Shown here one piece after another: positions 1 through 64,000 of a stretch of DNA of 64,000 nucleotides. The notes below the pieces were generated by a model that was not told the origin of the DNA, ran no database searches, and was given only the letters and a program-made list of their open reading frames with translations. The stretch is taken from contig OZ242195.1 of NCBI GenBank assembly GCA_965205975.1, forward strand, positions 2,112,001 through 2,176,000, written 5' to 3'. Within the stretch, counting starts at the first letter, position 1; each line of letters opens with the position of its first letter. The stretch comes from Candidatus Latescibacterota bacterium (lineage in GTDB: Bacteria; Latescibacterota; UBA2968). Made by a program: the position numbers and the translations under genes.

Positions 1-1
1 C

Positions 2-103
2 TTTTCCGTGGAAGTAATCCACAAGCCAGGAAGCGATCACGATTCAGATGAAACCCTGAAAGCTTATGGCGATGGATTCAGAAAAATTGTCGAAAATTTT
101 TAA
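2..103 (+). CDS. Partial CDS (3' end), possibly a sugar-phosphate isomerase/epimerase TIM barrel
   Basis: Open frame FSVEVIHKPGSDHDSDETLKAYGDGFRKIVENF* ending TAA at 101-103; the SVEV motif resembles xylose-isomerase-like C-termini. Confidence 0.45.
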   Translation, partial: FSVEVIHKPGSDHDSDETLKAYGDGFRKIVENF

Positions 104-115
104 TTGGAGAATAGC

Positions 116-1531
116 ATGGCAAAACAGAATGTAATTTTATTTGGAATCGATAGTTTGTGGTCGGATCACATGAGTTGTTATGGTTATAATCGGCTCACAA
201 CGCCACATATCGACAAATTTGCCACACAGGGCGTCTTGTTCGAAAACACATTTAGCGCGCATATCCCCACCACACCGGCCTATGCGTCAATGCTCACGGG
301 CATGGATTGTTTTTCCACCGATGTCGTGGCACTGCGCCACCGCGGCGGGTTGACAGAAGACGTCGCGACCTTGCCCGAAATTTTGAGCGGAGAAGGCTAT
401 GAAACCGTGTGTGTGGGCTTTACGGGAAATCCGAGTTCTCGCGGCTTTGATGAATATGTGAACTTCAGAGCGTGGGGAAGTTGGGACGAACGTCCGCTGC
501 ACAAAGCCGAATTGCTCAACGAAGTGACATTACCCGAACTGGAACGCCTATCCGCGGGCGACAAACCGTTTTTCCTATTCTTGCGACACATGGATCCGCA
601 CGCGCCCTATTTGCCACCGCCACCGTACGATTCGATGTTCTACAGCAAAGACCCGTGCGACCCGTCCAAAACCAGCATGGAACCGGTAAAAGCATTCAAG
701 CCATTTAGAGATTTTCATTTGAGCTGGATGCCACCGGGCATTACCGACGCCGATTTTGTGGTGGCGCAATACGACGGTGAAATTGCCTATATGGATGCGT
801 GTATCCAGCGCCTGCTCACCCGTGTTGATGAACTAGGCCTGAGAGATAATACCCTAATCGTAATCAACGGCGACCACGGCGAGACCCTCGACGAGCACGA
901 TTGCTATTTTGATCACCACGGGATGTATGAATGCACCTTGAAAGTACCCCTCGCAATGCGCCTGCCCGGGCAATTGCCCGAAGGCGTGCGCGTGAAGGGT
1001 TACAATCAGCACAAAGATCTCACACCGACGATCCTGGAACTCCTGAATATAGAAACAGACATCGCGTTTGACGGACGCAGCTTAATCCCGATGGTTGAGG
1101 GAAAACGCCACACGCACGAATCGGAATTTTATATTACCGAGTGTACCTGGATGCGAAAACACGGCTGGCGCACACCCGAGTGGAAATTGATCGTAGCACT
1201 GGAACCCGACTTTCATTTTAAGCCCGAAGTAGAGCTTTACAATCTGATCCAGGACCCGGGCGAGACCACGAATCTGGCAGACAAAGAACCCGAAATGGTC
1301 GCCCTATTGCGCGGGCGGATGGAAGCCTATATTGCCAAACGCGAAAAAGAAGTGGGCCATACCAATCCCATGTACACAAACCTGAACTGGCACGGCCGCA
1401 AGAATTACGACGGACCCTTCAAATCCTCAGAAGATGCGTATAACCACATGCACATCGGTTCCGCCAGCCAGGCCGCGCGGTTGCAGGCGGGGAATAAAAA
1501 GGTAGAAGGAACGGTCGAAAAAAAGAAATAA
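116..1531 (+). CDS. Sulfatase/alkaline-phosphatase superfamily hydrolase with Thr at the nucleophile position
   Basis: NVILFGIDSL, TPHID, PTTPAYASMLTG, DPHAPY, GDHGE motifs; GGAG RBS before ATG 116. Confidence 0.85.
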   Translation: MAKQNVILFGIDSLWSDHMSCYGYNRLTTPHIDKFATQGVLFENTFSAHIPTTPAYASMLTGMDCFSTDVVALRHRGGLTEDVATLPEILSGEGYETVCVGFTGNPSSRGFDEYVNFRAWGSWDERPLHKAELLNEVTLPELERLSAGDKPFFLFLRHMDPHAPYLPPPPYDSMFYSKDPCDPSKTSMEPVKAFKPFRDFHLSWMPPGITDADFVVAQYDGEIAYMDACIQRLLTRVDELGLRDNTLIVINGDHGETLDEHDCYFDHHGMYECTLKVPLAMRLPGQLPEGVRVKGYNQHKDLTPTILELLNIETDIAFDGRSLIPMVEGKRHTHESEFYITECTWMRKHGWRTPEWKLIVALEPDFHFKPEVELYNLIQDPGETTNLADKEPEMVALLRGRMEAYIAKREKEVGHTNPMYTNLNWHGRKNYDGPFKSSEDAYNHMHIGSASQAARLQAGNKKVEGTVEKKK

Positions 1532-1541
1532 GAGAAAGCAT

Positions 1542-2933
1542 ATGAGAATAATCACATTGGCATTGCAAAGTCTTTTGACGCTGTTGATGCTAGCCAGTTG
1601 TTCCACCCCTGGGAACATGCGGTCGCACTGGCCTGAATACCCCGTAAATCCATTCGTCATCCAATTGGATATTCCCGGCCCTACGGATTCTGCTGGCGGC
1701 CTCATTGTCGCCGATCTGAATGGAGATGGACGCATGGATTACCTGGTCACCGTTCCCAATTATCTCACGACTCATGCCCACGATGGCCGCAAACTCTGGG
1801 TAATCGAAACCGACCTCCGGGTAGGCGGCTCCTCAGAGCGCGTCGGCCTACCCGGCCATCACGGTCCAGGTGTTCAGGTTACAGACGTCGATGGCGATGA
1901 ACAGGTCGAAGTGCTGTTCCTTACCCAGGATGGCACGCTCCACGTAATTGATGGCACTACAGGGCGCGAGCAGTGGACCGCAAAGCCGCCCATCCCCAAA
2001 GGCGCCCAACGCTGGGAGCACCTGGTCGTAGCCAATTTCCGCGGCGCGGGAGATCGAGATTTACTCCTCCAAGCCACCAATGCCAAAGGTTACCGCATGG
2101 GGCGCTTTCTAGCGGCCTATGCGCTGGCCGATCTCCGGCGCGGACATTTTGTCCCCCTGTGGGAACGCGACGATTTCGTTGCCTGCGCCCACAACGGCGC
2201 ACGGCTGGCGGATCTGAATAGAGATGGGCAAGACGAAGTGATCGGCACTACGGTCGTCTCTGCCGATGGCAAAATTTTACTGCGGATTCCCCTAAAAGGT
2301 CACATCGACTCGATCTTCATCTACGACGTGCGGCCCGATATACCGGGTTTGGAAATCATCGCCTTAGAAGAAGGGGGCGGCAATCGCATTTTCCTCTACA
2401 ACCACGAACAACTCTTATGGGAAACGCACTTTCGCCACCGGGAACCCCAGAATGCGGCGGTCGGCGAGTTCGACCTGGAGCGACCGGGCCTGGAGATATG
2501 GTGCCGGAGCCGCTATAACGAGCATCAGAAGCCTTTTGTTTTTGACGCGCGGGGAGAGAAAATCGCGGATTACCAGATGGACGATGTAGCACCCGAGGGC
2601 TGGACCACAAGAGGGGTCGAGGTCATCCACAAGATCGATTGGACAGGTGACCGCAAACAGCTTGCCGCAGCCAAAGAGCGCCATATCTCCGGGGATATTG
2701 GCATCTTCGATCCGCTTAGCGGGCGCTTTCTCCACCGGTTTGAGGAAAAGGCCGACCGGCTCTATGTGGGCGATGTGGCTGGAGATTGGCGCGAAGAACT
2801 GATCGTCTTGCACAGCAACCAACTCCACATCTACTTCAATGAATCTGAGAATCGGGGTTCTGACCGTCAGCGCCTGTGGTCGCAAGACCACTACCGCCGC
2901 AGTAAGATGACCTGGAACTATTACAGCCCATAA
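1542..2933 (+). CDS. Lipoprotein with FG-GAP/VCBS-like repeats (rhamnogalacturonan-lyase-like beta-propeller)
   Basis: Signal peptide with lipobox LASC; repeated DLNGDG/DVDGDE/DLNRDG/DVAGDW Ca-blade motifs. Confidence 0.7.
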   Translation: MRIITLALQSLLTLLMLASCSTPGNMRSHWPEYPVNPFVIQLDIPGPTDSAGGLIVADLNGDGRMDYLVTVPNYLTTHAHDGRKLWVIETDLRVGGSSERVGLPGHHGPGVQVTDVDGDEQVEVLFLTQDGTLHVIDGTTGREQWTAKPPIPKGAQRWEHLVVANFRGAGDRDLLLQATNAKGYRMGRFLAAYALADLRRGHFVPLWERDDFVACAHNGARLADLNRDGQDEVIGTTVVSADGKILLRIPLKGHIDSIFIYDVRPDIPGLEIIALEEGGGNRIFLYNHEQLLWETHFRHREPQNAAVGEFDLERPGLEIWCRSRYNEHQKPFVFDARGEKIADYQMDDVAPEGWTTRGVEVIHKIDWTGDRKQLAAAKERHISGDIGIFDPLSGRFLHRFEEKADRLYVGDVAGDWREELIVLHSNQLHIYFNESENRGSDRQRLWSQDHYRRSKMTWNYYSP

Positions 2934-2945
2934 GGTCAGGTAAAA

Positions 2946-3209
2946 ATGAATCCGAGAGTAAAAGAAGTAACACCACTTGCTGATTATCAACTCAAAATTC
3001 CGTTTACAAATGGTGAATTTGGCATCTATGACTGTCGTCCCTTGCTGGATTTCGGTGTGTTCAAAGAACTCGCGGACGAGGCTTATTTCCGCCAGGTTCG
3101 AGCAGAAGGTGGTACCGTCGTATGGCCCCATGAACAAGACATTTGTCCTGATACTGTTTATTTGGACTCAAGGAGATACAAGAACAGCGAAGTCTCATTA
3201 TCTTTTTAA
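2946..3209 (+). CDS. DUF2442-family protein (antitoxin-like)
   Basis: V..V.PL.DY.L...F.NGE, GVFKEL.D..YF.QV, GTVVWP..QDICPD.VY pattern. Confidence 0.8.
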   Translation: MNPRVKEVTPLADYQLKIPFTNGEFGIYDCRPLLDFGVFKELADEAYFRQVRAEGGTVVWPHEQDICPDTVYLDSRRYKNSEVSLSF

Positions 3210-3221
3210 CCGGTTGAGGAA

Positions 3222-3288
3222 GGTTCTGCCAGCCAGGTCGTGCGGGTGCATTGCGAGCAATAAGAAAGTGGAAGGCACAATTGCGTAA
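3222..3288 (+). repeat. Degenerate copy of the 3' end of the upstream sulfatase gene (1457-1531)
   Basis: ggttctgccagccaggtcgtgcgggtgca..aataagaaagtggaaggcaca versus ggttccgccagccaggccgcgcggttgca..aataaaaaggtagaaggaacg. Confidence 0.8.
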
Positions 3289-3302
3289 AACAGAGGTAAT
3301 TC

Positions 3303-4193
3303 ATGCTCAGAGGCGTAACGAGTCGGAGTGAAACAAGAAGATGTCAAAAGCTCCTTGAGGACACGCTGGGCAAGGGACTGAACTTGAAATGGCACCTCAA
3401 GATTGGATATCCTGGTGGAAGTGGCCGATACTCTGTAAAGCACAACCGGATAGTTTGGTTTACATCAGAAAAGCACAAAGGAAAAAAGTTCTGGAATGCG
3501 TTTGGTCTGAAACCAGATAAAAATAAGCAAAACGATATTGTGGCTGAAATAAACATACCAATTGATGGGATAAATCTTAGTATTGGTGCAGGTATGTTTG
3601 CTGTTGATGAAAAAGGTTCTATATTTTTGTTACACAGCGGAAGGATTGGCGGTGGCTATCCAGGTATTAACAAGGCAAACTTTCTCGCCTGGTATTCACA
3701 GTACGAATCTATGATAGAGGTAGAGAACGGGACAAAAGTTGAGAAAGGTATTCTGATTGGCAATGTTTCTCAAAAAGAGGACTTAATCAACGGCCTTATC
3801 AGATATCTTAGAGACGTTGAGTATTTCAAACAGCTTGTCCGAGACCCGTCTTCATTAAATGAAGGTAAGGTTATTAGAGGTCATAAAGGTAAGCCAAACA
3901 AAAGGGAAATAGTTGCAACAACTTACGAACGAAATCCAAAAATTGCGGAGTTGGCAAAAAGAATGGCGAATGGAAAATGTCGCTTATGTGGAAAAAAGGG
4001 GCCTTTCAAAGACAATTTAGGTAGGCCGTTTCTCGAAACGCATCATGTCAAGTGGCTTTCAAACGGCGGAAAAGATTCAATAGATAATATCGTCGCGCTA
4101 TGTCCGAATTGCCACAGAAAGATGCATTATCTGGATAATAAGCAGGATAGGGATCGACTGACACGTATAGCAACCTCGCAAAGAATATCGTGA
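3303..4193 (+). CDS. HNH endonuclease (McrA-like C-terminal domain) with unrecognised N-terminal domain
   Basis: YERNP, CRLC, FLETHHVKWLSNGGKD..DN.VALCPNCHRKMH. Confidence 0.85.
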   Translation: MLRGVTSRSETRRCQKLLEDTLGKGLNLKWHLKIGYPGGSGRYSVKHNRIVWFTSEKHKGKKFWNAFGLKPDKNKQNDIVAEINIPIDGINLSIGAGMFAVDEKGSIFLLHSGRIGGGYPGINKANFLAWYSQYESMIEVENGTKVEKGILIGNVSQKEDLINGLIRYLRDVEYFKQLVRDPSSLNEGKVIRGHKGKPNKREIVATTYERNPKIAELAKRMANGKCRLCGKKGPFKDNLGRPFLETHHVKWLSNGGKDSIDNIVALCPNCHRKMHYLDNKQDRDRLTRIATSQRIS

Positions 4194-4274
4194 AAAGGGT
4201 CACAGGTCTTAACCTAATGACTACTATCAACCTTTTATCTTTCCACCTATAAACACTATGATGAGAGGCTAGCC

Positions 4275-4511
4275 ATGACCCAATGGAATATCGTTATATC
4301 AGAGGAAACCGACCGCCAGGTTCGGAGCTATCTGGCCCGGACTGGCGGAAAAAAAGGCGATCTGTCCCGTTTCGTTGACCGTGCGGTACGTCAAGCAATC
4401 TTCTGGGAGACAGTCGAAACGATCTGGGAACGAAACAAGCACCTCCCAGCCGAAGAAGCCCAAGTCCTCGCCGACGAAGCTGTGGATAGCGTACGTGCGA
4501 ATCGTTCTTGA
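4275..4511 (+). CDS. Ribbon-helix-helix antitoxin
   Basis: WNIVISEETDRQVRSYLA...KKGDLSRFV RHH pattern; overlaps the PIN gene. Confidence 0.75.
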   Translation: MTQWNIVISEETDRQVRSYLARTGGKKGDLSRFVDRAVRQAIFWETVETIWERNKHLPAEEAQVLADEAVDSVRANRS

Positions 4512-4938
4512 TACAAATGTGCTCGTAAGCGCGCTGATCGCAAAAGAAGGACCGCCAGGCCTCTTGTTAGCAGCTGTCAGACGTGGAGACTTCACACTGG
4601 TCTCTTCATCTTACCAAATTGAGGAACTGAGGGAAGTCTTGGGCCGCGACCGCTTGAAACCGTACATCCAGCCCGAAGAGGCCAGCGACTTGCTTTATAA
4701 CCTGGGATCGATTGGGGTGGTCGTCACTGAGTTGCCGGATGTAGATATATCACCGGACCCAAAGGATGCTCCAATCTTGGCAACCGGGATAGCGGGCCAA
4801 GCGGATCTGATTGTTTCTGGGGACAAAAAGGACATGCTGGCTCTCGGTCATATTGAAGACATCCCGATAGTCACTCCTCGTGAGGCGGTTAGACGGCTAC
4901 CTCAGCATCAAAATAAAAATAATGGCTCCGAAGGATAG
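4495..4938 (+). CDS. PIN-domain toxin (VapC-like)
   Basis: GTG start; RIVLDTNVLVSAL, DPKD, ADLIVSGDKKD, IPIVTP. Confidence 0.85.
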   Translation: MRIVLDTNVLVSALIAKEGPPGLLLAAVRRGDFTLVSSSYQIEELREVLGRDRLKPYIQPEEASDLLYNLGSIGVVVTELPDVDISPDPKDAPILATGIAGQADLIVSGDKKDMLALGHIEDIPIVTPREAVRRLPQHQNKNNGSEG

Positions 4939-4994
4939 GCAAATAATGCAGATGTTCAAATAAAAGCAAGCATTGAGCATTGGAGGAATACAAC

Positions 4995-6137
4995 ATGGCA
5001 ATCGATACCATAACATCCGAAGCCATTGAAGTAATAAATCCGACCGGGAGGCGGGTATTGCAACTGACGACAAATACGCGGCGATCGGTGCATGGGTATT
5101 ACGATCTGCCCCCGTGGTCTCCCGTAGATGGGCGCATTGCATTTAGCCGCATGGATGCACCCGATTCAAAAACAGGCGATATTTGCGTCATGGATGCCGA
5201 TGGGGACAACTTGCACAAAGTGGCCGAATCCCGTGCGATGTCCGCCAATGGCGGCGCACTGGCGCAATGGGCTGCGGATGGATCGCGGATCTACTTCAAG
5301 GACCGAGACCGCGAAACCCGTTTGATCGGATGGGTCGATCCAGACACGGGTATGTCGGGCACGCATCCCGGAGACCTCCGAATGATTTCACCAGCTGGAC
5401 ACCTGCATGCCTATCACACGATGCACGGGGATTACGCCGAAGACGACGTACCCAAAATGAAAGACATACACGGTGTCTTCGCGCAGGATCTGAAAACAGG
5501 GGAATCCAAACAACTCGCAACCCTCTCCGATTGCCTAACACTCCACCCCCGCCGAGACGAAATAGCCGACTGGCACATGTTCGTCAAACACACCAAATGG
5601 TCTCCCGATGGATCGCGGATGATGTTTGTATTCACCAACGAAATCCATTTTGATCGAAAATACGGCGAACTTCCCAGAGTGAAAGATGTGTACGTCATCA
5701 ATGCAGATGGCTCAAACCTCAAGCGCGTAGGCGAATTTGGCAACCACCCCCTGTGGCATCCCAATGGTCGAGAAATACTGACCAACAGCCCGTTTGAAGG
5801 CTCACCGGGCAATAAACTGGTACTGACTGATGTGGAAACGGGTGAAGAGCGTTTGGCCGCAACCTGTGCAAAGGGATCGGGGCATCCCTCCTTTTCACCA
5901 GATGGAAAATACATTGTCATAGATGTCGTGAACAACACAACAAAAGAAGCCAAATTCCTGCTGGTAGATGTCGAAACCGATACTATTGAAACCCTGTTGG
6001 AACTCTCGGTCTTCGACCACTCCCATGCCGGAACCCATCTACACCCGGTATGGCGGCAAGATAGCTCGCAGATCCTTTACGCCAGCGATGCATCCGAAAT
6101 TTGCCAATTGTGTGTGATTGAACGAATAGACGAATAG
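4995..6137 (+). CDS. TolB/oligogalacturonate-lyase-like beta-propeller protein
   Basis: PWSPVDG, WSPDG, HPLWHPNG, HPSFSPDG, HLHPVW repeats; GGAGG RBS. Confidence 0.75.
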   Translation: MAIDTITSEAIEVINPTGRRVLQLTTNTRRSVHGYYDLPPWSPVDGRIAFSRMDAPDSKTGDICVMDADGDNLHKVAESRAMSANGGALAQWAADGSRIYFKDRDRETRLIGWVDPDTGMSGTHPGDLRMISPAGHLHAYHTMHGDYAEDDVPKMKDIHGVFAQDLKTGESKQLATLSDCLTLHPRRDEIADWHMFVKHTKWSPDGSRMMFVFTNEIHFDRKYGELPRVKDVYVINADGSNLKRVGEFGNHPLWHPNGREILTNSPFEGSPGNKLVLTDVETGEERLAATCAKGSGHPSFSPDGKYIVIDVVNNTTKEAKFLLVDVETDTIETLLELSVFDHSHAGTHLHPVWRQDSSQILYASDASEICQLCVIERIDE

Positions 6138-6242
6138 ACGAATAGACGAACCCCGCTCCACCACCCAAAGTTGTTACAAACTCCATCGTTGATTCGTTGA
6201 TGAACTGGCCTGAACCAGTTGTACCCCGCTCCGTTGATTCGC
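6122..6242 (+). repeat. Dispersed repeat with octamer tandem arms (ACGAATAG)n...(ATTCGTTG)n; second copy at 33834-33927 on the minus strand
   Basis: Both copies share gacgaatagacgaatagacgaa-ccc..c.ccacccaaa and attcgttgat arms. Confidence 0.8.
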
Positions 6243-6255
6243 AAAGGAGACTCTC

Positions 6256-7089
6256 ATGCCCGTAAAATCCGTTTACATGATGACCGATTTGGAAGGTTCA
6301 GCCGGAGTAGATGATTGGGATCCGAGACACCGGGAAGATGCGACAACGGCAAAAGGCGTGTACGACCGCGCTGAGATGCAGCGATTGTTGACAGGTGAAG
6401 TCAACGCCGCAGCCGAAGGATTATTTGCAGCAGGCGTAGAAGAAATAATCATCAATGATGCACATGGAGCGGGACGCACCATCTTATCAGAAGAATTGAT
6501 CTCAGGCGTAAAACTGGTGCAGGGCGTCAACCGCCCCTGCTGGTTACCCGGATTATCCCCCAGATTTGACGCATTGATCCAACTGGGCATGCATGCGATG
6601 ACTGGCACGCCCAACGGATGTCTCGCACACTCGATGAGCCGCAATATGATCTATCGCGTCAATGGTGCCGAAGTCGGCGAGATGGAAATGGCGGCTTACT
6701 TGTGTGGGGATCTGGGTATTCCCTGGGTCTTTACATCGGGCGATCTGCACGCATGTACCGAATCCGAGCGCTGGGTCAACAACATTGTCACAGCACCAGT
6801 AAAAGAAGGCCTGGGTGAATTATGTGCGCTCCACCTGGCGCCAGTAGATGCCCGTGCCCTCATCAAGACGCGCGTTTATGAAGCCCTGGAGATCGTTGAA
6901 AATATCGAACCACTCGTTGCAAAAAGCCCTGTGGTCATGGAAGTCACGCGCCCCGAACCCGGTCGCCTTTCCGTGCCAGAAGGGGTTGAGCGTGTAGATG
7001 ACTTTACAATTCGGTGTGAAGGCGAATCCTTCTGGCAGGTGTTTCACAACATGGTTTATGGCAAACCCGATTTCCCAGTTCCCGCGTAA
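6256..7089 (+). CDS. M55 family D-aminopeptidase (DppA-like)
   Basis: TDLEG, EVNAA, INDAHG, GMHA, LAHS, SGD motifs. Confidence 0.9.
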   Translation: MPVKSVYMMTDLEGSAGVDDWDPRHREDATTAKGVYDRAEMQRLLTGEVNAAAEGLFAAGVEEIIINDAHGAGRTILSEELISGVKLVQGVNRPCWLPGLSPRFDALIQLGMHAMTGTPNGCLAHSMSRNMIYRVNGAEVGEMEMAAYLCGDLGIPWVFTSGDLHACTESERWVNNIVTAPVKEGLGELCALHLAPVDARALIKTRVYEALEIVENIEPLVAKSPVVMEVTRPEPGRLSVPEGVERVDDFTIRCEGESFWQVFHNMVYGKPDFPVPA

Positions 7090-7113
7090 TTTCTTCGCAT
7101 TATAGGAGGATAT

Positions 7114-7818
7114 ATGAAAGTCAAAATAGAGAATCAATTTCGAGCGCCTTATGGCGTACCAAACGGATTGCAACTCACTGGCGAAGGCTTGTGGATTGTA
7201 GATCAGGTGACGGATAGGGTGGCATTGATGAGCATGGAAGAGGGTATAGACGATTATTACGGCAATCGCCGCCTATTGAGAGACATCCCATCGGAATCCT
7301 CCAACACCAGTGGCATGGCCGCGGGTGATGGATCGTTGTGGTTGGCAGCCAATGGGCCGGGGCAACGCTGGCGGATACCGCGCAAGACCGATGCGCCTCA
7401 GGGTGAAATTTTGCGCGTAGATCCCTGTAATGGAGAAACACAGGGCCGCTGGGCACTGCCCACGGGCGGCGGCACACACGGCGTAGAATACGACGCAATT
7501 GAACCGGGCACATTATGGCTGACGACCTTGAAAGAACAGACCATTACGCAAATGCGTATTAAAGACTGGTCCGTCATCCGAACATTAAAACTGCCCTTGC
7601 ATCGCGCACACGGTGTGGTCCGAATGGAAGAAGATTCGATCTGGGTGGTTCATACAGGTGATCGGGTCATTGTAAATCTGGATCTGGCGACAAATGCAGA
7701 ACTCGATCGCATAGAAGTGCCCGAACCCCATCCCGAACCACACGGACTCTCCATCTGCGACGGCGGATTTTTGTATTGCGATGCCACATCGGGGTGGGTT
7801 GCCAAAATTTCCTGGTGA
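7114..7818 (+). CDS. Small beta-propeller protein (Vgb/NHL/glutaminyl-cyclase-like)
   Basis: PNGL, TSGM, THGV, AHGV, PHGL blade repeats. Confidence 0.6.
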   Translation: MKVKIENQFRAPYGVPNGLQLTGEGLWIVDQVTDRVALMSMEEGIDDYYGNRRLLRDIPSESSNTSGMAAGDGSLWLAANGPGQRWRIPRKTDAPQGEILRVDPCNGETQGRWALPTGGGTHGVEYDAIEPGTLWLTTLKEQTITQMRIKDWSVIRTLKLPLHRAHGVVRMEEDSIWVVHTGDRVIVNLDLATNAELDRIEVPEPHPEPHGLSICDGGFLYCDATSGWVAKISW

Positions 7819-7845
7819 TGGGACACGCCTGTTATCTTTACAATT

Positions 7846-7873
7846 AGCCCCGGTCCTCCGGGGCTTTTCTTTC
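7846..7873 (+). terminator. Rho-independent terminator-like hairpin
   Basis: agccccgg-tcct-ccggggct followed by a T-rich tract. Confidence 0.65.
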
Positions 7874-7891
7874 TCACAACTGAGGTACGCG

Positions 7892-9478
7892 ATGAGTAAT
7901 CGAGCAGTAATCGGCGTCGATGTGGGCACAGGCAGCGTGCGGGCAGGCGTATTTGACCTATACGGCACGATGTTGGGCACAGCATCCTCCCCCATTCTGG
8001 AATTTAATCCCAAACCCGATTTTTACGAACAATCCTCGAAGAACATCTGGGCAGAAACCGGAAAAGTCGTTCGCCAGGCCATCGCCCAATCTGGCCTCTC
8101 GCCCGATGCGATAATCGGCATGAGTTTTGACGCAACCTGTTCTCTCGTCGTCCTGGACACTGCTGGACAACCCCTGACCGTATCTGAAACGGGCGAAACC
8201 GAGCGCAACATCATCGTGTGGCGCGATCACCGCGCAATAGATCAGGTAAATCGCATCAATGCGGGTGGATATGATGTATTGCAATACGTCGGGGGTACGA
8301 TGTCGCCCGAACAAGAACCGCCCAAACTCTTGTGGATCAAAGAGAACCTGCCCGAAACATGGCAAAAAGCGGGCAAATTTTTTGACCTGGCGGATTTTAT
8401 GGTCTATAAAGCAACGGGGACCGACCGCCGCAGTTTGTGTACCAACGTATGCAAATGGACCTATCTAGGCCATGAATCGCGCTGGGATCGCACCTTCTTT
8501 AGTGCCATTGGTCTGGGCGATTTATTCGACGGCGGAAAAGTGACAGAAGATGTCGCGCCCATGGGCGAAAACGCGGGCACACTGAGTGCAGAAGCCGCCG
8601 ATTCGATGGGATTGACAACACAAACTGCCGTGGGTGTCGGCATCATCGATGCACATGCGGGAGGCATTGGCGTTGGCGTCAGCGAACCGATATTAGCTTT
8701 GATCGGCGGCACCTCGTCGTGCCACATGGCCGTGTCAAAAGACGCGCGATTTATCCCCGGCGTGTGGGGACCTTACTTCGGAGCGATGCTACCGGGTTTG
8801 TGGCTCAGCGAAGGCGGGCAAAGTGCAACGGGCGCGTTATTGGACCACACCATCGAGCGATTTGGCATGGTGAAAGAAGAAGATCACTACTGGCATGTAC
8901 TCACGGGAAAAGAAATCAATGCCGTGTACGCAGAACTCAACGCGTACATCGCCGCAAAAGGCGTGCGCTCAGATTGGACAGAACGGCTGCATATTTTGCC
9001 CGACCACCACGGAAACCGCTCTCCCAAAGCCGACCCCAACGCACGGGGAATGATGGACGGCTTGACCCTGGACATGTCCTACAACACACTGGCGCAAATT
9101 TATCACGCAACCATCCAGGCGGTCGCTTATGGCACGCGCAATATCATTGACGAAATGGAAAAACAGGGCTACGCAATTGAGCAGATCAATGCGTGTGGAG
9201 GCGGCACAAAAAACGAACTGTGGATACGCGAACACGCCGACGCCACACAGCGCCCCATACACCTGCCCAAAGAACCCGAAGCCGTATTACTCGGATCAGC
9301 AATCCTCGGTGCCGTCGCCGCGGGTGCATACCCATCAATCCAGGAAGCGATGGACGCGATGTGTCACGCGGGCGAGGTCATTGAACCCAATCGAGACACC
9401 GCAGATTATCACGCCTATAAATACGAACAACAGTTGGCCATGTACGACCAGCACATAGCCCGACGCAACATCGACTGA
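7892..9478 (+). CDS. FGGY-family carbohydrate (pentulose/ribulose) kinase
   Basis: IGVDVGTGSVRAG, FDATCSL, WRDHRA, IDAHAG, GTSSCH, GNRSP, CGGG. Confidence 0.92.
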   Translation: MSNRAVIGVDVGTGSVRAGVFDLYGTMLGTASSPILEFNPKPDFYEQSSKNIWAETGKVVRQAIAQSGLSPDAIIGMSFDATCSLVVLDTAGQPLTVSETGETERNIIVWRDHRAIDQVNRINAGGYDVLQYVGGTMSPEQEPPKLLWIKENLPETWQKAGKFFDLADFMVYKATGTDRRSLCTNVCKWTYLGHESRWDRTFFSAIGLGDLFDGGKVTEDVAPMGENAGTLSAEAADSMGLTTQTAVGVGIIDAHAGGIGVGVSEPILALIGGTSSCHMAVSKDARFIPGVWGPYFGAMLPGLWLSEGGQSATGALLDHTIERFGMVKEEDHYWHVLTGKEINAVYAELNAYIAAKGVRSDWTERLHILPDHHGNRSPKADPNARGMMDGLTLDMSYNTLAQIYHATIQAVAYGTRNIIDEMEKQGYAIEQINACGGGTKNELWIREHADATQRPIHLPKEPEAVLLGSAILGAVAAGAYPSIQEAMDAMCHAGEVIEPNRDTADYHAYKYEQQLAMYDQHIARRNID

Positions 9479-9552
9479 TTGGAAATTCGGTTGTGTTTCG
9501 CGCGATATCGCATTAGCATGGAGTTGTGAATTATCAACTGAAGGAGGCAATT

Positions 9553-10383
9553 GTGAAAATCGGATACGGCACTTATGCAATGCAAACGGAAAACATCTTC
9601 GACGCGCTCCCGCGCCTGCGCGACACAGGTTACGAAGCCCTCGAAATCAACACGGGTGACGACTGGCCCACCGCCCCGCAAAAACTCGACACCGCTACCC
9701 GCGAAACACTTGTCAACACCATCCATGACCTCGGCTTTGAATCCCCCGTCACCATGGCTTTGATGCCCATCTGCACACAGGGTGATAGCCGTCCCGCCAT
9801 CCTCGAAAAATTTGACGATGCCTGTATCCTCGCCAGTGACCTCGCCTTCGGCGATGTTCCCGGCATCATCGTCAGCACACTCGGCGGACTGCACGGCACA
9901 TGGGACGAAGTCAAACACACCTATTGCGATCAACTCATCGAATTGGGCGACCGCGCCGCCAAACACAACGTCATCCTCGCAACCGAACCCCATGCGGGCC
10001 ACCCGCTCGACACCCCCCAAAAAGTCGATTGGCTCATGCGGCAAACCAATCACGACAACGTCAAAGTCAATTTCGACATGAGCCACTTTTACGTTGACGG
10101 TATCGATCTCCAGCCGAGCGTTGACCTATGTGCCCCTTACACCGTCTCCACCCACATCAAAGACGGCCATCGCGTCAACGGACAGGTGCGCTACCTCCTG
10201 CCCGGCGAAGGCGACTTCGACCTCGTCGCCTTTTTTAAAGCCGTCGCAGCCGCAGGCATCACCGTCCCAATCACCGTCGAAGTCACCGCGCAAATCTGGA
10301 GACAACCCGACTACGACCCCTGGCCCGTCGCCGAACAATGCTTCAGAGCCCTCGATAACGCGCGAAGAGACGCAGGTGTGTAA
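9553..10383 (+). CDS. Sugar-phosphate isomerase/epimerase (xylose-isomerase-like TIM barrel)
   Basis: ATEPH, NFDMSH, HIKD, PGEG, ITVE; AAGGAGG RBS before GTG. Confidence 0.85.
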   Translation: MKIGYGTYAMQTENIFDALPRLRDTGYEALEINTGDDWPTAPQKLDTATRETLVNTIHDLGFESPVTMALMPICTQGDSRPAILEKFDDACILASDLAFGDVPGIIVSTLGGLHGTWDEVKHTYCDQLIELGDRAAKHNVILATEPHAGHPLDTPQKVDWLMRQTNHDNVKVNFDMSHFYVDGIDLQPSVDLCAPYTVSTHIKDGHRVNGQVRYLLPGEGDFDLVAFFKAVAAAGITVPITVEVTAQIWRQPDYDPWPVAEQCFRALDNARRDAGV

Positions 10384-10482
10384 GAGATACGCCAGAATCC
10401 AAGCAGGGTATGGAAAACCTCAAAGGAATATGTTATTTTTGGGGCTTATATTCAATAATGCCGGTGGTTTTGAGGTGATTAT

Positions 10483-10674
10483 ATGGCGTTAATAGAAATT
10501 TTGTTTGTCTCTTTTGCTGTTGCGGTTATTTGGAATTGGTGGAGGGGCAAAGAAATAAGTTTCTCGAACATTCTCAAAGTGGGTGCTATCGTTTTTCTTG
10601 TACTATTTGTTTTGTGGACAATTTTTGTTGCGTTTTTTGTCGCGTCTGTGATGCCTCCATTTCCTACCTATTGA
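10483..10674 (+). CDS. Small two-TM membrane protein
   Basis: GAGG RBS; two hydrophobic segments; AT-rich. Confidence 0.55.
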   Translation: MALIEILFVSFAVAVIWNWWRGKEISFSNILKVGAIVFLVLFVLWTIFVAFFVASVMPPFPTY

Positions 10675-10710
10675 TCGCGTGGTGATTTCTTAAAATGAAA
10701 GGAGTTTTAC

Positions 10711-11322
10711 ATGAGACGGATTATCATTTTTTGTTTACTTGGTATATGTATTCCGTCAGAGTCTTTTGGAGAAGGAATTTTTGGACTCAAAAAAGGGATG
10801 ACGCTGAAAGAAATAAAAAAATTAGAGTTTGGATATATAAAACAACTTGAGGATGATCCCACTGTTTTTGGGGTTGAGCAACCCAAAAAGCCACAAGGCG
10901 CAGACTATGTGTATTTTGTAGTGATACCAGAAATGGGATTGATGAAAGTCCGTTTTTATTGGACGATAGAGGCTAATCCTTACGGGGATGAATTGAAAAG
11001 AAAATTTGACGACCTGAAAAGCATATTATCTGAAAAATATGGCGACGGGGAAAAAATTGATTATTTAAAATCAGATTCTATCTGGGACAACCCCCAATAT
11101 TATATGAGAAGTTTAAAAGATAACGAAAGAGAATTAGCTTGGCATTTAACAGGTTTTTCCGATTCAAATAAATGGGAACTTGAGTATGTCGGAATTGTGG
11201 CAGGGGCAGAAGAAAATCCAATGTTGTTTCTTACCAGAGGTCTTTTTGAAGGTTTTGTATATTTAGATTACGAGTTTCGAGGATTGAGAGATTATTGGGA
11301 TAGACAAAATTCACAGTTTTAA
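10711..11322 (+). CDS. Hypothetical secreted protein
   Basis: AAGGAG RBS; signal peptide; FGLKKGMT motif. Confidence 0.65.
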   Translation: MRRIIIFCLLGICIPSESFGEGIFGLKKGMTLKEIKKLEFGYIKQLEDDPTVFGVEQPKKPQGADYVYFVVIPEMGLMKVRFYWTIEANPYGDELKRKFDDLKSILSEKYGDGEKIDYLKSDSIWDNPQYYMRSLKDNERELAWHLTGFSDSNKWELEYVGIVAGAEENPMLFLTRGLFEGFVYLDYEFRGLRDYWDRQNSQF

Positions 11323-11442
11323 GTGATTAGTGCTAAAAAAAGCGTCGCAATTTTGTCTGTAAATTTCCTCGGCACTATTGAATATAATCTCCTTATTTTT
11401 AGATAAACGAATGATCTGACCTTACTCTTGGAGAAAAACGCC

Positions 11443-12849
11443 ATGCAATCTGCCAATGGCTCAAAATCGACACCCGTGACATTTCGGTTCAAAAATATAG
11501 GTCCTGTAAAAGAGGCCGAAATGGAACTGGGCGATCTCACGATCATTGCTGGCCGTAATAACACCGGCAAAACGTATTTGGCATATACGCTTTATGGCTT
11601 CTTGAAAATGTGGCGAGAATGGGCAGATCTATCATCTACCCCATCTGTCAATATGCCAGCTCCAAACTTTGAGCAACTCATCGAAACAGTCATCACAACG
11701 GGCAAGGCAAAACGTTCGATAGATAGAGAATCGTTCAACACGGAGCGAGCGGCAGTAATCCAAGTGCTGGCAAAGGATTTCTCTAACGATGTTTTGTCAG
11801 ATGTGTTTAGTTCTGCAAAAATCGCTTTTGAAGACGCATCTCTCGAAATTGTGCTGAACGATGCGTTTCCCGTGGAAATTCTGCCTCAGAAAGAGGGTAA
11901 TTTTTCTGTTGCCTATGACGGAAGCAATATTGTCATGGAACAAGACCCCATCTCGCTAAATGACTCCTTGTTTCAAACGCTATCTCGGATTTATAAACTT
12001 TACTTGTCGTTCTTATTTCCTGAGCTTCCTACGCCATTTATTCTCTCAGCCGAACGTTTCGGCATCTCGCTTTTCTACAAGGAACTCGACTTTACCAGAA
12101 ACCAATTGGTAAATTTACTACAAAAGATGGGAGACAAGGACAATCGAAATCGCTTTGCTTCATTTCTCATTGACGAAACAACCAGTCGCTATGCTCTTCC
12201 CATAAAGGACAATATCAACTACACCAGAAGCATAGGTGATTTCCGCACGCAAAAAAGTGCGATTTATGAAGATAAATTATTCAACGACATAAAGAATATG
12301 ATGGAAGGCTACTATACAAGCTCTGACGACGTTATCGAATTCAGGTCAAAAGCACGCGGAAAACGCAGATTCCACATACCATTGCACATCGCCTCATCTT
12401 CAGCGCGTGGTCTGTCTGACCTATACTTCTACCTTCGTCATGTCGCAGAGAAAAATCATCTTCTCATCATTGACGAGCCAGAAAGTCATCTCGATACAAC
12501 CAATCAGATACTGTTGGCACGCTTACTGGCACGGTTTGTTCATGCTGGCTTAAAAGTTCTGATAACCACGCACAGCGACTATCTCATCAAAGAGATCAAT
12601 AACCTCATCATGTTGAGCAAACCTTTTGACAACAAAGAGGAGGTCGTTCAGAAACTCGGATACAAAGAGAACGATTTACTTGAATCAGATTCCGTCCGGG
12701 CGTACGTCGCAGAAGGAGATGGCTTAAGCAAGTGCGAAGTGGATGACTTTGGCATAGATATGCCAGTCTTCGACGAGACCATCGACAAAATCAATCGCGT
12801 ATCAAATGAACTCGCAACACGACTGACGGCGGAGGATGGAAAAACGTAA
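11443..12849 (+). CDS. ABC-type AAA ATPase (AAA_15/AAA_21-like), candidate defence sensor
   Basis: KNIGP, Walker A GRNNTGKT, AER, SSSARGL, Walker B LLIIDEPESHL, ITTHSDY. Confidence 0.85.
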   Translation: MQSANGSKSTPVTFRFKNIGPVKEAEMELGDLTIIAGRNNTGKTYLAYTLYGFLKMWREWADLSSTPSVNMPAPNFEQLIETVITTGKAKRSIDRESFNTERAAVIQVLAKDFSNDVLSDVFSSAKIAFEDASLEIVLNDAFPVEILPQKEGNFSVAYDGSNIVMEQDPISLNDSLFQTLSRIYKLYLSFLFPELPTPFILSAERFGISLFYKELDFTRNQLVNLLQKMGDKDNRNRFASFLIDETTSRYALPIKDNINYTRSIGDFRTQKSAIYEDKLFNDIKNMMEGYYTSSDDVIEFRSKARGKRRFHIPLHIASSSARGLSDLYFYLRHVAEKNHLLIIDEPESHLDTTNQILLARLLARFVHAGLKVLITTHSDYLIKEINNLIMLSKPFDNKEEVVQKLGYKENDLLESDSVRAYVAEGDGLSKCEVDDFGIDMPVFDETIDKINRVSNELATRLTAEDGKT

Positions 12850-13387
12850 AATGTCTCTAAACTCGATATTGGAAAAGGTTTTGAAGGAAGATGCGCTACT
12901 AAAAAAAAGAAATGATGATTTAATTCTCCGAGAGCGTCAAGCGAATATGATTGTTCAAGTCGTCGGTGCTCCCGTGCTCGTCACCGCGATACGCCTGAAC
13001 AAATTTAGCCACTTTTCGGTTTTGAAGAACGACAATTCTCGGACAACAAAATGCGACTATCTATTAATCGTTGAATTGGACGGTACCATCCACGCCATTT
13101 TTATAGAAATGAAAAAGACCTTTACACAAGAAAATGAACCAAGAGAACAGCTACGACGATCGCGGCCTTTTCTGGCTTACCTTCTTTCTGTCTGCGAAAT
13201 TGAAAACGAGTTTATCCTTGATCCAAAACCCATCGAAAAATACGTTATTATCGCAGAAAAATTCAGCGAGAGATTCGATAAACAGCGAGTGAAGCCAAAC
13301 AACATTCCTACAGAACACTACAAGGGAATAGAAATAAGAAACATAGTAAAAACCACCGTCTCTCTTGCCGACTTGACAAATAGCTAA
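12836..13387 (+). CDS. Hypothetical protein, PD-(D/E)xK nuclease-like partner of the ATPase
   Basis: KCDYLLI...FIEMKK...EQL motif; overlaps the ATPase stop. Confidence 0.6.
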   Translation: MEKRKMSLNSILEKVLKEDALLKKRNDDLILRERQANMIVQVVGAPVLVTAIRLNKFSHFSVLKNDNSRTTKCDYLLIVELDGTIHAIFIEMKKTFTQENEPREQLRRSRPFLAYLLSVCEIENEFILDPKPIEKYVIIAEKFSERFDKQRVKPNNIPTEHYKGIEIRNIVKTTVSLADLTNS

Positions 13388-13448
13388 ATCTGAGCAGGTT
13401 TACTCGAAGACCTGACCCAGAATGGGTTGTTGAATAAGGAGAGCCATA

Positions 13449-14429
13449 GTGAATTACTGGCAGATCGCAACAGGAGCCGAAGGCCGCGACTATGCTGAAT
13501 ATATGCTACAATATGGCATTGCTCTTGTTGGAGGAGAGGAATACATAGACACAATACAGAAGGTGCAGCCTGGTGATGTTGTGATTTTAAAAAAGGGCAA
13601 CACACAAATTGTAGCAACTGGACATGCAGTTGAGCGGAATGGCGTCTGTTCTGGAAAAAGAGAGAGTCGTGATTTTGATGGGTGGGATCTTGGCGGTTAC
13701 TGTTATGTCAATTGGCATGGACCTCATCCACCTATTGCTGCTGGAGGACTGGCAAGACAGACGATTTGCAGGGTTGGCAATAACAATCTCCCCCCAAGGA
13801 ATCAAGCAGATAAAATAATGAATATGTATAATGTCAATGAAGCATACGATCCAGAGCCTTTTATCCAGCAAATTGATGACGAGCAAATCCTTAATTTTCT
13901 GATTAGAGAGGGATTTCGGCCTGGTGCGGCCGAAGATTTGACAGAAGCTTTCAGTCGAATTCGACGATTGGCTCGCTATTATATAGATCAACCTAGAGAT
14001 CAACCTTGGGAAAATATTCGCGAGCACGAAACCCGAACTTTTTTGGTAATCCCACTGCTTCTGGCTTTAGGTTGGGCGGAACAGCAGATAAAGATTGAGT
14101 ATCCTGTAGGACGAAAAAAAGCTGATATTGTCTGCTTTTCTCGACCCTATTTCCAACCTGATAAACAATGCGAGATTGTAATTGAAACTAAAGATTTCAA
14201 GACAGGGCTGGATGATGCACTTGATCAAGCCATAGAGTACGCGGAGATACTTGGTAGTAATATCGTCGTTTTAACAAATGGATATTGCTATAAAATTTAT
14301 GGTCGCGACGATCCGAATGGAGAATTTATGCCCCATGCCTATCTGAATATTTTTTCTCCTACAGACTGTTATCCCCGAGATGAAAAAATAAAAGGAGCAC
14401 TTGAAGTGTTCCGACTACTTCTTCCATAG
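13449..14429 (+). CDS. HsdR_N-like restriction nuclease domain with an N-terminal putative DNA-recognition (PUA/EVE-like) domain
   Basis: E.ETR...VIPLL.ALGW, IKIEY, ADIV, VIETK, QAIEYA, VLTNG; N-terminal YWQIATG, GDVVILKKG. Confidence 0.75.
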   Translation: MNYWQIATGAEGRDYAEYMLQYGIALVGGEEYIDTIQKVQPGDVVILKKGNTQIVATGHAVERNGVCSGKRESRDFDGWDLGGYCYVNWHGPHPPIAAGGLARQTICRVGNNNLPPRNQADKIMNMYNVNEAYDPEPFIQQIDDEQILNFLIREGFRPGAAEDLTEAFSRIRRLARYYIDQPRDQPWENIREHETRTFLVIPLLLALGWAEQQIKIEYPVGRKKADIVCFSRPYFQPDKQCEIVIETKDFKTGLDDALDQAIEYAEILGSNIVVLTNGYCYKIYGRDDPNGEFMPHAYLNIFSPTDCYPRDEKIKGALEVFRLLLP

Positions 14430-14459
14430 ATGTCAAACAGATCCATATTTTAATTTTTC

Positions 14460-15887
14460 ATGCCCTACAACATCCTCCTCATCCTGACCGATCAACAGCG
14501 CTGGGACTCGCTCGGTTGTTGCGGTATAGGCGGCGTACACACCCCCAACCTCGACCGCCTTGCCAGTGAAGGCACGCGCTACGACCAGTGCTATGTCAAC
14601 AATCCGATATGCACGCCCAGTCGCGCCAGCCTCTGGACCGGCAAACACCTGCCCGGTCACGGCGTCTATCGCCTGCACGATGTTCTACCCCAGGATGAAA
14701 TCCTCTTTCCCCATCACCTGCGCGAAGCCGGATACGACACCGCGCTCTTTGGCAAACTCCACGTTGCCGGTCACATGTGGGAAATGCAATACCGCCACCG
14801 CTTCGACGGCTTCAACACCTATGAATGGGCACCCGACCCCAATGGGTATCGCGGATGCGACACCGCGTACTTCCGCTGGCTTGCAGTACATCACCCCGAC
14901 ATTCTCCAGCGCTGGAAACGCGACGGCAACCGCATCGGCCATGTGCGCGCCGAAGCCCACTTCACCACCTGGGCCGCCGACCGCACCACCGACTATCTCC
15001 ACCGCATGCAGGGCACACATCAGCCCTTCTTCTGTTGCATGAGCGTCTTTGATCCCCACAGCCCCTATACAAATTATCCCAAAGAATACGCTGACTATCT
15101 CGACATCAATGCCCTGCCCGAACCTTTTGCCGTAGATGAATCCTTCGATCACCGCCCAATCGCACACTGGCGAGAGCATAACGGGCGATCTTTCCCCTCA
15201 ACGGACACCCTGCGCGAAAGCCGCATCGGCTACCACGCTGCCATCACCCTCATCGACGAACAAATCGGGCGCGTCTTGCAAACACTCGACGACACAAATT
15301 TTGCGGACAACACCATCGTCATCTTTGCCAGCGACCACGGCGACATGCTCGGCGATCACGGCCTCACCGTCAAAGGCGCGTACATGTACGACACCTGCAC
15401 CCGGGTGCCCATGATCATCCGCGTGCCAGGCGAACCCGGCGGTCAAATCATCGACGCCCCCTGCCAACTTCACGACATTGCTCCAACCGCACTCGCCATC
15501 GCTGGATGCGAACAACCCGACCTCATGCCCGACGCATGCGACCTCCTGGACACCAACGCCTTGCAACAACGCGGCTATGCCGTCTGCATGCACCGCAACT
15601 CGAGCACCACCCGCGGAGGCTATCACAACCCGGAATTGCACATCACCATGTGGCGAGAAGACCGCTACAAACTCAGCATCTACCACGCGCCACAACCCGG
15701 ACCCGACGATTGCCCCGGCGAACTCTTTGACCTGGAAACAGACCCCGACGAAATGAACAACCTCTGGTTCGACGCCGACATGTCCGACACCCGCGACCAA
15801 CTCATCCACAAACTCACGACTTTTCTCGTACAACAAGATGCACAGGGACGCGCGCGAGGTAGCGAAGCCCTGCCGCCGGGATTTTAG
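14460..15887 (+). CDS. Formylglycine-dependent (Cys-type) sulfatase
   Basis: TDQQR, canonical CTPSRASLWTG, GKLH, DPHSP, SDHGD. Confidence 0.92.
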   Translation: MPYNILLILTDQQRWDSLGCCGIGGVHTPNLDRLASEGTRYDQCYVNNPICTPSRASLWTGKHLPGHGVYRLHDVLPQDEILFPHHLREAGYDTALFGKLHVAGHMWEMQYRHRFDGFNTYEWAPDPNGYRGCDTAYFRWLAVHHPDILQRWKRDGNRIGHVRAEAHFTTWAADRTTDYLHRMQGTHQPFFCCMSVFDPHSPYTNYPKEYADYLDINALPEPFAVDESFDHRPIAHWREHNGRSFPSTDTLRESRIGYHAAITLIDEQIGRVLQTLDDTNFADNTIVIFASDHGDMLGDHGLTVKGAYMYDTCTRVPMIIRVPGEPGGQIIDAPCQLHDIAPTALAIAGCEQPDLMPDACDLLDTNALQQRGYAVCMHRNSSTTRGGYHNPELHITMWREDRYKLSIYHAPQPGPDDCPGELFDLETDPDEMNNLWFDADMSDTRDQLIHKLTTFLVQQDAQGRARGSEALPPGF

Positions 15888-15898
15888 AAAGAACGCTC

Positions 15899-17062
15899 AT
15901 GACAAAAACCATCATCATGCCCAAATATGGGCTTCAGCAAGACAATGGCACCGTCGTTGAATGGCGCGTCAAAGAAGGCGACCACGTCAACAAGGGCGAC
16001 ATCCTCCTCGACCTGGAAACAGACAAAGCCCTCTTTGAATACGAATCGCCCGAAAGTGGTTACGTCCGCAAACTCGTCGCCCAAAACGGCGAAGAAGTGC
16101 CAGTGCTCTCGGTCATTGCCATCATCACCGACGAAGCCGACGAAGCCATTGAAGATCAAGCACCTGCCAGCACTGACGCCCCCACAGAGGAACCGCGCCA
16201 AATAGCGGACACCGCAGAGCGAGAACCCGTGCTGGAAGCCCCCACCCAGCGCATCAAACGCTCTCCTGCTGCCCGCCGCCGCGCCCGCGAACTCAAAATT
16301 GACCTCGCCAACATCGCAGGTACTGGTCCCGGTGGTCGCATCGTACTCGCCGATGTCGAACTCGCGGCATCTGCGGCACCATCTTCCACCACACTATCGC
16401 GCATGCGCCAGGCCATTGGCAGAACCATGGCCTATAGCAAAAGCACCATCCCGCACTTCTACGTTGCCACTGAAATAGACATGACCGACGCGGAAATCTG
16501 GCGCAAAAACCTCGCTGAAACCGACGCCATCAAGCTCTCTGTCACCGACCTCTTTGTCAAAGCCGCTGCCGATGCCCTCACCCAATACCCGGCACTCAAC
16601 GCCAGCCTTGACGGAGATACCGCCGTTATCGTACACGACACAGTCGATATCGGCCTTGCCGTTGGCACCGACGACGGCCTCGTCGTCCCGGTCATTCCAA
16701 ATGCCGATCAGGCATTTCTGACCGATCTCGCCGACGAACGCACCCAGCGCGTCGAAGAAGCCAGACAGGGCAAAATGCGCGGCGATGCCAGTGCCACCTT
16801 CACCATCTCGAACCTGGGGATGTACGGTATCACATCTTTCACTGCCATCGTCAATCCCCCCGAAGCCGCCATCTTAGCCGTCGGTGCAGCCATCGCTCGC
16901 GTTGTCCCCATCGGCGATACCATGACCATCGCCGTTCGCCAAATCGCTGAAGTCACACTCTCCGCTGACCACCGCCTCGTCGATGGCGTGGTTGCGGCTC
17001 AATTTTTACAGGCACTAAAACAAAATCTTGAAGACACAAACAAATTGGAAAGCTGGTTGTAA
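15899..17062 (+). CDS. Dihydrolipoamide acyltransferase E2 (acetoin/2-oxoacid dehydrogenase)
   Basis: Lipoyl ETDKA, E3-binding SPAARR..GTGPGGRI, catalytic ADHRLVDG. Confidence 0.92.
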   Translation: MTKTIIMPKYGLQQDNGTVVEWRVKEGDHVNKGDILLDLETDKALFEYESPESGYVRKLVAQNGEEVPVLSVIAIITDEADEAIEDQAPASTDAPTEEPRQIADTAEREPVLEAPTQRIKRSPAARRRARELKIDLANIAGTGPGGRIVLADVELAASAAPSSTTLSRMRQAIGRTMAYSKSTIPHFYVATEIDMTDAEIWRKNLAETDAIKLSVTDLFVKAAADALTQYPALNASLDGDTAVIVHDTVDIGLAVGTDDGLVVPVIPNADQAFLTDLADERTQRVEEARQGKMRGDASATFTISNLGMYGITSFTAIVNPPEAAILAVGAAIARVVPIGDTMTIAVRQIAEVTLSADHRLVDGVVAAQFLQALKQNLEDTNKLESWL

Positions 17063-17074
17063 AAAGGAGCCTTT

Positions 17075-18037
17075 ATGTCCCTACCCTCTGAAATCCTGAT
17101 CAAAATGTACCGCGCCATGCTCCGCATCCGCCGTTTTGAAGAACAAATCTGGGAAGTCTATACCGGCGGCCTCATGCACGGACTGGCACACCTCTACATC
17201 GGCGAAGAAGCCGTTGCCGTGGGCGTTTGCGCTGCGCTGCGCGACGACGACTTCATCACCAGCACCCATCGCGGACACGGGCACTGCGTTGCCAAAGGCG
17301 GGAACCTCGAAGCCATGATGGCTGAAGTGATGGGCCGCGTCACGGGCCACTGCCGCGGAAAAGGCGGCTCCATGCACATTGCCGACATGTCCGTTGGTAT
17401 CCTCGGCGCAAATGGCATTGTCGGCGGTGGATTTGGCATTGCCACAGGCGCGGCACTCTCAGCCCAAAAACGCGGCACCGACCAGGTTGCCGTCTGCTTC
17501 TTTGGCGACGGCGCCTCCAATCAGGGTATCTTCTTCGAAGTCATGAACTTCGCCGCAATATGGAAACTCCCGGTCATCTACGTCTGCGAAAACAACCACT
17601 ACGGCGAATACACCCCCACCGGAAACGTCACCGCGGGCAAAAGCATCGCGGATCGCTCCCTGCCCTTCGGCATTCCCAGCACAACCGTAGATGGCAGCGA
17701 CGCCATTGCCGTGTACGAAGCCACTGCTGAAGCAGTCGAACGCGCCAGAAAGGGCGACGGCGCCACGCTCATCGAATGCGACACGTACCGCTATCGCGGG
17801 CACCACGTTGGCGATCCCGGAGAAGGCTATCGATCAAAAGAAGAAATCGAATCCTGGATGGCCAAAGACCCCATCCAGTTGCTTCGCACAAAAATCTTAG
17901 ACGACAACATCGCCTCTGGAGCCGAACTCGATGCGGAAGAGCGCGAAGTCGAAAAAGAAATGGAAAACGCGCTCGAAGCTGCCAAAGCCGCGCCTTATCC
18001 CGATGTCGAGGAGGTCCATCAACATGTCTATGCGTGA
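17075..18037 (+). CDS. TPP-dependent dehydrogenase E1 alpha (AcoA/PdhA-like)
   Basis: STHRGHGH, GKGGSMH, GDGA...ENN, TYRYRGH. Confidence 0.92.
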   Translation: MSLPSEILIKMYRAMLRIRRFEEQIWEVYTGGLMHGLAHLYIGEEAVAVGVCAALRDDDFITSTHRGHGHCVAKGGNLEAMMAEVMGRVTGHCRGKGGSMHIADMSVGILGANGIVGGGFGIATGAALSAQKRGTDQVAVCFFGDGASNQGIFFEVMNFAAIWKLPVIYVCENNHYGEYTPTGNVTAGKSIADRSLPFGIPSTTVDGSDAIAVYEATAEAVERARKGDGATLIECDTYRYRGHHVGDPGEGYRSKEEIESWMAKDPIQLLRTKILDDNIASGAELDAEEREVEKEMENALEAAKAAPYPDVEEVHQHVYA

Positions 18038-19001
18038 AATGACTTATGGCGAAGCCGTCAAAGAAGCCATCGCCGAAGAAATGCGCCGCGATCCCACGGT
18101 CTTTCTCATGGGCGAAGACGTCGGCAAAGCGGGCACGGTCTTCAAAGTCCTCCTCGGTTTGCACGACGAATTTGGCGACGATCGCGTCATCGACACACCC
18201 ATTGCAGAAGCGGGTCTCGTCGGCCTCGGCGTCGGTGCTGCGCTTACCGGCTCGCGTCCCATTGTCGATATCATGTTTGGCGACTTCATCACCCTGGCAA
18301 TGGACCAGATCGTAAACCAGGCCGCTAAACTGCGCTACATGTCCGGTGGTCAGGCCATTGTGCCCATCACCATCCGCTCCACAATGGGCGCGGGACGTTC
18401 CTCTGCCGCACAGCATTCGCAGAGCCTGCACGCCTGGCTCGCACACATCCCCGGCCTCAAAGTCGCCATCCCCTCCACACCCGCCGACGCCAAGGGCCTC
18501 TTCAAAACCGCCGTTAGAGACGACAACCCCGTCGTCATTTACGAGGACAAAATGATGTACGCCCTCAAAGGCATGGTCCCCACCGAAGAAGACTACACCA
18601 TACCCTTTGGACAGGCCGACATCAAACGCGAAGGCGACGATGTCACCCTCATCGCCACATCGAGCATGGTCCACGTCGCCCTCGAAGCTGCCGACACACT
18701 TGCCGAACAGGGTATAAGTGCCGAAGTCGTTGACCCGCGCACCCTCGTTCCCCTCGATAGCGAAACCCTCATCGAATCCGTGGTCAAAACCACCCGTGCC
18801 GTCATCATCGACGAAGGCTATAAAAATTTTGGTATCACAGGAGAAATCGCCTCCATCGTCTATAACGGCGCCTTTGACTACATCGACGCGCCCATTGTCC
18901 GCCTCGGCGCAATGGACGTCCCCGTACCGTTTAGCAAACCCCTCGAAGACGCCACAATCCCCACGCCCGAAGATGTGATCAAAGCCGTGCAGGACATGTA
19001 A
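18024..19001 (+). CDS. TPP-dependent dehydrogenase E1 beta (AcoB/PdhB-like)
   Basis: GEDV, DTPIAE, AQHSQ, DPRTLVPLD; GAGGAGG RBS. Confidence 0.92.
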   Translation: MSMREMTYGEAVKEAIAEEMRRDPTVFLMGEDVGKAGTVFKVLLGLHDEFGDDRVIDTPIAEAGLVGLGVGAALTGSRPIVDIMFGDFITLAMDQIVNQAAKLRYMSGGQAIVPITIRSTMGAGRSSAAQHSQSLHAWLAHIPGLKVAIPSTPADAKGLFKTAVRDDNPVVIYEDKMMYALKGMVPTEEDYTIPFGQADIKREGDDVTLIATSSMVHVALEAADTLAEQGISAEVVDPRTLVPLDSETLIESVVKTTRAVIIDEGYKNFGITGEIASIVYNGAFDYIDAPIVRLGAMDVPVPFSKPLEDATIPTPEDVIKAVQDM

Positions 19002-19010
19002 ATCATCCGC

Positions 19011-19065
19011 GGATGAACGCAGATAAACGCAGATGAATTTTAGGGGCAGTGCCTCGTGCCTGCCC
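19011..19065 (+). repeat. 10-mer tandem repeat (GATRAACGCA) plus REP-like palindrome
   Basis: ggatgaacgc-agataaacgc-agatgaa, then taggggcagtgcctcgtgcctgccc. Confidence 0.6.
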
Positions 19066-19081
19066 GTTCATCGAAAAAAAT

Positions 19082-19107
19082 AAGCCCGGCGATCTGCCGG
19101 GCTTTTG
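19082..19107 (+). terminator. Terminator-like hairpin, possibly bidirectional
   Basis: A-run, aagcccggc-gatct-gccgggct, then tttt. Confidence 0.7.
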
Positions 19108-19391
19108 TATCTATCCATGCTATCCACGCGCCAATTCAATCGTATAATTGCCGAACTCCCATGCACCTATTTTATACAGATAGGCGCATGGGGATGTTAT
19201 TTAGAAGGGTTAGAATGGGTTAAAAAGGGGTTGCTGTTGTGTCACCGTGCCAGTATCTTTTTAGAGTACTGAGCGAGATTACCAGGAAAAGTACTTAGAG
19301 AAGGAGTACATTTCCGGTGAAGCCGGACAGACACCCACATATCTGTCCAGCAGGCAAAATCTTGCAAAAAACCCACAGGAGGAGTGTTCCC

Positions 19392-19766
19392 ATGTCCGTT
19401 TTAGAACAATCGACCTCACAGGAAAAGAAAAAAAAATGGTCAAAAAAATGGTCCATTGGTCAATCGTGGTTTGGGTGGGCTAAATACTTTCGCAAGGCAA
19501 TAACAATAAAGATAAAATATAGATACTGGCGTTCTGATTTTTTGTTTGTTGGATTCCTTGAAGACTATCCAGATTATTGGACGCAAGGCGAAACCCTTCA
19601 AGAATTGAAAGAACATCTGGTTGATATTTACATGGAAGTTAATAATCCTGAGTCTCTCGGAGCTAATAGTGTTCATGATAAACTCCCGAATGATGACGTT
19701 CCCTCAGCACACAAGACTGATGCACTGGTACTGACACTCAGAGTGCAGGTGCATGAAAAGAGTTGA
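19392..19766 (+). CDS. hicB: HicB-like antitoxin (partial RNase H fold)
   Basis: FVGFLEDYPDYWTQGETLQELKEHL.DIY; AGGAGG RBS; overlaps hicA. Confidence 0.75.
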   Translation: MSVLEQSTSQEKKKKWSKKWSIGQSWFGWAKYFRKAITIKIKYRYWRSDFLFVGFLEDYPDYWTQGETLQELKEHLVDIYMEVNNPESLGANSVHDKLPNDDVPSAHKTDALVLTLRVQVHEKS

Positions 19767-19932
19767 CTTAATACGAAAATTAAATGATGAGGGTTGTGTG
19801 TTTGTCCGCCATGGGGGAAAGCATGACATTTACAAAAACCCCAACACGGGCATATCTCAGCCTGTTCCTCGCCATAGAGAAATTGACAAAGGAACCGCAA
19901 TGCGTATCATTAAGGCACTTACGGCTGGCTGA
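19753..19932 (+). CDS. hicA: HicA toxin (59 aa, absent from the ORF track)
   Basis: MKRVDLIRKLNDEGCVFVRHGGKHDIYKNPNTGISQPVPRHREIDKGTAMRIIKALTAG*, with G.KH and VPRH motifs. Confidence 0.9.
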   Translation: MKRVDLIRKLNDEGCVFVRHGGKHDIYKNPNTGISQPVPRHREIDKGTAMRIIKALTAG

Positions 19933-20038
19933 GTCAGGCATTGCCTGACCTGTTTCCACTCTGTCTCAGGCTCTAAAAAAAACCTCAACTTGACACAATA
20001 ATCCGTTTTGTCGTGTACTGTGTTGTACAATAAAAAAA

Positions 20039-20123
20039 TGCCGAGGACGGGACTCGAACCCGTACGGGCGATTAGCCCAAGGGATTTTAAGTCCCTCGTG
20101 TCTACCAGTTCCACCACCTCGGC
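20039..20123 (-). tRNA. tRNA-Leu(TAA)
   Basis: GCCGAGG...GGTAGAC...CTTAAAA...long variable arm...GGTTCGAGTCC...CCTCGGCA; CCA not encoded. Confidence 0.95.
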
Positions 20124-20226
20124 ACAGTATGGCAAAAAATAGACAAAGACGCCATGCTTGTCAAACACGCAATTTCCCATACAAGTAACCGGTCAATCCC
20201 ATCGTCGAGATTGACCGGTTGATTTT

Positions 20227-20300
20227 TGGAGGTGCCGGGCGGATTCGAACCGCCGATAAAGGCTTTGCAGGCCTCTGCCTTACCGCTTGGCCACGGCACC
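20227..20300 (-). tRNA. tRNA-Cys(GCA)
   Basis: GGTGCCG...CTGCAAA...GGTTCGAATCC...CGGCACCTCCA. Confidence 0.95.
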
Positions 20301-20368
20301 CGATATGCTGTTTTTAATCCGCGAAGCGTTAAAATACCGTACTTTATATCGAATGTCAAGGGGGTGTA

Positions 20369-21022
20369 TTAACGCGCAGCCCAGTTAATACCGCGCCGCT
20401 GGATCTCTTTCGCCTCTGGAACATTGAAATCCACGGCTTTGTGCCCCAGGGAAGAGTAAAACACGCGTCCCTGTCCCCACATGCGCTTCCAAACCACCGG
20501 CATTACACAACCATTGACCCAGGGGGCCACATCGGTCTCAAACGTCGTTGTCACCAGCACTTCATTTCCCGGATCAGTATGCATATAATACTGCTCGGAA
20601 TGCATCGCAAAATCGCTCAGACCCGCCACAATCGGATCATCTGCTTTTTCCGGCACAATATTGACCTCATAATCGATCACCCCACCCGGGTGCGACACCC
20701 ACTGCCCGCCCGTCATCCACTGATAGCCCGTATTATTGCGAAATGCATCGCACATCCCACCGTGCCATCCCGCCAGTCCAACGCCACTCTTAACCGCCCC
20801 TTGAAGCCCCTGTTCCTGTTCTTTCTCAATACTCCCCATCGTCCAACAAGGCACAACAACGCTCAGTTCCGACATGTAATCCGCATCCGTATAAACATCC
20901 ATTGAATCGCGAACATCTACGTCAAATCCATCCGCTTCCAGCAACGGCGCAAAAATATCCACACATTCCTTTGGCTCGTGCCCTTGCCAACCACCCCATA
21001 CCATCAAAGCTTTCTTGCTCAT
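20369..21022 (-). CDS. ThuA-like (class I GATase-like) protein
   Basis: [40 protein letters not shown]. Confidence 0.85.
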
Positions 21023-21047
21023 CTTTGTCTCCTTATTTGAAAATCTA

Positions 21048-22103
21048 TCAACTGCCCAGCGCAAAAGCCAGACCTCGTTCCTCTGCTGTTTTCTTCAGAT
21101 CATTCAACGTAACCGCATTCAACGGTATGCCACGCGTGCGATACTCGTTCCGCCGCAGGGCTTCGGGTTCACCAGGAGCAAATAGCCGATCCACCCCAGG
21201 CGCCCTTTTGCAGGCATGAATCTGCTGAATCGCATTGTCAACCCGCGCCTTGAATCGCGCCACATCTTCAAAAGCACCCACCCGAATAGCCGCCACAAAA
21301 TGACCATCTTCACCTGCCTGTGGTCCCTCTTCCATATTGCCCAATTCGGTGCCATAGCTCGCGCCGGATAACATAGAAGACAAAATCCCCATCACCATGG
21401 CCAGCGCCACACCCTTAAATTGCCCAATCGGCATCAGCAGGCCATCTATCGCCTTTACGGGATCGGTCGTCGGCACCCCGTCCGCATCCATGGCCCATCC
21501 TTCTGGCAAGGTCAGCCCTTTTTGTTCATATACGCGGATTTTCCCATGCGCAGAGCCGGAAAATGCCGCGTCAAAAACAATGGGAAATTCCCTACCGGCG
21601 GGAATCGCCACGCTCAGAGGGTTGATACCCAGGACGCGCTCGGCGCCTCCCCACGGAGCCATTGTGGGCAGGGCATTGGTCGTCGCAATCCCAATCATAT
21701 CGCAATCCAGGGCCATACGCGCAAAATACCCCACGGCACCGCAGTGATTACTGCCCCGAATACCCGCGGCTGCCATACCAATATCCCGAGCACGATCAAT
21801 CACCTGCTGCATCGCAAACGCCGTCCCAATCTGCCCCATAGAATTGCCCCCATCCACCACGAGACACGCCCCATTATCCTTCACCACCTCGGGTTTACCA
21901 TCTGGATCCACGCCATCGACCGTCAACTTCCTCACGTATTCGGGAACGCGCAATACCCCATGCGAATGTATGCCACCGAGATCGGCATCCACCAGCGAAT
22001 CCGCCAACAGATATGCATCCCCTGCACGCATCTCACACGTCTTAAAAATCGCCTGCACCAGATCCAACAGTGCCCCAGCAGCCACACGCCTTTCATTCTC
22101 CAT
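21048..22103 (-). CDS. Ldh_2 family NAD(P)-dependent oxidoreductase
   Basis: ADL.G.HSHG, SNHCG, GINP, KG..LA, APGE. Confidence 0.9.
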
Positions 22104-22107
22104 TGCA

Positions 22108-22533
22108 CTATCCCTCAAAAATCTCTCTAAATTTTTGGGGTACGGGTCTGATCCTCCGATTGCCATAATCGAGAAACACAATGCCCGTCTTTGCCCGCGC
22201 TACCTCCCGCCCATCGGATTTTGCACGCAAAAGATAAAACAAATCACACCCCGTGCGCGAAAAATTGCACACCGCCACATCGCCCACAAGCGTCTCGCCG
22301 TAAAAAGCCTCGCTTCGAAAAACAATCACAGCATCAATCATCAAAATACCCACGCCATCCACATCCAACTCCGTAAAACCATACTCTGCAAACAAACGCG
22401 CACGCACCTCATGGCACAGGGACAACACCGCATCGTTACCCAGATGCCCACCGTAATTGATATCCGAAACTCTCAACGAGATTTCAGTTGTAAAAATGAA
22501 CTCATCGGGTAATACCAGCTTCACCCTGCCCAT
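22108..22533 (-). CDS. Hot-dog fold thioesterase
   Basis: RVSDINYGGHLGND..L...EVR. Confidence 0.85.
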   Translation of the reverse strand: MGRVKLVLPDEFIFTTEISLRVSDINYGGHLGNDAVLSLCHEVRARLFAEYGFTELDVDGVGILMIDAVIVFRSEAFYGETLVGDVAVCNFSRTGCDLFYLLRAKSDGREVARAKTGIVFLDYGNRRIRPVPQKFREIFEG

Positions 22534-22554
22534 CTGCCCTCCAAATCTACGCGC

Positions 22555-23292
22555 TCAACACTTGCACGCCACATGCCGATCTTCGTATATCCCCTTCAAA
22601 AATTTCTCGGGATTGAGTTCTTCTGGCAAATAATGCCAGGCCGTGCTATAGCGCGTGCGATTGCTGTGATTATCATAGGAACCGTGCAGAAGATTGGCGG
22701 AAAACAGAACAACCGTACCAGCGGGAATGACCAGATCTACAGCCTGCGCTTCATCGACCTCTGTCCAACTGCCGTGCCGGCCTATGTTTCTGCGGTGCTC
22801 GGCAATCTCGCCCATCCGGTGACTGCCGGGCACCACCCGCAAACACCCATTCTCCACATCTGAATCTTCCAGATAAATCCCGCAACTGATAATGCAATCC
22901 GTATCAGTTCCAAAATAAAAATTATCCTGATGCCAACCCGTTGACGTACCGCCATTGGGCAACTTGGGAAAAAACTTGGTACCAAACACATCGATATTTT
23001 CACCAATCAATACTGCCACGCGGTCTAAAATCGCCGGCTCGCGCGCCAGTTCCAATACGCGGACATCAACCACGCAAACGCCTTGAATTTTATGTAACAA
23101 ACCCGCTCGGGGCACACCTCGCTCGTCTAACTCGAGTGTCCAGTGCGGCACCTGCTCGGTCAGCTCGCGCCCCTCTGCGACCAGTTCATCAAAAACCTGC
23201 TTGTAATAGGCCAATCTCTCGCCCTGGATCAGGGCTTTAAAAACGAGATACCCATCTTCTCGAAACTGCTGCACCTGTTCGTCTGTCAACAT
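22555..23292 (-). CDS. Phytanoyl-CoA dioxygenase (PhyH) family protein
   Basis: F.EDGY, WHQD, ENGCL.VVPGSH, LLHGS..N.S...R. Confidence 0.9.
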   Translation of the reverse strand: MLTDEQVQQFREDGYLVFKALIQGERLAYYKQVFDELVAEGRELTEQVPHWTLELDERGVPRAGLLHKIQGVCVVDVRVLELAREPAILDRVAVLIGENIDVFGTKFFPKLPNGGTSTGWHQDNFYFGTDTDCIISCGIYLEDSDVENGCLRVVPGSHRMGEIAEHRRNIGRHGSWTEVDEAQAVDLVIPAGTVVLFSANLLHGSYDNHSNRTRYSTAWHYLPEELNPEKFLKGIYEDRHVACKC

Positions 23293-23308
23293 AAAACCCT
23301 CCCTTGAT

Positions 23309-23409
23309 CAGGATTTTCAGGATCTTCAGGATACCACGGATCACAACAGCGGGCGACCACGAGGGTCGCCCCTACAATCATCTGTGTTAATCTGTGTTAA
23401 TCTGTGGTT
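23309..23409. repeat. Cluster of 9-mer tandem repeats, a GTAG-type REP palindrome and 10-mer tandem repeats
   Basis: caggatttt/caggatctt/caggatacc; gggcgaccacgagggtcgcccctac (23351-23375); atctgtgtta x3. Confidence 0.7.
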
Positions 23410-24346
23410 GCTTTCGAATTTCCCGATTCAACTTCGCGGCCTTCACCAACCCGCGCTCAAGCAATTGGTAATAGGCTGCAGAATCCATCGTCGCTTTTTT
23501 TTTCACCAGAACCTGCACCTCGTCAATCGCCTTGCCATAAGCTGCAACAAGCGCGGGCGAAGCACCTTTGGGAACGCGAAAATTGAGCAAAAAACAACGG
23601 TCAGCCAACAACCCATCACCCTCGCCAATATCGGACAGACGCGTACCCAACCTATCGCCATTATCGTCCAAAATCGCGTTCTCTGTCGCGATCAGCCCCT
23701 CACTCAAAAACCAGGCATCTGTCAGCGAAGATGCTTGTGTGCAAATTTCCAGAACCGAAATGTGGTCATCGCGATTTTGATCGGCGCTGCCATCCTCCAA
23801 TGCCTGCACAAAAAAACCCATAAATTGCGTGGCATTGCGCTGATCTGTACTGCGCGTACTCGCGCATATAATACGCCCATCTCGACTCAGTGCATTGACA
23901 AAAGGCGCACTCATCGACGCGGCATTGACAACAATAATGCGCTGCGCGGACAGCATCTTCAAAAATACATCCAGATCTTCCGCTGTCAAATCCGCACCCG
24001 GAATATTCAACTTGCCAACCTGACGCCGATAGCTCCCGTGCCCAATCAAAAAAATGAACACATCGTCACCCGGCGTTACCCGCTCCGACAAACCGCGGAA
24101 TACATTGCGGATGCCTTTTAACGATGAATTACCATCGGCATTCTCACCCGTCTCATTCACCAATAGCACATTTGCCGCGGGATGATCGCATCGATCAATC
24201 AGCACCCGGCGCAAACGCTGCCCCCAATCGTCAAACCGCTCGGAATACTCATCCTCTCCACCACTGCCACTGATAATCACATCGAAAACAGCGGCATTTG
24301 TCTGCGCCAGCATCAATACCCAAATAGGGAAAACCCATAATTTCAC
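23387..24346 (-). CDS. Secreted caspase/C13-fold-like hypothetical protein (MoxR cluster)
   Basis: Signal peptide; FIFLIGHG; DQNRDDHISVLE; ATENAILDDNGD. Confidence 0.55.
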   Translation of the reverse strand: MKLWVFPIWVLMLAQTNAAVFDVIISGSGGEDEYSERFDDWGQRLRRVLIDRCDHPAANVLLVNETGENADGNSSLKGIRNVFRGLSERVTPGDDVFIFLIGHGSYRRQVGKLNIPGADLTAEDLDVFLKMLSAQRIIVVNAASMSAPFVNALSRDGRIICASTRSTDQRNATQFMGFFVQALEDGSADQNRDDHISVLEICTQASSLTDAWFLSEGLIATENAILDDNGDRLGTRLSDIGEGDGLLADRCFLLNFRVPKGASPALVAAYGKAIDEVQVLVKKKATMDSAAYYQLLERGLVKAAKLNREIRKQPQINTD

Positions 24347-26700
24347 GGCTCACCCCGCTTCCGTCTCAAATACCATTCAAGGCCGAGCAACAACACAAGT
24401 ACTATATAAAAAGGCGGAAAATGCCACAACGGAAAACGATCCAATCGCGCATGAGCCTGATCGGTATATGGAATCTGCTCGGCCAATTCATCCAGCGCGT
24501 CCAACTCGATAAATTTGCCCCCCGTGTGTGCAGACAGACGTTTCAAAAAATCGGGATTATAACGCGCAGACAAAAACTCGAGATTATCCGGACGCGCCAG
24601 CACAGCAGCGTCCAGTTGCCCGACATCTGCGCCATCGGCATCGCGTGCAGTAAGTCTTACGCGGTGCAATCCCGCTTCTGTGGCCTCAAAAATCGCTGAA
24701 TACGCCCCCACCTCGGCAATAGACTCAGAAACCGGCAATCTAATCGTCCCACCATTCGGTATCTCGACCTGCACATCGACGGACAGCCCTTCTCGGGATT
24801 CAAAAAGAGAATCGCGCACCACAAACTTCAAATCGCGCAGGTCCCCCACCACAACATCCTCGCCGCTATCGATCATCGTCACAGGCTCTGGCACCCGCAT
24901 CGCCAGCAAACGCGCCAACTGCCGCCAAAAGCGTTCGTGGGCGGCATTGTCAACATTCTGCATCATCTGCCACTGCCACGTCTCGCCCGTTCCCAGTGCC
25001 GCACTCAAACCCTCTCCATATCGCTGCCATGCAAACAGCGGTTGTCCACCCACAGCTTCAGACTCGGCATCCACCGTCGCCATCACCGTTGCACCAGCGC
25101 GCACAGACGCAAACGCATTGACCCCGTAAAGCGCCGACAAATTCGCCCACTGCTCCGCATTGGCTTCGGCATCTTCACTCAAAGACCAGACCCCTGACAA
25201 TAAGCCTTCAATCGTCGGCTTGGCTCGAAAAGCCACATCGTCGTAATCGCCCGCAGGTCCCAACACAACGGGTAACATCGGTTCAATAGTCGAATGTGCC
25301 CATCCGCCCTCTGAGTATGCACGCGGACCGCCCAGCATCAAAAAACTGCCCCCGCGTTTGGACACAAATTCCCGCGTCAAATTGAGTTGTGCAAGAGAAA
25401 AGAAATCGCGCTCAATATCCCCCCAGATCACCAGATGGTAGCGAAAAAGTTCTGAAACATCTGAGGGATACCCACTTGCCAACTCCGATTTTGACACACC
25501 AATGCGGATAAAAACCGCTTCGTCATAACGCGGCGCATTCAACGCCTGATCGTCAAAGCCCTCAAAAAGGGGATTCGCCATCGTCGCATCGCGTCCCCGA
25601 AATACAAACTTGCGCTCGGCACCAGAAATGCGAACCAGACTCGACAGAACGAGTTGCGGCGCCCCATCTAAAGCACGTCTCAAAAACTTGCCCTCCCAAT
25701 TGGGCCGCCCGCTAAAATACAAAATGCGAAAAACGCGCTCGCGATTATCCACCAGAATATCCCGCGCATTATTCGCAGCAATGCGATCTTTGGTCGCAAC
25801 ACCCGTAGTATCTGCCAAACGCGTTCTCACGCGATGTGATAGCCAGCCATCTCTTTGCGGGTCAAAATGGAGCCGAACATAATTCTCTTCTTGCGGTCCC
25901 ACAATAGAGAGCGGTGACGACGCCACCACCCGCGTGCCGTCCAGCACCTCAACCATTACATCTTCACCACCCAGCCCCTCGGCCACCACCCGCGCTGTAA
26001 CCGCCACCTCATCGGACCGCACGCGCGACACCGACACATCGGCCAATGCCAGATCGCGCCAGAGATCATCGCGACCTACCCCCACCGTAAAAACGGGCAC
26101 ATCGCGGGGCAAATCCGTTATCGGAACAGGCGCAGCACTTTGCTGTACCCCATCGCTAAACACCACCACAGCCGATACTGCAGCACCCGACATTTTCTTG
26201 AGCACCCCGCGAACTGCACCGACAATATCTGATCGCCCCTGATCAAACACCAGGTCTTCAACCGCATTTACGCGCGCTGTTGTGCTGCCAAACCGAAACC
26301 GCGCCACCTGGTGAGACTGTGTCAACACGCGCTCAAAATCCGACGCCTGATACGCCTCCACAAATCGTTCTGCCCGCGTCTCTCCACCATTTTCAGACAC
26401 CGTCATACTGCGAGAATCATCAAACAGAACAGGCACAAAATGCGTGCCAGGCTCCAATCTCTGCGCCACCAGCGCAGGCCCCAATAACAAAAATAGCACC
26501 AGCGTCAATGCCAGCGCGCGCAACCCAATCAACACCTTTGAAAGCGCAGGGCGCCGCCTGTGCCAAAGAACCAAACTCACACAAAAAACAACGCCGAGCA
26601 AGACCAGCGCCACAGGCCCTGCGACATCCAGTGCAAACCGCACATCGCGATACGCAACGGCGCGATCCCCGGCCAATAAGTGTAATAACCAGTCAGTCAC
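24343..26700 (-). CDS. Membrane protein with VWA-like and glutamine-amidotransferase-like domains
   Basis: FDDSRSM, FSDG, GGSFLMLGG, RYGEG, C-terminal TM EWYLRR. Confidence 0.75.
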   Translation of the reverse strand: MTDWLLHLLAGDRAVAYRDVRFALDVAGPVALVLLGVVFCVSLVLWHRRRPALSKVLIGLRALALTLVLFLLLGPALVAQRLEPGTHFVPVLFDDSRSMTVSENGGETRAERFVEAYQASDFERVLTQSHQVARFRFGSTTARVNAVEDLVFDQGRSDIVGAVRGVLKKMSGAAVSAVVVFSDGVQQSAAPVPITDLPRDVPVFTVGVGRDDLWRDLALADVSVSRVRSDEVAVTARVVAEGLGGEDVMVEVLDGTRVVASSPLSIVGPQEENYVRLHFDPQRDGWLSHRVRTRLADTTGVATKDRIAANNARDILVDNRERVFRILYFSGRPNWEGKFLRRALDGAPQLVLSSLVRISGAERKFVFRGRDATMANPLFEGFDDQALNAPRYDEAVFIRIGVSKSELASGYPSDVSELFRYHLVIWGDIERDFFSLAQLNLTREFVSKRGGSFLMLGGPRAYSEGGWAHSTIEPMLPVVLGPAGDYDDVAFRAKPTIEGLLSGVWSLSEDAEANAEQWANLSALYGVNAFASVRAGATVMATVDAESEAVGGQPLFAWQRYGEGLSAALGTGETWQWQMMQNVDNAAHERFWRQLARLLAMRVPEPVTMIDSGEDVVVGDLRDLKFVVRDSLFESREGLSVDVQVEIPNGGTIRLPVSESIAEVGAYSAIFEATEAGLHRVRLTARDADGADVGQLDAAVLARPDNLEFLSARYNPDFLKRLSAHTGGKFIELDALDELAEQIPYTDQAHARLDRFPLWHFPPFYIVLVLLLGLEWYLRRKRGEP

Positions 26701-29700
26701 TTCTCATTTTCCGTCAATGCCTTAAAATACTCGGCAACGCGGGTGCGGTATTGCTCGGGAATTTCATCTGTCTTACCAGCGGAAAATCCGTAATCGCTTT
26801 TTCGCTCGCGAATCAGATCCGACAATTCTTCGGCAGACAGCGTCAACGGCTTGATCGCGCGATCAAAAATCAAATCGTATTGCGGCACCGTCCCCTCGCG
26901 ATAATAATCGCGCCCAATACCCGCCAGATCTTCGCGGATACCCGTCAAACGCTGTCGCACACCCAAATCAGCCGGCAAAAGCGACTCGGCCTCGCGCAAT
27001 CGATCCATCCAATCGCGAAAACCGCCTTCGGCAAAACGCCGCAACGCATCGGGGCTTTGCGGTCCCCATCCAAATCGCCCGTCACCATCCCCTCTTTCTC
27101 CCCCCATCACACTCTCCAAACGCTCCTGCGCCCGCTCCAGCGCTTCCAGATCATCGCGCACCAGAAGCTGCGCGACACCATCGAGTTTTTCCGCCGCCTG
27201 ATCCAACTTCTCCGCCACAACGCGCTCGTGTGTTTCCGACGCACGCCATGCCCCCAATCTCACCAATCGCTCGCCCGCTTGCATATCTTCAAAAATACCC
27301 TCCCGGCTCGTCTCGCGCAGCCAGTCATTGAGCTTTTGCGACATCAAACCCTGGCTTTCAGCGGCCTTTTCTGCCAACGCACTCGCCTCCTCCATCATAT
27401 CGCGGAACTCATCGGCCGTGTGTTGCTTCTCTTCGAGCATCTCTCTCAACCCGCGCTCCGAATCAGACAGCGTTCCGCGCTGCGCCTGCTGTTCCTGTGC
27501 CTGTGCGACCAAACCCCGCTGTTGGGCGCGCAAACTATCCATATTATCTTGCAGCATCTTCATGCGCTCAGCAGCTGCCCCGCGCGATAAATTGCCCAAT
27601 TGCTCCTGCACATCGCGCAATGCGTCTAAAGCGCGATTGCCCGCAGCCCGTGCCCGTTGCAACTGATCGTTCTCCAGATTTTGCGCGCTGCGACTCATTT
27701 GCCGCCGCGCACCTTCCAATTGCTCCCGCGCCTGCCGCGCCTGTTGTGGATCCATATCCCCGGAAGCGATCTCGCCATTGACCGCATCGAGCGCATCCAT
27801 TGTCTGACGCTGCGCCTCGCGCAACTGCTCCAGGCGACGTTTGGCCTCCTCACGCGCTGCGCCATCCAGCTTTTCCACCTCTGAAATCAACTGCGCCACA
27901 TCTTCGTTAATCGCCGCCTGCCGCCTCGTCAATTCCTCAATTTTGTTTTGTGCCTCTGCCGTCTCGGCGAGTTGCTGTTGCAGTGTAGATGCCTCTTCCC
28001 GAAAATCTCGTCGCTGCGCCAACTCCAGACCATCTAACTCGCGTTGTTGTGCCTGGCCCCCACCGCCACCGCGCTGCCGCTGCCTGCCTTGCGCCACTTC
28101 AGACTCTCTCGGTCTCCTCTGCAACAGGTATCGATACGCGCGCTGAGCGTGCCCCCATGCCCTTGCCAATGCCGCATCGGGATCGTCAAAAGACGCCTCG
28201 CTCAGTGCCCCGATAACGCCCGCAAACTCAGCTTCCAAATCCGCCGCCGGATTCCTCACAGAACCCTGGACATTCTCCTGTGCTTCAATAATAGCGTGCT
28301 TCTGCTCATCGTATTCTTCCCGATCCATCCCCGACGCGCCTTTGCGCAAATTCCAGATCGCAATAATCACCTGCTTCTGACCCTCAGCACCACCCCGCTG
28401 CCCCCTGCCCTGCCCCTGCTGACCGCCCTCGTTGCTCACAGCCTGGCGATAGAGCCGTTCAAAAGGCCGAATCTCCAAAAAGTAGGGATCACCCAGATTC
28501 TCCACCTCAGACCGTCCGGGCTTGCCATCTTCTGCCCAAACCGTCCAGGTGATAAAATCGCCTGCCGCGAGACCCAAATCTTCCAATGCCATCGGATACT
28601 CACCCTCTGCACTCTCTATCCGCGCTGTCTCCGTCTTGAGAGAAATCCGCACGGGATCGCGCCCTGCAACCTCGTATTGCAAACCGTAATCCATAAGCCT
28701 GTAGTCATCTTTTATCGAAAACCCAAAAGCCACTTCCTCTATTGCCGTAGCCTCGTCATCCCCGCGTGGAAAACGAACCTGTATGCGCGGCGGCTGATCG
28801 ACCTTAGCAGTAATTTTATACGCGCGCGCATACTCATTTTCCTCGCCATCGGCATCTCGCAACGCCACCTCATATGAACCGTTCTTTATAATCGCCAGCG
28901 TACCTTCCCACACGGAATCGTCCGATTTTTCCAACGCCATTTCTTCCCCACCATCCAATACCAGGGCTGCCTTCTCCAACACTTTGTTCACCGTCACCGA
29001 CACCACCACCTCCGTGCCTTCGGGAGCCGTAATATCGCCCCCATAAGGCACATCTCGATCTTCCATTTCCAAATAGTCGGGATAGCGATATAGAAGTCCA
29101 ATTGACACGACTGCGGGCGGCGTCCACACCGAAAGTGTATAGACATCGGAACGATATGACCCAACCTGCACCTGGTATTCTGTATCGGCGTACAAATCGC
29201 GCAATTGATGGGCAAAAACATCGCCAGTCTCTCCAGGCTCTAAAGGCGCAGTTTGCCAGTCCCCGCCCGATGCTCGCCACTGAATCGCCTTACTCGCTCC
29301 TGAGAGATCTGTCGTCACCCACACCATCTGATGCGCCCCGCGCCGCACCCGTGCATCGCCCGGTTCAACGGTATAGGGCAATGGCAAACTCGGTACAGAA
29401 AACAACCGCCCTGCAATATCGCCCAGATCAACCTGCCACAGTACCAGGAGCAACACAACAGCCCCCAACCCCCACACCCCAACAACCGCGCGGCGCACGC
29501 GCGTCAAAACGCGCAAATCAATCACAGGAGGAGCCTGTATCGCCGACAATTCGCGCACCTGCTGAAACACCTGCTCGGTCATCCACTCGGAAACCGGCGT
29601 TGCCCCGTGCAGCGACACACTGCTCACGATCAGATCCTCAAGCTCGGGATGATGTGCATCGAGAAACAACGCGATCTGCTCTCGCGTCGCCACCGCCCGC

Positions 29701-29933
29701 TGCGGTACATACAACCACCTGTAACCCGCGCCAAAGACCAGAATAAAAAATGCTATCACTGGCACAACCACGGGCACGCGATCGGCAAAAGCTACCACAG
29801 CGCACACCCCAATCAGCAAGCCCAAAAACACCGCGCCAAATATTAACCGACCCTGCAAACGCCGCCGCCGTTCAAACTGCGCAGCCACTTCGCGGATCGC
29901 GTGTTCCAATTTAAGCGGTAGCAATGGTATCAT
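26697..29933 (-). CDS. Large membrane-anchored Ig-like/coiled-coil protein (DUF4175-like)
   Basis: N-terminal TMs, Q/E-rich coiled coil, C-terminal IPEQYR..V.EYF. Confidence 0.7.
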   Translation of the reverse strand: MIPLLPLKLEHAIREVAAQFERRRRLQGRLIFGAVFLGLLIGVCAVVAFADRVPVVVPVIAFFILVFGAGYRWLYVPQRAVATREQIALFLDAHHPELEDLIVSSVSLHGATPVSEWMTEQVFQQVRELSAIQAPPVIDLRVLTRVRRAVVGVWGLGAVVLLLVLWQVDLGDIAGRLFSVPSLPLPYTVEPGDARVRRGAHQMVWVTTDLSGASKAIQWRASGGDWQTAPLEPGETGDVFAHQLRDLYADTEYQVQVGSYRSDVYTLSVWTPPAVVSIGLLYRYPDYLEMEDRDVPYGGDITAPEGTEVVVSVTVNKVLEKAALVLDGGEEMALEKSDDSVWEGTLAIIKNGSYEVALRDADGEENEYARAYKITAKVDQPPRIQVRFPRGDDEATAIEEVAFGFSIKDDYRLMDYGLQYEVAGRDPVRISLKTETARIESAEGEYPMALEDLGLAAGDFITWTVWAEDGKPGRSEVENLGDPYFLEIRPFERLYRQAVSNEGGQQGQGRGQRGGAEGQKQVIIAIWNLRKGASGMDREEYDEQKHAIIEAQENVQGSVRNPAADLEAEFAGVIGALSEASFDDPDAALARAWGHAQRAYRYLLQRRPRESEVAQGRQRQRGGGGGQAQQRELDGLELAQRRDFREEASTLQQQLAETAEAQNKIEELTRRQAAINEDVAQLISEVEKLDGAAREEAKRRLEQLREAQRQTMDALDAVNGEIASGDMDPQQARQAREQLEGARRQMSRSAQNLENDQLQRARAAGNRALDALRDVQEQLGNLSRGAAAERMKMLQDNMDSLRAQQRGLVAQAQEQQAQRGTLSDSERGLREMLEEKQHTADEFRDMMEEASALAEKAAESQGLMSQKLNDWLRETSREGIFEDMQAGERLVRLGAWRASETHERVVAEKLDQAAEKLDGVAQLLVRDDLEALERAQERLESVMGGERGDGDGRFGWGPQSPDALRRFAEGGFRDWMDRLREAESLLPADLGVRQRLTGIREDLAGIGRDYYREGTVPQYDLIFDRAIKPLTLSAEELSDLIRERKSDYGFSAGKTDEIPEQYRTRVAEYFKALTENEK

Positions 29934-31849
29934 GTCCGTACCTCCCGCGCGCTCAAATACGCGGCGTAAAAATGTTCGAGCAAAAGCAAGATGAGCAAAA
30001 ATCCAAGCACCCAGCGGCCGTATTCATACACAATCGAAAGATCAACCGATGGTTTCCCATCTCTCTGAAATAATACGGGCGTATCGCACAGCCGAATCTC
30101 AAATTCCGCGGGCGTTATCCGCGCCAAATCGCTCTCTCGATCCGCAACATTGACCGATGCGATTTGCGTCCCCCACTGATATACGCCGGGCCCGTGAAAT
30201 ATGCGCGCATCGCCAACTACAGAATCCAATCCCTCTGGTCCCAGAACCCGTTCCATTACATCAGAAGTACTTATGGCATCACCAACCAGATAATCTGTCT
30301 CAATCTCCCGATCACCTGACAAATAGCGCAACGTCTCGTGCAACAAAGGTACAAACCGCGGCGTCCGCGCCAGATTTGACCGATCAAACCCCATTCCACC
30401 ACCCCAGACCACGATGCGACCTTCTCCTATTTTGCCTTCGACAATAGCGGGCATAAGATCGTCGTATTTTGCCAACACCGCGGCTGAACTGTCGGCGTTA
30501 ATAACGTGGTAATTCTCATAGCGTACAGACGAAAAATCGTTAAACCGCGCCCCCTTAAAAGGACGAAAAATTGGGTGTTCCAAATCGACCCACGCCAGCG
30601 CGGCATAACCCGCATCCTCCACCCCGGAGACCCGTATATTTGCACGAGCGAGCAAGGCATTCACAGACTGAATATCAGCATCTCGCCGAAGTGGCAAAAA
30701 CAGCGCGCCGCCTTCTTCAACATAATCTGCAAACTCACTTACAGAAACCACATCTTCGGCAATCACCACCGATCCTATAAGTTCCCCAGACCAGATCAAT
30801 CGCCAGTCCGCGCCTTCGGGCACAGCAGCTTTGAGCATAAACTGCGTGACCTCCGAAGTGTTCAACACCGCGATGGGATGTTGCGGTTTGGCAATCCACG
30901 CAAAAAAACGGCGATCATCTCGCTGTAATCCATCGCCTCCGGCAAGTGCGACATATCCGTTTATCCCATCCTCCAGAGGCACGGAGAAAGCCACCTGCGT
31001 GGCATTGCCCTGCAACACCGTCATATCGCGCGTTTCTACCACTCCTCCACCGACCACCAGTTGTGCGGCAAGTCCCCCTTGCCCAGACCAATTTCTCACC
31101 CGGGCGCGAACCCGCAAAACATCGTCCTTTACAGCCCGCACAGCGAGCGCGTCAACCGACGCATTGGACACAGCGTTCTCCCCCACATCCACCGCTTGAA
31201 GCTCAATCGCGCCCGGCAGTCGCCATCCCATATCGGACACCGGCATGCCACTCGCCTGAAAATCGCTGATCACATGAATCACGCGCCGCACCTGCGCAGT
31301 ATCAGCCGCAAAAACATGCTCAACCGCCTGAAGAGCCAAAACATAATCCGTATGTCCCCACGTCACATCGGCGATCTCAATAGCGTGTCGAACATCTGCC
31401 ACATCACCCGAAAGCGGCACATCCACCACGGCCTGCTGTGCAAATCGCACAAATCCAACCCGATCCCCCGGCTCCACAGTCTCCAGCAAGGATTTCGCCC
31501 TCATCTTCGCACGCTCCCACACCCCGTCATATCCCATACTCAGCGAAACATCCATCGCAATCACATGATCAGTCGTTCCCGAAGACACCGCCTCAGCATC
31601 CAACATCATCTCTTGAAAAGGCCGCGCAAACGCAAGTGCCAGGGCAACCAACGCAGCCATTCGCAACAACATCAACACAACGTGTTGAACGCGCCTGCGC
31701 TCAATCACCTCGCGCTTAACATCGGGCACAAACATCAAACTGCTAAACCGCACAGTCTCGCGCTCGGGACGGCGAATGCGATGCACAAAATAGGGAATGC
31801 CAATCAGCGCAACGCCAAATGCAAATAGCGGGACCAGCAACCCCATCAC
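29930..31849 (-). CDS. BatA/VWA domain membrane protein
   Basis: IP..VH, FSSLMF, LAFARP, MDVSLSM, ISDFQ. Confidence 0.85.
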   Translation of the reverse strand: MMGLLVPLFAFGVALIGIPYFVHRIRRPERETVRFSSLMFVPDVKREVIERRRVQHVVLMLLRMAALVALALAFARPFQEMMLDAEAVSSGTTDHVIAMDVSLSMGYDGVWERAKMRAKSLLETVEPGDRVGFVRFAQQAVVDVPLSGDVADVRHAIEIADVTWGHTDYVLALQAVEHVFAADTAQVRRVIHVISDFQASGMPVSDMGWRLPGAIELQAVDVGENAVSNASVDALAVRAVKDDVLRVRARVRNWSGQGGLAAQLVVGGGVVETRDMTVLQGNATQVAFSVPLEDGINGYVALAGGDGLQRDDRRFFAWIAKPQHPIAVLNTSEVTQFMLKAAVPEGADWRLIWSGELIGSVVIAEDVVSVSEFADYVEEGGALFLPLRRDADIQSVNALLARANIRVSGVEDAGYAALAWVDLEHPIFRPFKGARFNDFSSVRYENYHVINADSSAAVLAKYDDLMPAIVEGKIGEGRIVVWGGGMGFDRSNLARTPRFVPLLHETLRYLSGDREIETDYLVGDAISTSDVMERVLGPEGLDSVVGDARIFHGPGVYQWGTQIASVNVADRESDLARITPAEFEIRLCDTPVLFQRDGKPSVDLSIVYEYGRWVLGFLLILLLLEHFYAAYLSAREVRT

Positions 31850-32775
31850 ACACCTCCCGACCGCCTGCTCGGCGTGATCAGCCCATCGTTGCGCCGATGT
31901 AAAAATTGATGCAACGCCATATCTAAGGGTTCAGAACACGCGAACTCTTCAATATCGATCTCCGCTGCCAAACACGCTTCTCTTATCGCGTTAAAATGTC
32001 GCCTGCGATTTTCCAAATAGGATTCGCGCACCTCCTCTGGCACGGCAAATTGCTCGCGACTGTCCTCGGCATCCACCAGCGTCACCGACCGATCAAAGGG
32101 AAACGTCTGCTCAGCCGGATCGCTCACTTGCAGCACCAGCACATCGTGACGCTGTGCCCTCAGGGAACGCAAATGCACAATCATCTCATCTGCCGGATGC
32201 AACAAATCGCCGATCAACACCACCATGCCCCGTGCAGGCAATACATCGCCCATCACCCGCAGCGTCCCCGCCGTATCCGTCTCTTCACCCGCGGGACTCA
32301 AATTGTCGATCTCCATCAAAATGCGATGGCGTTGCCCATCTCGACGACGCGCTGGCACATGTGCAATCAACTCCCGATGATAAGCCGCAAAACCCACGGC
32401 ATCTCCCTGACCAGAAGCCAGCATCACCAGACACGCCGCCAGCATCTGCGCATACCGAAACTTACTCACTTCTCCCGAACCATAGTCCATAGACGCGCTG
32501 CAATCCAGCAAAATAGTAGAACGCAAATTGCGCTCATCTTGAAACTGCTTCACATGCAGCCGATCACTCCGACCGTACAGTCGCCAATCCACAAAGCGCA
32601 AATCATCACCCCAGGCGTAGGGACGATACTGGGCAAACTCGACCGACGCCCCGTGGTGAATACTGCGATGCGCCCCGCCCTGCAACCCGGAAATAACCGT
32701 ACGCGCCAAAAGCTCCAAATCCGCAATACGCGCCAATTCTGCCGGATCGAGATATGTGTAAATGGAATTTTGCAT
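31846..32775 (-). CDS. DUF58 family protein
   Basis: G.HRS..HG.SVEFAQYR.Y..GDDLR.VDW, LDCSASM. Confidence 0.9.
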   Translation of the reverse strand: MQNSIYTYLDPAELARIADLELLARTVISGLQGGAHRSIHHGASVEFAQYRPYAWGDDLRFVDWRLYGRSDRLHVKQFQDERNLRSTILLDCSASMDYGSGEVSKFRYAQMLAACLVMLASGQGDAVGFAAYHRELIAHVPARRRDGQRHRILMEIDNLSPAGEETDTAGTLRVMGDVLPARGMVVLIGDLLHPADEMIVHLRSLRAQRHDVLVLQVSDPAEQTFPFDRSVTLVDAEDSREQFAVPEEVRESYLENRRRHFNAIREACLAAEIDIEEFACSEPLDMALHQFLHRRNDGLITPSRRSGGV

Positions 32776-32786
32776 TAGTAGTTAGC

Positions 32787-33815
32787 CTACACCAGATCCG
32801 CTTCTGGCGGTTGAATAGTCTCCAGCAGCCGATTGATAACATCCTCGGCATTTACGCGATCGGCTTCGGCTCTAAAATTGGTCAAAATGCGGTGGCGCAA
32901 CACATTGGGCGCAACTGCTTGAACATCGCCAAAAGAAACGTGGTATCGCCCCTTGAGTAGTGCCCGCGCCTTCGCCCCCAGCAACAACCCCTGCACGCCG
33001 CGTGTACCCGCGCCCCAACTCACCCATGAAGTCACAAAATCCGGTGCCGCATCCCCCGGGCGGCTCGCCTGCACCAGTTGCACCGCATAACGCGCCACAG
33101 GCTCGGCAACCGGAACCATTCTCACCAACCTGGCAAAATCGAGCATATCTGCACCCGAAAACACAGGCTCGACCTCTTCAGCCTCCATCGCCGTCGTGCG
33201 CGTCGCCACATCCAACTCTTCATCCTCCGCCAAATAATCGATCCAGATATTCATCATAAAACGATCCAACTGCGCCTCGGGTAGTGGATAGGTCCCCTCC
33301 AGCTCAATGGGATTCTGCGTTGCCAAAACGTAAAACGGTTGCTCCAGCGCGTGCAAATTACCCCCTATTGTCACCTGCTTCTCCTCCATCGCCTCCAGCA
33401 ATGCAGCCTGCGTCTTGGGCGGCGTGCGGTTAATCTCATCAGCCAGCAAAATATGCGTAAAAACAGGACCAGGAATAAACCGCAACTCGCGGTGCCCGCC
33501 CACTCGGTCTTCATCGATAATCTCTGTACCCGTTATATCCGAAGGCATCAGATCCGGCGTAAACTGCACGCGCTTAAAATCCAAATCCAAAATCTTCGCA
33601 ATCGTACGCACCAGCAGCGTCTTCGCCAAACCCGGCGCCCCCGTCAACAAACAATGACCGCCGCTAAACAACACAATCAGCAACGACTCAATAACCTCAT
33701 CCTGCCCGACGATCACCTTGCGAATCTGCTCCATCATCCGCGCTCGACCATCGCGCAACTTGTCTATCGCCTCAGCCTCAAATGGCGTTTCTCGAACTTG
33801 AATGGTTTCTCCCAA
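32787..33815 (-). CDS. moxR: MoxR-family AAA+ ATPase
   Basis: GAPGLAKT, RVQFTPDLMPSD, LADEINR, ATQNPIE.EGTYPLPEAQLDRF. Confidence 0.93.
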   Translation of the reverse strand: MGETIQVRETPFEAEAIDKLRDGRARMMEQIRKVIVGQDEVIESLLIVLFSGGHCLLTGAPGLAKTLLVRTIAKILDLDFKRVQFTPDLMPSDITGTEIIDEDRVGGHRELRFIPGPVFTHILLADEINRTPPKTQAALLEAMEEKQVTIGGNLHALEQPFYVLATQNPIELEGTYPLPEAQLDRFMMNIWIDYLAEDEELDVATRTTAMEAEEVEPVFSGADMLDFARLVRMVPVAEPVARYAVQLVQASRPGDAAPDFVTSWVSWGAGTRGVQGLLLGAKARALLKGRYHVSFGDVQAVAPNVLRHRILTNFRAEADRVNAEDVINRLLETIQPPEADLV

Positions 33816-33833
33816 AAGTCACCTCAAATGTTT

Positions 33834-33927
33834 CGAATCAACGAATCTGCGAATCAACGAATCAACGAATTGAAGCTCGCACTGAATTTGGGTGGCGGGG
33901 TGGGATTCGTCTATTCGTCTATTCGTC
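33834..33927 (-). repeat. Second copy of the octamer-arm dispersed repeat (see 6122-6242)
   Basis: Reverse complement: gacgaatagacgaatagacgaatcccaccccgccacccaaa...attcgttgattcgttg. Confidence 0.8.
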
Positions 33928-33928
33928 C

Positions 33929-34783
33929 TCAATGCGTCATCGCATACACCACGATATTAATACCCATCGGATACGCCTTCGGCGCGGAAAAATTGCGAAA
34001 GTACTCGTAATTCTCGCCCTCGCGCTCCCAGCCATCACCCAAATCTGTATTGTGCATCACCACCACCATCAACCGTCCGTCCCGATCAAAAATGCCTTTG
34101 CAGTGCGCCTCAGAACCGTATTCGTCATAACGCCCGGCCCAGCCCTCATAAGTAATCCCCGTCAATTGCCACTCCCAGAAACTCCCCAGACCCGGCACCT
34201 GTGGCACCTCCTTAATATCAAACACAATGTGAAACAACTCGTGATCCAGCGGAATATCCACCAGGGGGAATTCATCGGGCGGCAACACCTGAGAAATCTC
34301 GTACACCCAATTTCGCCATGCATCATCCCCCCAGAAATCATCCACCAGCAAAAAACCACCGCGCAACAAATACTCGCGCAACCCCTCCTGCTCGGACACA
34401 CTCAGCGCCATCCGCCCCACTTCGAGCATATAAACAAAAGGATACTTAAACAACTCGGGATCGTCCAGACGCACAATCACATGCTTAAACTGCCCGTCTT
34501 CTGTGCGATTGACATTGAGCGTTGTAATTTGAGATAGCCGCAGTGAAAAATTCTCATCCGACTCGGGATAATCCACCGACCAACTGCCCCGCCGCCGTCG
34601 ATATCCCCAATCATCATCACCCGTATAATTCGAATACTCAATGCGGCAAAACGTAAACGTATTGCCCGGAAAAATATCGCGTTCCATCCGCTCAAGAGGG
34701 CCTCGCCGTCTGCGCCCGAACTGTGCATCGACATCCCACTCGGGCATCAACAGCACCAAAAAACACGCCAGTAAAATCCTCAT
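33929..34783 (-). CDS. DUF4159 domain protein
   Basis: W..DYP.SD, YPFVY, LR.YL..GGFL.VDDF, NTDLGDGWE, MGINIVVYAMTH. Confidence 0.85.
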   Translation of the reverse strand: MRILLACFLVLLMPEWDVDAQFGRRRRGPLERMERDIFPGNTFTFCRIEYSNYTGDDDWGYRRRRGSWSVDYPESDENFSLRLSQITTLNVNRTEDGQFKHVIVRLDDPELFKYPFVYMLEVGRMALSVSEQEGLREYLLRGGFLLVDDFWGDDAWRNWVYEISQVLPPDEFPLVDIPLDHELFHIVFDIKEVPQVPGLGSFWEWQLTGITYEGWAGRYDEYGSEAHCKGIFDRDGRLMVVVMHNTDLGDGWEREGENYEYFRNFSAPKAYPMGINIVVYAMTH

Positions 34784-34819
34784 TGTAAAACCTCCAACCA
34801 GTCCCCAACCCCTTATCTT

Positions 34820-37282
34820 TTATCTGTGTCCATCTGCGTTCATCTGCGGATACTTTGCATCCACCAATTCCAACAACAACTGTTGCGCATCCCAAAAATG
34901 CGGCATGGTTTCCAACAGCGCGAGCACCTCGGCTTTTGCAGCCACAACCTCACCCTTTTTTGCCAGAGCCTCCGCCAGATTGAGCCGATGCGCGGCTCGC
35001 CCCGGTACATCCAGATAAATCAACCGACGCCAATCGGCAATAGCCGCATCCCAGTCCGCTAACATCTCGTGTACCTCTGCTCTTCGCGCCAGAATCTCAA
35101 CCTGAAACGGACGCACCGCCAATGCCCGCTCCAGCACCGCAAGCGCAGCCGTCCAGTCTTTATCCTCCACATAAAATCCACTCAATGCCAGACAGGCTTC
35201 AGGCGCCTTCGCATCCCATTCAACGAGCTTTTTCAAGGCTTTGCGATGCCACTTTGGGTCCCCACGCACCACCCCTGCATCCGCCCATAGCCGCAAAGGC
35301 GCATCTTCCGCAACATAGTCTGGATACAGAGCATACGCTTTGAGAAAAAATCGCTCTGCATCCGCCCAGTTCTCTGCCTCAACTGCCTCTTTCCCTGCAT
35401 TTAATTTCTGGCGAAACTCCGAATTTTTGGACATAGCCTTGAGAGGCGCACATCGATTCCCCAGATATTCCATAAACCGCTCATCCATAAGACGGGCAGA
35501 AACACCACTGGCCGAAATCAACGCCTCAACAGCCTCCATACCATCGCCAATGCGGTCGAGTGCCTTCACCAATGCATCGTGGCCGTAGTGATTCACGTAA
35601 AAAGCCACAAACTCGCCCGATACAAAATACCCATACATCAGATGCATCGGCGTTTCTGGATCCGTAAAAAACCGCCCGAGATCGCCTACAGCCGGAAATC
35701 CCTCGCCATCCACAATATGCTTAAAATTTGGACTCAGCCGCTGTCCCCACGACACATCTTTTTGCGTCTCTTCATAGACCGAAATCCCCTCTGACAACCA
35801 GCGCGGCATGCGATTGTGGGTCTTTTGCAGCGTAATCACATGTACAAACTCGTGCCACAACACCTGTTGCCAGTTCATCGTGCCAGGTGGTCGCGCCCGA
35901 GGGGAATCCATCGTGACCAACCGCCCAAAACAAATGCCCAAATGCCCCGCATTGCCCGGCAGCCCAACCGACCGCACCATAAACACATCGTGATCGTCAA
36001 ATACCTGCACCACCACGGGCGTGTGCAATTCAATATTGTATTTTCTCTGATAGTACAAAGCCGCTTCATTGAGCAGACCCAACAATCCATCGGACATCAC
36101 CTCGGCTTCTTGTCTGGGCAATTGCAACTTGAAAATACCCCGCGATATCGTCACAAAACCATCGATCGCATCGGCAGCCTCGAGCAAATTATACGCCCGC
36201 ACGCTATATGGATCAGCCGCAAAAACACGCTCCAACTCGCTTCGCGCCTCGGCATCTTTTCCCAACCGCAACAAATCATACGCCAACAGCAAACGCGCCT
36301 CAACATCTTTTGCATCAATTTCCAATGCACGCGCTTGAAAAGCACGCCCTTCTTCAAACCGGTATTGCCGAGACGCAATGCGCCCGGGAATGCGAAAAGC
36401 ACCTGAAAAATACCCATTAAAAGCCAATGCCCGTTCCTGCATTTTTTCCATCGTTGCCGAATCGTCCAATAAAAAAAACGCCGCTGCCTTTAACCCCAGC
36501 GCTTTCAGGTGGTTTGGATTAACAGACAGGATAGAATCCAGCACCGCAAGCGCGGCATGTGACTCATTGCGACCCAACAATTGCTCGGCTTGCAACCGCC
36601 GGACCTCCAGATGATTCGGATTGAGGGCGAAAAGTTGCGCCATCACTTCCAAAACCCGATCATCGCCCGCGTGGTAATAACACCACATCAACCCCGCCAA
36701 AGCCTCCTGATTTTCGGGATCCAACGCAAGCGCTGCACCGTATTTCTCGGCCGCCACATCAAAAGCGCGTTTGTCCAGAGATAGCTTACCCGCCGCAATA
36801 AACACAGGCACGCTATTGGGAAATGCCTGAGCCATCAAATTGTAAAATCGCAACAGCGATTTTGGATCTTCGCCCTTCAACTCGCGCAGCCGCGCAGCCG
36901 CGAGAAAATCATCGACATCAGGGCGATATTCCGACAACAATTGCACCTGGCGCTCGGCCTTCATCAATGCCAGACCATAATCGCCCATCCGACCGCGCAT
37001 GCGGTACAACTCGACCAATCGCACGGACACATCGGGCGAACTTGTCGAAAGCCCTTCCAATTGCGCGATCGCTTCGTCAACGCGACCTGTCAACACCAGC
37101 AATTCGGCATAATCTCGCCGCGTTGACCGCGGATGATAAGACGCCCGCTCGAGCACTTTCACCGCCTCGGTATAATCGCCCCGCGCCCACAACGTGCGAT
37201 AATCCGTCTCTTGCCCCCACGCGCTTTCCGAAACAAGGCCAAAAAGGAGGGCACAGGTTAAATATGTAATTCGAGAAAGCAT
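34820..37282 (-). CDS. TPR protein with peptidase MA-like HExxH domain
   Basis: TPR repeats; VLWHEFVH...PRWLSEGISVYEE. Confidence 0.8.
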   Translation of the reverse strand: MLSRITYLTCALLFGLVSESAWGQETDYRTLWARGDYTEAVKVLERASYHPRSTRRDYAELLVLTGRVDEAIAQLEGLSTSSPDVSVRLVELYRMRGRMGDYGLALMKAERQVQLLSEYRPDVDDFLAAARLRELKGEDPKSLLRFYNLMAQAFPNSVPVFIAAGKLSLDKRAFDVAAEKYGAALALDPENQEALAGLMWCYYHAGDDRVLEVMAQLFALNPNHLEVRRLQAEQLLGRNESHAALAVLDSILSVNPNHLKALGLKAAAFFLLDDSATMEKMQERALAFNGYFSGAFRIPGRIASRQYRFEEGRAFQARALEIDAKDVEARLLLAYDLLRLGKDAEARSELERVFAADPYSVRAYNLLEAADAIDGFVTISRGIFKLQLPRQEAEVMSDGLLGLLNEAALYYQRKYNIELHTPVVVQVFDDHDVFMVRSVGLPGNAGHLGICFGRLVTMDSPRARPPGTMNWQQVLWHEFVHVITLQKTHNRMPRWLSEGISVYEETQKDVSWGQRLSPNFKHIVDGEGFPAVGDLGRFFTDPETPMHLMYGYFVSGEFVAFYVNHYGHDALVKALDRIGDGMEAVEALISASGVSARLMDERFMEYLGNRCAPLKAMSKNSEFRQKLNAGKEAVEAENWADAERFFLKAYALYPDYVAEDAPLRLWADAGVVRGDPKWHRKALKKLVEWDAKAPEACLALSGFYVEDKDWTAALAVLERALAVRPFQVEILARRAEVHEMLADWDAAIADWRRLIYLDVPGRAAHRLNLAEALAKKGEVVAAKAEVLALLETMPHFWDAQQLLLELVDAKYPQMNADGHR

Positions 37283-37353
37283 AAGAATACACTACACTTT
37301 GCATTTTAAGGTTTGCATATAAATTTCGACCTTGATATCATCAGGTTTGTTCC

Positions 37354-37387
37354 CTTCACACTTCACACTTCACACTTCTCATCTCAC
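37354..37387 (+). repeat. 7-mer tandem repeat (CTTCACA)n
   Basis: cttcaca x3 followed by degenerate units. Confidence 0.7.
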
Positions 37388-38355
37388 CTATTATACGGAA
37401 AATGCCCCCCGCGCACATTGCGCCACACCGCGTCGCAAGCCCTTAACACATCCTCATCCAAACGCCCATCTGCGGCCTGAATATTGTGCGTCAGATATTC
37501 CAACTTGCTCGCGCCCAAAATCATCGAATCGACAATTGACTGAGACATCAGCCATTGCAAAGACAATTCAATCATCGTCTTGCCCGCATTATGTGCAATC
37601 TGCTTCAATTCATCAAGCGCGTCAAAATTGCGATCATACCAGAACCTGCCGTAATAATCCCGATTCAAATCGAAACGCGTACCCTCTGCCGGTTCAGTAC
37701 CCCGCGTGTGTTTGCCCGTCAGCATACCCGCTGCAAGCGGATTATATACAGCCATCCCAATATTCATTTCACGACTAAACGCAACGCACTCCTCATCGAT
37801 ACTCCGCGTAATCAAATTATAGGGCACCTGCAAAACCACAGGCGGCGCCCAATTATTCACATCGCATTTCCAAAGCGCTTTCATCACCTGCCACGAAGCG
37901 AAATTCGACATCCCCACATATATGATCTTGCCCTGTTGTACCAAAGTGTCAAACGCCGCCATCGTCTCTTCAAGAGGCGTATTCCAATCGGGCTTGTGCA
38001 AATACAAAATATCCAGACAATCGGTCTGCAACCGCTTCAAACACGCTTCCACTCCTCGAATCACATGCCAGCGGTGCAACCCCTGATCCTTAATCTCGTC
38101 CTCCCCGACAAAATTGGCGATCTTGCTCGCCAGAACCACCCGATCGCGTTTGCCCTTGAGTGCCTTACCCACAATTTCCTCGGACACGCCATTCACATAA
38201 GTATCAGCCGTATCGATAAAATTCACACCGGCATCCAGAGCCGTATCCACCATGCGAATAGACGTAGCCTCATCGGCCTGATCTCCAAATGTCATCGCTC
38301 CCAAACATATACGCGACACGCGAATACCCGTCCCTCTCAAAATGCTATACTCCAT
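37384..38355 (-). CDS. Aldo/keto reductase
   Basis: CLGAMTFG, DTADTY, YLHKPD, GMSNF, YNPLAAG.LTGK. Confidence 0.92.
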   Translation of the reverse strand: MEYSILRGTGIRVSRICLGAMTFGDQADEATSIRMVDTALDAGVNFIDTADTYVNGVSEEIVGKALKGKRDRVVLASKIANFVGEDEIKDQGLHRWHVIRGVEACLKRLQTDCLDILYLHKPDWNTPLEETMAAFDTLVQQGKIIYVGMSNFASWQVMKALWKCDVNNWAPPVVLQVPYNLITRSIDEECVAFSREMNIGMAVYNPLAAGMLTGKHTRGTEPAEGTRFDLNRDYYGRFWYDRNFDALDELKQIAHNAGKTMIELSLQWLMSQSIVDSMILGASKLEYLTHNIQAADGRLDEDVLRACDAVWRNVRGGHFPYNR

Positions 38356-38445
38356 CTCTCCTCCTAACAGTTGCTTGTGCAATCTTTTTCCTTATCTTTA
38401 CTTATCGCTATAACATAACACCGTTTCGTGACTTCGCAATATACT

Positions 38446-38619
38446 ATGATCTGGCTCTTCATCTTTATTTTTCTCGCATTTTGGGTCTATATGGGTATTG
38501 AACTCTACCTGTATTTTCGCAAACCCAAAAATACTGACAATTGGGACGACATGTCCGAATGGGCGTGGCGGCGCACAGTTCGCAAAGCCATCAACGAAAT
38601 GTTAAAAGAGAAGCAGTAG
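38446..38619 (+). CDS. Small single-TM hypothetical protein
   Basis: Hydrophobic N-terminus; ends 13 bp before ctaA. Confidence 0.45.
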   Translation: MIWLFIFIFLAFWVYMGIELYLYFRKPKNTDNWDDMSEWAWRRTVRKAINEMLKEKQ

Positions 38620-38631
38620 TCAGCAGGTTTT

Positions 38632-39573
38632 ATGAACGCATTCCAAAAAACCGCCATCACCACCCTCGTTGCGATCCTCTTGCTCATCGGCGTTGGCAGT
38701 CTCGTGCGCGTTTCAGGTGCGGGCCTGGGATGTCCCGACTGGCCTCGATGCTGGGGCTGCTGGTTCCCGCCCTCGAGTATTGACGACATCGACCGGGTCT
38801 ATCTCGCAGAACGCGGACTAAATATCGAAGACTTCAACCCGGTCAAAATGTGGATCGAATACATCAACCGCCTCATCGGCATGATCATCGGCCTGCTGGT
38901 CATCGCCACCTTTTTGCGCGCCATCCCATATCGAAAAACACATCCCGCCATCTTCTACGGATCGCTAATAGCCGTCTTCCTCGTCGGCTTTGAAGGCTGG
39001 CTCGGCGGGCAAGTCGTACAATCCGGTCTCAAACCCGGCATGATCACCCTGCACATGGCAGGCGCGATGGTACTCTTATGCCTGTTGCTCTACGTCACAT
39101 TTCGCGCCGTTGACATCCGCCTTCCCGCCACATTGCCCACCCCCAAATTACTCGCCCGCCTCTCGGCCATGCTCTTTATCATCGTATGCCTTCAAATGCT
39201 ACTCGGCACACAGGTGCGCGAAGCCATCGATCCCTACATCAAAAACAGCGAGGGCGTCGCTCGCAGTGCATGGATCGCCAATATTGGCCTTATGGATCAC
39301 ATCCACCGCTCCTTCACCTGGGTGGTAATTGCCGTTGCCGCTTATCTCATCTATATCATACACAAAAATGCAATAGGAGGCTTGCTCAAAGTGAGCAGCC
39401 ACCTCGCATTCGCCCTCATTCTGTTTCAAGCAGCCACTGGCATTGCCCTGGCTTATGGCGGATTACCCCGCGTATTTCAAGTACTCCATCTCGTAACCGC
39501 AGCCCTGCTAATCTGCGCGGTCTATACGCTTTGGCTCACACTGAGAACCATCAACACAAGGAGGTCTTCATGA
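38632..39573 (+). CDS. ctaA: Heme A synthase (COX15/CtaA)
   Basis: GSLVR..GAGLGCPDWP.C.G, WIEYINR, TLH, HR, LH; eight TMs. Confidence 0.88.
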   Translation: MNAFQKTAITTLVAILLLIGVGSLVRVSGAGLGCPDWPRCWGCWFPPSSIDDIDRVYLAERGLNIEDFNPVKMWIEYINRLIGMIIGLLVIATFLRAIPYRKTHPAIFYGSLIAVFLVGFEGWLGGQVVQSGLKPGMITLHMAGAMVLLCLLLYVTFRAVDIRLPATLPTPKLLARLSAMLFIIVCLQMLLGTQVREAIDPYIKNSEGVARSAWIANIGLMDHIHRSFTWVVIAVAAYLIYIIHKNAIGGLLKVSSHLAFALILFQAATGIALAYGGLPRVFQVLHLVTAALLICAVYTLWLTLRTINTRRSS

Positions 39574-40529
39574 AAATTTCCGTCTGGCACCGCGAACTCT
39601 CCGATTCGTATCTGCGATTTGTCACCCAACTCGGCGCTGACGCCCTCGATTTTGGAACTGATACGGACATTCCCGGCGTTGCAGAACAGGGGTATCCCGA
39701 CCTGGATGAACTTCTAAAAGTGAAGAAAAAAATCCAGTCCTGGGGCCTGTCGATCAACCGCGTCAGCCTGCCAAATATCACGGAAAAATTTATGACTGAT
39801 CAGCCCGGCGGCGAAAAAGAACTCGAAAATACCTGTACGGCACTGCGCATACTTGGCGAAGCAGGCGTACCCATTGCCCGACAGCGATTCTGGGGCGACA
39901 CCTTTAACGAACTCATGTTTCGCTACCGATCTGAACACCGCGGAGGATATCTCTCGCGCGGCGAAAGTCAGGCATTGACCAATCCCGTGCCCGAAACACC
40001 CGATTACGAAGCCCTGCAAGACTGGTGGAAACACTTCTGCATCGTCTATGAAAACCTCGTGCCCATAGCCGAAGAAACCGGGATTAAGCTCGCCATTCAC
40101 CCCTCCGACTCTCCCAACCCGGACACCCCATTCGGCGGCCTGGGATTTCACCGCGTCATCGACGCCTTTCCCAGCGCACAAGTGGGCTACCTCTACTGCT
40201 GTGGCACCCGCGCCGAAGCCGGTGGCTCACCGCTCGTCCTCGACGAAATTAACAACTACGGCCGCAAAGGTCGCATCTTTATGGTACACTTCCGCAATGT
40301 GCGCGGCTCATTCGCCACAGCCCGCGGTTTTGAAGAAACCCTGCTCGACGACGGCGACATGAACATGTTTAAGCTCTTGCTCGAACTCAACCGCGTGGGC
40401 TTTGATGGCTGCCTGAATCCCGACCACATTCCCGGACTCGAAGGCGACAACGCACCCATCACTGGCGGACTGGCTTACTCCGTGGGCTATATCAAAGCAC
40501 TATTCGCCGCCCTCGCTGCCCTGCCATAA
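39570..40529 (+). CDS. uxuA: Mannonate dehydratase-like protein
   Basis: PIAEETGIKLAIHPSD, VHFRNVRG, F.E...DDGD, PDH. Confidence 0.75.
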   Translation: MKISVWHRELSDSYLRFVTQLGADALDFGTDTDIPGVAEQGYPDLDELLKVKKKIQSWGLSINRVSLPNITEKFMTDQPGGEKELENTCTALRILGEAGVPIARQRFWGDTFNELMFRYRSEHRGGYLSRGESQALTNPVPETPDYEALQDWWKHFCIVYENLVPIAEETGIKLAIHPSDSPNPDTPFGGLGFHRVIDAFPSAQVGYLYCCGTRAEAGGSPLVLDEINNYGRKGRIFMVHFRNVRGSFATARGFEETLLDDGDMNMFKLLLELNRVGFDGCLNPDHIPGLEGDNAPITGGLAYSVGYIKALFAALAALP

Positions 40530-40606
40530 TGCGGAGGCTGCGACGCGCTCACCGTCTTGACAACCCATAAGCGATTTGATATATTTGCCTTCACACTGGA
40601 TCGGGT

Positions 40607-40693
40607 GCCGAAGTGATGGAATTGGTAGACGTGCGGCGTTCAGGGCGCCGTGGGCTTAGGCCCGTGTGGGTTCGAATCCCACCTTCGGCACCA
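40607..40693 (+). tRNA. tRNA-Leu(CAG)
   Basis: GCCGAAG...GGTAGAC...TTCAGGG...GGTTCGAATCC...CTTCGGCACCA. Confidence 0.95.
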
Positions 40694-40712
40694 TAAATTC
40701 TCACATAGAACA

Positions 40713-40748
40713 CAGAAAGGGTTATGCCGCTCGGCATAACCCTTTTTT
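40713..40748 (+). terminator. Terminator after tRNA-Leu
   Basis: aaagggttatgccg-ct-cggcataaccc-tttttt. Confidence 0.8.
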
Positions 40749-40768
40749 ATACACAACGGAGCGCGAGG

Positions 40769-41656
40769 GTGATCAATTACGGCGAAGGAGTTGCACTTGG
40801 GGCGTCACTGGTATGGGCATCCACCAGCCTCGTCTTAAGAACGCTATCCCAGCACCAGCCATCGGCACTCATCACAGCCATCCGTTGTGGGATTTCTGGT
40901 CCTTTCTTTTGGATGCTGCTCCCTTTTGGTCCCCCTCTATCCACACTCACCGACGTACCGCTGCACGAATGGGGACTATTGATCGGCTCCGTATTCATCG
41001 GCATTGTCATTGGCGATCAACTCTATTTACACGCCATGAAAGAAATTGGCGTATCGCGCACAATGGCACTGGTTGGCACGCTTCCAATTACAACGCTAAT
41101 TTGGGAGCAATTGTTGCTCGATGTACCCGTCACCCATACCTTTATTTTTGGATGTGTGTTGGCGGCATCCGGTGTTATCTTACTCTCTCAACGACCGCGT
41201 CAAAAACGCCAGGACACACAAGAACAACCCATTCGCCTCAAACGCGGGATAGCCTTTGCCCTTATCACATCTTTACTCTGGGGTTTAAGCACCACCATGC
41301 TCAAACCTGCGATGGCACATCTCACCAGTATTCAGGCCAACAGCGTACGAATGCCGCTCGTAGCCCTATCATTATTTGGCATTTGGCGGCTCAATCAGGG
41401 ACGCGGCAACCTGCGCGACATCGGATGGCGCACATTTGCTCTGATTGCCATAACCGGCCTTTTTGGCATGGGCTTCGGATCTTTCTTCTACGTCGAAGCT
41501 GTTCTGTTCATCGGACCCGCCAAAACAGCAACAGTAACAACTGCAACACCCGTCCTCGCACTCATCCTGGCCGTAATCTTTCTCAAAGAACAAATTACGC
41601 TCCGCATTCTCACAGGCGTTGCGCTCTGCGTAGCTGGCGTTCTGCTCGTGCTTTGA
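40769..41656 (+). CDS. EamA/DMT family transporter
   Basis: About ten TMs in two EamA repeats (AM.EIGVSR, AV.FIGPAK, IFLKE); GTG start chosen because ATG 40724 lies within the terminator. Confidence 0.85.
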   Translation: MINYGEGVALGASLVWASTSLVLRTLSQHQPSALITAIRCGISGPFFWMLLPFGPPLSTLTDVPLHEWGLLIGSVFIGIVIGDQLYLHAMKEIGVSRTMALVGTLPITTLIWEQLLLDVPVTHTFIFGCVLAASGVILLSQRPRQKRQDTQEQPIRLKRGIAFALITSLLWGLSTTMLKPAMAHLTSIQANSVRMPLVALSLFGIWRLNQGRGNLRDIGWRTFALIAITGLFGMGFGSFFYVEAVLFIGPAKTATVTTATPVLALILAVIFLKEQITLRILTGVALCVAGVLLVL

Positions 41657-41756
41657 TCCTTGATTGCACAGTTGACAAAGTCTCAAGTACAAATTAAACT
41701 ATGACCCCTCTCGGAAACCCAGTGAATATACACAACAGCTAAAAACAGGAGCAAAC

Positions 41757-42428
41757 ATGGACGGCATTCACGACATGGGCGGGATGCATGGATTTGGTCC
41801 CATAGAGCGCGAAGAAAACGAACCCTTATTTCACCATCCCTGGGAAAGCCGGGTACTCGCCATATCCGTAGCCACACCTGTGCCGATTCCCGGAGGCTCC
41901 CGCAACAACATCGAAAACATGGACCCCGCGCACTACCTCTCATCCAGCTATTACGAAAAATGGCTGTACTCCCGTATCAAAGGACTGATCGACGCTGGCG
42001 TCCTGACCCCGGAAGAAATGGAAACGCGGATGGCACTCTTGCGGAACAATCCCAATGCCGAAACTCCGGTACATCCCGATCCCGATGCCGTCAGAGCAGA
42101 ACTCAAACGATCCCGTCCCGCTAATCCACCCAAACAAAAAACGGACATCCAGCCGCAATTTTCCAATGGCGACCGCGTAAGATCGCGCAATATCCACTCC
42201 GAAGGCCACACCCGGCTTCCCCGATACGTAAGAGGCAAATACGGCACCGTCACCAATTACTACGGCATCTACAATCTCCAGGACGCCGAACTGCCCACAG
42301 GATGTACAAACCGCCAGCAACCCTTATACGCCGTGCGCTTTGAAGCCTCCGAACTATGGGGTAACGCTGCCGAAACAAAAAGTGCCGTCTATCTGGACAT
42401 GTGGGAAAGCTATCTGGAACCCGTTTAA
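41757..42428 (+). CDS. nthB: Nitrile hydratase beta subunit
   Basis: MDGIHDMGG, FHHPWE, YYEKW, GHTRLPRYVRG, DMWESYL. Confidence 0.95.
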   Translation: MDGIHDMGGMHGFGPIEREENEPLFHHPWESRVLAISVATPVPIPGGSRNNIENMDPAHYLSSSYYEKWLYSRIKGLIDAGVLTPEEMETRMALLRNNPNAETPVHPDPDAVRAELKRSRPANPPKQKTDIQPQFSNGDRVRSRNIHSEGHTRLPRYVRGKYGTVTNYYGIYNLQDAELPTGCTNRQQPLYAVRFEASELWGNAAETKSAVYLDMWESYLEPV

Positions 42429-42455
42429 CCATCCCCAAGCACAAAAGGATTTTTT

Positions 42456-43049
42456 ATGAACACTGTTTCCCAAACCGACACTGCTCTGCGCACCAGAGCG
42501 CTCGAATCGCTCCTGATTGAAAAGGGATTGCTTACAACGGAGATTATAGACGAAATCGTAGAAAAATACGAAAAAGACGTAGGTCCTCTCAACGGCGCCA
42601 AAGTGGTTGCCCGCGCCTGGACCGACCCGGACTACAAGCGACGGCTGCTTGAAGATGGTAGAGCGGCAATTGCCGAACTGGGGTTTGACAGCGCGCAGGG
42701 AGCCAAAATAGTCGTACTGGAAAACACCCCAGATGTCCACCACCTCGTCGTCTGCACCCTGTGCTCTTGTTATCCCTGGTCCGTGCTCGGCTTGCCTCCG
42801 AACTGGTACAAATCCTACGCGTACCGCTCGCGTGCCGTACGAGAGCCAAGAGCCGTCTTGCGGGAATTTAACCTCAATCTATCCGATACCGTAGAAATCC
42901 GCGTCTGGGACAGCAACTCGGACCTCCGCTACATGGTCCTGCCCGAACGCCCTGCTGGCACAGAAGACTACACCGAAGAACAACTCATCTCACTTGTCAC
43001 GCGCGACGCAATGATCGGCGTCGCCAAAATCGAATCGCCTTCAAAGTGA
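42456..43049 (+). CDS. nthA: Nitrile hydratase alpha subunit, cobalt type
   Basis: VCTLCSCYP (Co-type T/Y signature), [17 protein letters not shown]. Confidence 0.95.
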
Positions 43050-43056
43050 GGCTGGA

Positions 43057-43401
43057 ATGACGCAAAAAGCCGACAAAAACATCGCCACCATGGAAACACA
43101 AATCGCCCTGCCCAGAGAAAATGGAGAACTCGTTTTTCAGGCGCCCTGGGAAGCGCGCGCTTTTGGCCTTGCCGTTGCACTCAACGAAAAAGACCTCTAC
43201 GAATGGCGAGAGTTCAGTTCCCAATTGGCTTCGGAAATCGCGATAGCAGAACAAAACAACAACCCATCGAGCTACTATGCCCGATGGATCGCTTCCCTCG
43301 AAGAATTGCTCATTGATAGGGGCTTGATCAGCCGGGAACAACTGGACGCCAGAACAGCGGAATACGCCATTCACGACGATCACGATCATGACGATCACTA
43401 A
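43057..43401 (+). CDS. Nitrile hydratase accessory protein
   Basis: LPR.NGELVF.APWEARAF, YY..W..SLE, His/Asp-rich tail. Confidence 0.9.
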   Translation: MTQKADKNIATMETQIALPRENGELVFQAPWEARAFGLAVALNEKDLYEWREFSSQLASEIAIAEQNNNPSSYYARWIASLEELLIDRGLISREQLDARTAEYAIHDDHDHDDH

Positions 43402-43419
43402 AAATTACGAACCTCAAAC

Positions 43420-43457
43420 CAGAAAGGGTTACGCCGAGGTGACGTAACCCTTTTTTT
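43420..43457 (+). terminator. Terminator after the NHase operon
   Basis: aaagggttacg...cgtaaccc-ttttttt. Confidence 0.8.
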
Positions 43458-43507
43458 GTTTCATTTTAGCCGCTAACTGTGACCGCTTGTTTTCGCTAAA
43501 ATTTTTG

Positions 43508-44671
43508 TCAGTTGATTTTCCCAGCCTGAAATTGCTCGAATAAAACTTCCTCTAAGCGACATTTTAAGGTTCTGGGTTTGAGAAATAGCTGTTTCTCTTC
43601 TTCGGGTGGACAAACATCCACGGGTACTGCATGTGCAAGCCGCGTGAATTTGTACTGCACGCCATCAAGTTGAAATTCGCGATTCTCAAGCTGGGCATAT
43701 AATGTGAGCAAAGCAGGCCAATCGCGATAATTTTCTCCGTAAATGTCAACCAAAAAAGGGTACTTGATATCCCGTTCCAGCTTCAAATGCCAGTTGAATC
43801 CCCACGCGGGATTTTGGAGTAACACACCCCATATTTCTTCCCGTTCAGAATACTGAAAGTACGTGTTTGTGTGCCAGATAAGGCCAAGCCAGCACATGCC
43901 AGCCCCGCGGGCATTGATATCCACACCTCCAGCCATCACCTTCCATTCTGGCCTTTGCTTTGCATTTTGGAGAAACAATTCAGACGCAAATGCATGGGTA
44001 TGCGGAAACCAGCAAAACCCCGATAAGTCTGCATCCGTCCCAATAAATCCGCCCTTATACGAATCTGAGAGCCAGCGAACGTGCGTACCTGTCCTGAGCC
44101 GCGTAAAGTTGATCCCCGTGTGAATAAAATCTCTAAAATTTGATTCTGTAAGATATGCATCTGTCCAGTCGGATACTCTGCCATCAGTGCGAAAGAACGT
44201 GCAACCTTCAACGGTCGTCCTGGAAAAGTCTGCGCCCATCATCTGGGCATGATCGAAGGTACAGTCCAGAAATTTGGCTCCTCGAAAAATCGCTCTGGTG
44301 AGATTGGCCCTGCTAAAATTACAACGAGTGAAAACCGATTGTGAATGATCTGATAACGATAGATTGAGACCTGAATAATCCTGGTCTGTGTGCTCACAAT
44401 TTTTTCCCTTTTTCAAGACCTCAGCGGCAAGACCATTCGCATTCAAAAGGTAATCTATCGATATCTTACTCTTTGTCTCTTTTTTGATAAATTCAGCTAA
44501 CTTCAACGCTGTACGACGTTGAAGTCGCGCATTTCCCTGAATTGCGCGATGCACCGTTGATTGTGGGACACCTGAACAGCTTGCAATATACTCCAGTGTA
44601 AGACAATCATCCTGCTCGCGTAGCCAACGCAGTTCACGCGATATTCTCTGGCTTAAACTTTCCTGATACAC
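43508..44671 (-). CDS. XRE-type HTH + pentapeptide-repeat protein with unknown C-terminal domain
   Basis: LTLEYIASCSGVPQSTVHRAIQG; repeats CNFSR/ANLTR/AIFRG/AKFLD/CTFDH/AQMMG/ADFSR. Confidence 0.8.
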   Translation of the reverse strand: MYQESLSQRISRELRWLREQDDCLTLEYIASCSGVPQSTVHRAIQGNARLQRRTALKLAEFIKKETKSKISIDYLLNANGLAAEVLKKGKNCEHTDQDYSGLNLSLSDHSQSVFTRCNFSRANLTRAIFRGAKFLDCTFDHAQMMGADFSRTTVEGCTFFRTDGRVSDWTDAYLTESNFRDFIHTGINFTRLRTGTHVRWLSDSYKGGFIGTDADLSGFCWFPHTHAFASELFLQNAKQRPEWKVMAGGVDINARGAGMCWLGLIWHTNTYFQYSEREEIWGVLLQNPAWGFNWHLKLERDIKYPFLVDIYGENYRDWPALLTLYAQLENREFQLDGVQYKFTRLAHAVPVDVCPPEEEKQLFLKPRTLKCRLEEVLFEQFQAGKIN

Positions 44672-44797
44672 TCCTTTACCCTCCTCAAAATGGAAAAAAA
44701 TGGAATGGAAATAACTTGCTTATTCGATGGCTTAAATTACATTCCGAAGCAAAATTTCGCCACTATTTTTTATATATCTCTCTATTCAATATCATCT

Positions 44798-45058
44798 ATG
44801 CTCATGAAGAACTCAATTAAAAATAAAGTGAAAAGCGTGGTTATTGATTCATTAGAGCTTAGTATTGCTCCAGATGAAATGGACAATAATGATATATTAT
44901 TTGGTGAAGGATTAGGTGGGAACTCAATGGCACTGATGGAAGTGATCGTTGGCCTTGAAAAGGCTTTTGAGATAGAAATATCTGATGAAGAGTTAATCAT
45001 GGGTGTTTTTGAGACCGTAAATAGCATTGCTGAGTTCATAAAATCCAAAATATCCTGA
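44798..45058 (+). CDS. Acyl carrier protein
   Basis: LFGEGLGGNSMALMEVIVGLEKAFEIEISDEEL...FETV.SIAEFI; Ppant Ser retained, preceding Asp is Asn. Confidence 0.85.
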   Translation: MLMKNSIKNKVKSVVIDSLELSIAPDEMDNNDILFGEGLGGNSMALMEVIVGLEKAFEIEISDEELIMGVFETVNSIAEFIKSKIS

Positions 45059-45081
45059 ATGAATACAAGTGGGACCGAAGT

Positions 45082-46218
45082 GTGACAAGAAGAAAGAGAC
45101 TAATTTTTTATAGCCAACATCTCGTAGGTGTAGGGCATCATTTTCGCAATCGCCAGATCATTCGCGCATTGGCTGACGAATATGACGTTTATTTTATTGA
45201 CGGCGGCAGACCAGTGCCAGGGGCGACGCTGCCAGCTTCGGTGCAAACATATCATCTGACTCCTGTCTTCAAAGACCTGACTTCCGGGCGCTTAACCTCG
45301 GAAACTGGATATGATATCCAGACAGTATTAAAAGCGCGGAAGCAGTCACTGAATAGAGTGGTTACCCGTATTTGCCCTGATATTTTTATCATCGAATACT
45401 TCCCTTTTGCCCGTTGGGAACTCGCCAGTGAATTGCTTGCCGCCATCTGCAAAGCGCGATCTATTAACCTCAATATTCGCATTATATGTTCGCTGCGCGA
45501 TGTGCCAAGGCGCACACAAAATGCTGATCGGGTTTATTCGATTTTGAATCGGCACTTTCACGCGCTCTTGATACACGCAGACCCCCAATTGACCCGGTTG
45601 GAGGATCATTTTCCCTATACGAACAAGATTCACATACCGATTCACTACACGGGGTATGTTGTAGAACCATTCAAAGACGTTGATAGTAGGTTCCAGAAAC
45701 AGAACAGCGTGCTGGTCAGTGCAGGTGGTGGGGCTGATGGTTATAATCTGATCAAACCGTGCATCAGAGCATGGCTGTATTTGTCTCAAAAAAACATTAT
45801 TGAAAACCAAAAAATGGTCATATTCACAGGCCCTTTTATGCCACAAGTACAATATGCTGATCTTAAATGCATGTGCAATGGCGGTCCTTTCCAAATTGAC
45901 CGGTTTACATCCCACTTTCTCCAATGGATGCAGTGTGCTGATCTTTCCATCAGCCGGGCAGGATATAATACCTGCATGAATATCCTGGAAACGCGCACCA
46001 AAGCCATTCTGGTCCCAGGTTCTCTCGTCAGCGATCAAAAATTCAGAGCAAAGAGAATGGCGGCATTAGGACTTGTCGAGTGTATAGCAAGTGATAGGTT
46101 GAATCCATTTTGTCTGGCTGAGTCTATACAGCACGGCCTGACCAAAGAACCATTGCATCATAATATTTCTCTAAATGGAGCTGAAGAAACTCGCCGATAT
46201 TTTGCTAACGTCAAATGA
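45082..46218 (+). CDS. GT-B glycosyltransferase (GT1/GT28-like)
   Basis: YSQHLVGVGH, IEYFPF.R, SLRD, YTGYV, VSAGGG, SRAGYNT. Confidence 0.85.
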   Translation: MTRRKRLIFYSQHLVGVGHHFRNRQIIRALADEYDVYFIDGGRPVPGATLPASVQTYHLTPVFKDLTSGRLTSETGYDIQTVLKARKQSLNRVVTRICPDIFIIEYFPFARWELASELLAAICKARSINLNIRIICSLRDVPRRTQNADRVYSILNRHFHALLIHADPQLTRLEDHFPYTNKIHIPIHYTGYVVEPFKDVDSRFQKQNSVLVSAGGGADGYNLIKPCIRAWLYLSQKNIIENQKMVIFTGPFMPQVQYADLKCMCNGGPFQIDRFTSHFLQWMQCADLSISRAGYNTCMNILETRTKAILVPGSLVSDQKFRAKRMAALGLVECIASDRLNPFCLAESIQHGLTKEPLHHNISLNGAEETRRYFANVK

Positions 46219-47207
46219 AAACGATGCCTAAAAACAAAGCCTTATCTCCTATTGGTCCATATATCAATCATATCTACGGACCTTCAAGAATAGACTATAA
46301 TCCTGATGAACTGATTGTGTTGTGTCTCGTTCGCGATGGGCAAGCCTACATGCGAACATTTATTGAACATTATTTGGAGCTTGGAATCAGACATATTGTT
46401 TTTTTAGATAATGGCTCAAAAGACAGGACGCTTGCCATTGCCAGGCAGTATCCTAAAATATCCATCTTTTCTACCGCGCTGCCGTATAAAGAATATAAAT
46501 ATCAAATGAAGGAATATTTGATTCGACGGTTCGGAAAAAACAGATGGTCGCTTTACGTCGATATCGACGAACTATTCGACTTTCCTTCATCAGACAAAAT
46601 CGGCATCACAGATTTTTTGGCTTACTTAAACGCGCATTCATTTACTGCAGTTGTGGCACAAATGCTCGATATGTTTTCTGAGGATACATTGGGAAATTTG
46701 CCCAACGCAGAATCGACATCCTTAATGGCTACTTGCAATTATTACGATTTGTCGGAGATAACTAAAAAAGTGTATTCAGATGCCAAATTTTGTCCTCATA
46801 ATTTTGTTTCTAACGAAAAGATTACCCACTACAAAGGTGGCATAAGGCAAACACTTTTTGGCGCGGATTGTTCATTGACGAAACATCCGCTTATTTTTTT
46901 AGATGATGAAATTGAGCCTATGTGCCAGTCTTCTCATAAAATCGAAAATGGGTATATCGCAGATATTACAACTGTGCTCTACCATTTCAAATTCATTGAG
47001 GGTTTTGAAAGCCTCACTCAAAGGGCGGTTCGTGAAGAGAATTACTCAATGAACTCACGAGAATATAAGCGGTACTACGAAGTCCTGAAACGCCACCCCA
47101 ATCTGAAGATCAAACAAATAACTTCGAGAAAGCTGAACAACGTCAATGAATTGGTGGAAAACGGGTTTCTTGTTGTTTCGGAAAATTTTCAGAATTGGAT
47201 TTCCTGA
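46215..47207 (+). CDS. GT-A glycosyltransferase (GT2-like)
   Basis: VRD, FIEHY..LG, FLDNGS.D.T, WSLYVDIDE (DxD), HFKF. Confidence 0.85.
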   Translation: MKTMPKNKALSPIGPYINHIYGPSRIDYNPDELIVLCLVRDGQAYMRTFIEHYLELGIRHIVFLDNGSKDRTLAIARQYPKISIFSTALPYKEYKYQMKEYLIRRFGKNRWSLYVDIDELFDFPSSDKIGITDFLAYLNAHSFTAVVAQMLDMFSEDTLGNLPNAESTSLMATCNYYDLSEITKKVYSDAKFCPHNFVSNEKITHYKGGIRQTLFGADCSLTKHPLIFLDDEIEPMCQSSHKIENGYIADITTVLYHFKFIEGFESLTQRAVREENYSMNSREYKRYYEVLKRHPNLKIKQITSRKLNNVNELVENGFLVVSENFQNWIS

Positions 47208-47230
47208 GATCTCCTAATTTGTGGAAAAAA

Positions 47231-48259
47231 ATGAAAAAAGAATTGCCAATCGGAATGCCCCGAATCACTTGCGCACTTCACCATGCTTATCCCCTGTCCA
47301 TATTGGCAATCTCGGATGATTATCTTCCCTGGTTTTATAGCCATTACATCCAGATGGAATTTCAAACAGACGAAAAACAAAAATTCAACTTTTATCGCTA
47401 TCCCAAATATCATATGGCTGTATCGCCCTGGTTGCAGACCCAAATCGTGCATCATAATGTCATTCGCAAGGCGTACAAAAAAATCGTAGATTTTGTTATA
47501 GACGCCATTGATGAGGATCTATATGTCCAGATGGATGTTGACGAGTTTTATATACCTAACAAGGCATTGTACCACAGTCGGCATTACACCCGTGAATTGC
47601 TTATTTACGGATATGACGCACCAAACCAAACCCTTACGATCTTGGGCTTTGACGCAAAGGGAAATTACACATCAAGTGAGGTCCCTTTTTTTAATTTCGA
47701 GCAAGCGCATATAAATTCTATATCGCGCAATGAACAGGATTGCAGAGTACGGATGTTTAAATATCTCGATAATGCATACTATGAATTCGAACTTGAAGTC
47801 GTGCTTGAGCAATTACAAGATTATCTCTATGCCGTAAATACGTCAAAAAGATTTAGAAGTTTTTCGCGTGTTAAAAACTATGCGTATGGTCTTGCGACAT
47901 ATCGGGTTATTCAGAATTATCTTTCGTTTTTTGCCAAGAATGCGAGCGATATTAACCGCCTCATTTTTCACACACTTTGGGAACACAAACAATGCATGCA
48001 AGAACGCCTTCATTTTTTGGAACAACACGGGTTTTTAAGTTCATCTCATGCCTTGTCTATGGCTTATGCAGGCGTGAAAAAAGAGACAGAGAAATTGCGT
48101 GCGATGTCTTTTAAGTATGTCCTGACAAAAGATGCTGCGATTCTGGGAAGAATGATCGAATTGATCAATATAATTGCACTGGAAGAAGAGGCGATATTGG
48201 ATCGCGTTTGTGATGCACTGAAGACCATCATAAAAGCAAGAAGGAGGAATAATGGCTAA
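47231..48259 (+). CDS. BtrH N-terminal/C39-like fold protein (putative acyltransferase or peptidase)
   Basis: ITCALHHAYPLSI, WFYSHYIQ, DEFYIP....Y...H...ELLIYGYD, YGL..Y, LWEHK..M..R. Confidence 0.65.
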   Translation: MKKELPIGMPRITCALHHAYPLSILAISDDYLPWFYSHYIQMEFQTDEKQKFNFYRYPKYHMAVSPWLQTQIVHHNVIRKAYKKIVDFVIDAIDEDLYVQMDVDEFYIPNKALYHSRHYTRELLIYGYDAPNQTLTILGFDAKGNYTSSEVPFFNFEQAHINSISRNEQDCRVRMFKYLDNAYYEFELEVVLEQLQDYLYAVNTSKRFRSFSRVKNYAYGLATYRVIQNYLSFFAKNASDINRLIFHTLWEHKQCMQERLHFLEQHGFLSSSHALSMAYAGVKKETEKLRAMSFKYVLTKDAAILGRMIELINIIALEEEAILDRVCDALKTIIKARRRNNG

Positions 48260-49421
48260 GTATGCCGATCCTATCAAAGTCTGTTTTGCAACCTGGCAGT
48301 ATCCGCCGGATAAGGGAGGAGTCGGTCGGTCAGCACAACGGATTGCGACATATCTTGTGGAATTGGGATTTGATGTTCACGTCTTTGTACCAGATACCTC
48401 AACGCCTTTTTCCGATGATATACCAACACCCGTCACAGAGAATGGTATTCATTTATATCGCGTATCCACTGGGGCATCTGTATCTGGTAAAGAACAGGCG
48501 ATGTTTCTGACCATCAAACATTACGACGACTTGATATCCTTTGACATATTTCATGGCTTTTTCTTGCCTATCGCATATCCCTGCATCCTTGTTGCTGGGC
48601 GTACAAAGAGACCTGTTATTGCGAGCATACGAGGTGTTGATGGTTTTGGTCTGCTGGCGAATCTCGATTACTTCCCTTATATCTCTGCCGCAGTAGAAAG
48701 AGCGTCCTGGATTACCTCCGTCAATAGTGCGTTGTTAGACAATGTTTCTGTGATTTCAGATATTGAGAATAGATCGTCATTTATACCCAATTCAATAGAT
48801 GCCACAACATTTCCAAAATGGAGACCAGAGGCAGAAAACTCCGGTACGATAGGGACAGTTGCCATATTTCGCAGTAAGAAGAACTTGTCCTTACTTATTT
48901 CTGCGTATGCTAAAATAGACCCAAAACACCGCCGAAAGCTTCTACTGGTCGGCGAATTTGCCGAATATTCTAATCCCACAAAGGCAAATGCCATAGACAC
49001 CGAAAAAGCCAAAATTACCGCGTTGATTAAACAACAAGCTCTAGATAGCGAAGTCGATATGACGGGTTTCTTGGATAAAGCAGGTGTACAAGCACAGCTA
49101 TTAAACATGAATGTGTATGTGCAGTGCTCTAAATACGAAGGACTTCCAAATGCTCTTTTAGAAGCCGCCGCTGTTGGCCTTCCGATTGTTTCTACGGCGA
49201 CTGACGGCATGAAAGATGTGTTGGTAGATGGCGAAAGTGCCTTGCTTGTACCACCTGATGATCCCACTCGGCTTGCCCATGCAATAGAGATGATTTTGAC
49301 GAACGACACTCTAACACAGAAATTGTCAGAAGGAGCTCTCAAATTAGCGGAACAGCTAAGTCCGGCGTGCGAGCGAGATTTGTGGGTCCAACTTTATTAT
49401 CAATTGCTTGATATGAAATAG
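48252..49421 (+). CDS. GT4 glycosyltransferase
   Basis: YPP..GGVG, ASIRG.D, IPNSID, KK, YEGLPNALLEAAAVGLPIV. Confidence 0.9.
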   Translation: MAKYADPIKVCFATWQYPPDKGGVGRSAQRIATYLVELGFDVHVFVPDTSTPFSDDIPTPVTENGIHLYRVSTGASVSGKEQAMFLTIKHYDDLISFDIFHGFFLPIAYPCILVAGRTKRPVIASIRGVDGFGLLANLDYFPYISAAVERASWITSVNSALLDNVSVISDIENRSSFIPNSIDATTFPKWRPEAENSGTIGTVAIFRSKKNLSLLISAYAKIDPKHRRKLLLVGEFAEYSNPTKANAIDTEKAKITALIKQQALDSEVDMTGFLDKAGVQAQLLNMNVYVQCSKYEGLPNALLEAAAVGLPIVSTATDGMKDVLVDGESALLVPPDDPTRLAHAIEMILTNDTLTQKLSEGALKLAEQLSPACERDLWVQLYYQLLDMK

Positions 49422-49452
49422 CCAATCTGTCCACCTACAAAAAAAAATAGCT

Positions 49453-51306
49453 ATGAGTGTAAAAATCGCTGTTGTTGATAGTGGTATTGAAAGTTCTCAT
49501 CCTGGTATAGGAACAGTTGCCGGTGGTGTGAATTTGTCATTGAATGAAGAAGGAAATGTTATTCAATCTGACGATTATGAAGATTATGCGGGTCACGGAA
49601 CAGCATGTGCAGGCATTATTCGAAAGAAGGTTCCCGATGCTGAATTGTATAGCATTCGGATTTTTGATCCGTCACTCTCTGCCCACGGTGATGTTTTAAT
49701 TGCGGCGATTGAGTGGGCGATTGAGAATAAAATGGATGTTTTGAATCTGAGCCTGGGTTCGACAGATGTATCCTATAAAGAGCGGCTTAGAGACGTATGC
49801 CTGCGAGCCGTTAAAGCCGGGATGATCATTGTTGCTGCCGAGCACAATGCGGGTCTTGAATGCTATCCGGCTGTCTTCCCTGAGGTCATAGGTGTTGGTG
49901 GTGGAGATATCTACCATCCAGATACCTACCTTTACAGAGATGCACAGACTATTGAATTTGTCGCAAGGGGGAATAAACAGAGACTTTGCTGGTTGGATGG
50001 CAAGGAAATCATCAGCGATGGAACCAGCTTCGCAGCACCCCATATTACAGGGATTGTAGGACGATTACTTCAGGAAAATCCCGGGCGATCATTATCTGAA
50101 ATCAGGCAAATACTCATTGAGAATGCAGAAAAAATACCACCTGATTCGCAGGCTGTTCAGTCCCTACGGAGGCAGAGATCTCTTGACAGGGATTACAGTT
50201 GGGTTAAAAGGGCGGTCTTATATCCGTACAATAAAGAAATGCATTCTCTGGTGCGTTATCGCGACATGCTGCCATTTGAGATTGTTGCTGTCGCCGATCC
50301 GGTAGCAAAGGGGTTGGTGGGAAAAGATGCGGGCGTGGTTATAGGAGAACAACCGTGCGGGTTGCGTATTCAGCCCAATTTGTCTGAAGCATTGCGCGAA
50401 GGAGATACACTTATCCTGGGCTATGTGGATCAGTTAATGCGGATACAACAGCGAGATTTGCTCAAGGAACTGATCAAGATGGCATTGGAAGCAGGTCTAA
50501 ATATTTTCAGTTTTCAAGTCGTCGATCCAGATCGCTATCGAGACTTATATCAATTGGCTGAACAGAACAACCGGTCTATTGTATTTCCACATATTGGTTT
50601 TGACGAAATCGTTGCATCTCAAGAGGCTTATGATCTTTACCCTAATGTCGATGCGCCTGTGGTCGCTGTGATGGGTACGAGTTCTCAACAGGGCAAATTC
50701 ACGTTGCAGATGGCTTTGCGCCGGTCATTCTTAAAGGCTGATTACAAAGTGGCTCAGATTGGTACAGAACACCACTCGGAACTGTTTGAAATGGATTTTG
50801 CCTTTCCGATGGGGTATGGATCAACGCTCAAAATGCCTCAGCAATCTTATGTGCCGTTTTTGGATTTTAAGATGCGCGAAATCAATCACCACAAGCAACC
50901 CGAGATTATCATCACGGGTTCACAATCTGGCACCATACCTTATGATGTTTATGATCACAATACACATTCTCTATCTTCGCTTGCATTTCTTCTCGGTGTC
51001 AAACCAGATGCGTGTGTGCTTGTTGTCAACAGTATTGATACCCATGAATACATCCGGGACACGATAGATGGCATACGCGCGATATGCAAAGCACCGACTC
51101 TGGCACTTGCCATGGGAGACAAAGAAAAGCATGTCCGCACGGCTTATGGCAAAAGCCTTGTGACGACGAGTGAGTTGTCACAAAAAGAAATCAATTCGCA
51201 TCTCAAACGGTTGACGGATACGTTCAGCTTGCCAGCAATACAAATATTATTAGAGAACGATCAAGAAAGGTTATTCAAAATCATCGTGGAATATTTTTCG
51301 AGATAG
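49453..51306 (+). CDS. S8 serine peptidase fused to a DUF1611/TIGR04066-like peptide-maturation domain
   Basis: Triad VVDSG / GHGTACAG / GTSFAAP; C-terminal LYPYNKE, GKDAG, P-loop-like GTSSQQGKFT, QIGTE, GSQSG. Confidence 0.85.
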   Translation: MSVKIAVVDSGIESSHPGIGTVAGGVNLSLNEEGNVIQSDDYEDYAGHGTACAGIIRKKVPDAELYSIRIFDPSLSAHGDVLIAAIEWAIENKMDVLNLSLGSTDVSYKERLRDVCLRAVKAGMIIVAAEHNAGLECYPAVFPEVIGVGGGDIYHPDTYLYRDAQTIEFVARGNKQRLCWLDGKEIISDGTSFAAPHITGIVGRLLQENPGRSLSEIRQILIENAEKIPPDSQAVQSLRRQRSLDRDYSWVKRAVLYPYNKEMHSLVRYRDMLPFEIVAVADPVAKGLVGKDAGVVIGEQPCGLRIQPNLSEALREGDTLILGYVDQLMRIQQRDLLKELIKMALEAGLNIFSFQVVDPDRYRDLYQLAEQNNRSIVFPHIGFDEIVASQEAYDLYPNVDAPVVAVMGTSSQQGKFTLQMALRRSFLKADYKVAQIGTEHHSELFEMDFAFPMGYGSTLKMPQQSYVPFLDFKMREINHHKQPEIIITGSQSGTIPYDVYDHNTHSLSSLAFLLGVKPDACVLVVNSIDTHEYIRDTIDGIRAICKAPTLALAMGDKEKHVRTAYGKSLVTTSELSQKEINSHLKRLTDTFSLPAIQILLENDQERLFKIIVEYFSR

Positions 51307-51325
51307 CAGCATTTGGGAGGGGTAA

Positions 51326-52189
51326 ATGCCACGTCAATCAATGGTTCTGGCCTGCGCCGATTCTGTCTTTCTATCCGAAATGCGTTCTGAAATAGAGAAA
51401 AATTTTGAAATCGAGATCATCGAAACCATAGACAGCAAGGACAGACTTTGGGGTTGTTTGAAGGAAATGAGGCCCTCGGTCCTCTGCATCTCAACGGATT
51501 TACTCGACAGCATTGGGCAAGTCTCTAAAATCAGGAAGTCGGCGAAGAGATCAAAACTGATTATTTGGGGCGAGGATAATATCGCCCTTGCTGTTGACGC
51601 GATGTATTTGGGGGCTGATTACTATGCCCTGAAAGGAGGGAATCTCGCGTTCTTTTTGGAAAAACTCCAGAAGATCACGGGTTTAAGAAAAAGATCCCAC
51701 TCTGTTTGGGCTTCAAAATTAGATGGTTTTTTGAGAGACCAGTTCAAAAATTCATCCTTAAATTTAAGCGTCTTGTGCGATCATTTCGGGATTTCACCGA
51801 GCTATGCGACGCGGTTGTTCCGCGAACATATCGGGATATCCTTTCACAAGTATTTGTCCTTTTATCGCGTGGAAGAAGCAAAACGCTATCTTGCCGACAC
51901 CAAAGACCTGATTTATGAGATTGCTGACAAATGTGGATTCACAGACAGCAACCACCTGATCAGAGTTTTTTTTAAATTTACAAATATGTCTCCAGACCAA
52001 TATCGAAAGTCTTTACAAGACACTGATTGGTTGGAATACAATTTGTCTGGTCATTCTATGCAGTTAAGCACCTCCCAACACCTGACGCGGCCCAACCAAT
52101 TACAAAAGAGAATATTCCGATACGACAACAGCTCTGTGACCGGTTTTGCAACAAAAGCGGAGTGTTCCAAACTCTGTTCTCGCATATGA
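51326..52189 (+). CDS. AraC-family regulator with degenerate receiver-like N-terminal domain
   Basis: ISPSYATRLFRE..G.SF, R.EEAK.YL, IYEIA.KCGF.DSNH..RVF.K...SP.QYRK; GGAGG RBS. Confidence 0.88.
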   Translation: MPRQSMVLACADSVFLSEMRSEIEKNFEIEIIETIDSKDRLWGCLKEMRPSVLCISTDLLDSIGQVSKIRKSAKRSKLIIWGEDNIALAVDAMYLGADYYALKGGNLAFFLEKLQKITGLRKRSHSVWASKLDGFLRDQFKNSSLNLSVLCDHFGISPSYATRLFREHIGISFHKYLSFYRVEEAKRYLADTKDLIYEIADKCGFTDSNHLIRVFFKFTNMSPDQYRKSLQDTDWLEYNLSGHSMQLSTSQHLTRPNQLQKRIFRYDNSSVTGFATKAECSKLCSRI

Positions 52190-52352
52190 GGACGAAGAAG
52201 ACGGCGTAGGCAAAACTACTCTATACGTGCCCTCAGCTTACTGTAACTGGGAAATTGAAGGATGTAGTACTCGTTACAATTATGATGGAGATTGCACTGC
52301 GATAACTTGGACGGGTGATGGTTGGACTATATTCACTTGTTTTGATGGTTAA
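52146..52352 (+). CDS. Putative RiPP precursor peptide 1 (4 Cys); start uncertain, possibly 5'-damaged
   Basis: NSVLAYEDEED shared with 59537-59764 at protein and DNA level; TTG start, no clear RBS, overlaps the AraC tail. Confidence 0.65.
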   Translation: MQQKRSVPNSVLAYEDEEDGVGKTTLYVPSAYCNWEIEGCSTRYNYDGDCTAITWTGDGWTIFTCFDG

Positions 52353-52403
52353 GTACGGGGTAAGGAATGGATGATCCCTGTAGGATTTGTCTCATATTAG
52401 ATT

Positions 52404-52439
52404 ACAGGACAATGTACTTGCTATAGTATGTTGTCCTGT
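52404..52439 (+). repeat. Conserved junction hairpin ACAGGACAA-N17/18-TTGTCCTGT, copy 1 of 6
   Basis: Other copies at 53738-53772, 57873-57907, 59223-59257, 59838-59872, 61268-61302. Confidence 0.85.
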
Positions 52440-52499
52440 TTCATATTTATTATGAGCGATTTTTCGATTCCGCTGAATTTTGTTCTGAGAGGTAGTGCT

Positions 52500-53684
52500 A
52501 TGAGAAAATCAATCATTCTATTTTGTGCTTCTTGCTTATTTTTTTCCTGCAATCAAAATGCAGAAATATCTCAAGACAAGCCGCCTTTGCAAAATGTAGC
52601 GGCACAGACAGTAGAGAAACAGAAGATACGGATGGAGAAGGTTTCTGAGATCCACCTTCAAGAGAATGAGGAAATTTATATTGGAACAATTCAGAGAATA
52701 AGAGTTGACCAAAACAGAATTTATCTCATGGATAGGAGCCGTAAGCAAGTTCTGATATATTCTATGGAAGGTGAATTTATTCGCGCCTTAGGCAGAAGCG
52801 GCGAAGGTCCTGGAGAGTTTCGCTATTTATATACAATGGATGTCAAAGATCACTTGGTTGCCTGCTTTGACCAAGGAAATATGCGAATGACTTTGTTTGA
52901 TACTTCGGGGGTATTCATCAGGTCTTTTGGAACCCGCTCACAAGACTCTGTTCCTTTGGGCAATTGTGTTGCAATCACACAACATCATACCATTCTACAC
53001 TGCCAGCAATCTACGAAGTTAACAAGAGAGGATGACTTGAAACTCTCCTATCCGTGGTTGATCTGTGAATTTGATACATTGGGTAATGTTCTCTCGCATC
53101 ACGGAAAATTCAACCGCCAGATTGTTGGTGATAAAATTGACAAACCGTTCACTGAATTCAAGTGGTCATTTCCTCGTTTTATCACAAGCAGAGATTCTCA
53201 AATATTTCTTTATTTTTTTAATATCCCTATTGTTGTTAGATATGACGAAAGCCATGCGGTTTCCCAAGTCTTCAACGTTGCAACGTCTATTACGAAACCC
53301 AAGTGGGTTGATAAAAACGCGGAAAAACTTCAGCATTTGAGTCCAGAGGCAAGAGCAAAATTGGCCATTCAACGAATGAAAAATGAGCATTCAATAATAA
53401 CATTTATTTCCGATATTGCTTATGTTGATAAGCATTCACTTCTATTTATTTTGCAAGGAGAGGAAGGACGCCAAGGCATTGATCGGACGCGCTCTTATTA
53501 TCTGAGTGCGTATGATGTGAATACTGGGCATCGTTTAATGACGGATATGCACCTACAATCAGAAAAATCTGTGTACTTCCAGCGCATAGCCGTTGACCAA
53601 AATGGCTTTATTTATAGCATCCATAACCATCAGCCTGACAATTTTGTAATCGCTAAATATGAGATCATCAGAGAGGAAATTTAG
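52500..53684 (+). CDS. 6-bladed beta-propeller lipoprotein, subtype A
   Basis: Lipobox LFFSC; G.FIR.LGR.GEGPGEF motif. Confidence 0.85.
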   Translation: MRKSIILFCASCLFFSCNQNAEISQDKPPLQNVAAQTVEKQKIRMEKVSEIHLQENEEIYIGTIQRIRVDQNRIYLMDRSRKQVLIYSMEGEFIRALGRSGEGPGEFRYLYTMDVKDHLVACFDQGNMRMTLFDTSGVFIRSFGTRSQDSVPLGNCVAITQHHTILHCQQSTKLTREDDLKLSYPWLICEFDTLGNVLSHHGKFNRQIVGDKIDKPFTEFKWSFPRFITSRDSQIFLYFFNIPIVVRYDESHAVSQVFNVATSITKPKWVDKNAEKLQHLSPEARAKLAIQRMKNEHSIITFISDIAYVDKHSLLFILQGEEGRQGIDRTRSYYLSAYDVNTGHRLMTDMHLQSEKSVYFQRIAVDQNGFIYSIHNHQPDNFVIAKYEIIREEI

Positions 53685-54802
53685 AGATCAAGAACTGGAC
53701 TAAATTCAATTCGAATACCTTTCACTGGAATGAGACAACAGGACAATGCACTTTTATCGTGTGTTGTTCTGTTGCATTTTAATGATTTAATTATCGATAT
53801 TCGATAATGATTTGAGCTTCACATGGGACATAAAATGACAAATTGGACAGTCTGTGTTTTGATCTGTGCGTTGGCGGTAGGCTGTCAGTCTGAGCAAGCC
53901 CCTGCTGTGGACGAGATACCGACCACCGACGTTCAAACGAAGCCATCTAATCAGGACAAAAAATTCGCGCTACAAAAGGTCTCAGAAATTCTGCTTGTAG
54001 AAGATCCCGATGATCCAATCGGAATTATCAAAGGTCTTCGCATTGACCAGGACCGCATTTATCTGATGGATACCAGCCAAAAAAGAATCATGGCTTTTAC
54101 CATAGATGGGCAATTTGTTCGCACCATTGGACGACAGGGCGGCGGACCGGGCGAGTTTCGTCAGTTATTTACCATGGATGTGAGAGACGGTTTAATTGCG
54201 TGTTTTGACCAGGCCAGGAGTCGCATTACCCTATTTGACACTTCGGGCACTTTTTTGAACTCCTTTGGAGCACGCACCAAAGCGTCTGCACCTTCGGGGA
54301 ATTGCATACGCATTACCCCGCAAAAAACCCTGTTGCTTTGCCATAAATCGTCTGAAGCACCCAAAAAACAAATAGAAGAAAACAATTACACCTGGACAAT
54401 ATGCGAATTTGATACACTCGGCAATGTGCTTTCGTATTTTGCACCGTACAATCAAGACATTGTAGGAGATAAACTTGAGCGTCCTTTGAATGAGTATGCG
54501 TTTTCGTTTGCCCAATTTCGTGCATCCAGTCCAGCCATAACACATCTTTGGAGGGGAAATATTCCGATTGTCGTTGCATATAAGGGACGTCAATCCATAG
54601 AGAAAACCATTGATATAAAAACAAATCTTACCAAGCCCAGATTTAGACAAGAGGCTGGCAAGATGCGTCAATCGCAGGGACCACCAACTGCTGCAAGCGT
54701 TAGAGCCAGGATAGAGAAACTTCAAAAAAATCCCCGTATAGAAACTTCTATACGGGATGTTTGGAGTTACCCCGCTTCGGTGGAGTATTTAGGGCTTGTG
54801 TA

Positions 54803-55651
54803 TCAAGCCTGTGATAGATGCAGTTTTTCATAAGCTATCGGCGCATAGTAGGCGATGGAAGAATGCCTGCGATGCGGGTTATACCATCCTTCAATATAGG
54901 AGAAGATAGCTAACCGCGCTTCCTTATGCGTACGGAAGCAACGACGATTGATCAACTCACACTCCAAGGTGGCGAAGAAGCTCTCGCACAGTGCGTTGTC
55001 ATAGCAGTCGCCAGCAGATCCCATTGAGGGACGCACGCCAGCCTCACGGCAACGCTTTCCAAATGCTATGGAGGTATATTGTGCCCCCTGGTCAGAGTGG
55101 TGGATCACGTCTTCGGGACGGCGCTGGTAAAGGGCCATATTTAAAGCTGACACGACCAACTCACTTTGCAGGTGTGTTGCCATAGCCCAACCCACGACGC
55201 GGCGGGAGAAGGCGTCCAAGACAACACTCAGATACAAGAAGCCAGACCAGGTGGGTACGTAGGTGATGTCAGCCACCCAGAGTTTATTGACCGTTGGCAC
55301 AGTAAAGTCTCGCTTTATCAGATCGGGAGCCTTTCTATCCTGATGCGCCTGACGCGTCGTTTGCGTGCTCTTTCGGCGAGAAACGCCACAAATGCCCATC
55401 TCACGCATCAGGCGTGCTACGCGCTTCTTCCCTACTCGGATACCCATATCCATCAGGTCTTTCCAGATGCGAGGGGCACCATAGGTGCTATCTGATCGGG
55501 TGTGAAAGGCTTTGATATGCGCCTTCAACTGTGCATCAACCTTTGCGCGTTTAGAGGCCGGACGTGCTCGCCAGGCATAATACCCGCTGAGGGAAACACC
55601 CAGCGTTCGGCATTGCATGGCGATTGGCCAACGTGCCTGGTGCGCTTTCAC
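54803..55651 (-). CDS. IS3 transposase OrfB (DDE integrase core)
   Basis: YGAPRI, WVADITY, HHSDQG.QY, DNA..ESFF..LE.E, YNP.R.HS. Confidence 0.95.
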   Translation of the reverse strand: MKAHQARWPIAMQCRTLGVSLSGYYAWRARPASKRAKVDAQLKAHIKAFHTRSDSTYGAPRIWKDLMDMGIRVGKKRVARLMREMGICGVSRRKSTQTTRQAHQDRKAPDLIKRDFTVPTVNKLWVADITYVPTWSGFLYLSVVLDAFSRRVVGWAMATHLQSELVVSALNMALYQRRPEDVIHHSDQGAQYTSIAFGKRCREAGVRPSMGSAGDCYDNALCESFFATLECELINRRCFRTHKEARLAIFSYIEGWYNPHRRHSSIAYYAPIAYEKLHLSQA

Positions 55652-55962
55652 GAACGCGAAGATTTTTTGGGGATCGCGTCGGTCTCCGCTGCGAACCAGG
55701 CCGCTGCTTTTGACAATATCTCGCGCTCAATGCGCAACTGCTTGTTCTCACGTCGAAGACGACGCAACTCTTCGCGCTCAGAACTGGTCAGGCCGTCTTC
55801 TCGAAGTCCTTCATCTCGATCAGCCTGACGTATCCAGTTTTGGATCGTCTGAGCGGTTGGCTCAAACTCTTTGGCCAACTCGGATGGAGAGCGACCAGCG
55901 CGCACAAGCTCGACGATCTGGCGCTTCAACTCGGATGGATAAGGCGGACGTGTTGGTGGCAT
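55648..55962 (-). CDS. IS3 transposase OrfA
   Basis: MPPTRPPYPSELK HTH, EL.RLRREN.QLR.EREIL.KAA; AGAAAGGA RBS. Confidence 0.92.
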   Translation of the reverse strand: MPPTRPPYPSELKRQIVELVRAGRSPSELAKEFEPTAQTIQNWIRQADRDEGLREDGLTSSEREELRRLRRENKQLRIEREILSKAAAWFAAETDAIPKKSSRS

Positions 55963-56401
55963 AGTGGGTCTCCTTTCTGAGTACTGATAAGGTACCCACC
56001 AAAACGGGTCAAGTCCAGTATTTGATGAAGCGCATTCAATTTTGCTTGTTTTACAAACTAAAAGCATATATCGAGGCACAGGCCCTGGAGGAGTAGGTGC
56101 GGAACGCTCTTGTTTCTTAAGTCTTTTTGACTATGATTCAGGACAAAATATCCTATCCGATATGCGATTTCCGGACCGCGAAGAGCAGCCAACGTATGTC
56201 AGAATAGATATGGATGCAGATGGGGCGATTTATTGTATAGAAAATGATGCGCCTGATAACTACGTTATTGGGAAGTATCGCCTTGTCGGAGAAAGCGCGA
56301 GAAAGGAGTAAATTTGTAGGTCGGGAGGTCGTGCGATTCGTTACATCGGGAACTGGTCTTCGTCGCGAAACAAAATTCTGTTACTTGGCATAAGAGAAAG
56401 C

Positions 56402-56437
56402 AAAAGGACAACCTCCACAACAAGAGGTTGTCCTTTT
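56402..56437 (+). terminator. Hairpin sharing the AGGACAA/TTGTCCT core with the junction repeat
   Basis: aaaaggacaacctc-cacaacaa-gaggttgtcctttt. Confidence 0.7.
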
Positions 56438-56439
56438 AA

Positions 56440-56481
56440 TATTCATTGCAAGTTTTTCTTTATTCATTGCAAGTTTTTCTT
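56440..56481 (+). repeat. Perfect 21-bp tandem duplication
   Basis: tattcattgcaagtttttctt x2. Confidence 0.9.
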
Positions 56482-56566
56482 TCGCGCTATATTTTGGTCA
56501 ATGCGTCATTGTTTGAAGCGGCCTTGCAATACGCGACAATGATTTGAGCCTCACATAGGACATAAA

Positions 56567-57775
56567 ATGGCAAAATGGACAGTATGTGTCTTGATCTGTG
56601 CTTTGTCGGTGGGATGTCAGTCTGAACAAGCTCCTGCTGTAGCTGAGGTGCCTAAAGACGACATTCAAATGAAGCCACCCAATCATGACAGGAAATTCAC
56701 ACTACAAAAGGTCTCAGAGATTCTGATATTAGAAAACCCAGATGAGCCCATTGGGGTCGTCAGTGGTTTGCGCGTAGATCAAGACCGTATTTATTTAAAG
56801 GATAAAAGTCAAAAAAGGATCATGGTTTTTACCATCAATGGGCAATTTGTTCGCTCCATTGGGCGACAAGGAGGCGGCCCGGGTGAGTTTCGCCGTTTAT
56901 ATACCATGGATGTTAGAGATGGTTTAATTGCATGTTTTGACGAAGGAACCCGTCGGATTACGCTGTTTGATAGTTCTGGCGTTTTTTTGAACTCCTTTGG
57001 AGTACGTACCAAAAAGTCTGTTCCAGCAGGGAGTTGCATCAGCATTACTCCGCAAAAAACCCTGATACTTTGCTCTGAATCAATAGAGTCGCCAAAAAAA
57101 CAAATGGCAGAACACAATTATCCCTGGTTAATATGCGAATTTGATACGCTCGGTAATGTGCTTTCGTATTTTGCTCCATACAATGATAAAGTATTGGGAG
57201 ATAATCTTGAGAAACTTGAAAGACCATTGCACGAATATGAGTTTTCTTTTGCAATCTTTCGGTCAGACTCTCCAACCATAACACATCTTTGGATGGGAAA
57301 TATTCCTATTGTCGTCGCATATCAGGACCGTCAATCCATCGAGAAAACAATCAATGTCAAAACTGCCCTCACCAAACCCAAATTTAGAGAAAAGAAGGAA
57401 AATGTTGGTCAACAGCAAGGACCAACCGCAGCAAGCGTTAGAGCCAGGATAGAGAAACTTCGGAAAAATCCCCGTGTAGAAACTTCTATATCGGATGTTC
57501 TATTTGACGAAGAGCATTCACTATTGCTCGTTTTACAGCAACAAGTAACACTGCGAGGGGGACCACCGGAACGCGCCTATTTCTTAAATCTCTTTGACTA
57601 TGATTCAGGGCAGAACATCCTATCCGATATGCGATTTCCTAATGTTGAAGAACAGCCAAGGTATGTCAGAATAGATATGGATGCTGGTGGCGCGATTTAT
57701 TGTATAGAAAATGATGCGCCTGATAACTACGTCATTGGGAAGTATCGCCTTGTCGAAGAAAGCGCAAGAAAATAG
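56567..57775 (+). CDS. 6-bladed beta-propeller lipoprotein, subtype B
   Basis: Lipobox LSVGC; GRQGGGPGEF; paralogue of 53835 and 59995. Confidence 0.85.
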   Translation: MAKWTVCVLICALSVGCQSEQAPAVAEVPKDDIQMKPPNHDRKFTLQKVSEILILENPDEPIGVVSGLRVDQDRIYLKDKSQKRIMVFTINGQFVRSIGRQGGGPGEFRRLYTMDVRDGLIACFDEGTRRITLFDSSGVFLNSFGVRTKKSVPAGSCISITPQKTLILCSESIESPKKQMAEHNYPWLICEFDTLGNVLSYFAPYNDKVLGDNLEKLERPLHEYEFSFAIFRSDSPTITHLWMGNIPIVVAYQDRQSIEKTINVKTALTKPKFREKKENVGQQQGPTAASVRARIEKLRKNPRVETSISDVLFDEEHSLLLVLQQQVTLRGGPPERAYFLNLFDYDSGQNILSDMRFPNVEEQPRYVRIDMDAGGAIYCIENDAPDNYVIGKYRLVEESARK

Positions 57776-57981
57776 AGCCTCAAATCAAAAAACCGTCTGA
57801 ATCAGGATGGGCAAGATGAGCGGATAAGCAGGATAAGGCACGGGTTGTTCCATAGCACTTAGAAGTTAGATCACAGGACAACGTACTTGCAGAGTATGTT
57901 GTCCTGTTTTAATATTCCTGATGAGTATTCCTTATGAGCGATTTTTCTATTGCATTGGACTTTGTTCTGAAGAGGTTGTGT

Positions 57982-59169
57982 ATGACAAAATCAATCATTC
58001 TGTTTTGTGTTTCCTGCTTCTTTTTTGCATGCAATCAGGATGCAGAAGTATCGCAAGACAAACCGTCTTTGCAAAATTCAGAGGCACAAACAGTAGAGAA
58101 CCATCAAATACGTATGGAGAAGGTTTCTGAGATCCACTTAAAGGAAAATGAAAAAGCGTATATTGGAGAAATAAAAAAAATAAAAATTAATGAAAATCGA
58201 ATCTTTCTTATGGATAAGAGTCTGAAGCAGGTTCTGATATTTTCTATGGAAGGTGAATTTGTTCGTGCCTTAGGCAGGAGCGGTGGAGGGCCTGGCGAAT
58301 TTCGCTTTTTGTATACGATGGATGTCAAAGACAACTTAGTCGCTTGTTTTGACCAGGGAACACGTAGAATGACCTTGTTCGACACTTCGGGTGTGTTCAT
58401 CAGGTCTTTTGGAACCCAGTCGCAAAGGTCAGTTCCTCAGGGCAATTGCGTTGCAATCACACAACATCATACGATTTTACACAGCCAAAACCCTAAGGGA
58501 CTACCCAAAAAGCAGTGGCTATCATACACCTATCCTTATTTGATCTGCGAATTTGATACATTGGGCAACGTCCTATCCCATTATGGAAAATTCAACCAGC
58601 AGATCGTCGGAGACAAACTTGATAAACCATTAACTGAATTTGAGTGGTCATTTCCTCACTTTATCGCAAGTGGAAAGTCTCAAACGTACCTTTGGTTTGC
58701 TAATATTCCTCTTGTTGTCAAGAATGACGAAAGTAATGAGATTTCCAAAGCCTTCAACGTAGCAACGCCGATTACGAAACCGAAGTGGGTTGATAAAGAC
58801 AGAAAGAAAAAGGAAGAAGAAATGCGACATTTGAGTAATAAAGAAAAAATGATGCTGGCCATTCAACTCATGAAAAACGACCATTCGACAACAACACAAA
58901 TGTATGACATTGCTTATGTTGATAAGCATAAAATTTTATTGACTTTACAAACAGAAGAAGTGCGCCGAGGCTTTCCTCACTGGACGCGCACTCGCTATCT
59001 GAGTGCGTATGATGTGCATACTGGGCAACGTTTAATGACGGATATCCCTCTCCAATCGAAATACGAGACTTTGGCCGTTGACCAAGATGGCTTTTTCTAT
59101 TGTATTCAGAGTGATAAACCTGACAATTTTGTAATCGCCAAATATGAGATCATTAGAGAGGAAATTTAG
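57982..59169 (+). CDS. 6-bladed beta-propeller lipoprotein, subtype A
   Basis: Lipobox FFFAC; paralogue of 52500. Confidence 0.85.
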   Translation: MTKSIILFCVSCFFFACNQDAEVSQDKPSLQNSEAQTVENHQIRMEKVSEIHLKENEKAYIGEIKKIKINENRIFLMDKSLKQVLIFSMEGEFVRALGRSGGGPGEFRFLYTMDVKDNLVACFDQGTRRMTLFDTSGVFIRSFGTQSQRSVPQGNCVAITQHHTILHSQNPKGLPKKQWLSYTYPYLICEFDTLGNVLSHYGKFNQQIVGDKLDKPLTEFEWSFPHFIASGKSQTYLWFANIPLVVKNDESNEISKAFNVATPITKPKWVDKDRKKKEEEMRHLSNKEKMMLAIQLMKNDHSTTTQMYDIAYVDKHKILLTLQTEEVRRGFPHWTRTRYLSAYDVHTGQRLMTDIPLQSKYETLAVDQDGFFYCIQSDKPDNFVIAKYEIIREEI

Positions 59170-59304
59170 AGGTCAAGAACTGGACTAAATTCAATTCGAA
59201 TACTTTTCACTGGAATAAGACAACAGGACAATGCACTCAAAAAGTGTGTTGTCCTGTTCCTTTTTGCAGAATCGCACGGACACGCATTTGGAAGAACCTG
59301 GATA

Positions 59305-59417
59305 TTTGCTACAAAAGATGTGTTTCAGTGTGCAAAATAGATACGTATGGCAGAAAATGATATTCATAAGGTTTGTCGCATCAATCACAAGGCTATATCT
59401 TTAGATCAAGTTACGAT
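59305..59417 (+). promoter_or_regulatory. 113-bp putative promoter/operator, duplicated at 61552-61664
   Basis: tttgctacaaaagat...caaaatagatacgt.tggcagaaaatgatatt.ataaggtttgt...gttacgat in both copies. Confidence 0.65.
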
Positions 59418-59536
59418 GCAGAGTGCATTGAGGTTGTTCACTACAGAGAGCCGCGTGATTGTTTGGTCAAAAGCATTTTGCTGACCTTTATAGCCGCCAT
59501 CCAGCGGATCTCTAAACATAACGAAAGGAGTTTCAA

Positions 59537-59764
59537 ATGAAGCGCGTATTGTCCAAACCTCAGCACGAGGTTGCGAACTCTGTTCTCGCGTATCAGGACG
59601 AGGACGACGAGCAAGATTGTTCTGGTTCGTACTGGTACGCAAACAATCAGTGGTTCGCGCATTGGCCCTGTGATGCCGTCTGTGAAGACCATGATTGCTG
59701 GGAAAGAGAAGGCGCAGGGTCTTGCACATTGGTTTCTGATGGCAGCGAGCAAACATGTTACTGA
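59537..59764 (+). CDS. Putative RiPP precursor peptide 2 (6 Cys, 4 Trp)
   Basis: AAGGAG RBS + ATG; leader MKRVLSKPQHEVANSVLAY then an acidic Cys-rich core. Confidence 0.8.
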   Translation: MKRVLSKPQHEVANSVLAYQDEDDEQDCSGSYWYANNQWFAHWPCDAVCEDHDCWEREGAGSCTLVSDGSEQTCY

Positions 59765-59994
59765 TTTCATTGTTTCGTGGTGAGTTTATTCCAAATTCTA
59801 AGGAATACTTTCCCTAGAAATCAGGAAGGTATAGGTGACAGGGCAACGCATTTCTGTAGTGTGTTGTCCTGTTTCATATTGACACGCACGATATTTGACT
59901 TGATGATGCGTTATTTCAGAGGCTATATTACAATCATATGTGGGCACTGCCCTTTCGCGGATGACTATTTGAATCTCATAATGGGGTGTAAAAC

Positions 59995-61206
59995 ATGAAA
60001 CGATCGGTAATATGTCTTTGTTTTTTTTTCTGTGCTTTGGCAGGAGGCTGTCAATCCGAAAAAGAGCTAGCTTTACCTGAGGAAGAAGATCAAGCAAAGA
60101 TACCTGATCAAGCAAAAAAATTTGCTCTACAAAAGGCCTCAAAAATTCTACTCGTGGAAAACCCAGATGACCCAATCGGAGTCATCAAAGGGCTCCGCGT
60201 TGACCAAGACCGCATCTATCTGATGGATACGAGTCAAAAAAAAATTATGGTTTTTACAACCGAAGGCAAATTCATTCGCTCAATTGGGCGGCAGGGTGGT
60301 GGACCGGGTGAGTTTCGTCAGTTATTTACCATGGATGTAAGAGACGGTTTAATTGCTTGTTTTGACCAAGCCAGACGTCGAATTACGCTGTTTGACAGTT
60401 CAGGCGTCTTTTTGAACTCCTTTGGAGCACGCACCAAAGAGTCTGCTCCTGCAGGGAACTGCATAAGCATTACACCAGATAGAACACTTTTGCTTTGCCA
60501 TGCATCGTCAAAATCGCCAAAAAAACAAATAGCAGAACACAATTATCCCTGGTTAATATGCGAATTTGACACGCTTGGTAATGTTTTTTCTTATTTTGCC
60601 CCGTACAATAACAAGATATTGGGAGATAAACTTGAAAGACCATTGCAAGAATATGAGTTTTCTTTTGCCCAGTTTCACGCACTTAGTTCAAACATAACAC
60701 ATCTTTGGAGAGGAAATATTCCGATTGTCATTGTATATAACCATCAATCCATCGCGAGAACTATAGATGTTAGAACGGCTCTTACCAAATCTAAATTTAG
60801 AGAAAAGAGAGAAAATGTTCATCAATCACAGAAACCAACCGCATCAAGCCTTCGAGCTATGGCGGAGAAACTGCGGAAAAATCCTCGTATAGAAACTTCT
60901 GTAAGGGACGTACTGTTTGACGAGGCGCATTCATTGTTGCTCGTTTTGCAGCAAAAACGCACATATCGAGGCAGTGGGCCAGGAGGAGTAGGTTCGGAAG
61001 ATGCGTACTTCTTAAGTCTCTTTAACTATGATTCAGGACAAAATATCCTATCAGATATGCGATTTCCAGACCGCGAAGAACAGCCAACGTATGTCAGAAT
61101 GGATATTGATGATTCTGGAGCTATTTATTGTATTGAAAATGACGCACCTGATAACCACGTCATTGGGAAGTATCGCCTTGTCAAAGAAAACGCGAAAAAG
61201 GAGTAA
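59995..61206 (+). CDS. 6-bladed beta-propeller lipoprotein, subtype B
   Basis: Lipobox LAGGC; GRQGGGPGEF. Confidence 0.85.
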   Translation: MKRSVICLCFFFCALAGGCQSEKELALPEEEDQAKIPDQAKKFALQKASKILLVENPDDPIGVIKGLRVDQDRIYLMDTSQKKIMVFTTEGKFIRSIGRQGGGPGEFRQLFTMDVRDGLIACFDQARRRITLFDSSGVFLNSFGARTKESAPAGNCISITPDRTLLLCHASSKSPKKQIAEHNYPWLICEFDTLGNVFSYFAPYNNKILGDKLERPLQEYEFSFAQFHALSSNITHLWRGNIPIVIVYNHQSIARTIDVRTALTKSKFREKRENVHQSQKPTASSLRAMAEKLRKNPRIETSVRDVLFDEAHSLLLVLQQKRTYRGSGPGGVGSEDAYFLSLFNYDSGQNILSDMRFPDREEQPTYVRMDIDDSGAIYCIENDAPDNHVIGKYRLVKENAKKE

Positions 61207-61551
61207 ATTTAGCGGCACAGGCTACACCAAATTTAATTTAGAAAATACCTTTTACTGGAATTAGACAACAGGACAATGCACTCAAAAAGTGTATTGTCCT
61301 GTTCCTTTTTACCGAATCGCGCTGACATTCATCTCAAGGTCCTGCCATTTTACCCGATTGTCGAAGCGATTCACGCTGCTGTGAACGGCATTGCGCTAAC
61401 GATGAGCGTGATCCTCAGCGGCGTGAGATAGGGAACATTTCAGGCATCAAAAGTTATAGACATAATCCTATAATTGTCTATCCCAATAGAGACAATTTCC
61501 GTGTTTTGTCAGGAACATCTCCAACACCGCGCTTGATTACCCTATTCCGTT

Positions 61552-61664
61552 TTTGCTACAAAAGATACATTTGAGTGTACAAAATAGATACGTGTGGCAG
61601 AAAATGATATTTATAAGGTTTGTGCCGACAATCATAAAGCCATAGATTTAGAAATCGTTACGAT
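61552..61664 (+). promoter_or_regulatory. Second copy of the 113-bp putative promoter/operator
   Basis: Same length as and closely similar to 59305-59417. Confidence 0.65.
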
Positions 61665-61718
61665 ATCTTGGACATCACAATAGGACTTCAGTTTGAATCG
61701 ATTTTGAAAGAGCGTTTT

Positions 61719-62417
61719 ATGGACAAAACCTTAAATCATACCCCCTTAAAATTGCCGATACCCAAAAAGGCGATGATCGGTTTGGGAAGCCTGATTCTCG
61801 TGGGATGGGCAATCATTACAGTTATCTTGTTTGTCGAATATCGCAAAAGCAAGGTGTTGCTTACCGAGTATTCACCTATTGTAGAAAAGTATAATTATTT
61901 TAAGAATTTAGGAGAACAACACAGAACGCTGGAAACGATGACTTTTCCTGAGGCTTCTCTAAGAATCTTGACTGGCGATTCAACAGCAGTAAGCAATCTC
62001 CAGGAAAGAACGGATTACGCTGTTGCGATTCTTTTTACGAAAAATGATTGTTCATCCTGTTTGGAGACCGAGTTGGACTTATGGCAAAAGTTTTACCCCC
62101 ACAATGCAGAAAACCTCGATGTGGTCGCCATAGCCAAAATCACCCCACTGACAACGCGAGAAAAAATTGAAAGAGAACTTGGAGGCCTGTGGAAAGAGCC
62201 TGTTTATTATGATGAAAATAAGCCTTCGCTATTCGAACATCTGAATATTATACATACACCGACTTTGCTATTTTATGAAAAAAGAACGCGCAAAATTATA
62301 TACGCGCACCTCGGAATGGTTGGTGATCGCGTTGGGCCAGAGAGTTTTAAGCAAAAAGTGGCAGCCTGGCTCAAGCTCAAAGGTAAGACAGTAAATCTGG
62401 ACTATGATAAATCTTGA
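61719..62417 (+). CDS. Membrane-anchored thioredoxin-fold protein (TlpA/ResA-like)
   Basis: N-terminal TM, DCSSC, HTPTL cis-Pro motif. Confidence 0.7.
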   Translation: MDKTLNHTPLKLPIPKKAMIGLGSLILVGWAIITVILFVEYRKSKVLLTEYSPIVEKYNYFKNLGEQHRTLETMTFPEASLRILTGDSTAVSNLQERTDYAVAILFTKNDCSSCLETELDLWQKFYPHNAENLDVVAIAKITPLTTREKIERELGGLWKEPVYYDENKPSLFEHLNIIHTPTLLFYEKRTRKIIYAHLGMVGDRVGPESFKQKVAAWLKLKGKTVNLDYDKS

Positions 62418-62561
62418 GGCAATCGGAATGCAGGCTGCGTTGAATGGGTAAATTGACGGGATCATAGCCCTGTGATTTTTGATTAAGAGTGGAGGTTGTT
62501 TTGGACACTTATAGCTCCACTCTTTTTTTGTCGCGCATGTCTTCTCTGTTTGGCGTGTATT

Positions 62562-63008
62562 ATGAGTAATTTCTTAAAAATAGGCATACTGGTCGCCTTT
62601 TCGTCTTTCCTCAGTATTGGAAGCCTCAGCTTTCAGAATACAGATCATCTGTTTCATTCCAAAGATATTCAACCCATTTCTCTACAAGCCGCAAGATGGT
62701 TTTTTGACCAACAGGGCATCGTATTTCTCGATGCGCGGTCTCATCAGGAATACGCTATAGGGCACATACCAGGAGCCATCAATCTGTCTATCTCAAATTT
62801 TGAAAAACAGAAAACCGTTTTGTTAAATATTCCACTCAGTGTCACGATCATTGTGTATTGCTCTGGGGCGACTTGCCAGAGTAGCTTGAAAATTGCGGAA
62901 TGGACAAAGGACTACCTGGGTGATCATAGAAACGTGTACGTATTCCTGGAGGGCTTTCCCGCCTGGGAGAAAGCAAAATTCCCCGTTGCAGTTGAGGAAG
63001 ATCAATAA
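62562..63008 (+). CDS. Rhodanese-like domain protein, likely exported
   Basis: FLDAR...EY..GHIPGA, VYCSGATC, GF.AW. Confidence 0.85.
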   Translation: MSNFLKIGILVAFSSFLSIGSLSFQNTDHLFHSKDIQPISLQAARWFFDQQGIVFLDARSHQEYAIGHIPGAINLSISNFEKQKTVLLNIPLSVTIIVYCSGATCQSSLKIAEWTKDYLGDHRNVYVFLEGFPAWEKAKFPVAVEEDQ

Positions 63009-63496
63009 TGTCCTTCTCTTCCCTGCAAGTCATCATGCGCCTCATTTTGGGAGGTGTATTTTTCTGGGCTGGCATCGTTAAAATACCAGATCTCGAGTTA
63101 TTCTCATATACTGTGCGAGCGTATAATCTATTGCCTGAGTTTCTGATTCTTCCAGTCACAATATTGGTGCCTTGGCTTGAATGCGTCATCGGCCTGTGTT
63201 TGGTCGTGGGGTTTTGGACGCACGCGAGCACGCTCATTGCTTCGGGACTGCTCATTACCTTTGCCGGTGCATTGGGCACTAAAATTTATCAGGGCGTGAA
63301 TATGTCCTGCGGATGCTTTGGCTTTGGTGCTGAACGCGGTTCTTTAGAGTGGGTTCTCTCGCAGGATGTGTTGCTGCTCTCCTTTGCTTTGCTGCTCTTT
63401 TGTAAACAGAAAATTTCATTTTCTCTCGATGAGTATTTGAGCGTCAGAAATTGGCGGTTTAACAACTGCTTAGAAGAAGCTGACTCACTGCCTTAG
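63008..63496 (+). CDS. MauE/DoxX family membrane protein
   Basis: R..LG.VF..AG..KI, PWLE, SCGCFG. Confidence 0.88.
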   Translation: MSFSSLQVIMRLILGGVFFWAGIVKIPDLELFSYTVRAYNLLPEFLILPVTILVPWLECVIGLCLVVGFWTHASTLIASGLLITFAGALGTKIYQGVNMSCGCFGFGAERGSLEWVLSQDVLLLSFALLLFCKQKISFSLDEYLSVRNWRFNNCLEEADSLP

Positions 63497-63550
63497 AGGT
63501 TTATAGGATTATGCTTCGGAGCCTTTTGCCGTGAATTTTAAGGGTGTGAT

Positions 63551-64000
63551 ATGATTCCGCTGATATTCGCTTGCCAGAGACGTTCGGGAGGCACATTTCT
63601 CATAAATCTTGCGCGTACAGCTCTGTTTATTCATCCACAACAATTTGGAAATCATTTTCGGTGTATTCGTCCTAATCGCAAAAAGGAAGATATCTGTAAA
63701 GGGTGGCGCGAAAAACAGGATCCAGAAGAACAAAGTAGATGGCTTCGAGGTTACATTCAGAAACACAAAGTGAAATATATCAAGATCGAGGAGCCGGGTA
63801 TCAATTCATTTGCCGACCATGTAAGAGAGACCTTTCCTGAGGCCCTGTGGCTGACTACCGTGAGAAATATATCACACATCGTTGCCTCACATTATAATAT
63901 TAAATCTTGGGGTGAATCTGTAGATGTTGTTGTTAAACAATGGGAGCAGAATCTTGATTTCTTCGAAAGATTGCAGGAGTCCCAAACGCACACGGCAAAT
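63551..64000 (+). CDS. Sulfotransferase-family protein (partial, runs off the window; absent from the ORF track)
   Basis: MIPLIFACQRRSGGTFL (5'-PSB-like)...FPEALWLTTVRN..HIVASH (3'-PB-like); 150 codons without a stop. Confidence 0.7.
   Translation, partial: MIPLIFACQRRSGGTFLINLARTALFIHPQQFGNHFRCIRPNRKKEDICKGWREKQDPEEQSRWLRGYIQKHKVKYIKIEEPGINSFADHVRETFPEALWLTTVRNISHIVASHYNIKSWGESVDVVVKQWEQNLDFFERLQESQTHTAN

Follow-up and report, generated by a model that had tools for sequence, protein, structure and literature searches.

What might a protease of the subtilisin type do when it is joined, within one polypeptide, to a domain of the DUF1611 family? This question is raised by a gene of a Candidatus Latescibacterota bacterium, located in a stretch of 64,000 nucleotides that was analyzed as a whole and is referred to here as the window. 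An earlier interpretation of the letters alone (the sequence-only reading) had proposed that the protease cuts small precursor peptides after a conserved Ala-Tyr, and that the fused, DgcN-like domain acylates the Glu or Gln thus exposed, with acyl-CoA or the acyl carrier protein (ACP) of the cluster as donor. In the full-text literature, with subscription journals outside the scope, no study of an S8–DUF1611 fusion was found, and the clostridial form of the protein appears only in gene tables. The fusion is likely a maturase at the core of a cassette for peptide export.

Domains of the fusion protein

The protein and its recognizable parts are encoded as follows:

49453-51306, + strand: S8–DUF1611 fusion open reading frame, 617 aa
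49453..50142, + strand: S8 (QhpE-like) protease domain, residues 1-230, with D9 (49477), H48 (49594), N132 (49846) and S192 (50026)
50206..51306, + strand: DUF1611/TIGR04066-like domain, residues 252-617, consisting of a Rossmann-like part and a P-loop part
Rossmann-like part: motif NKEMH at fusion residues 260-264
P-loop part: motifs GTSSQQGKFT (408-417), GTEH (437-440) and GSQSG (489-493), and N526/D529

Both halves score above the Pfam cut-offs, in agreement with the fusion described by the sequence-only reading. Residues 3-230 match Peptidase_S8 (PF00082) with 99.1 bits (cut-off 21.8), residues 288-353 match DUF1611_N (PF17396) with 23.7 bits (cut-off 22.6) and residues 398-601 match the DUF1611 P-loop part (PF07755) with 44.2 bits (cut-off 25). 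The reported Asp/His/Ser triad is indeed intact: D9, H48 and S192 align with that of subtilisin and N132 with its oxyanion Asn. Among 82 aligned homologues, D9 is kept in 81, H48 and S192 in all 82 and N132 in 76. A profile of the C-terminal domain found 789 representatives at E<1e-30; a diverse set was taken from its best 150 matches, namely the 130 that are at least 560 residues long (median identity 29%), and 126 of these 130 retain the triad. The catalytic Asp stands as early as residue 9, and 13 codons 5′ of the ATG there is an in-frame stop; neither a signal peptide nor a pro-domain would thus fit into the fusion, again as first described.

The best NCBIfam match of the fusion is QhpE (NF049966), the leader peptidase of the quinohemoprotein amine dehydrogenase gamma-subunit, with a score of 152.1 bits that is below the 165-bit cut-off. 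Over 151 residues, the S8 domain shares 31% identity with a QhpE, a modest likeness. QhpE is likewise a short cytoplasmic S8 protease without a pro-domain; its substrate leader has, as here, a basic start and V-V-A before the cut, and it acts ahead of ABC export. The present protein differs from QhpE in the fused DUF1611 domain and in its sub-cut-off score, and no qhp genes are present among the 18 cluster proteins scanned. Compared with QhpE, the oxyanion Asn is kept, so that single turnover is not to be assumed for the fusion. The S8 domain probably removes peptide leaders.

The AlphaFold model of the whole fusion (pLDDT 87.9) has a subtilisin fold, and only subtilisins are among the Foldseek matches listed for it. 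The C-terminal 374 aa were subsequently modeled alone (pLDDT 89.1), and this model confirms the region of about 370 aa, Rossmann-like and P-loop-like, that had been read from the sequence. It matches the DUF1611 structures 2g0t (Z 30.3, rmsd 2.9, 317 aligned residues), 2obn (Z 28.9) and DgcN 7xrj (Z 24.3), sharing their two-domain fold. For these three, 304-317 residues are aligned at an rmsd of 2.7-3.8, and their fold takes Foldseek ranks 1-7; the next-best fold has Z 15, and dethiobiotin synthetase is among the next folds matched by the P-loop part. Identity to the solved DUF1611 proteins is 16-17%. A PDB search with the single C-terminal sequence gave one weak match, and a profile search recovered 2g0t.

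The sequence profiles suggest that the nearest family of the C-terminal part is TIGR04066 and not DgcN. TIGR04066 scores 128 bits (cut-off 200) and covers profile positions 1-360 of 361, whereas DgcN (NF041892) scores 17.5 bits against a cut-off of 480; the profile search of the genome gave no match to DgcN. K261, E262, G408, T409, Q413, G414, K415, Q419, E439 and Q491 are retained in 128-130 of the 130 diverse relatives. These near-invariant residues fall on known DUF1611 motif positions (KTANGLVR/KEMHSLVR, GTDGAIGKRT/GTSSQQGKFT and ATGQTG/GTEHHS, DUF1611 first), with the exception of the Glu of EGQG, which is replaced by Gly (TGSQSG). Furthermore, the P-loop Lys precedes Phe or Tyr and not Ser or Thr. 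Together with the missing Walker-B-type Glu, this argues against an activation by Mg-ATP.

The fold shared with 7xrj would suit a DgcN-type acetylase of free D-glutamate with no tie to peptides. However, with 17.5 of 480 bits, no racemase among the recurrent annotated neighbors, a constant fusion to S8 and a linkage to ACP and precursors, such a function is hardly credible. Orthology to DgcN was rejected on the same score, the lack of a genome match and the missing EGQG Glu, and the label DgcN-like was too strong. The accessible parts of PMC12363236 and PMC10845958 name the DgcN pathway and give no mechanism, and those of PMC12993501 give none either.

The nearest relatives of the fusion are found in Latescibacterota (93% identity), and the source genome carries three complete copies, all of them close to an ACP. 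Of 31 related genomes, sponge-associated Latescibacterota included, 20 have TIGR04066-like matches, with up to 7 per genome; none of the 31 has a TIGR04066 match above the cut-off. The family is also present in gut or fermenter communities, and a profile of the Firmicutes-type fusion gave one match at E<=1e-60 in a phylum-wide draw of 401 genomes. True TIGR04066 proteins, i.e., those above the cut-off, occur in 9 of 399 clostridial genomes and are stand-alone, while 74 genomes of one Paenibacillus group yielded none above the cut-off and 4 weak matches.

The cassette and its precursor peptides

Neighboring genes were counted around the full fusion in 59 loci and, separately, in a held-out set of 80 metagenome loci of a distant branch. 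An ACP is found in 48 of the 52 loci with enough downstream DNA, in 41 of them immediately 3′ of the fusion; four loci have none inside the fetched DNA. The attachment-Ser motif is present in 55 of 56 held-out ACP matches, of which about 4 are possibly off-register. ABC transporter genes accompany the fusion in 45 of 59 loci and in 63 of the 80 held-out loci, a set in which the main radical SAM cluster occurs in 44 of 80. BtrH-like proteins are of two types, one or the other occurring in 38 of 59 loci and never both together; a profile-profile comparison of the types gave a probability of 46.5 (E 0.0002), which is weak alone. GNAT genes are found in 12 of 59 loci and radical SAM genes in 4 of 59. 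Neither a conserved acyl-loading enzyme nor an ATP-grasp loader is among the recurrent annotated neighbors. The genes of the window are arranged as follows:

44798..45058, + strand: ACP, with the Ser kept in GGNSM (codon 44924)
45082..46218, + strand: GT28-like glycosyltransferase, accessory, in 7/59 loci
46215..47207, + strand: GT2-like glycosyltransferase, missing from the orthologous loci L002 and L003
47195..48259, + strand: BtrH_N-like protein, of the type without the Cys found in the other BtrH-like type
48252..49421, + strand: GT4 glycosyltransferase, missing from the orthologous loci L002 and L003
51326..52189, + strand: AraC-family regulator, its end replaced by a deletion junction (287 aa versus 284 in orthologues)
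52146..52352, + strand: precursor 1, 5′-truncated, SVLA↓YEDE, 4 Cys
52428..61206, + strand: five DUF5128 genes (six-bladed beta-propellers) in an array that surrounds the precursors
59537..59764, + strand: precursor 2, intact, with ATG and ribosome-binding site; V16-L17-A18, then Y19-Q20-D21-E22; 6 Cys
61668..63496, + strand: genes for a CxxC thioredoxin-like protein, a rhodanese and MauE/DoxX

Here the ACP lies 4.4 kb 5′ of the fusion, with the three glycosyltransferase genes and the BtrH-like gene in between. Its start is probably the second or third Met of an open reading frame at 44690-45058, and its match to TIGR04069 (31.9 bits) is below the cut-off of 70. A single phosphopantetheinyl transferase match is present in the genome. 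The second DUF5128 gene is broken by an insertion sequence (54803-56079). Beginning 457 bases past the end of the window are genes for an ABC exporter (592 aa), a membrane-fusion protein and two pump-type proteins of about 1050 aa. A promoter scan gave 34 sites against 36.2 expected, and the reads of one RNA run fall on the araC gene alone, where they cover two pieces at a depth of 3.9. At L046 and L047 the ACP is followed by a protein with carrier and condensation domains, whose N-terminus is, as a lead (score 0.81-0.84), BtrH-like.

The precursors share a leader of the form M-K-x-L-x-K…V-x-[A/L]-Y. A leader rule drawn up post hoc, after the data had been seen, finds 40 small open reading frames in 34 of the 59 loci, all on the strand of the fusion; applied to the whole 5.56-Mb genome, the same rule finds 9, 2 of them at fusion loci. 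The held-out set holds 50 leader-tagged frames in 38 of 80 loci, 49 of them on the fusion's strand, by a rule that sets no condition after the Tyr and leaves a few evident chance frames in the counts. In the window, NSVLAY occurs in two small frames and is followed by E in precursor 1 and by Q in precursor 2; a motif scan of the genome found no further small frame with NSVLAY, and additional tagged precursors are present at the other two fusion copies of this genome. TIGR04065 matches neither window peptide nor four relatives, with a clostridial control at 61.7. The fusion, with both of its domains, the ACP and the leader-tagged peptides are supported as parts of one conserved system.

Precursor 2 has a basic leader that ends in V16-L17-A18. 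Precursor 1 has lost its ATG, its ribosome-binding site and the first ~9 leader codons, and its apparent TTG start is araC DNA. Similarity to the orthologues L001-L003 stops at ~52150-52157, where ~230 bases are missing, the araC stop included, and a related strain has the precursor 1 leader with its ATG intact at the same place. Contigs from two runs of one study, possibly the source of the window, span the deletion junction without differences.

Behind the leader, the cores are unrelated and range from 9 residues (Cys peptides) to about 120. The position after AY is variable (S 11, E 8, H 7, G 5, N 2, A 2 and five others once each; n=40). Glu or Gln directly after AY, as noted earlier for the two window peptides, is correct for these (E and Q), but occurs in only 9 of 40 precursors and does not extend to the relatives. 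Instead, Glu is found at Tyr+3 in 34 of 44 raw, 23 of 31 non-redundant and 23 of 41 held-out precursors, and most others have a Glu a few residues nearer or further; the Tyr–Glu spacing in the held-out loci is 2 to 8 residues. The residue before the Tyr is Ala in 38 of 55 cases in Latescibacterota and Leu in 35 of 60 in the held-out set, counted by a relaxed rule that admits only A, G, L or S and includes chance frames.

Probable cleavage register and a proposed carrier-protein-dependent step

In the available text of PMC7876137, QhpE takes a 28-residue leader off QhpC. The first 28 residues of a Paracoccus QhpC end in EEVVA, and the Met behind them is numbered residue 1 in the solved subunit, so that its V-V-A↓M corresponds to V-L-A↓Y of the precursors. 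QhpC was absent from the 74 genomes searched, and the accessible part of a protease review (PMC10885120) contains no passage on Qhp or ranthipeptides. Fusion residues 131 and 137 align with Gly154 and Gly166 of the subtilisin S1 pocket. Position 131 is Gly in 0 of 82 homologues and in 4 of 130 of the diverse set, and position 137 is Ser or Cys in 82 of 82. With the QhpE register, Ala or Leu before the Tyr and non-Gly S1 positions, a cut before the Tyr, exposing Tyr-x-x-Glu, is favored and seems the probable register, as judged by sequence and by analogy to QhpE.

The sequence-only reading had placed the cut after AY. A Val-x-Ala-Tyr stretch also fits the classical P4-P1 preference of subtilisin, and a maturation in which the protein cuts at AY↓ and acylates the variable residue that follows would be in line with it. 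The accessible part of PMC10731318 likewise assigns the leader of SacP23 up to an aromatic residue, as a prediction only. However, Leu precedes the Tyr in more than half of the relaxed calls (35/60), Gly is not the residue at the S1 positions, QhpE cuts in the register VVA↓M and the following residue is variable, which makes a cut after the Tyr the less likely register and this maturation as a whole rather improbable. Glu or Gln at +1 as the acylation acceptor was rejected, given its frequency of 9 in 40 and a conserved Glu at Tyr+3. What stands of the acyl transfer proposed earlier is its carrier: an ACP-linked acyl step is plausible as a prediction, given the conserved, serine-bearing ACP.

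A complex model of the fusion with precursor 2 gave a score of 0.56 (best of 3 controls 0.01), with one of three runs at 0.00, a contact agreement between runs of at least 38% and a partner pLDDT of at least 54. Of 157 solved pairs, 116 attain the mark for such complexes, as do 2 of 215 mismatched pairs; scores of <=0.60 among these belong to only 18 of the solved pairs and to both of the mismatched ones. The model thus lends weak support to a pairing of the fusion with precursor 2; it is uninformative on the cut register, because no interface was returned.

That the DUF1611 domain performs a catalytic, ACP-dependent step is slightly more likely than not, and N-acylation is the best guess for this step. 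This reading is based on a fold common to an N-acetyltransferase, the loss of the Mg-ATP residues and a Tyr that is fixed as acceptor. DgcN uses an acyl-CoA donor. In the complete sequence of events, put forward tentatively from sequence and analogy, the S8 domain would cut the basic leader off, in precursor 2 at V-L-A↓Y-Q-D-E, so that the conserved Tyr becomes the first residue. The DUF1611 domain would then move an acyl group from the phosphopantetheinyl-ACP to the freed amino group of this Tyr. The conserved Glu would be the recognition handle for the DUF1611 domain, and the capped peptide is predicted to leave by ABC export. Several points weaken this reading: a Tyr–Glu spacing that varies from 2 to 8 residues suits a fixed anchor poorly, an acyl-loading enzyme does not recur among the annotated neighbors, and the BtrH-like protein (38/59 loci) is a candidate for a second acyltransferase.

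The Glu may also be more than a handle. In this alternative, the DUF1611 domain would act on the Glu side chain and attach the peptide through a gamma-glutamyl thioester to the thiol of the ACP, followed by lactam formation with the Tyr amine or by transfer to another acceptor through the BtrH-like or condensation-domain protein. It would account for a Glu that is conserved despite its variable distance from the Tyr and for a cassette that has its own ACP and no recurrent loading enzyme, and the likeness of the P-loop part to dethiobiotin synthetase (Z 15) and the BtrH-like lead at L046/L047 point the same way. In butirosin synthesis, moreover, BtrH handles a gamma-glutamyl acyl-ACP. However, the Phe or Tyr after the P-loop Lys and the Gly in place of the EGQG Glu speak against an activation by Mg-ATP, Tyr-x-Glu cores would need a strained ring, and the BtrH-like type of the window is without the Cys. 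Loading through Glu is considered improbable. Among known systems, the butirosin pair BtrI/BtrH, an ACP and an ACP-dependent acyltransferase, offers a comparison: it shares with the window a dedicated ACP beside a BtrH_N-like protein, and differs in that the partner here is a ribosomal peptide, no ATP-grasp loader recurs and the BtrH-like type has no Cys.

Clostridial relatives and the family as a whole

The closest known arrangement is the CLI_3235/CcpM cassette of Bacillota, composed of a TIGR04065 precursor, a TIGR04068 radical SAM enzyme, TIGR04066, TIGR04069, a subtilase and an ABC transporter. Both cassettes have a leader M-K-K-L-x-K…[VIL]-x-A-Y, a full-length DUF1611-like homologue, an ACP-like partner, a QhpE-like S8 protease and an ABC exporter. 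In the window, by contrast, a single protein combines S8 and DUF1611, its DUF1611 motifs are intact, the Ser of the ACP is kept and the cores carry Tyr-x-x-Glu; a CcpM radical SAM gene is absent from the open reading frames of the window cluster (4 of 59 related loci have a radical SAM gene), and all scores of the CLI_3235/CcpM families on window proteins are below cut-off. According to the accessible parts of PMC10731318 and PMC4573289, the clostridial-type cassette is listed for the SacP23 cluster of Paenibacillus and for a Roseburia cluster, respectively. For SacP23, the former describes antibacterial activity, a blocked N-terminus and an unexplained mass of 3404 Da, with TIGR04066 guessed to confer immunity; the blocked N-terminus and the mass were left out of the support for acylation.

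Residues were compared in a set of 87 sequences that near-duplicate removal reduced to 44. K261 or the GT…QGK loop is found in 0 of 18 stand-alone TIGR04066 proteins, and 13 of 13 of their ACP-like partners are without the Ser, with Ala, Pro or Ile in its place (by eye). Glu within Tyr+1 to Tyr+6 occurs in 0 of 13 precursors of this clade, compared to 40 of 55 and 43 of 60 for fused forms. As the stand-alone proteins group together in one branch of a quick tree (99% support), the loss of the motifs, the ACP Ser and the Glu counts as one evolutionary event, and Fisher tests of the contrast overstate it. At the level of sequence, this joint loss links the Glu with both the DUF1611 site and the ACP arm, and it leaves the reaction unnamed. 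The fusion cassette is a variant of the CLI_3235/CcpM-type cassette, and probably its catalytically complete form.

The eroded TIGR04066/TIGR04069 pairs are still kept, and a non-catalytic role therefore exists. It could be held that this is the role in all members, with the DUF1611 domain and the ACP as a scaffold on which the precursor is kept for cleavage and export, and acylation, if there is any, left to BtrH-like or GNAT neighbors. A scaffold is consistent with the retention in Clostridia of an eroded TIGR04066 whose ACP-like partner lacks the Ser, with the presence of BtrH-like (38/59) and GNAT (12/59) genes, and with unrelated cores of such different lengths. Polar residues of the DUF1611 motifs that are near-invariant at 29% median identity, and an ACP Ser that is kept wherever these motifs are, argue against it, and a pure scaffold appears unlikely for the fused forms.

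To date, DUF1611 has a single named function, the acetylation of free D-glutamate, and TIGR04066 and TIGR04069 are annotated without function. S8–DUF1611 fusions could define an undescribed class of ribosomal peptides, a proposal held at slightly less than even confidence. In it, a leader and a Tyr-x-x-Glu tag would steer cores between 9 and about 120 residues long to an amide-forming DUF1611 enzyme on a dedicated ACP, yielding either a lipidated N-terminal Tyr or ACP loading via the Glu and a Tyr–Glu lactam, and the clostridial TIGR04066/TIGR04069 pair would be its catalytically dead descendant. If true, the N-terminal capping of a peptide with an acyl group from a carrier protein would add a new reaction to the peptide modifications described so far. 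Should the fusion indeed cut and subsequently modify whatever core follows a short tag, it would represent a new family of peptide-modifying enzymes and, possibly, a tool for capping or cyclizing peptides.

Variation in precursors and tailoring genes

Precursors that lack Glu at Tyr+3 frequently carry Y-A-Y-E or Y-G-Y-E (loci L028, L031 and L035, and the third of the source genome's three full fusion copies), so that Tyr-x-x-Glu is regained when counted from the first Tyr. Among the 80 fused-type, held-out metagenome loci of the distant branch (L128-L207), very short cores occur together with varied tailoring genes, comprising radical SAM, transglutaminase-like, flavoprotein, methyltransferase and formyltransferase genes, with a phosphopantetheinyl transferase gene at four of them. 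The usual BtrH-like gene is replaced at L046 and L047 by the following gene, the product of which is possibly BtrH-like at its N-terminus:

L046 12168-14882, also in L047: 904-aa protein with a carrier and a condensation domain, 3' of the ACP

Short QhpE-like S8 genes also adjoin GAF-domain genes (L062-L066, L123 and L124; Brachyspira, Streptomyces, Miltoncostaea), at L123 with a cyclase gene nearby as well. This neighbourhood is a separate, signalling-type context.

Hairpins and an insertion in the peptide/propeller array

A hairpin of 14-16 pairs recurs 3' of the array genes (window 52404, 53736, 56402, 57873, 59222 and 61267), with the arms (A)CAGGACAA…TTGTCCT(GT/TT), and may set transcript ends or stability. 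The second propeller gene (window 53823-56311) is split by one element, and comparison with orthologous loci shows that both halves form a single contiguous gene there:

54803-56079, minus strand: insertion sequence, IS3-like by appearance

Flanking genes and glycosyltransferases of the cassette

The following genes lie around and within the window cassette:

41757-43401: three genes that on visual inspection resemble those for the beta, alpha and accessory subunits of nitrile hydratase
43508-44671, minus strand: HTH-pentapeptide-repeat gene, divergent from the cassette start
45082-49421: three glycosyltransferase genes within the cassette
63551-64000, plus strand: 246-aa ORF with an RRSGGT motif, 5' of the exporter

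The 246-aa ORF is possibly sulfotransferase-like. Compared with the orthologous loci L002 and L003, the window cassette contains an additional GT2 and GT4, and the product of the window strain may therefore be glycosylated.

Follow-up and report, generated by a model that had tools for sequence, protein, structure and literature searches.

The closest described relatives of the gene cluster analysed here are the CLI_3235/CcpM cassettes of Bacillota, which bring together a TIGR04065 precursor, TIGR04066, a TIGR04069 acyl carrier protein (ACP), a TIGR04068 radical SAM enzyme, a subtilase and an ABC transporter; the cassette also appears in the available portion of PMC4573289. SacP23 of Paenibacillus polymyxa, a CLI_3235-family product made from a subtilase/TIGR04066/ACP cluster, has a blocked N-terminus and a mass that departs from the prediction, and thioether cross-links could explain the block (available text of PMC10731318). 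A second point of reference is the QhpE/QhpF maturation of the small subunit QhpC: in the accessible part of PMC7876137, QhpE, a cytoplasmic subtilisin-like protease, cuts the leader ahead of export by a peptidase-free ABC exporter, and the system includes an AraC-type regulator and a small, acidic, Cys-rich substrate. Finally, ACP-bound acyl donors and N-acylation have precedents among RiPPs in the goadvionins, lipolanthines and selidamides, and in goadvionins the ACP-bound acyl unit is transferred by a GNAT (PMC8784127, from the part of the text available).

We analysed a window of 64,000 nucleotides from contig OZ242195.1 of a Candidatus Latescibacterota bacterium (genome G000), which contains a cluster with features of each of these systems (Table 1). 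In common with the CLI_3235/CcpM cassettes, it combines a TIGR04066-like protein, an ACP, a subtilase and an ABC exporter, here scoring below the curated cut-offs. Like CLI_3235, its precursors carry a short basic leader that ends in [VI]-x-A-[YF]; in this family the ending is VLAY in 36/36 members, at the same place as IEAF in the SacP23 precursor (PMC10731318, available part). In contrast to the cassettes, however, there is no radical SAM enzyme, the protease and the TIGR04066 domain are fused, and propeller lipoproteins, thioredoxin/MauE/rhodanese proteins and RND pumps are added; the cores are acidic and hold a spaced four-Cys frame, whereas CLI_3235 has dense CxC repeats after the leader. 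The CLOSPO_01332 and CLI3235 clusters were also its Atlas feature neighbours at 0.75-0.77, which we treat as a lead only. Comparison with TIGR04065, a check proposed in the initial annotation, failed: neither peptide matched, none of the 36 family members did so at E≤10, and 0/168 genomes of the phylum scored above the cut-off. Judged by its genes, the cluster appears to work like a CLI_3235/CcpM cassette minus the radical SAM enzyme, but its precursor is not a TIGR04065 member. The peptide family and its protease-fused TIGR04066 without radical SAM together form a new form of a chemically uncharacterised peptide cluster. Neither the family nor TIGR04066 chemistry is described in the literature searched (subscription journals and supplements lay outside the search), and for Latescibacterota the available part of PMC12993501 gives generic RiPP clusters only.

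The likeness to the Qhp system has similar bounds. Here QhpD, QhpG and a haem subunit are missing, the substrate is hypervariable and present in several copies, and no Trp is conserved: the invariant cofactor Trp of tryptophylquinone small subunits (QhpC, MauA) is absent in the 36 cores. Likewise, the known acylated RiPPs use a GNAT and lanthionine synthetases, and goadvionins also polyketide machinery, none of which is part of the present cluster; neither a GNAT acyltransferase nor a lanthionine synthetase was found among its ORFs.

Table 1. Features of the peptide cluster within the 64,000-nucleotide window (G000, present genome; G002, G012 and G015, genomes with loci of the same type)
Feature	Position	Strand	Remarks
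ACP, first cluster gene	44798..45058	+	Pfam PP-binding E 1.7e-10, above cut-off; phosphopantetheine serine present
GT28-like glycosyltransferase, variable accessory	45082..46218	+	Pfam Glyco_tran_28_C; G000, G002, G012, not G015
GT2-like glycosyltransferase, variable accessory	46215..47207	+	Pfam Glyco_tranf_2_4; G000 and G015 only
BtrH-like protein, second candidate ACP-dependent acyl transfer enzyme	47195..48259	+	in 4/4 loci
GT4 glycosyltransferase	48252..49421	+	Pfam Glycos_transf_1; G000 only among the four loci
Cytoplasmic S8 protease fused to TIGR04066-like DUF1611 domain, DgcN fold	49453..51306	+	Peptidase_S8 E 3.8e-28
AraC-type regulator	51326..52189	+	Pfam HTH_18; last codons replaced by read-through over deletion
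Peptide 1, decapitated precursor remnant	52158..52352	+	leader residue 10 onward, four-Cys core
Terminator-like hairpin after peptide 1	52404..52439	+	conserved; copies at 53736, 56402 (degenerate), 57873, 59222, 59838, 61267
Beta-propeller lipoprotein, type I, follows peptide 1	52428..53684	+	DUF5128
Beta-propeller lipoprotein, type II, split by insertion sequence	53823..56311	+	transposase ORFs 54803-56079, minus strand
Beta-propeller lipoprotein, type II, no peptide gene ahead	56567..57775	+	
Beta-propeller lipoprotein, type I, no peptide gene ahead	57934..59169	+	
Conserved upstream region of peptide 2	59305..59536	+	starts with copy of AraC gene end
Peptide 2, intact precursor	59537..59764	+	19-aa leader ending VLAY, 56-aa core, six Cys, net charge -13
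Beta-propeller lipoprotein, type II, presumed partner of peptide 2	59995..61206	+	DUF5128
Membrane-anchored thioredoxin-like protein, CxxC	61668..62417	+	weak Pfam thioredoxin match E 0.013; CSSC in sequence
Rhodanese-domain protein	62496..63008	+	Pfam Rhodanese E 6.2e-16
MauE/DoxX membrane protein	63008..63496	+	Pfam MauE E 5.8e-24
Sulfotransferase-like gene	63551..64000, runs past window	+	weak Pfam match E 0.007; G000 only

Loci of this type occur in four genomes. Their core gene order is identical in G002, G012 and G015, and the glycosyltransferases and the sulfotransferase-like gene vary; past the window lie a peptidase-free ABC exporter, a membrane fusion protein and two AcrB-type RND pumps. 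The ACP, which reaches 32 bits against TIGR04069 (cut-off 70), is present in 4/4 loci, and a phosphopantetheinyl transferase is encoded in the same genome. The BtrH-like protein has no Pfam match of its own, and is 35% identical to a counterpart in another cluster of the same genome that matches BtrH_N (E 1.3e-5, below cut-off). No fatty-acid or polyketide loading enzymes were found in the cluster. Radical SAM enzymes were likewise missing from 4/4 loci of the present type (no CxxxCxxC ORF, no tblastn match), which makes a disulfide-folded mini-protein likelier than a cross-linked RiPP. The locus is accessory and of lower GC, at 39-44% outside the insertion sequence versus 51%. Three further observations concern its surroundings: an HTH plus pentapeptide-repeat gene (43508-44671), divergent from the cluster, is absent at the same place in the three relatives; two genes at 41757-43049 resemble nitrile hydratase beta and alpha subunits in their motifs; and a MoxR ATPase/DUF58/vWA-like/TPR block, recognised by eye, occupies 23387-37282 on the minus strand. 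In G002, an orphan C-terminal piece of a propeller gene lies upstream of the ACP (L031:11553-11729).

The S8 protease with its C-terminal DUF1611 domain is the candidate leader protease and N-acyltransferase of the cluster. QhpE is its best protease model (152 bits, cut-off 165), and it scores 128 bits against TIGR04066 (cut-off 200); all family models, TIGR04069 for the ACP included, stay below their cut-offs. A sequence search of the PDB with the DUF1611 domain gave no match, and its relatives were found by fold search alone: the model of the C-terminal domain (pLDDT 89.9) matched 2g0t, 2obn and DgcN (7xrj) at Z 25.1-29.8, with the next row at 15. The Rossmann-like plus P-loop two-domain DUF1611/DgcN fold is present throughout, with Z 25-30 over 306-311 residues, but at 17-18% identity; unlike those proteins, the present domain shares its chain with a protease and is accompanied by an ACP. 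The title of 7xrj names an N-acetyltransferase, and DgcN acts in a D-glutamate use pathway, according to the available part of PMC10845958.

Peptide 2 is a real gene. Its ORF encodes 75 aa, and AAGGAG lies six bases 5' of the ATG; the six Cys, four Trp and strong ribosome-binding site (RBS) initially ascribed to it are all borne out. The region ahead of it (59305-59536) presumably contains its promoter and RBS; a scan for sigma-70 promoters gave no excess (17 versus 20.7). The first ~110 bp of this region (59305-59420) recur at 61552-61664, and every peptide gene, like the thioredoxin-like gene, has an upstream element that opens with a copy of the last AraC codons, which suggests duplication from the end of the AraC gene. 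The regulator itself is 284 aa long in three relatives versus 287 here, and has a conserved tail of ~50 residues behind the HTH. Its N-terminal part has no Pfam receiver match, and the usual phospho-acceptor Asp is absent by eye.

Peptide 1 lies 7.4 kb upstream of peptide 2 and overlaps the end of the AraC-type gene. Its frame, which contains NSVLAYEDEEDG, has the four Cys and three Trp reported for it, and the pattern C-x8/9-CT..DG..TC[FY] that was said to unite the two peptides is indeed present in both. Two precursor peptides had been proposed, however, and of these peptide 2 alone is intact: peptide 1 has neither ATG nor RBS, its sole start being a TTG at 52146 within the AraC-type gene. 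In G002, G012 and G015, a normal stop closes the AraC gene, and the conserved upstream region, an RBS and an ATG come next. Compared with these three relatives, 246-247 bp are missing here, and the AraC frame reads into leader codon 10. From this alignment we conclude that a deletion of ~246 bp took the promoter region, the RBS and nine codons of peptide 1. The intact database relative P0022 is identical to the remnant at 55/64 residues. The junction cannot be attributed to an assembly slip, as contigs from three samples of one study (one possibly the source sample) cross it without difference. Translation from the TTG at 52146, which lacks an RBS, is unlikely. In run X1, one low-depth contig (window 52150-59311) joins the AraC end to an intact upstream region, as in the relatives; this contig probably derives from a minor relative. 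The 21 runs listed included none of RNA, and rows with a small share in sponge and marine metagenomes were left aside as a guide to habitat.

A profile built from seven genes recovered 36 homologous proteins at E≤0.01 among 423 candidates. These homologues, together with a leader pS of 0.45 versus a pN of 0.18 (pooled over 21 non-independent pairs of the seven genes), indicate that the family is not due to chance; an excess of pS over pN is as expected for a coding gene. The matches of an exhaustive profile search formed 23 clusters at 50% identity, 21 of them real; the long matches P0097 and P0102 were dropped as repeat artefacts. Full-length members were found in 4/132 genomes of the class, all within the organism's own genus. 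Neither Pfam (no match for the peptides) nor a scan of JGI metagenomes based on the peptide alignment, in which not one of 227 pattern matches was confirmed, extended the family. The leader, MKxxLxKPQ...VLAY, is short and basic and lacks a long hydrophobic stretch; for all its resemblance to the Sec-exported small proteins of the NVEALA kind, the family does not have their hydrophobic signal peptide. All 36 members have a 19-residue leader ending in VLAY and a Glu at +3. By comparison, NSVLAY[EQ]DE[ED]D, which had been put forward as a constant motif, proved to be an artefact of comparing two sequences, since it is complete in 3/36 members and NSVLAY occurs in 12/36. Across the six frames of the 5.56-Mb genome, NSVLAY falls in short open frames in peptides 1 and 2 only; a third match lies within a 644-aa frame.

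The expected RiPP precursor pattern of a conserved leader and a variable core is supported by these alignments, with identities across the 36 members of 76% for the leader and a mean of 29% for the core. Leader and core identity are uncorrelated (Spearman -0.04 over 630 non-independent pairs), which suggests cassette shuffling. The cores had been described as hypervariable with even numbers of Cys. They are variable, and the Cys count is even in 32/36, but a common frame is kept: C-x4-6-C-x8-9-C-x10-19-C occurs in 33/36, with a further aligned pair in 6/36. The cores are 48-73 aa long, with one of 36 aa, and an acidic stretch directly follows the leader. Their acidity, also claimed at the outset, was confirmed throughout the family, with a net charge of -6 to -18 in 36/36, a range unusual for bacteriocins.

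In the AlphaFold2 model of peptide 2, the leader is disordered and the core forms six strands, all-beta, in a block with pLDDT near 90. Fold searches with this model gave no match (best Foldseek E 0.9, best VIA-align Z 3.1), a result by which novelty is unproven. The strand register in the model suggests the pairing C28-C45, C49-C54 and C63-C74. C49 and C74 are lost together in two related members, and this co-loss suggests pairing of C49 with C74 and of C54 with C63. A modelled complex of the core with the downstream propeller scored 0.00 and, having been run without controls, carries no weight either way.

The S8-DUF1611 fusion reaches well beyond the peptide family: 138 matches were found in 84/168 genomes of the phylum. 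We examined 40 regions that hold 41 of these matches, and the counts over them are descriptive, as the loci are related by descent. The S8 catalytic motifs were matched in 41/41 fusions. An ACP was present at 36/40 loci and adjoined the fusion at 33, a radical SAM enzyme at 5/40 and a GNAT at 8/40. A small ORF bearing the leader, of the form M-x-x-L-x-K-x(8-12)-[VI]-x-[AG]-Y, was found at 27/40 loci (32 peptides); these counts leave out a pattern match at L060 that was judged false by eye beforehand. The leader pattern found no peptide at the other 13/40, and in the present genome it also matches 11 further ORFs out of 6,112 starts led by an RBS. Glu at +3 occurs in 27/41 peptides versus a background of 6.6%. 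Behind this leader stand mutually unrelated cores of 29-117 aa that range from Cys-rich (29 aa) to Cys-free (117 aa), and acidity extends to the Cys-free cores. Because the same type of leader is found at fusion loci on unrelated cores, the maturase appears to travel with the leader and not with the core.

Export partners, by contrast, track the type of core across the fusion loci. Thioredoxin-like genes occur at 12/14 propeller loci versus 0/26 others, and the propeller loci have cores of 41-58 aa with 2-6 Cys; HlyD is present at 13 loci, none of them with a propeller and most with long, Cys-poor cores. An outside leader profile, built from the 32 peptides at other loci in other genomes, ranked the four intact precursors of the present genome first among 43,729 small-ORF starts, each of them ≤10.1 kb from one of three S8 fusions. 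Peptide 2 came fourth with 12.0 bits (E 0.46), and the first unrelated ORF had 10.9 bits. In 80 metagenome loci, where scores of the phylum leader profile were weak (10-17 bits), the seven best matches lie on the strand of the TIGR04066-like gene and six of them are short Cys peptides in radical-SAM clusters. The leader homologues that the initial annotation had predicted near similar enzymes were thus found, at 27/40 further loci and, in the present genome, as four precursors near three fusions; its link to a TIGR04065/TIGR04066-type cluster gains support from the recurrence of the leader beside the same S8-TIGR04066 fusion.

The other clusters differ in detail. In the present genome, L034 (G000:C1:3069500-3082000) is a second S8-DUF1611/ACP cluster whose two precursors end in IYGY and each precede a propeller lipoprotein; an FtsX-type permease also follows the first precursor, and an ABC gene is cut by an insertion sequence. 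A third, L035 (G000:C1:4635000-4644500), comprises HlyD, ABC, a CPBP protease, GNAT, the fusion, an ACP and a BtrH-like protein, and its 140-aa precursor has a VIAY leader and a long, helical-looking core. At L070:2410-3410, a fusion with a long extra N-terminal part adjoins three precursors in tandem, which share the leader type but have hydrophobic four-Cys cores. A SPASM-type radical SAM gene with a 58-aa upstream ORF lies near another S8 fusion (G000:C1:3084810-3086445), and a homologue lies ~8 kb from the present-type cluster in G015.

The present cluster holds an array of DUF5128 six-bladed beta-propeller lipoproteins, five tandem members with clear Pfam and Atlas matches; the Cys of their signal peptide is nearly invariant in 38 aligned relatives. 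Here they fall into two types, ~40% identical, and the type goes with the class of peptide encoded upstream. All eight family peptide genes seen in context are directly trailed by a DUF5128 lipoprotein gene, and core class matches propeller type in 8/8 pairs: short-hairpin cores (10-residue last loop) precede type II in 3/3 cases, and long-hairpin cores (14-19-residue last loop) precede type I in 5/5. Gene order suggests a cognate lipoprotein partner for the core, in place of the signalling, metal binding or host interaction that the initial annotation had put forward for the acidic cores; linkage and shared descent, instead of binding, may account for the 8/8 pairing. Propeller net charge runs from -6 to +10, not strongly basic overall, and charge complementarity with the peptides is not evident from net charge. 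In the four genomes, propeller genes equal or exceed peptide genes in number, and two of seven peptide genes are broken (by the deletion here and by an insertion sequence in G012) with their propellers intact. Such a gene pattern is expected of toxin-immunity or ligand-receptor arrays, but linkage by itself could also give rise to it. The insertion sequence that splits one propeller gene in the window is, by its features, presumably IS3-like.

Each peptide in the window is also directly trailed by a terminator-like hairpin. Six copies and one degenerate copy, 35-39 nt long (window 52404-61303), stand at gene boundaries and are kept in the relatives. The hairpin pattern gave five exact matches versus none in 100 shuffles, and two weak matches only elsewhere in the genome. 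We considered integron attC sites for these elements and rejected them: the core-site pattern of attC is absent, the + strand folds better with G-U pairs, and T runs follow.

We propose that peptide 2 gives rise to an acidic mini-protein that is exported, folded with disulfides and encoded in a polymorphic gene array, and hold this four-step model slightly more likely than not. The leader would probably be cut off by the neighbouring protease-acyltransferase fusion before export, and an acyl cap possibly takes its place. In the first step, of which we are rather confident, the leader would recruit the cytoplasmic S8 protease, which would cut at or just after the Tyr; the site would be either after the Tyr or ahead of the invariant Glu at +3. 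The second step, which we put forward tentatively at a little under an even chance, would have the DgcN-fold domain or the BtrH-like protein transfer an acyl group carried by the ACP to the freshly exposed N-terminus. DgcN itself uses acetyl-CoA. Against acylation count the lack of acyl-loading enzymes in the cluster and the nature of the DgcN likeness, a fold at 17-18% identity that does not imply acyl transfer. The third step seems likely: the peptide would pass the inner membrane through the peptidase-free ABC exporter, two to three disulfides would form with the help of the thioredoxin-like, MauE and rhodanese proteins, and the RND pumps would release the product. In the fourth, on which we are evenly divided, the folded core would be recognised by the directly downstream propeller, most likely an immunity protein or receptor, in strain-level antagonism or recognition. 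Published support for these steps is indirect and comes from QhpE, SacP23, the goadvionins and DgcN. Also counted against the model are the strong acidity of the cores, the narrow lead of peptide 2 over the first unrelated ORF in the outside leader profile, the 13/40 loci where the pattern found no peptide, and the one propeller gene here that is itself broken. A broader and more speculative reading, which we think doubtful, is that the S8-DUF1611 fusion and its ACP form a machine of general use, which would cut ribosomal mini-proteins with nearly any core (29-118 aa) and cap them with a lipid, with neither Sec nor Lgt involved; the cut may fall before the Glu at +3, which would then be acylated as free glutamate is by DgcN. 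In the present cluster, the machine would serve a polymorphic set of disulfide-bonded beta-sheet ligands of an unmatched fold, each read by its own propeller type.

Many of the same data could describe a strain-specific signal (pherotype), with the matured peptide as a diffusible cue, the propeller as its receptor and the AraC-type regulator closing the loop. The regulator lies directly ahead of the first peptide in 4/4 loci, every peptide gene, like the export genes, has a conserved element ahead of it, the cores are present in many allelic forms (21 clusters at 50% identity), and acidic cores suit a ligand better than a pore former. However, the cluster has no sensor kinase or membrane transducer, the regulator lacks a Pfam receiver match in its N-terminal part, and surplus propellers with decaying peptide genes suit immunity arrays at least equally well; we therefore judge a pherotype unlikely. 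The core might instead not be released at all and serve the propeller lipoprotein as a small subunit of variable sequence. Its maturation would resemble that of QhpC, by a cytoplasmic subtilase and ABC export, and oxidation with the help of MauE and the thioredoxin-like protein would give a surface complex of changeable specificity. This would fit the score of the QhpE model, the order of leader cleavage and export described for that protease (PMC7876137, available part), the co-occurrence of MauE, thioredoxin-like and propeller genes and the predicted folded beta-sheet of the core. A quinone cofactor is excluded by the absence of an invariant Trp (best column 19/36; two cores without Trp), neither a haem partner nor radical SAM is seen at the loci, propellers outnumber peptides, and RND export is dedicated, so that a subunit role appears improbable.

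Two chemical readings of the Cys-rich, acidic core are more improbable again. One is a RiPP with thioether links, of the ranthipeptide or sactipeptide kind, on which a radical SAM enzyme encoded elsewhere in the genome would act in trans: the core is rich in Cys and Asp/Glu, related leaders occur in radical-SAM clusters, and the SPASM-type enzyme described above lies near another S8 fusion here and ~8 kb from the cluster in G015. That enzyme, however, has a small upstream ORF of its own, and the four loci themselves contain no radical SAM. Moreover, no fixed spacing from Cys to acid is apparent (best 23/33 at -1 and 20/33 at -3, with no invariant Asp/Glu up to five residues from any frame Cys in the family alignment), disulfide-handling genes are present, and Cys counts are mostly even; we give thioether links very little probability. 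The other holds that acidic and Cys residues bind metal ions and that the propeller retrieves the loaded peptide. Here the uniform negative charge of the 36 cores and a weak match of the MauE-like protein to a copper-binding RiPP maturation family (E 0.0036) would agree, but there is no conserved His or ligand set (best His column 8/36), a fixed metal ligand would not be expected to diversify so strongly, and the acidity is common to Cys-free cores of other loci. Metal scavenging is, in our view, highly improbable.

Returning to the exported mini-protein model, our results suggest that a peptide and a surface lipoprotein of its own type constitute an unstudied recognition or toxin-immunity system. 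For years, lists of peptide maturation proteins have included TIGR04066 and its ACP without an assigned reaction. In the present cluster they occur without radical SAM, fused to a protease in the case of TIGR04066, and with many natural substrates that share the leader alone, and the reaction thereby becomes testable with three genes. If acylation is true, it would represent a new lipopeptide route with very wide core tolerance, and the pairing of peptides with propellers would give the first testable role for DUF5128 lipoprotein arrays.
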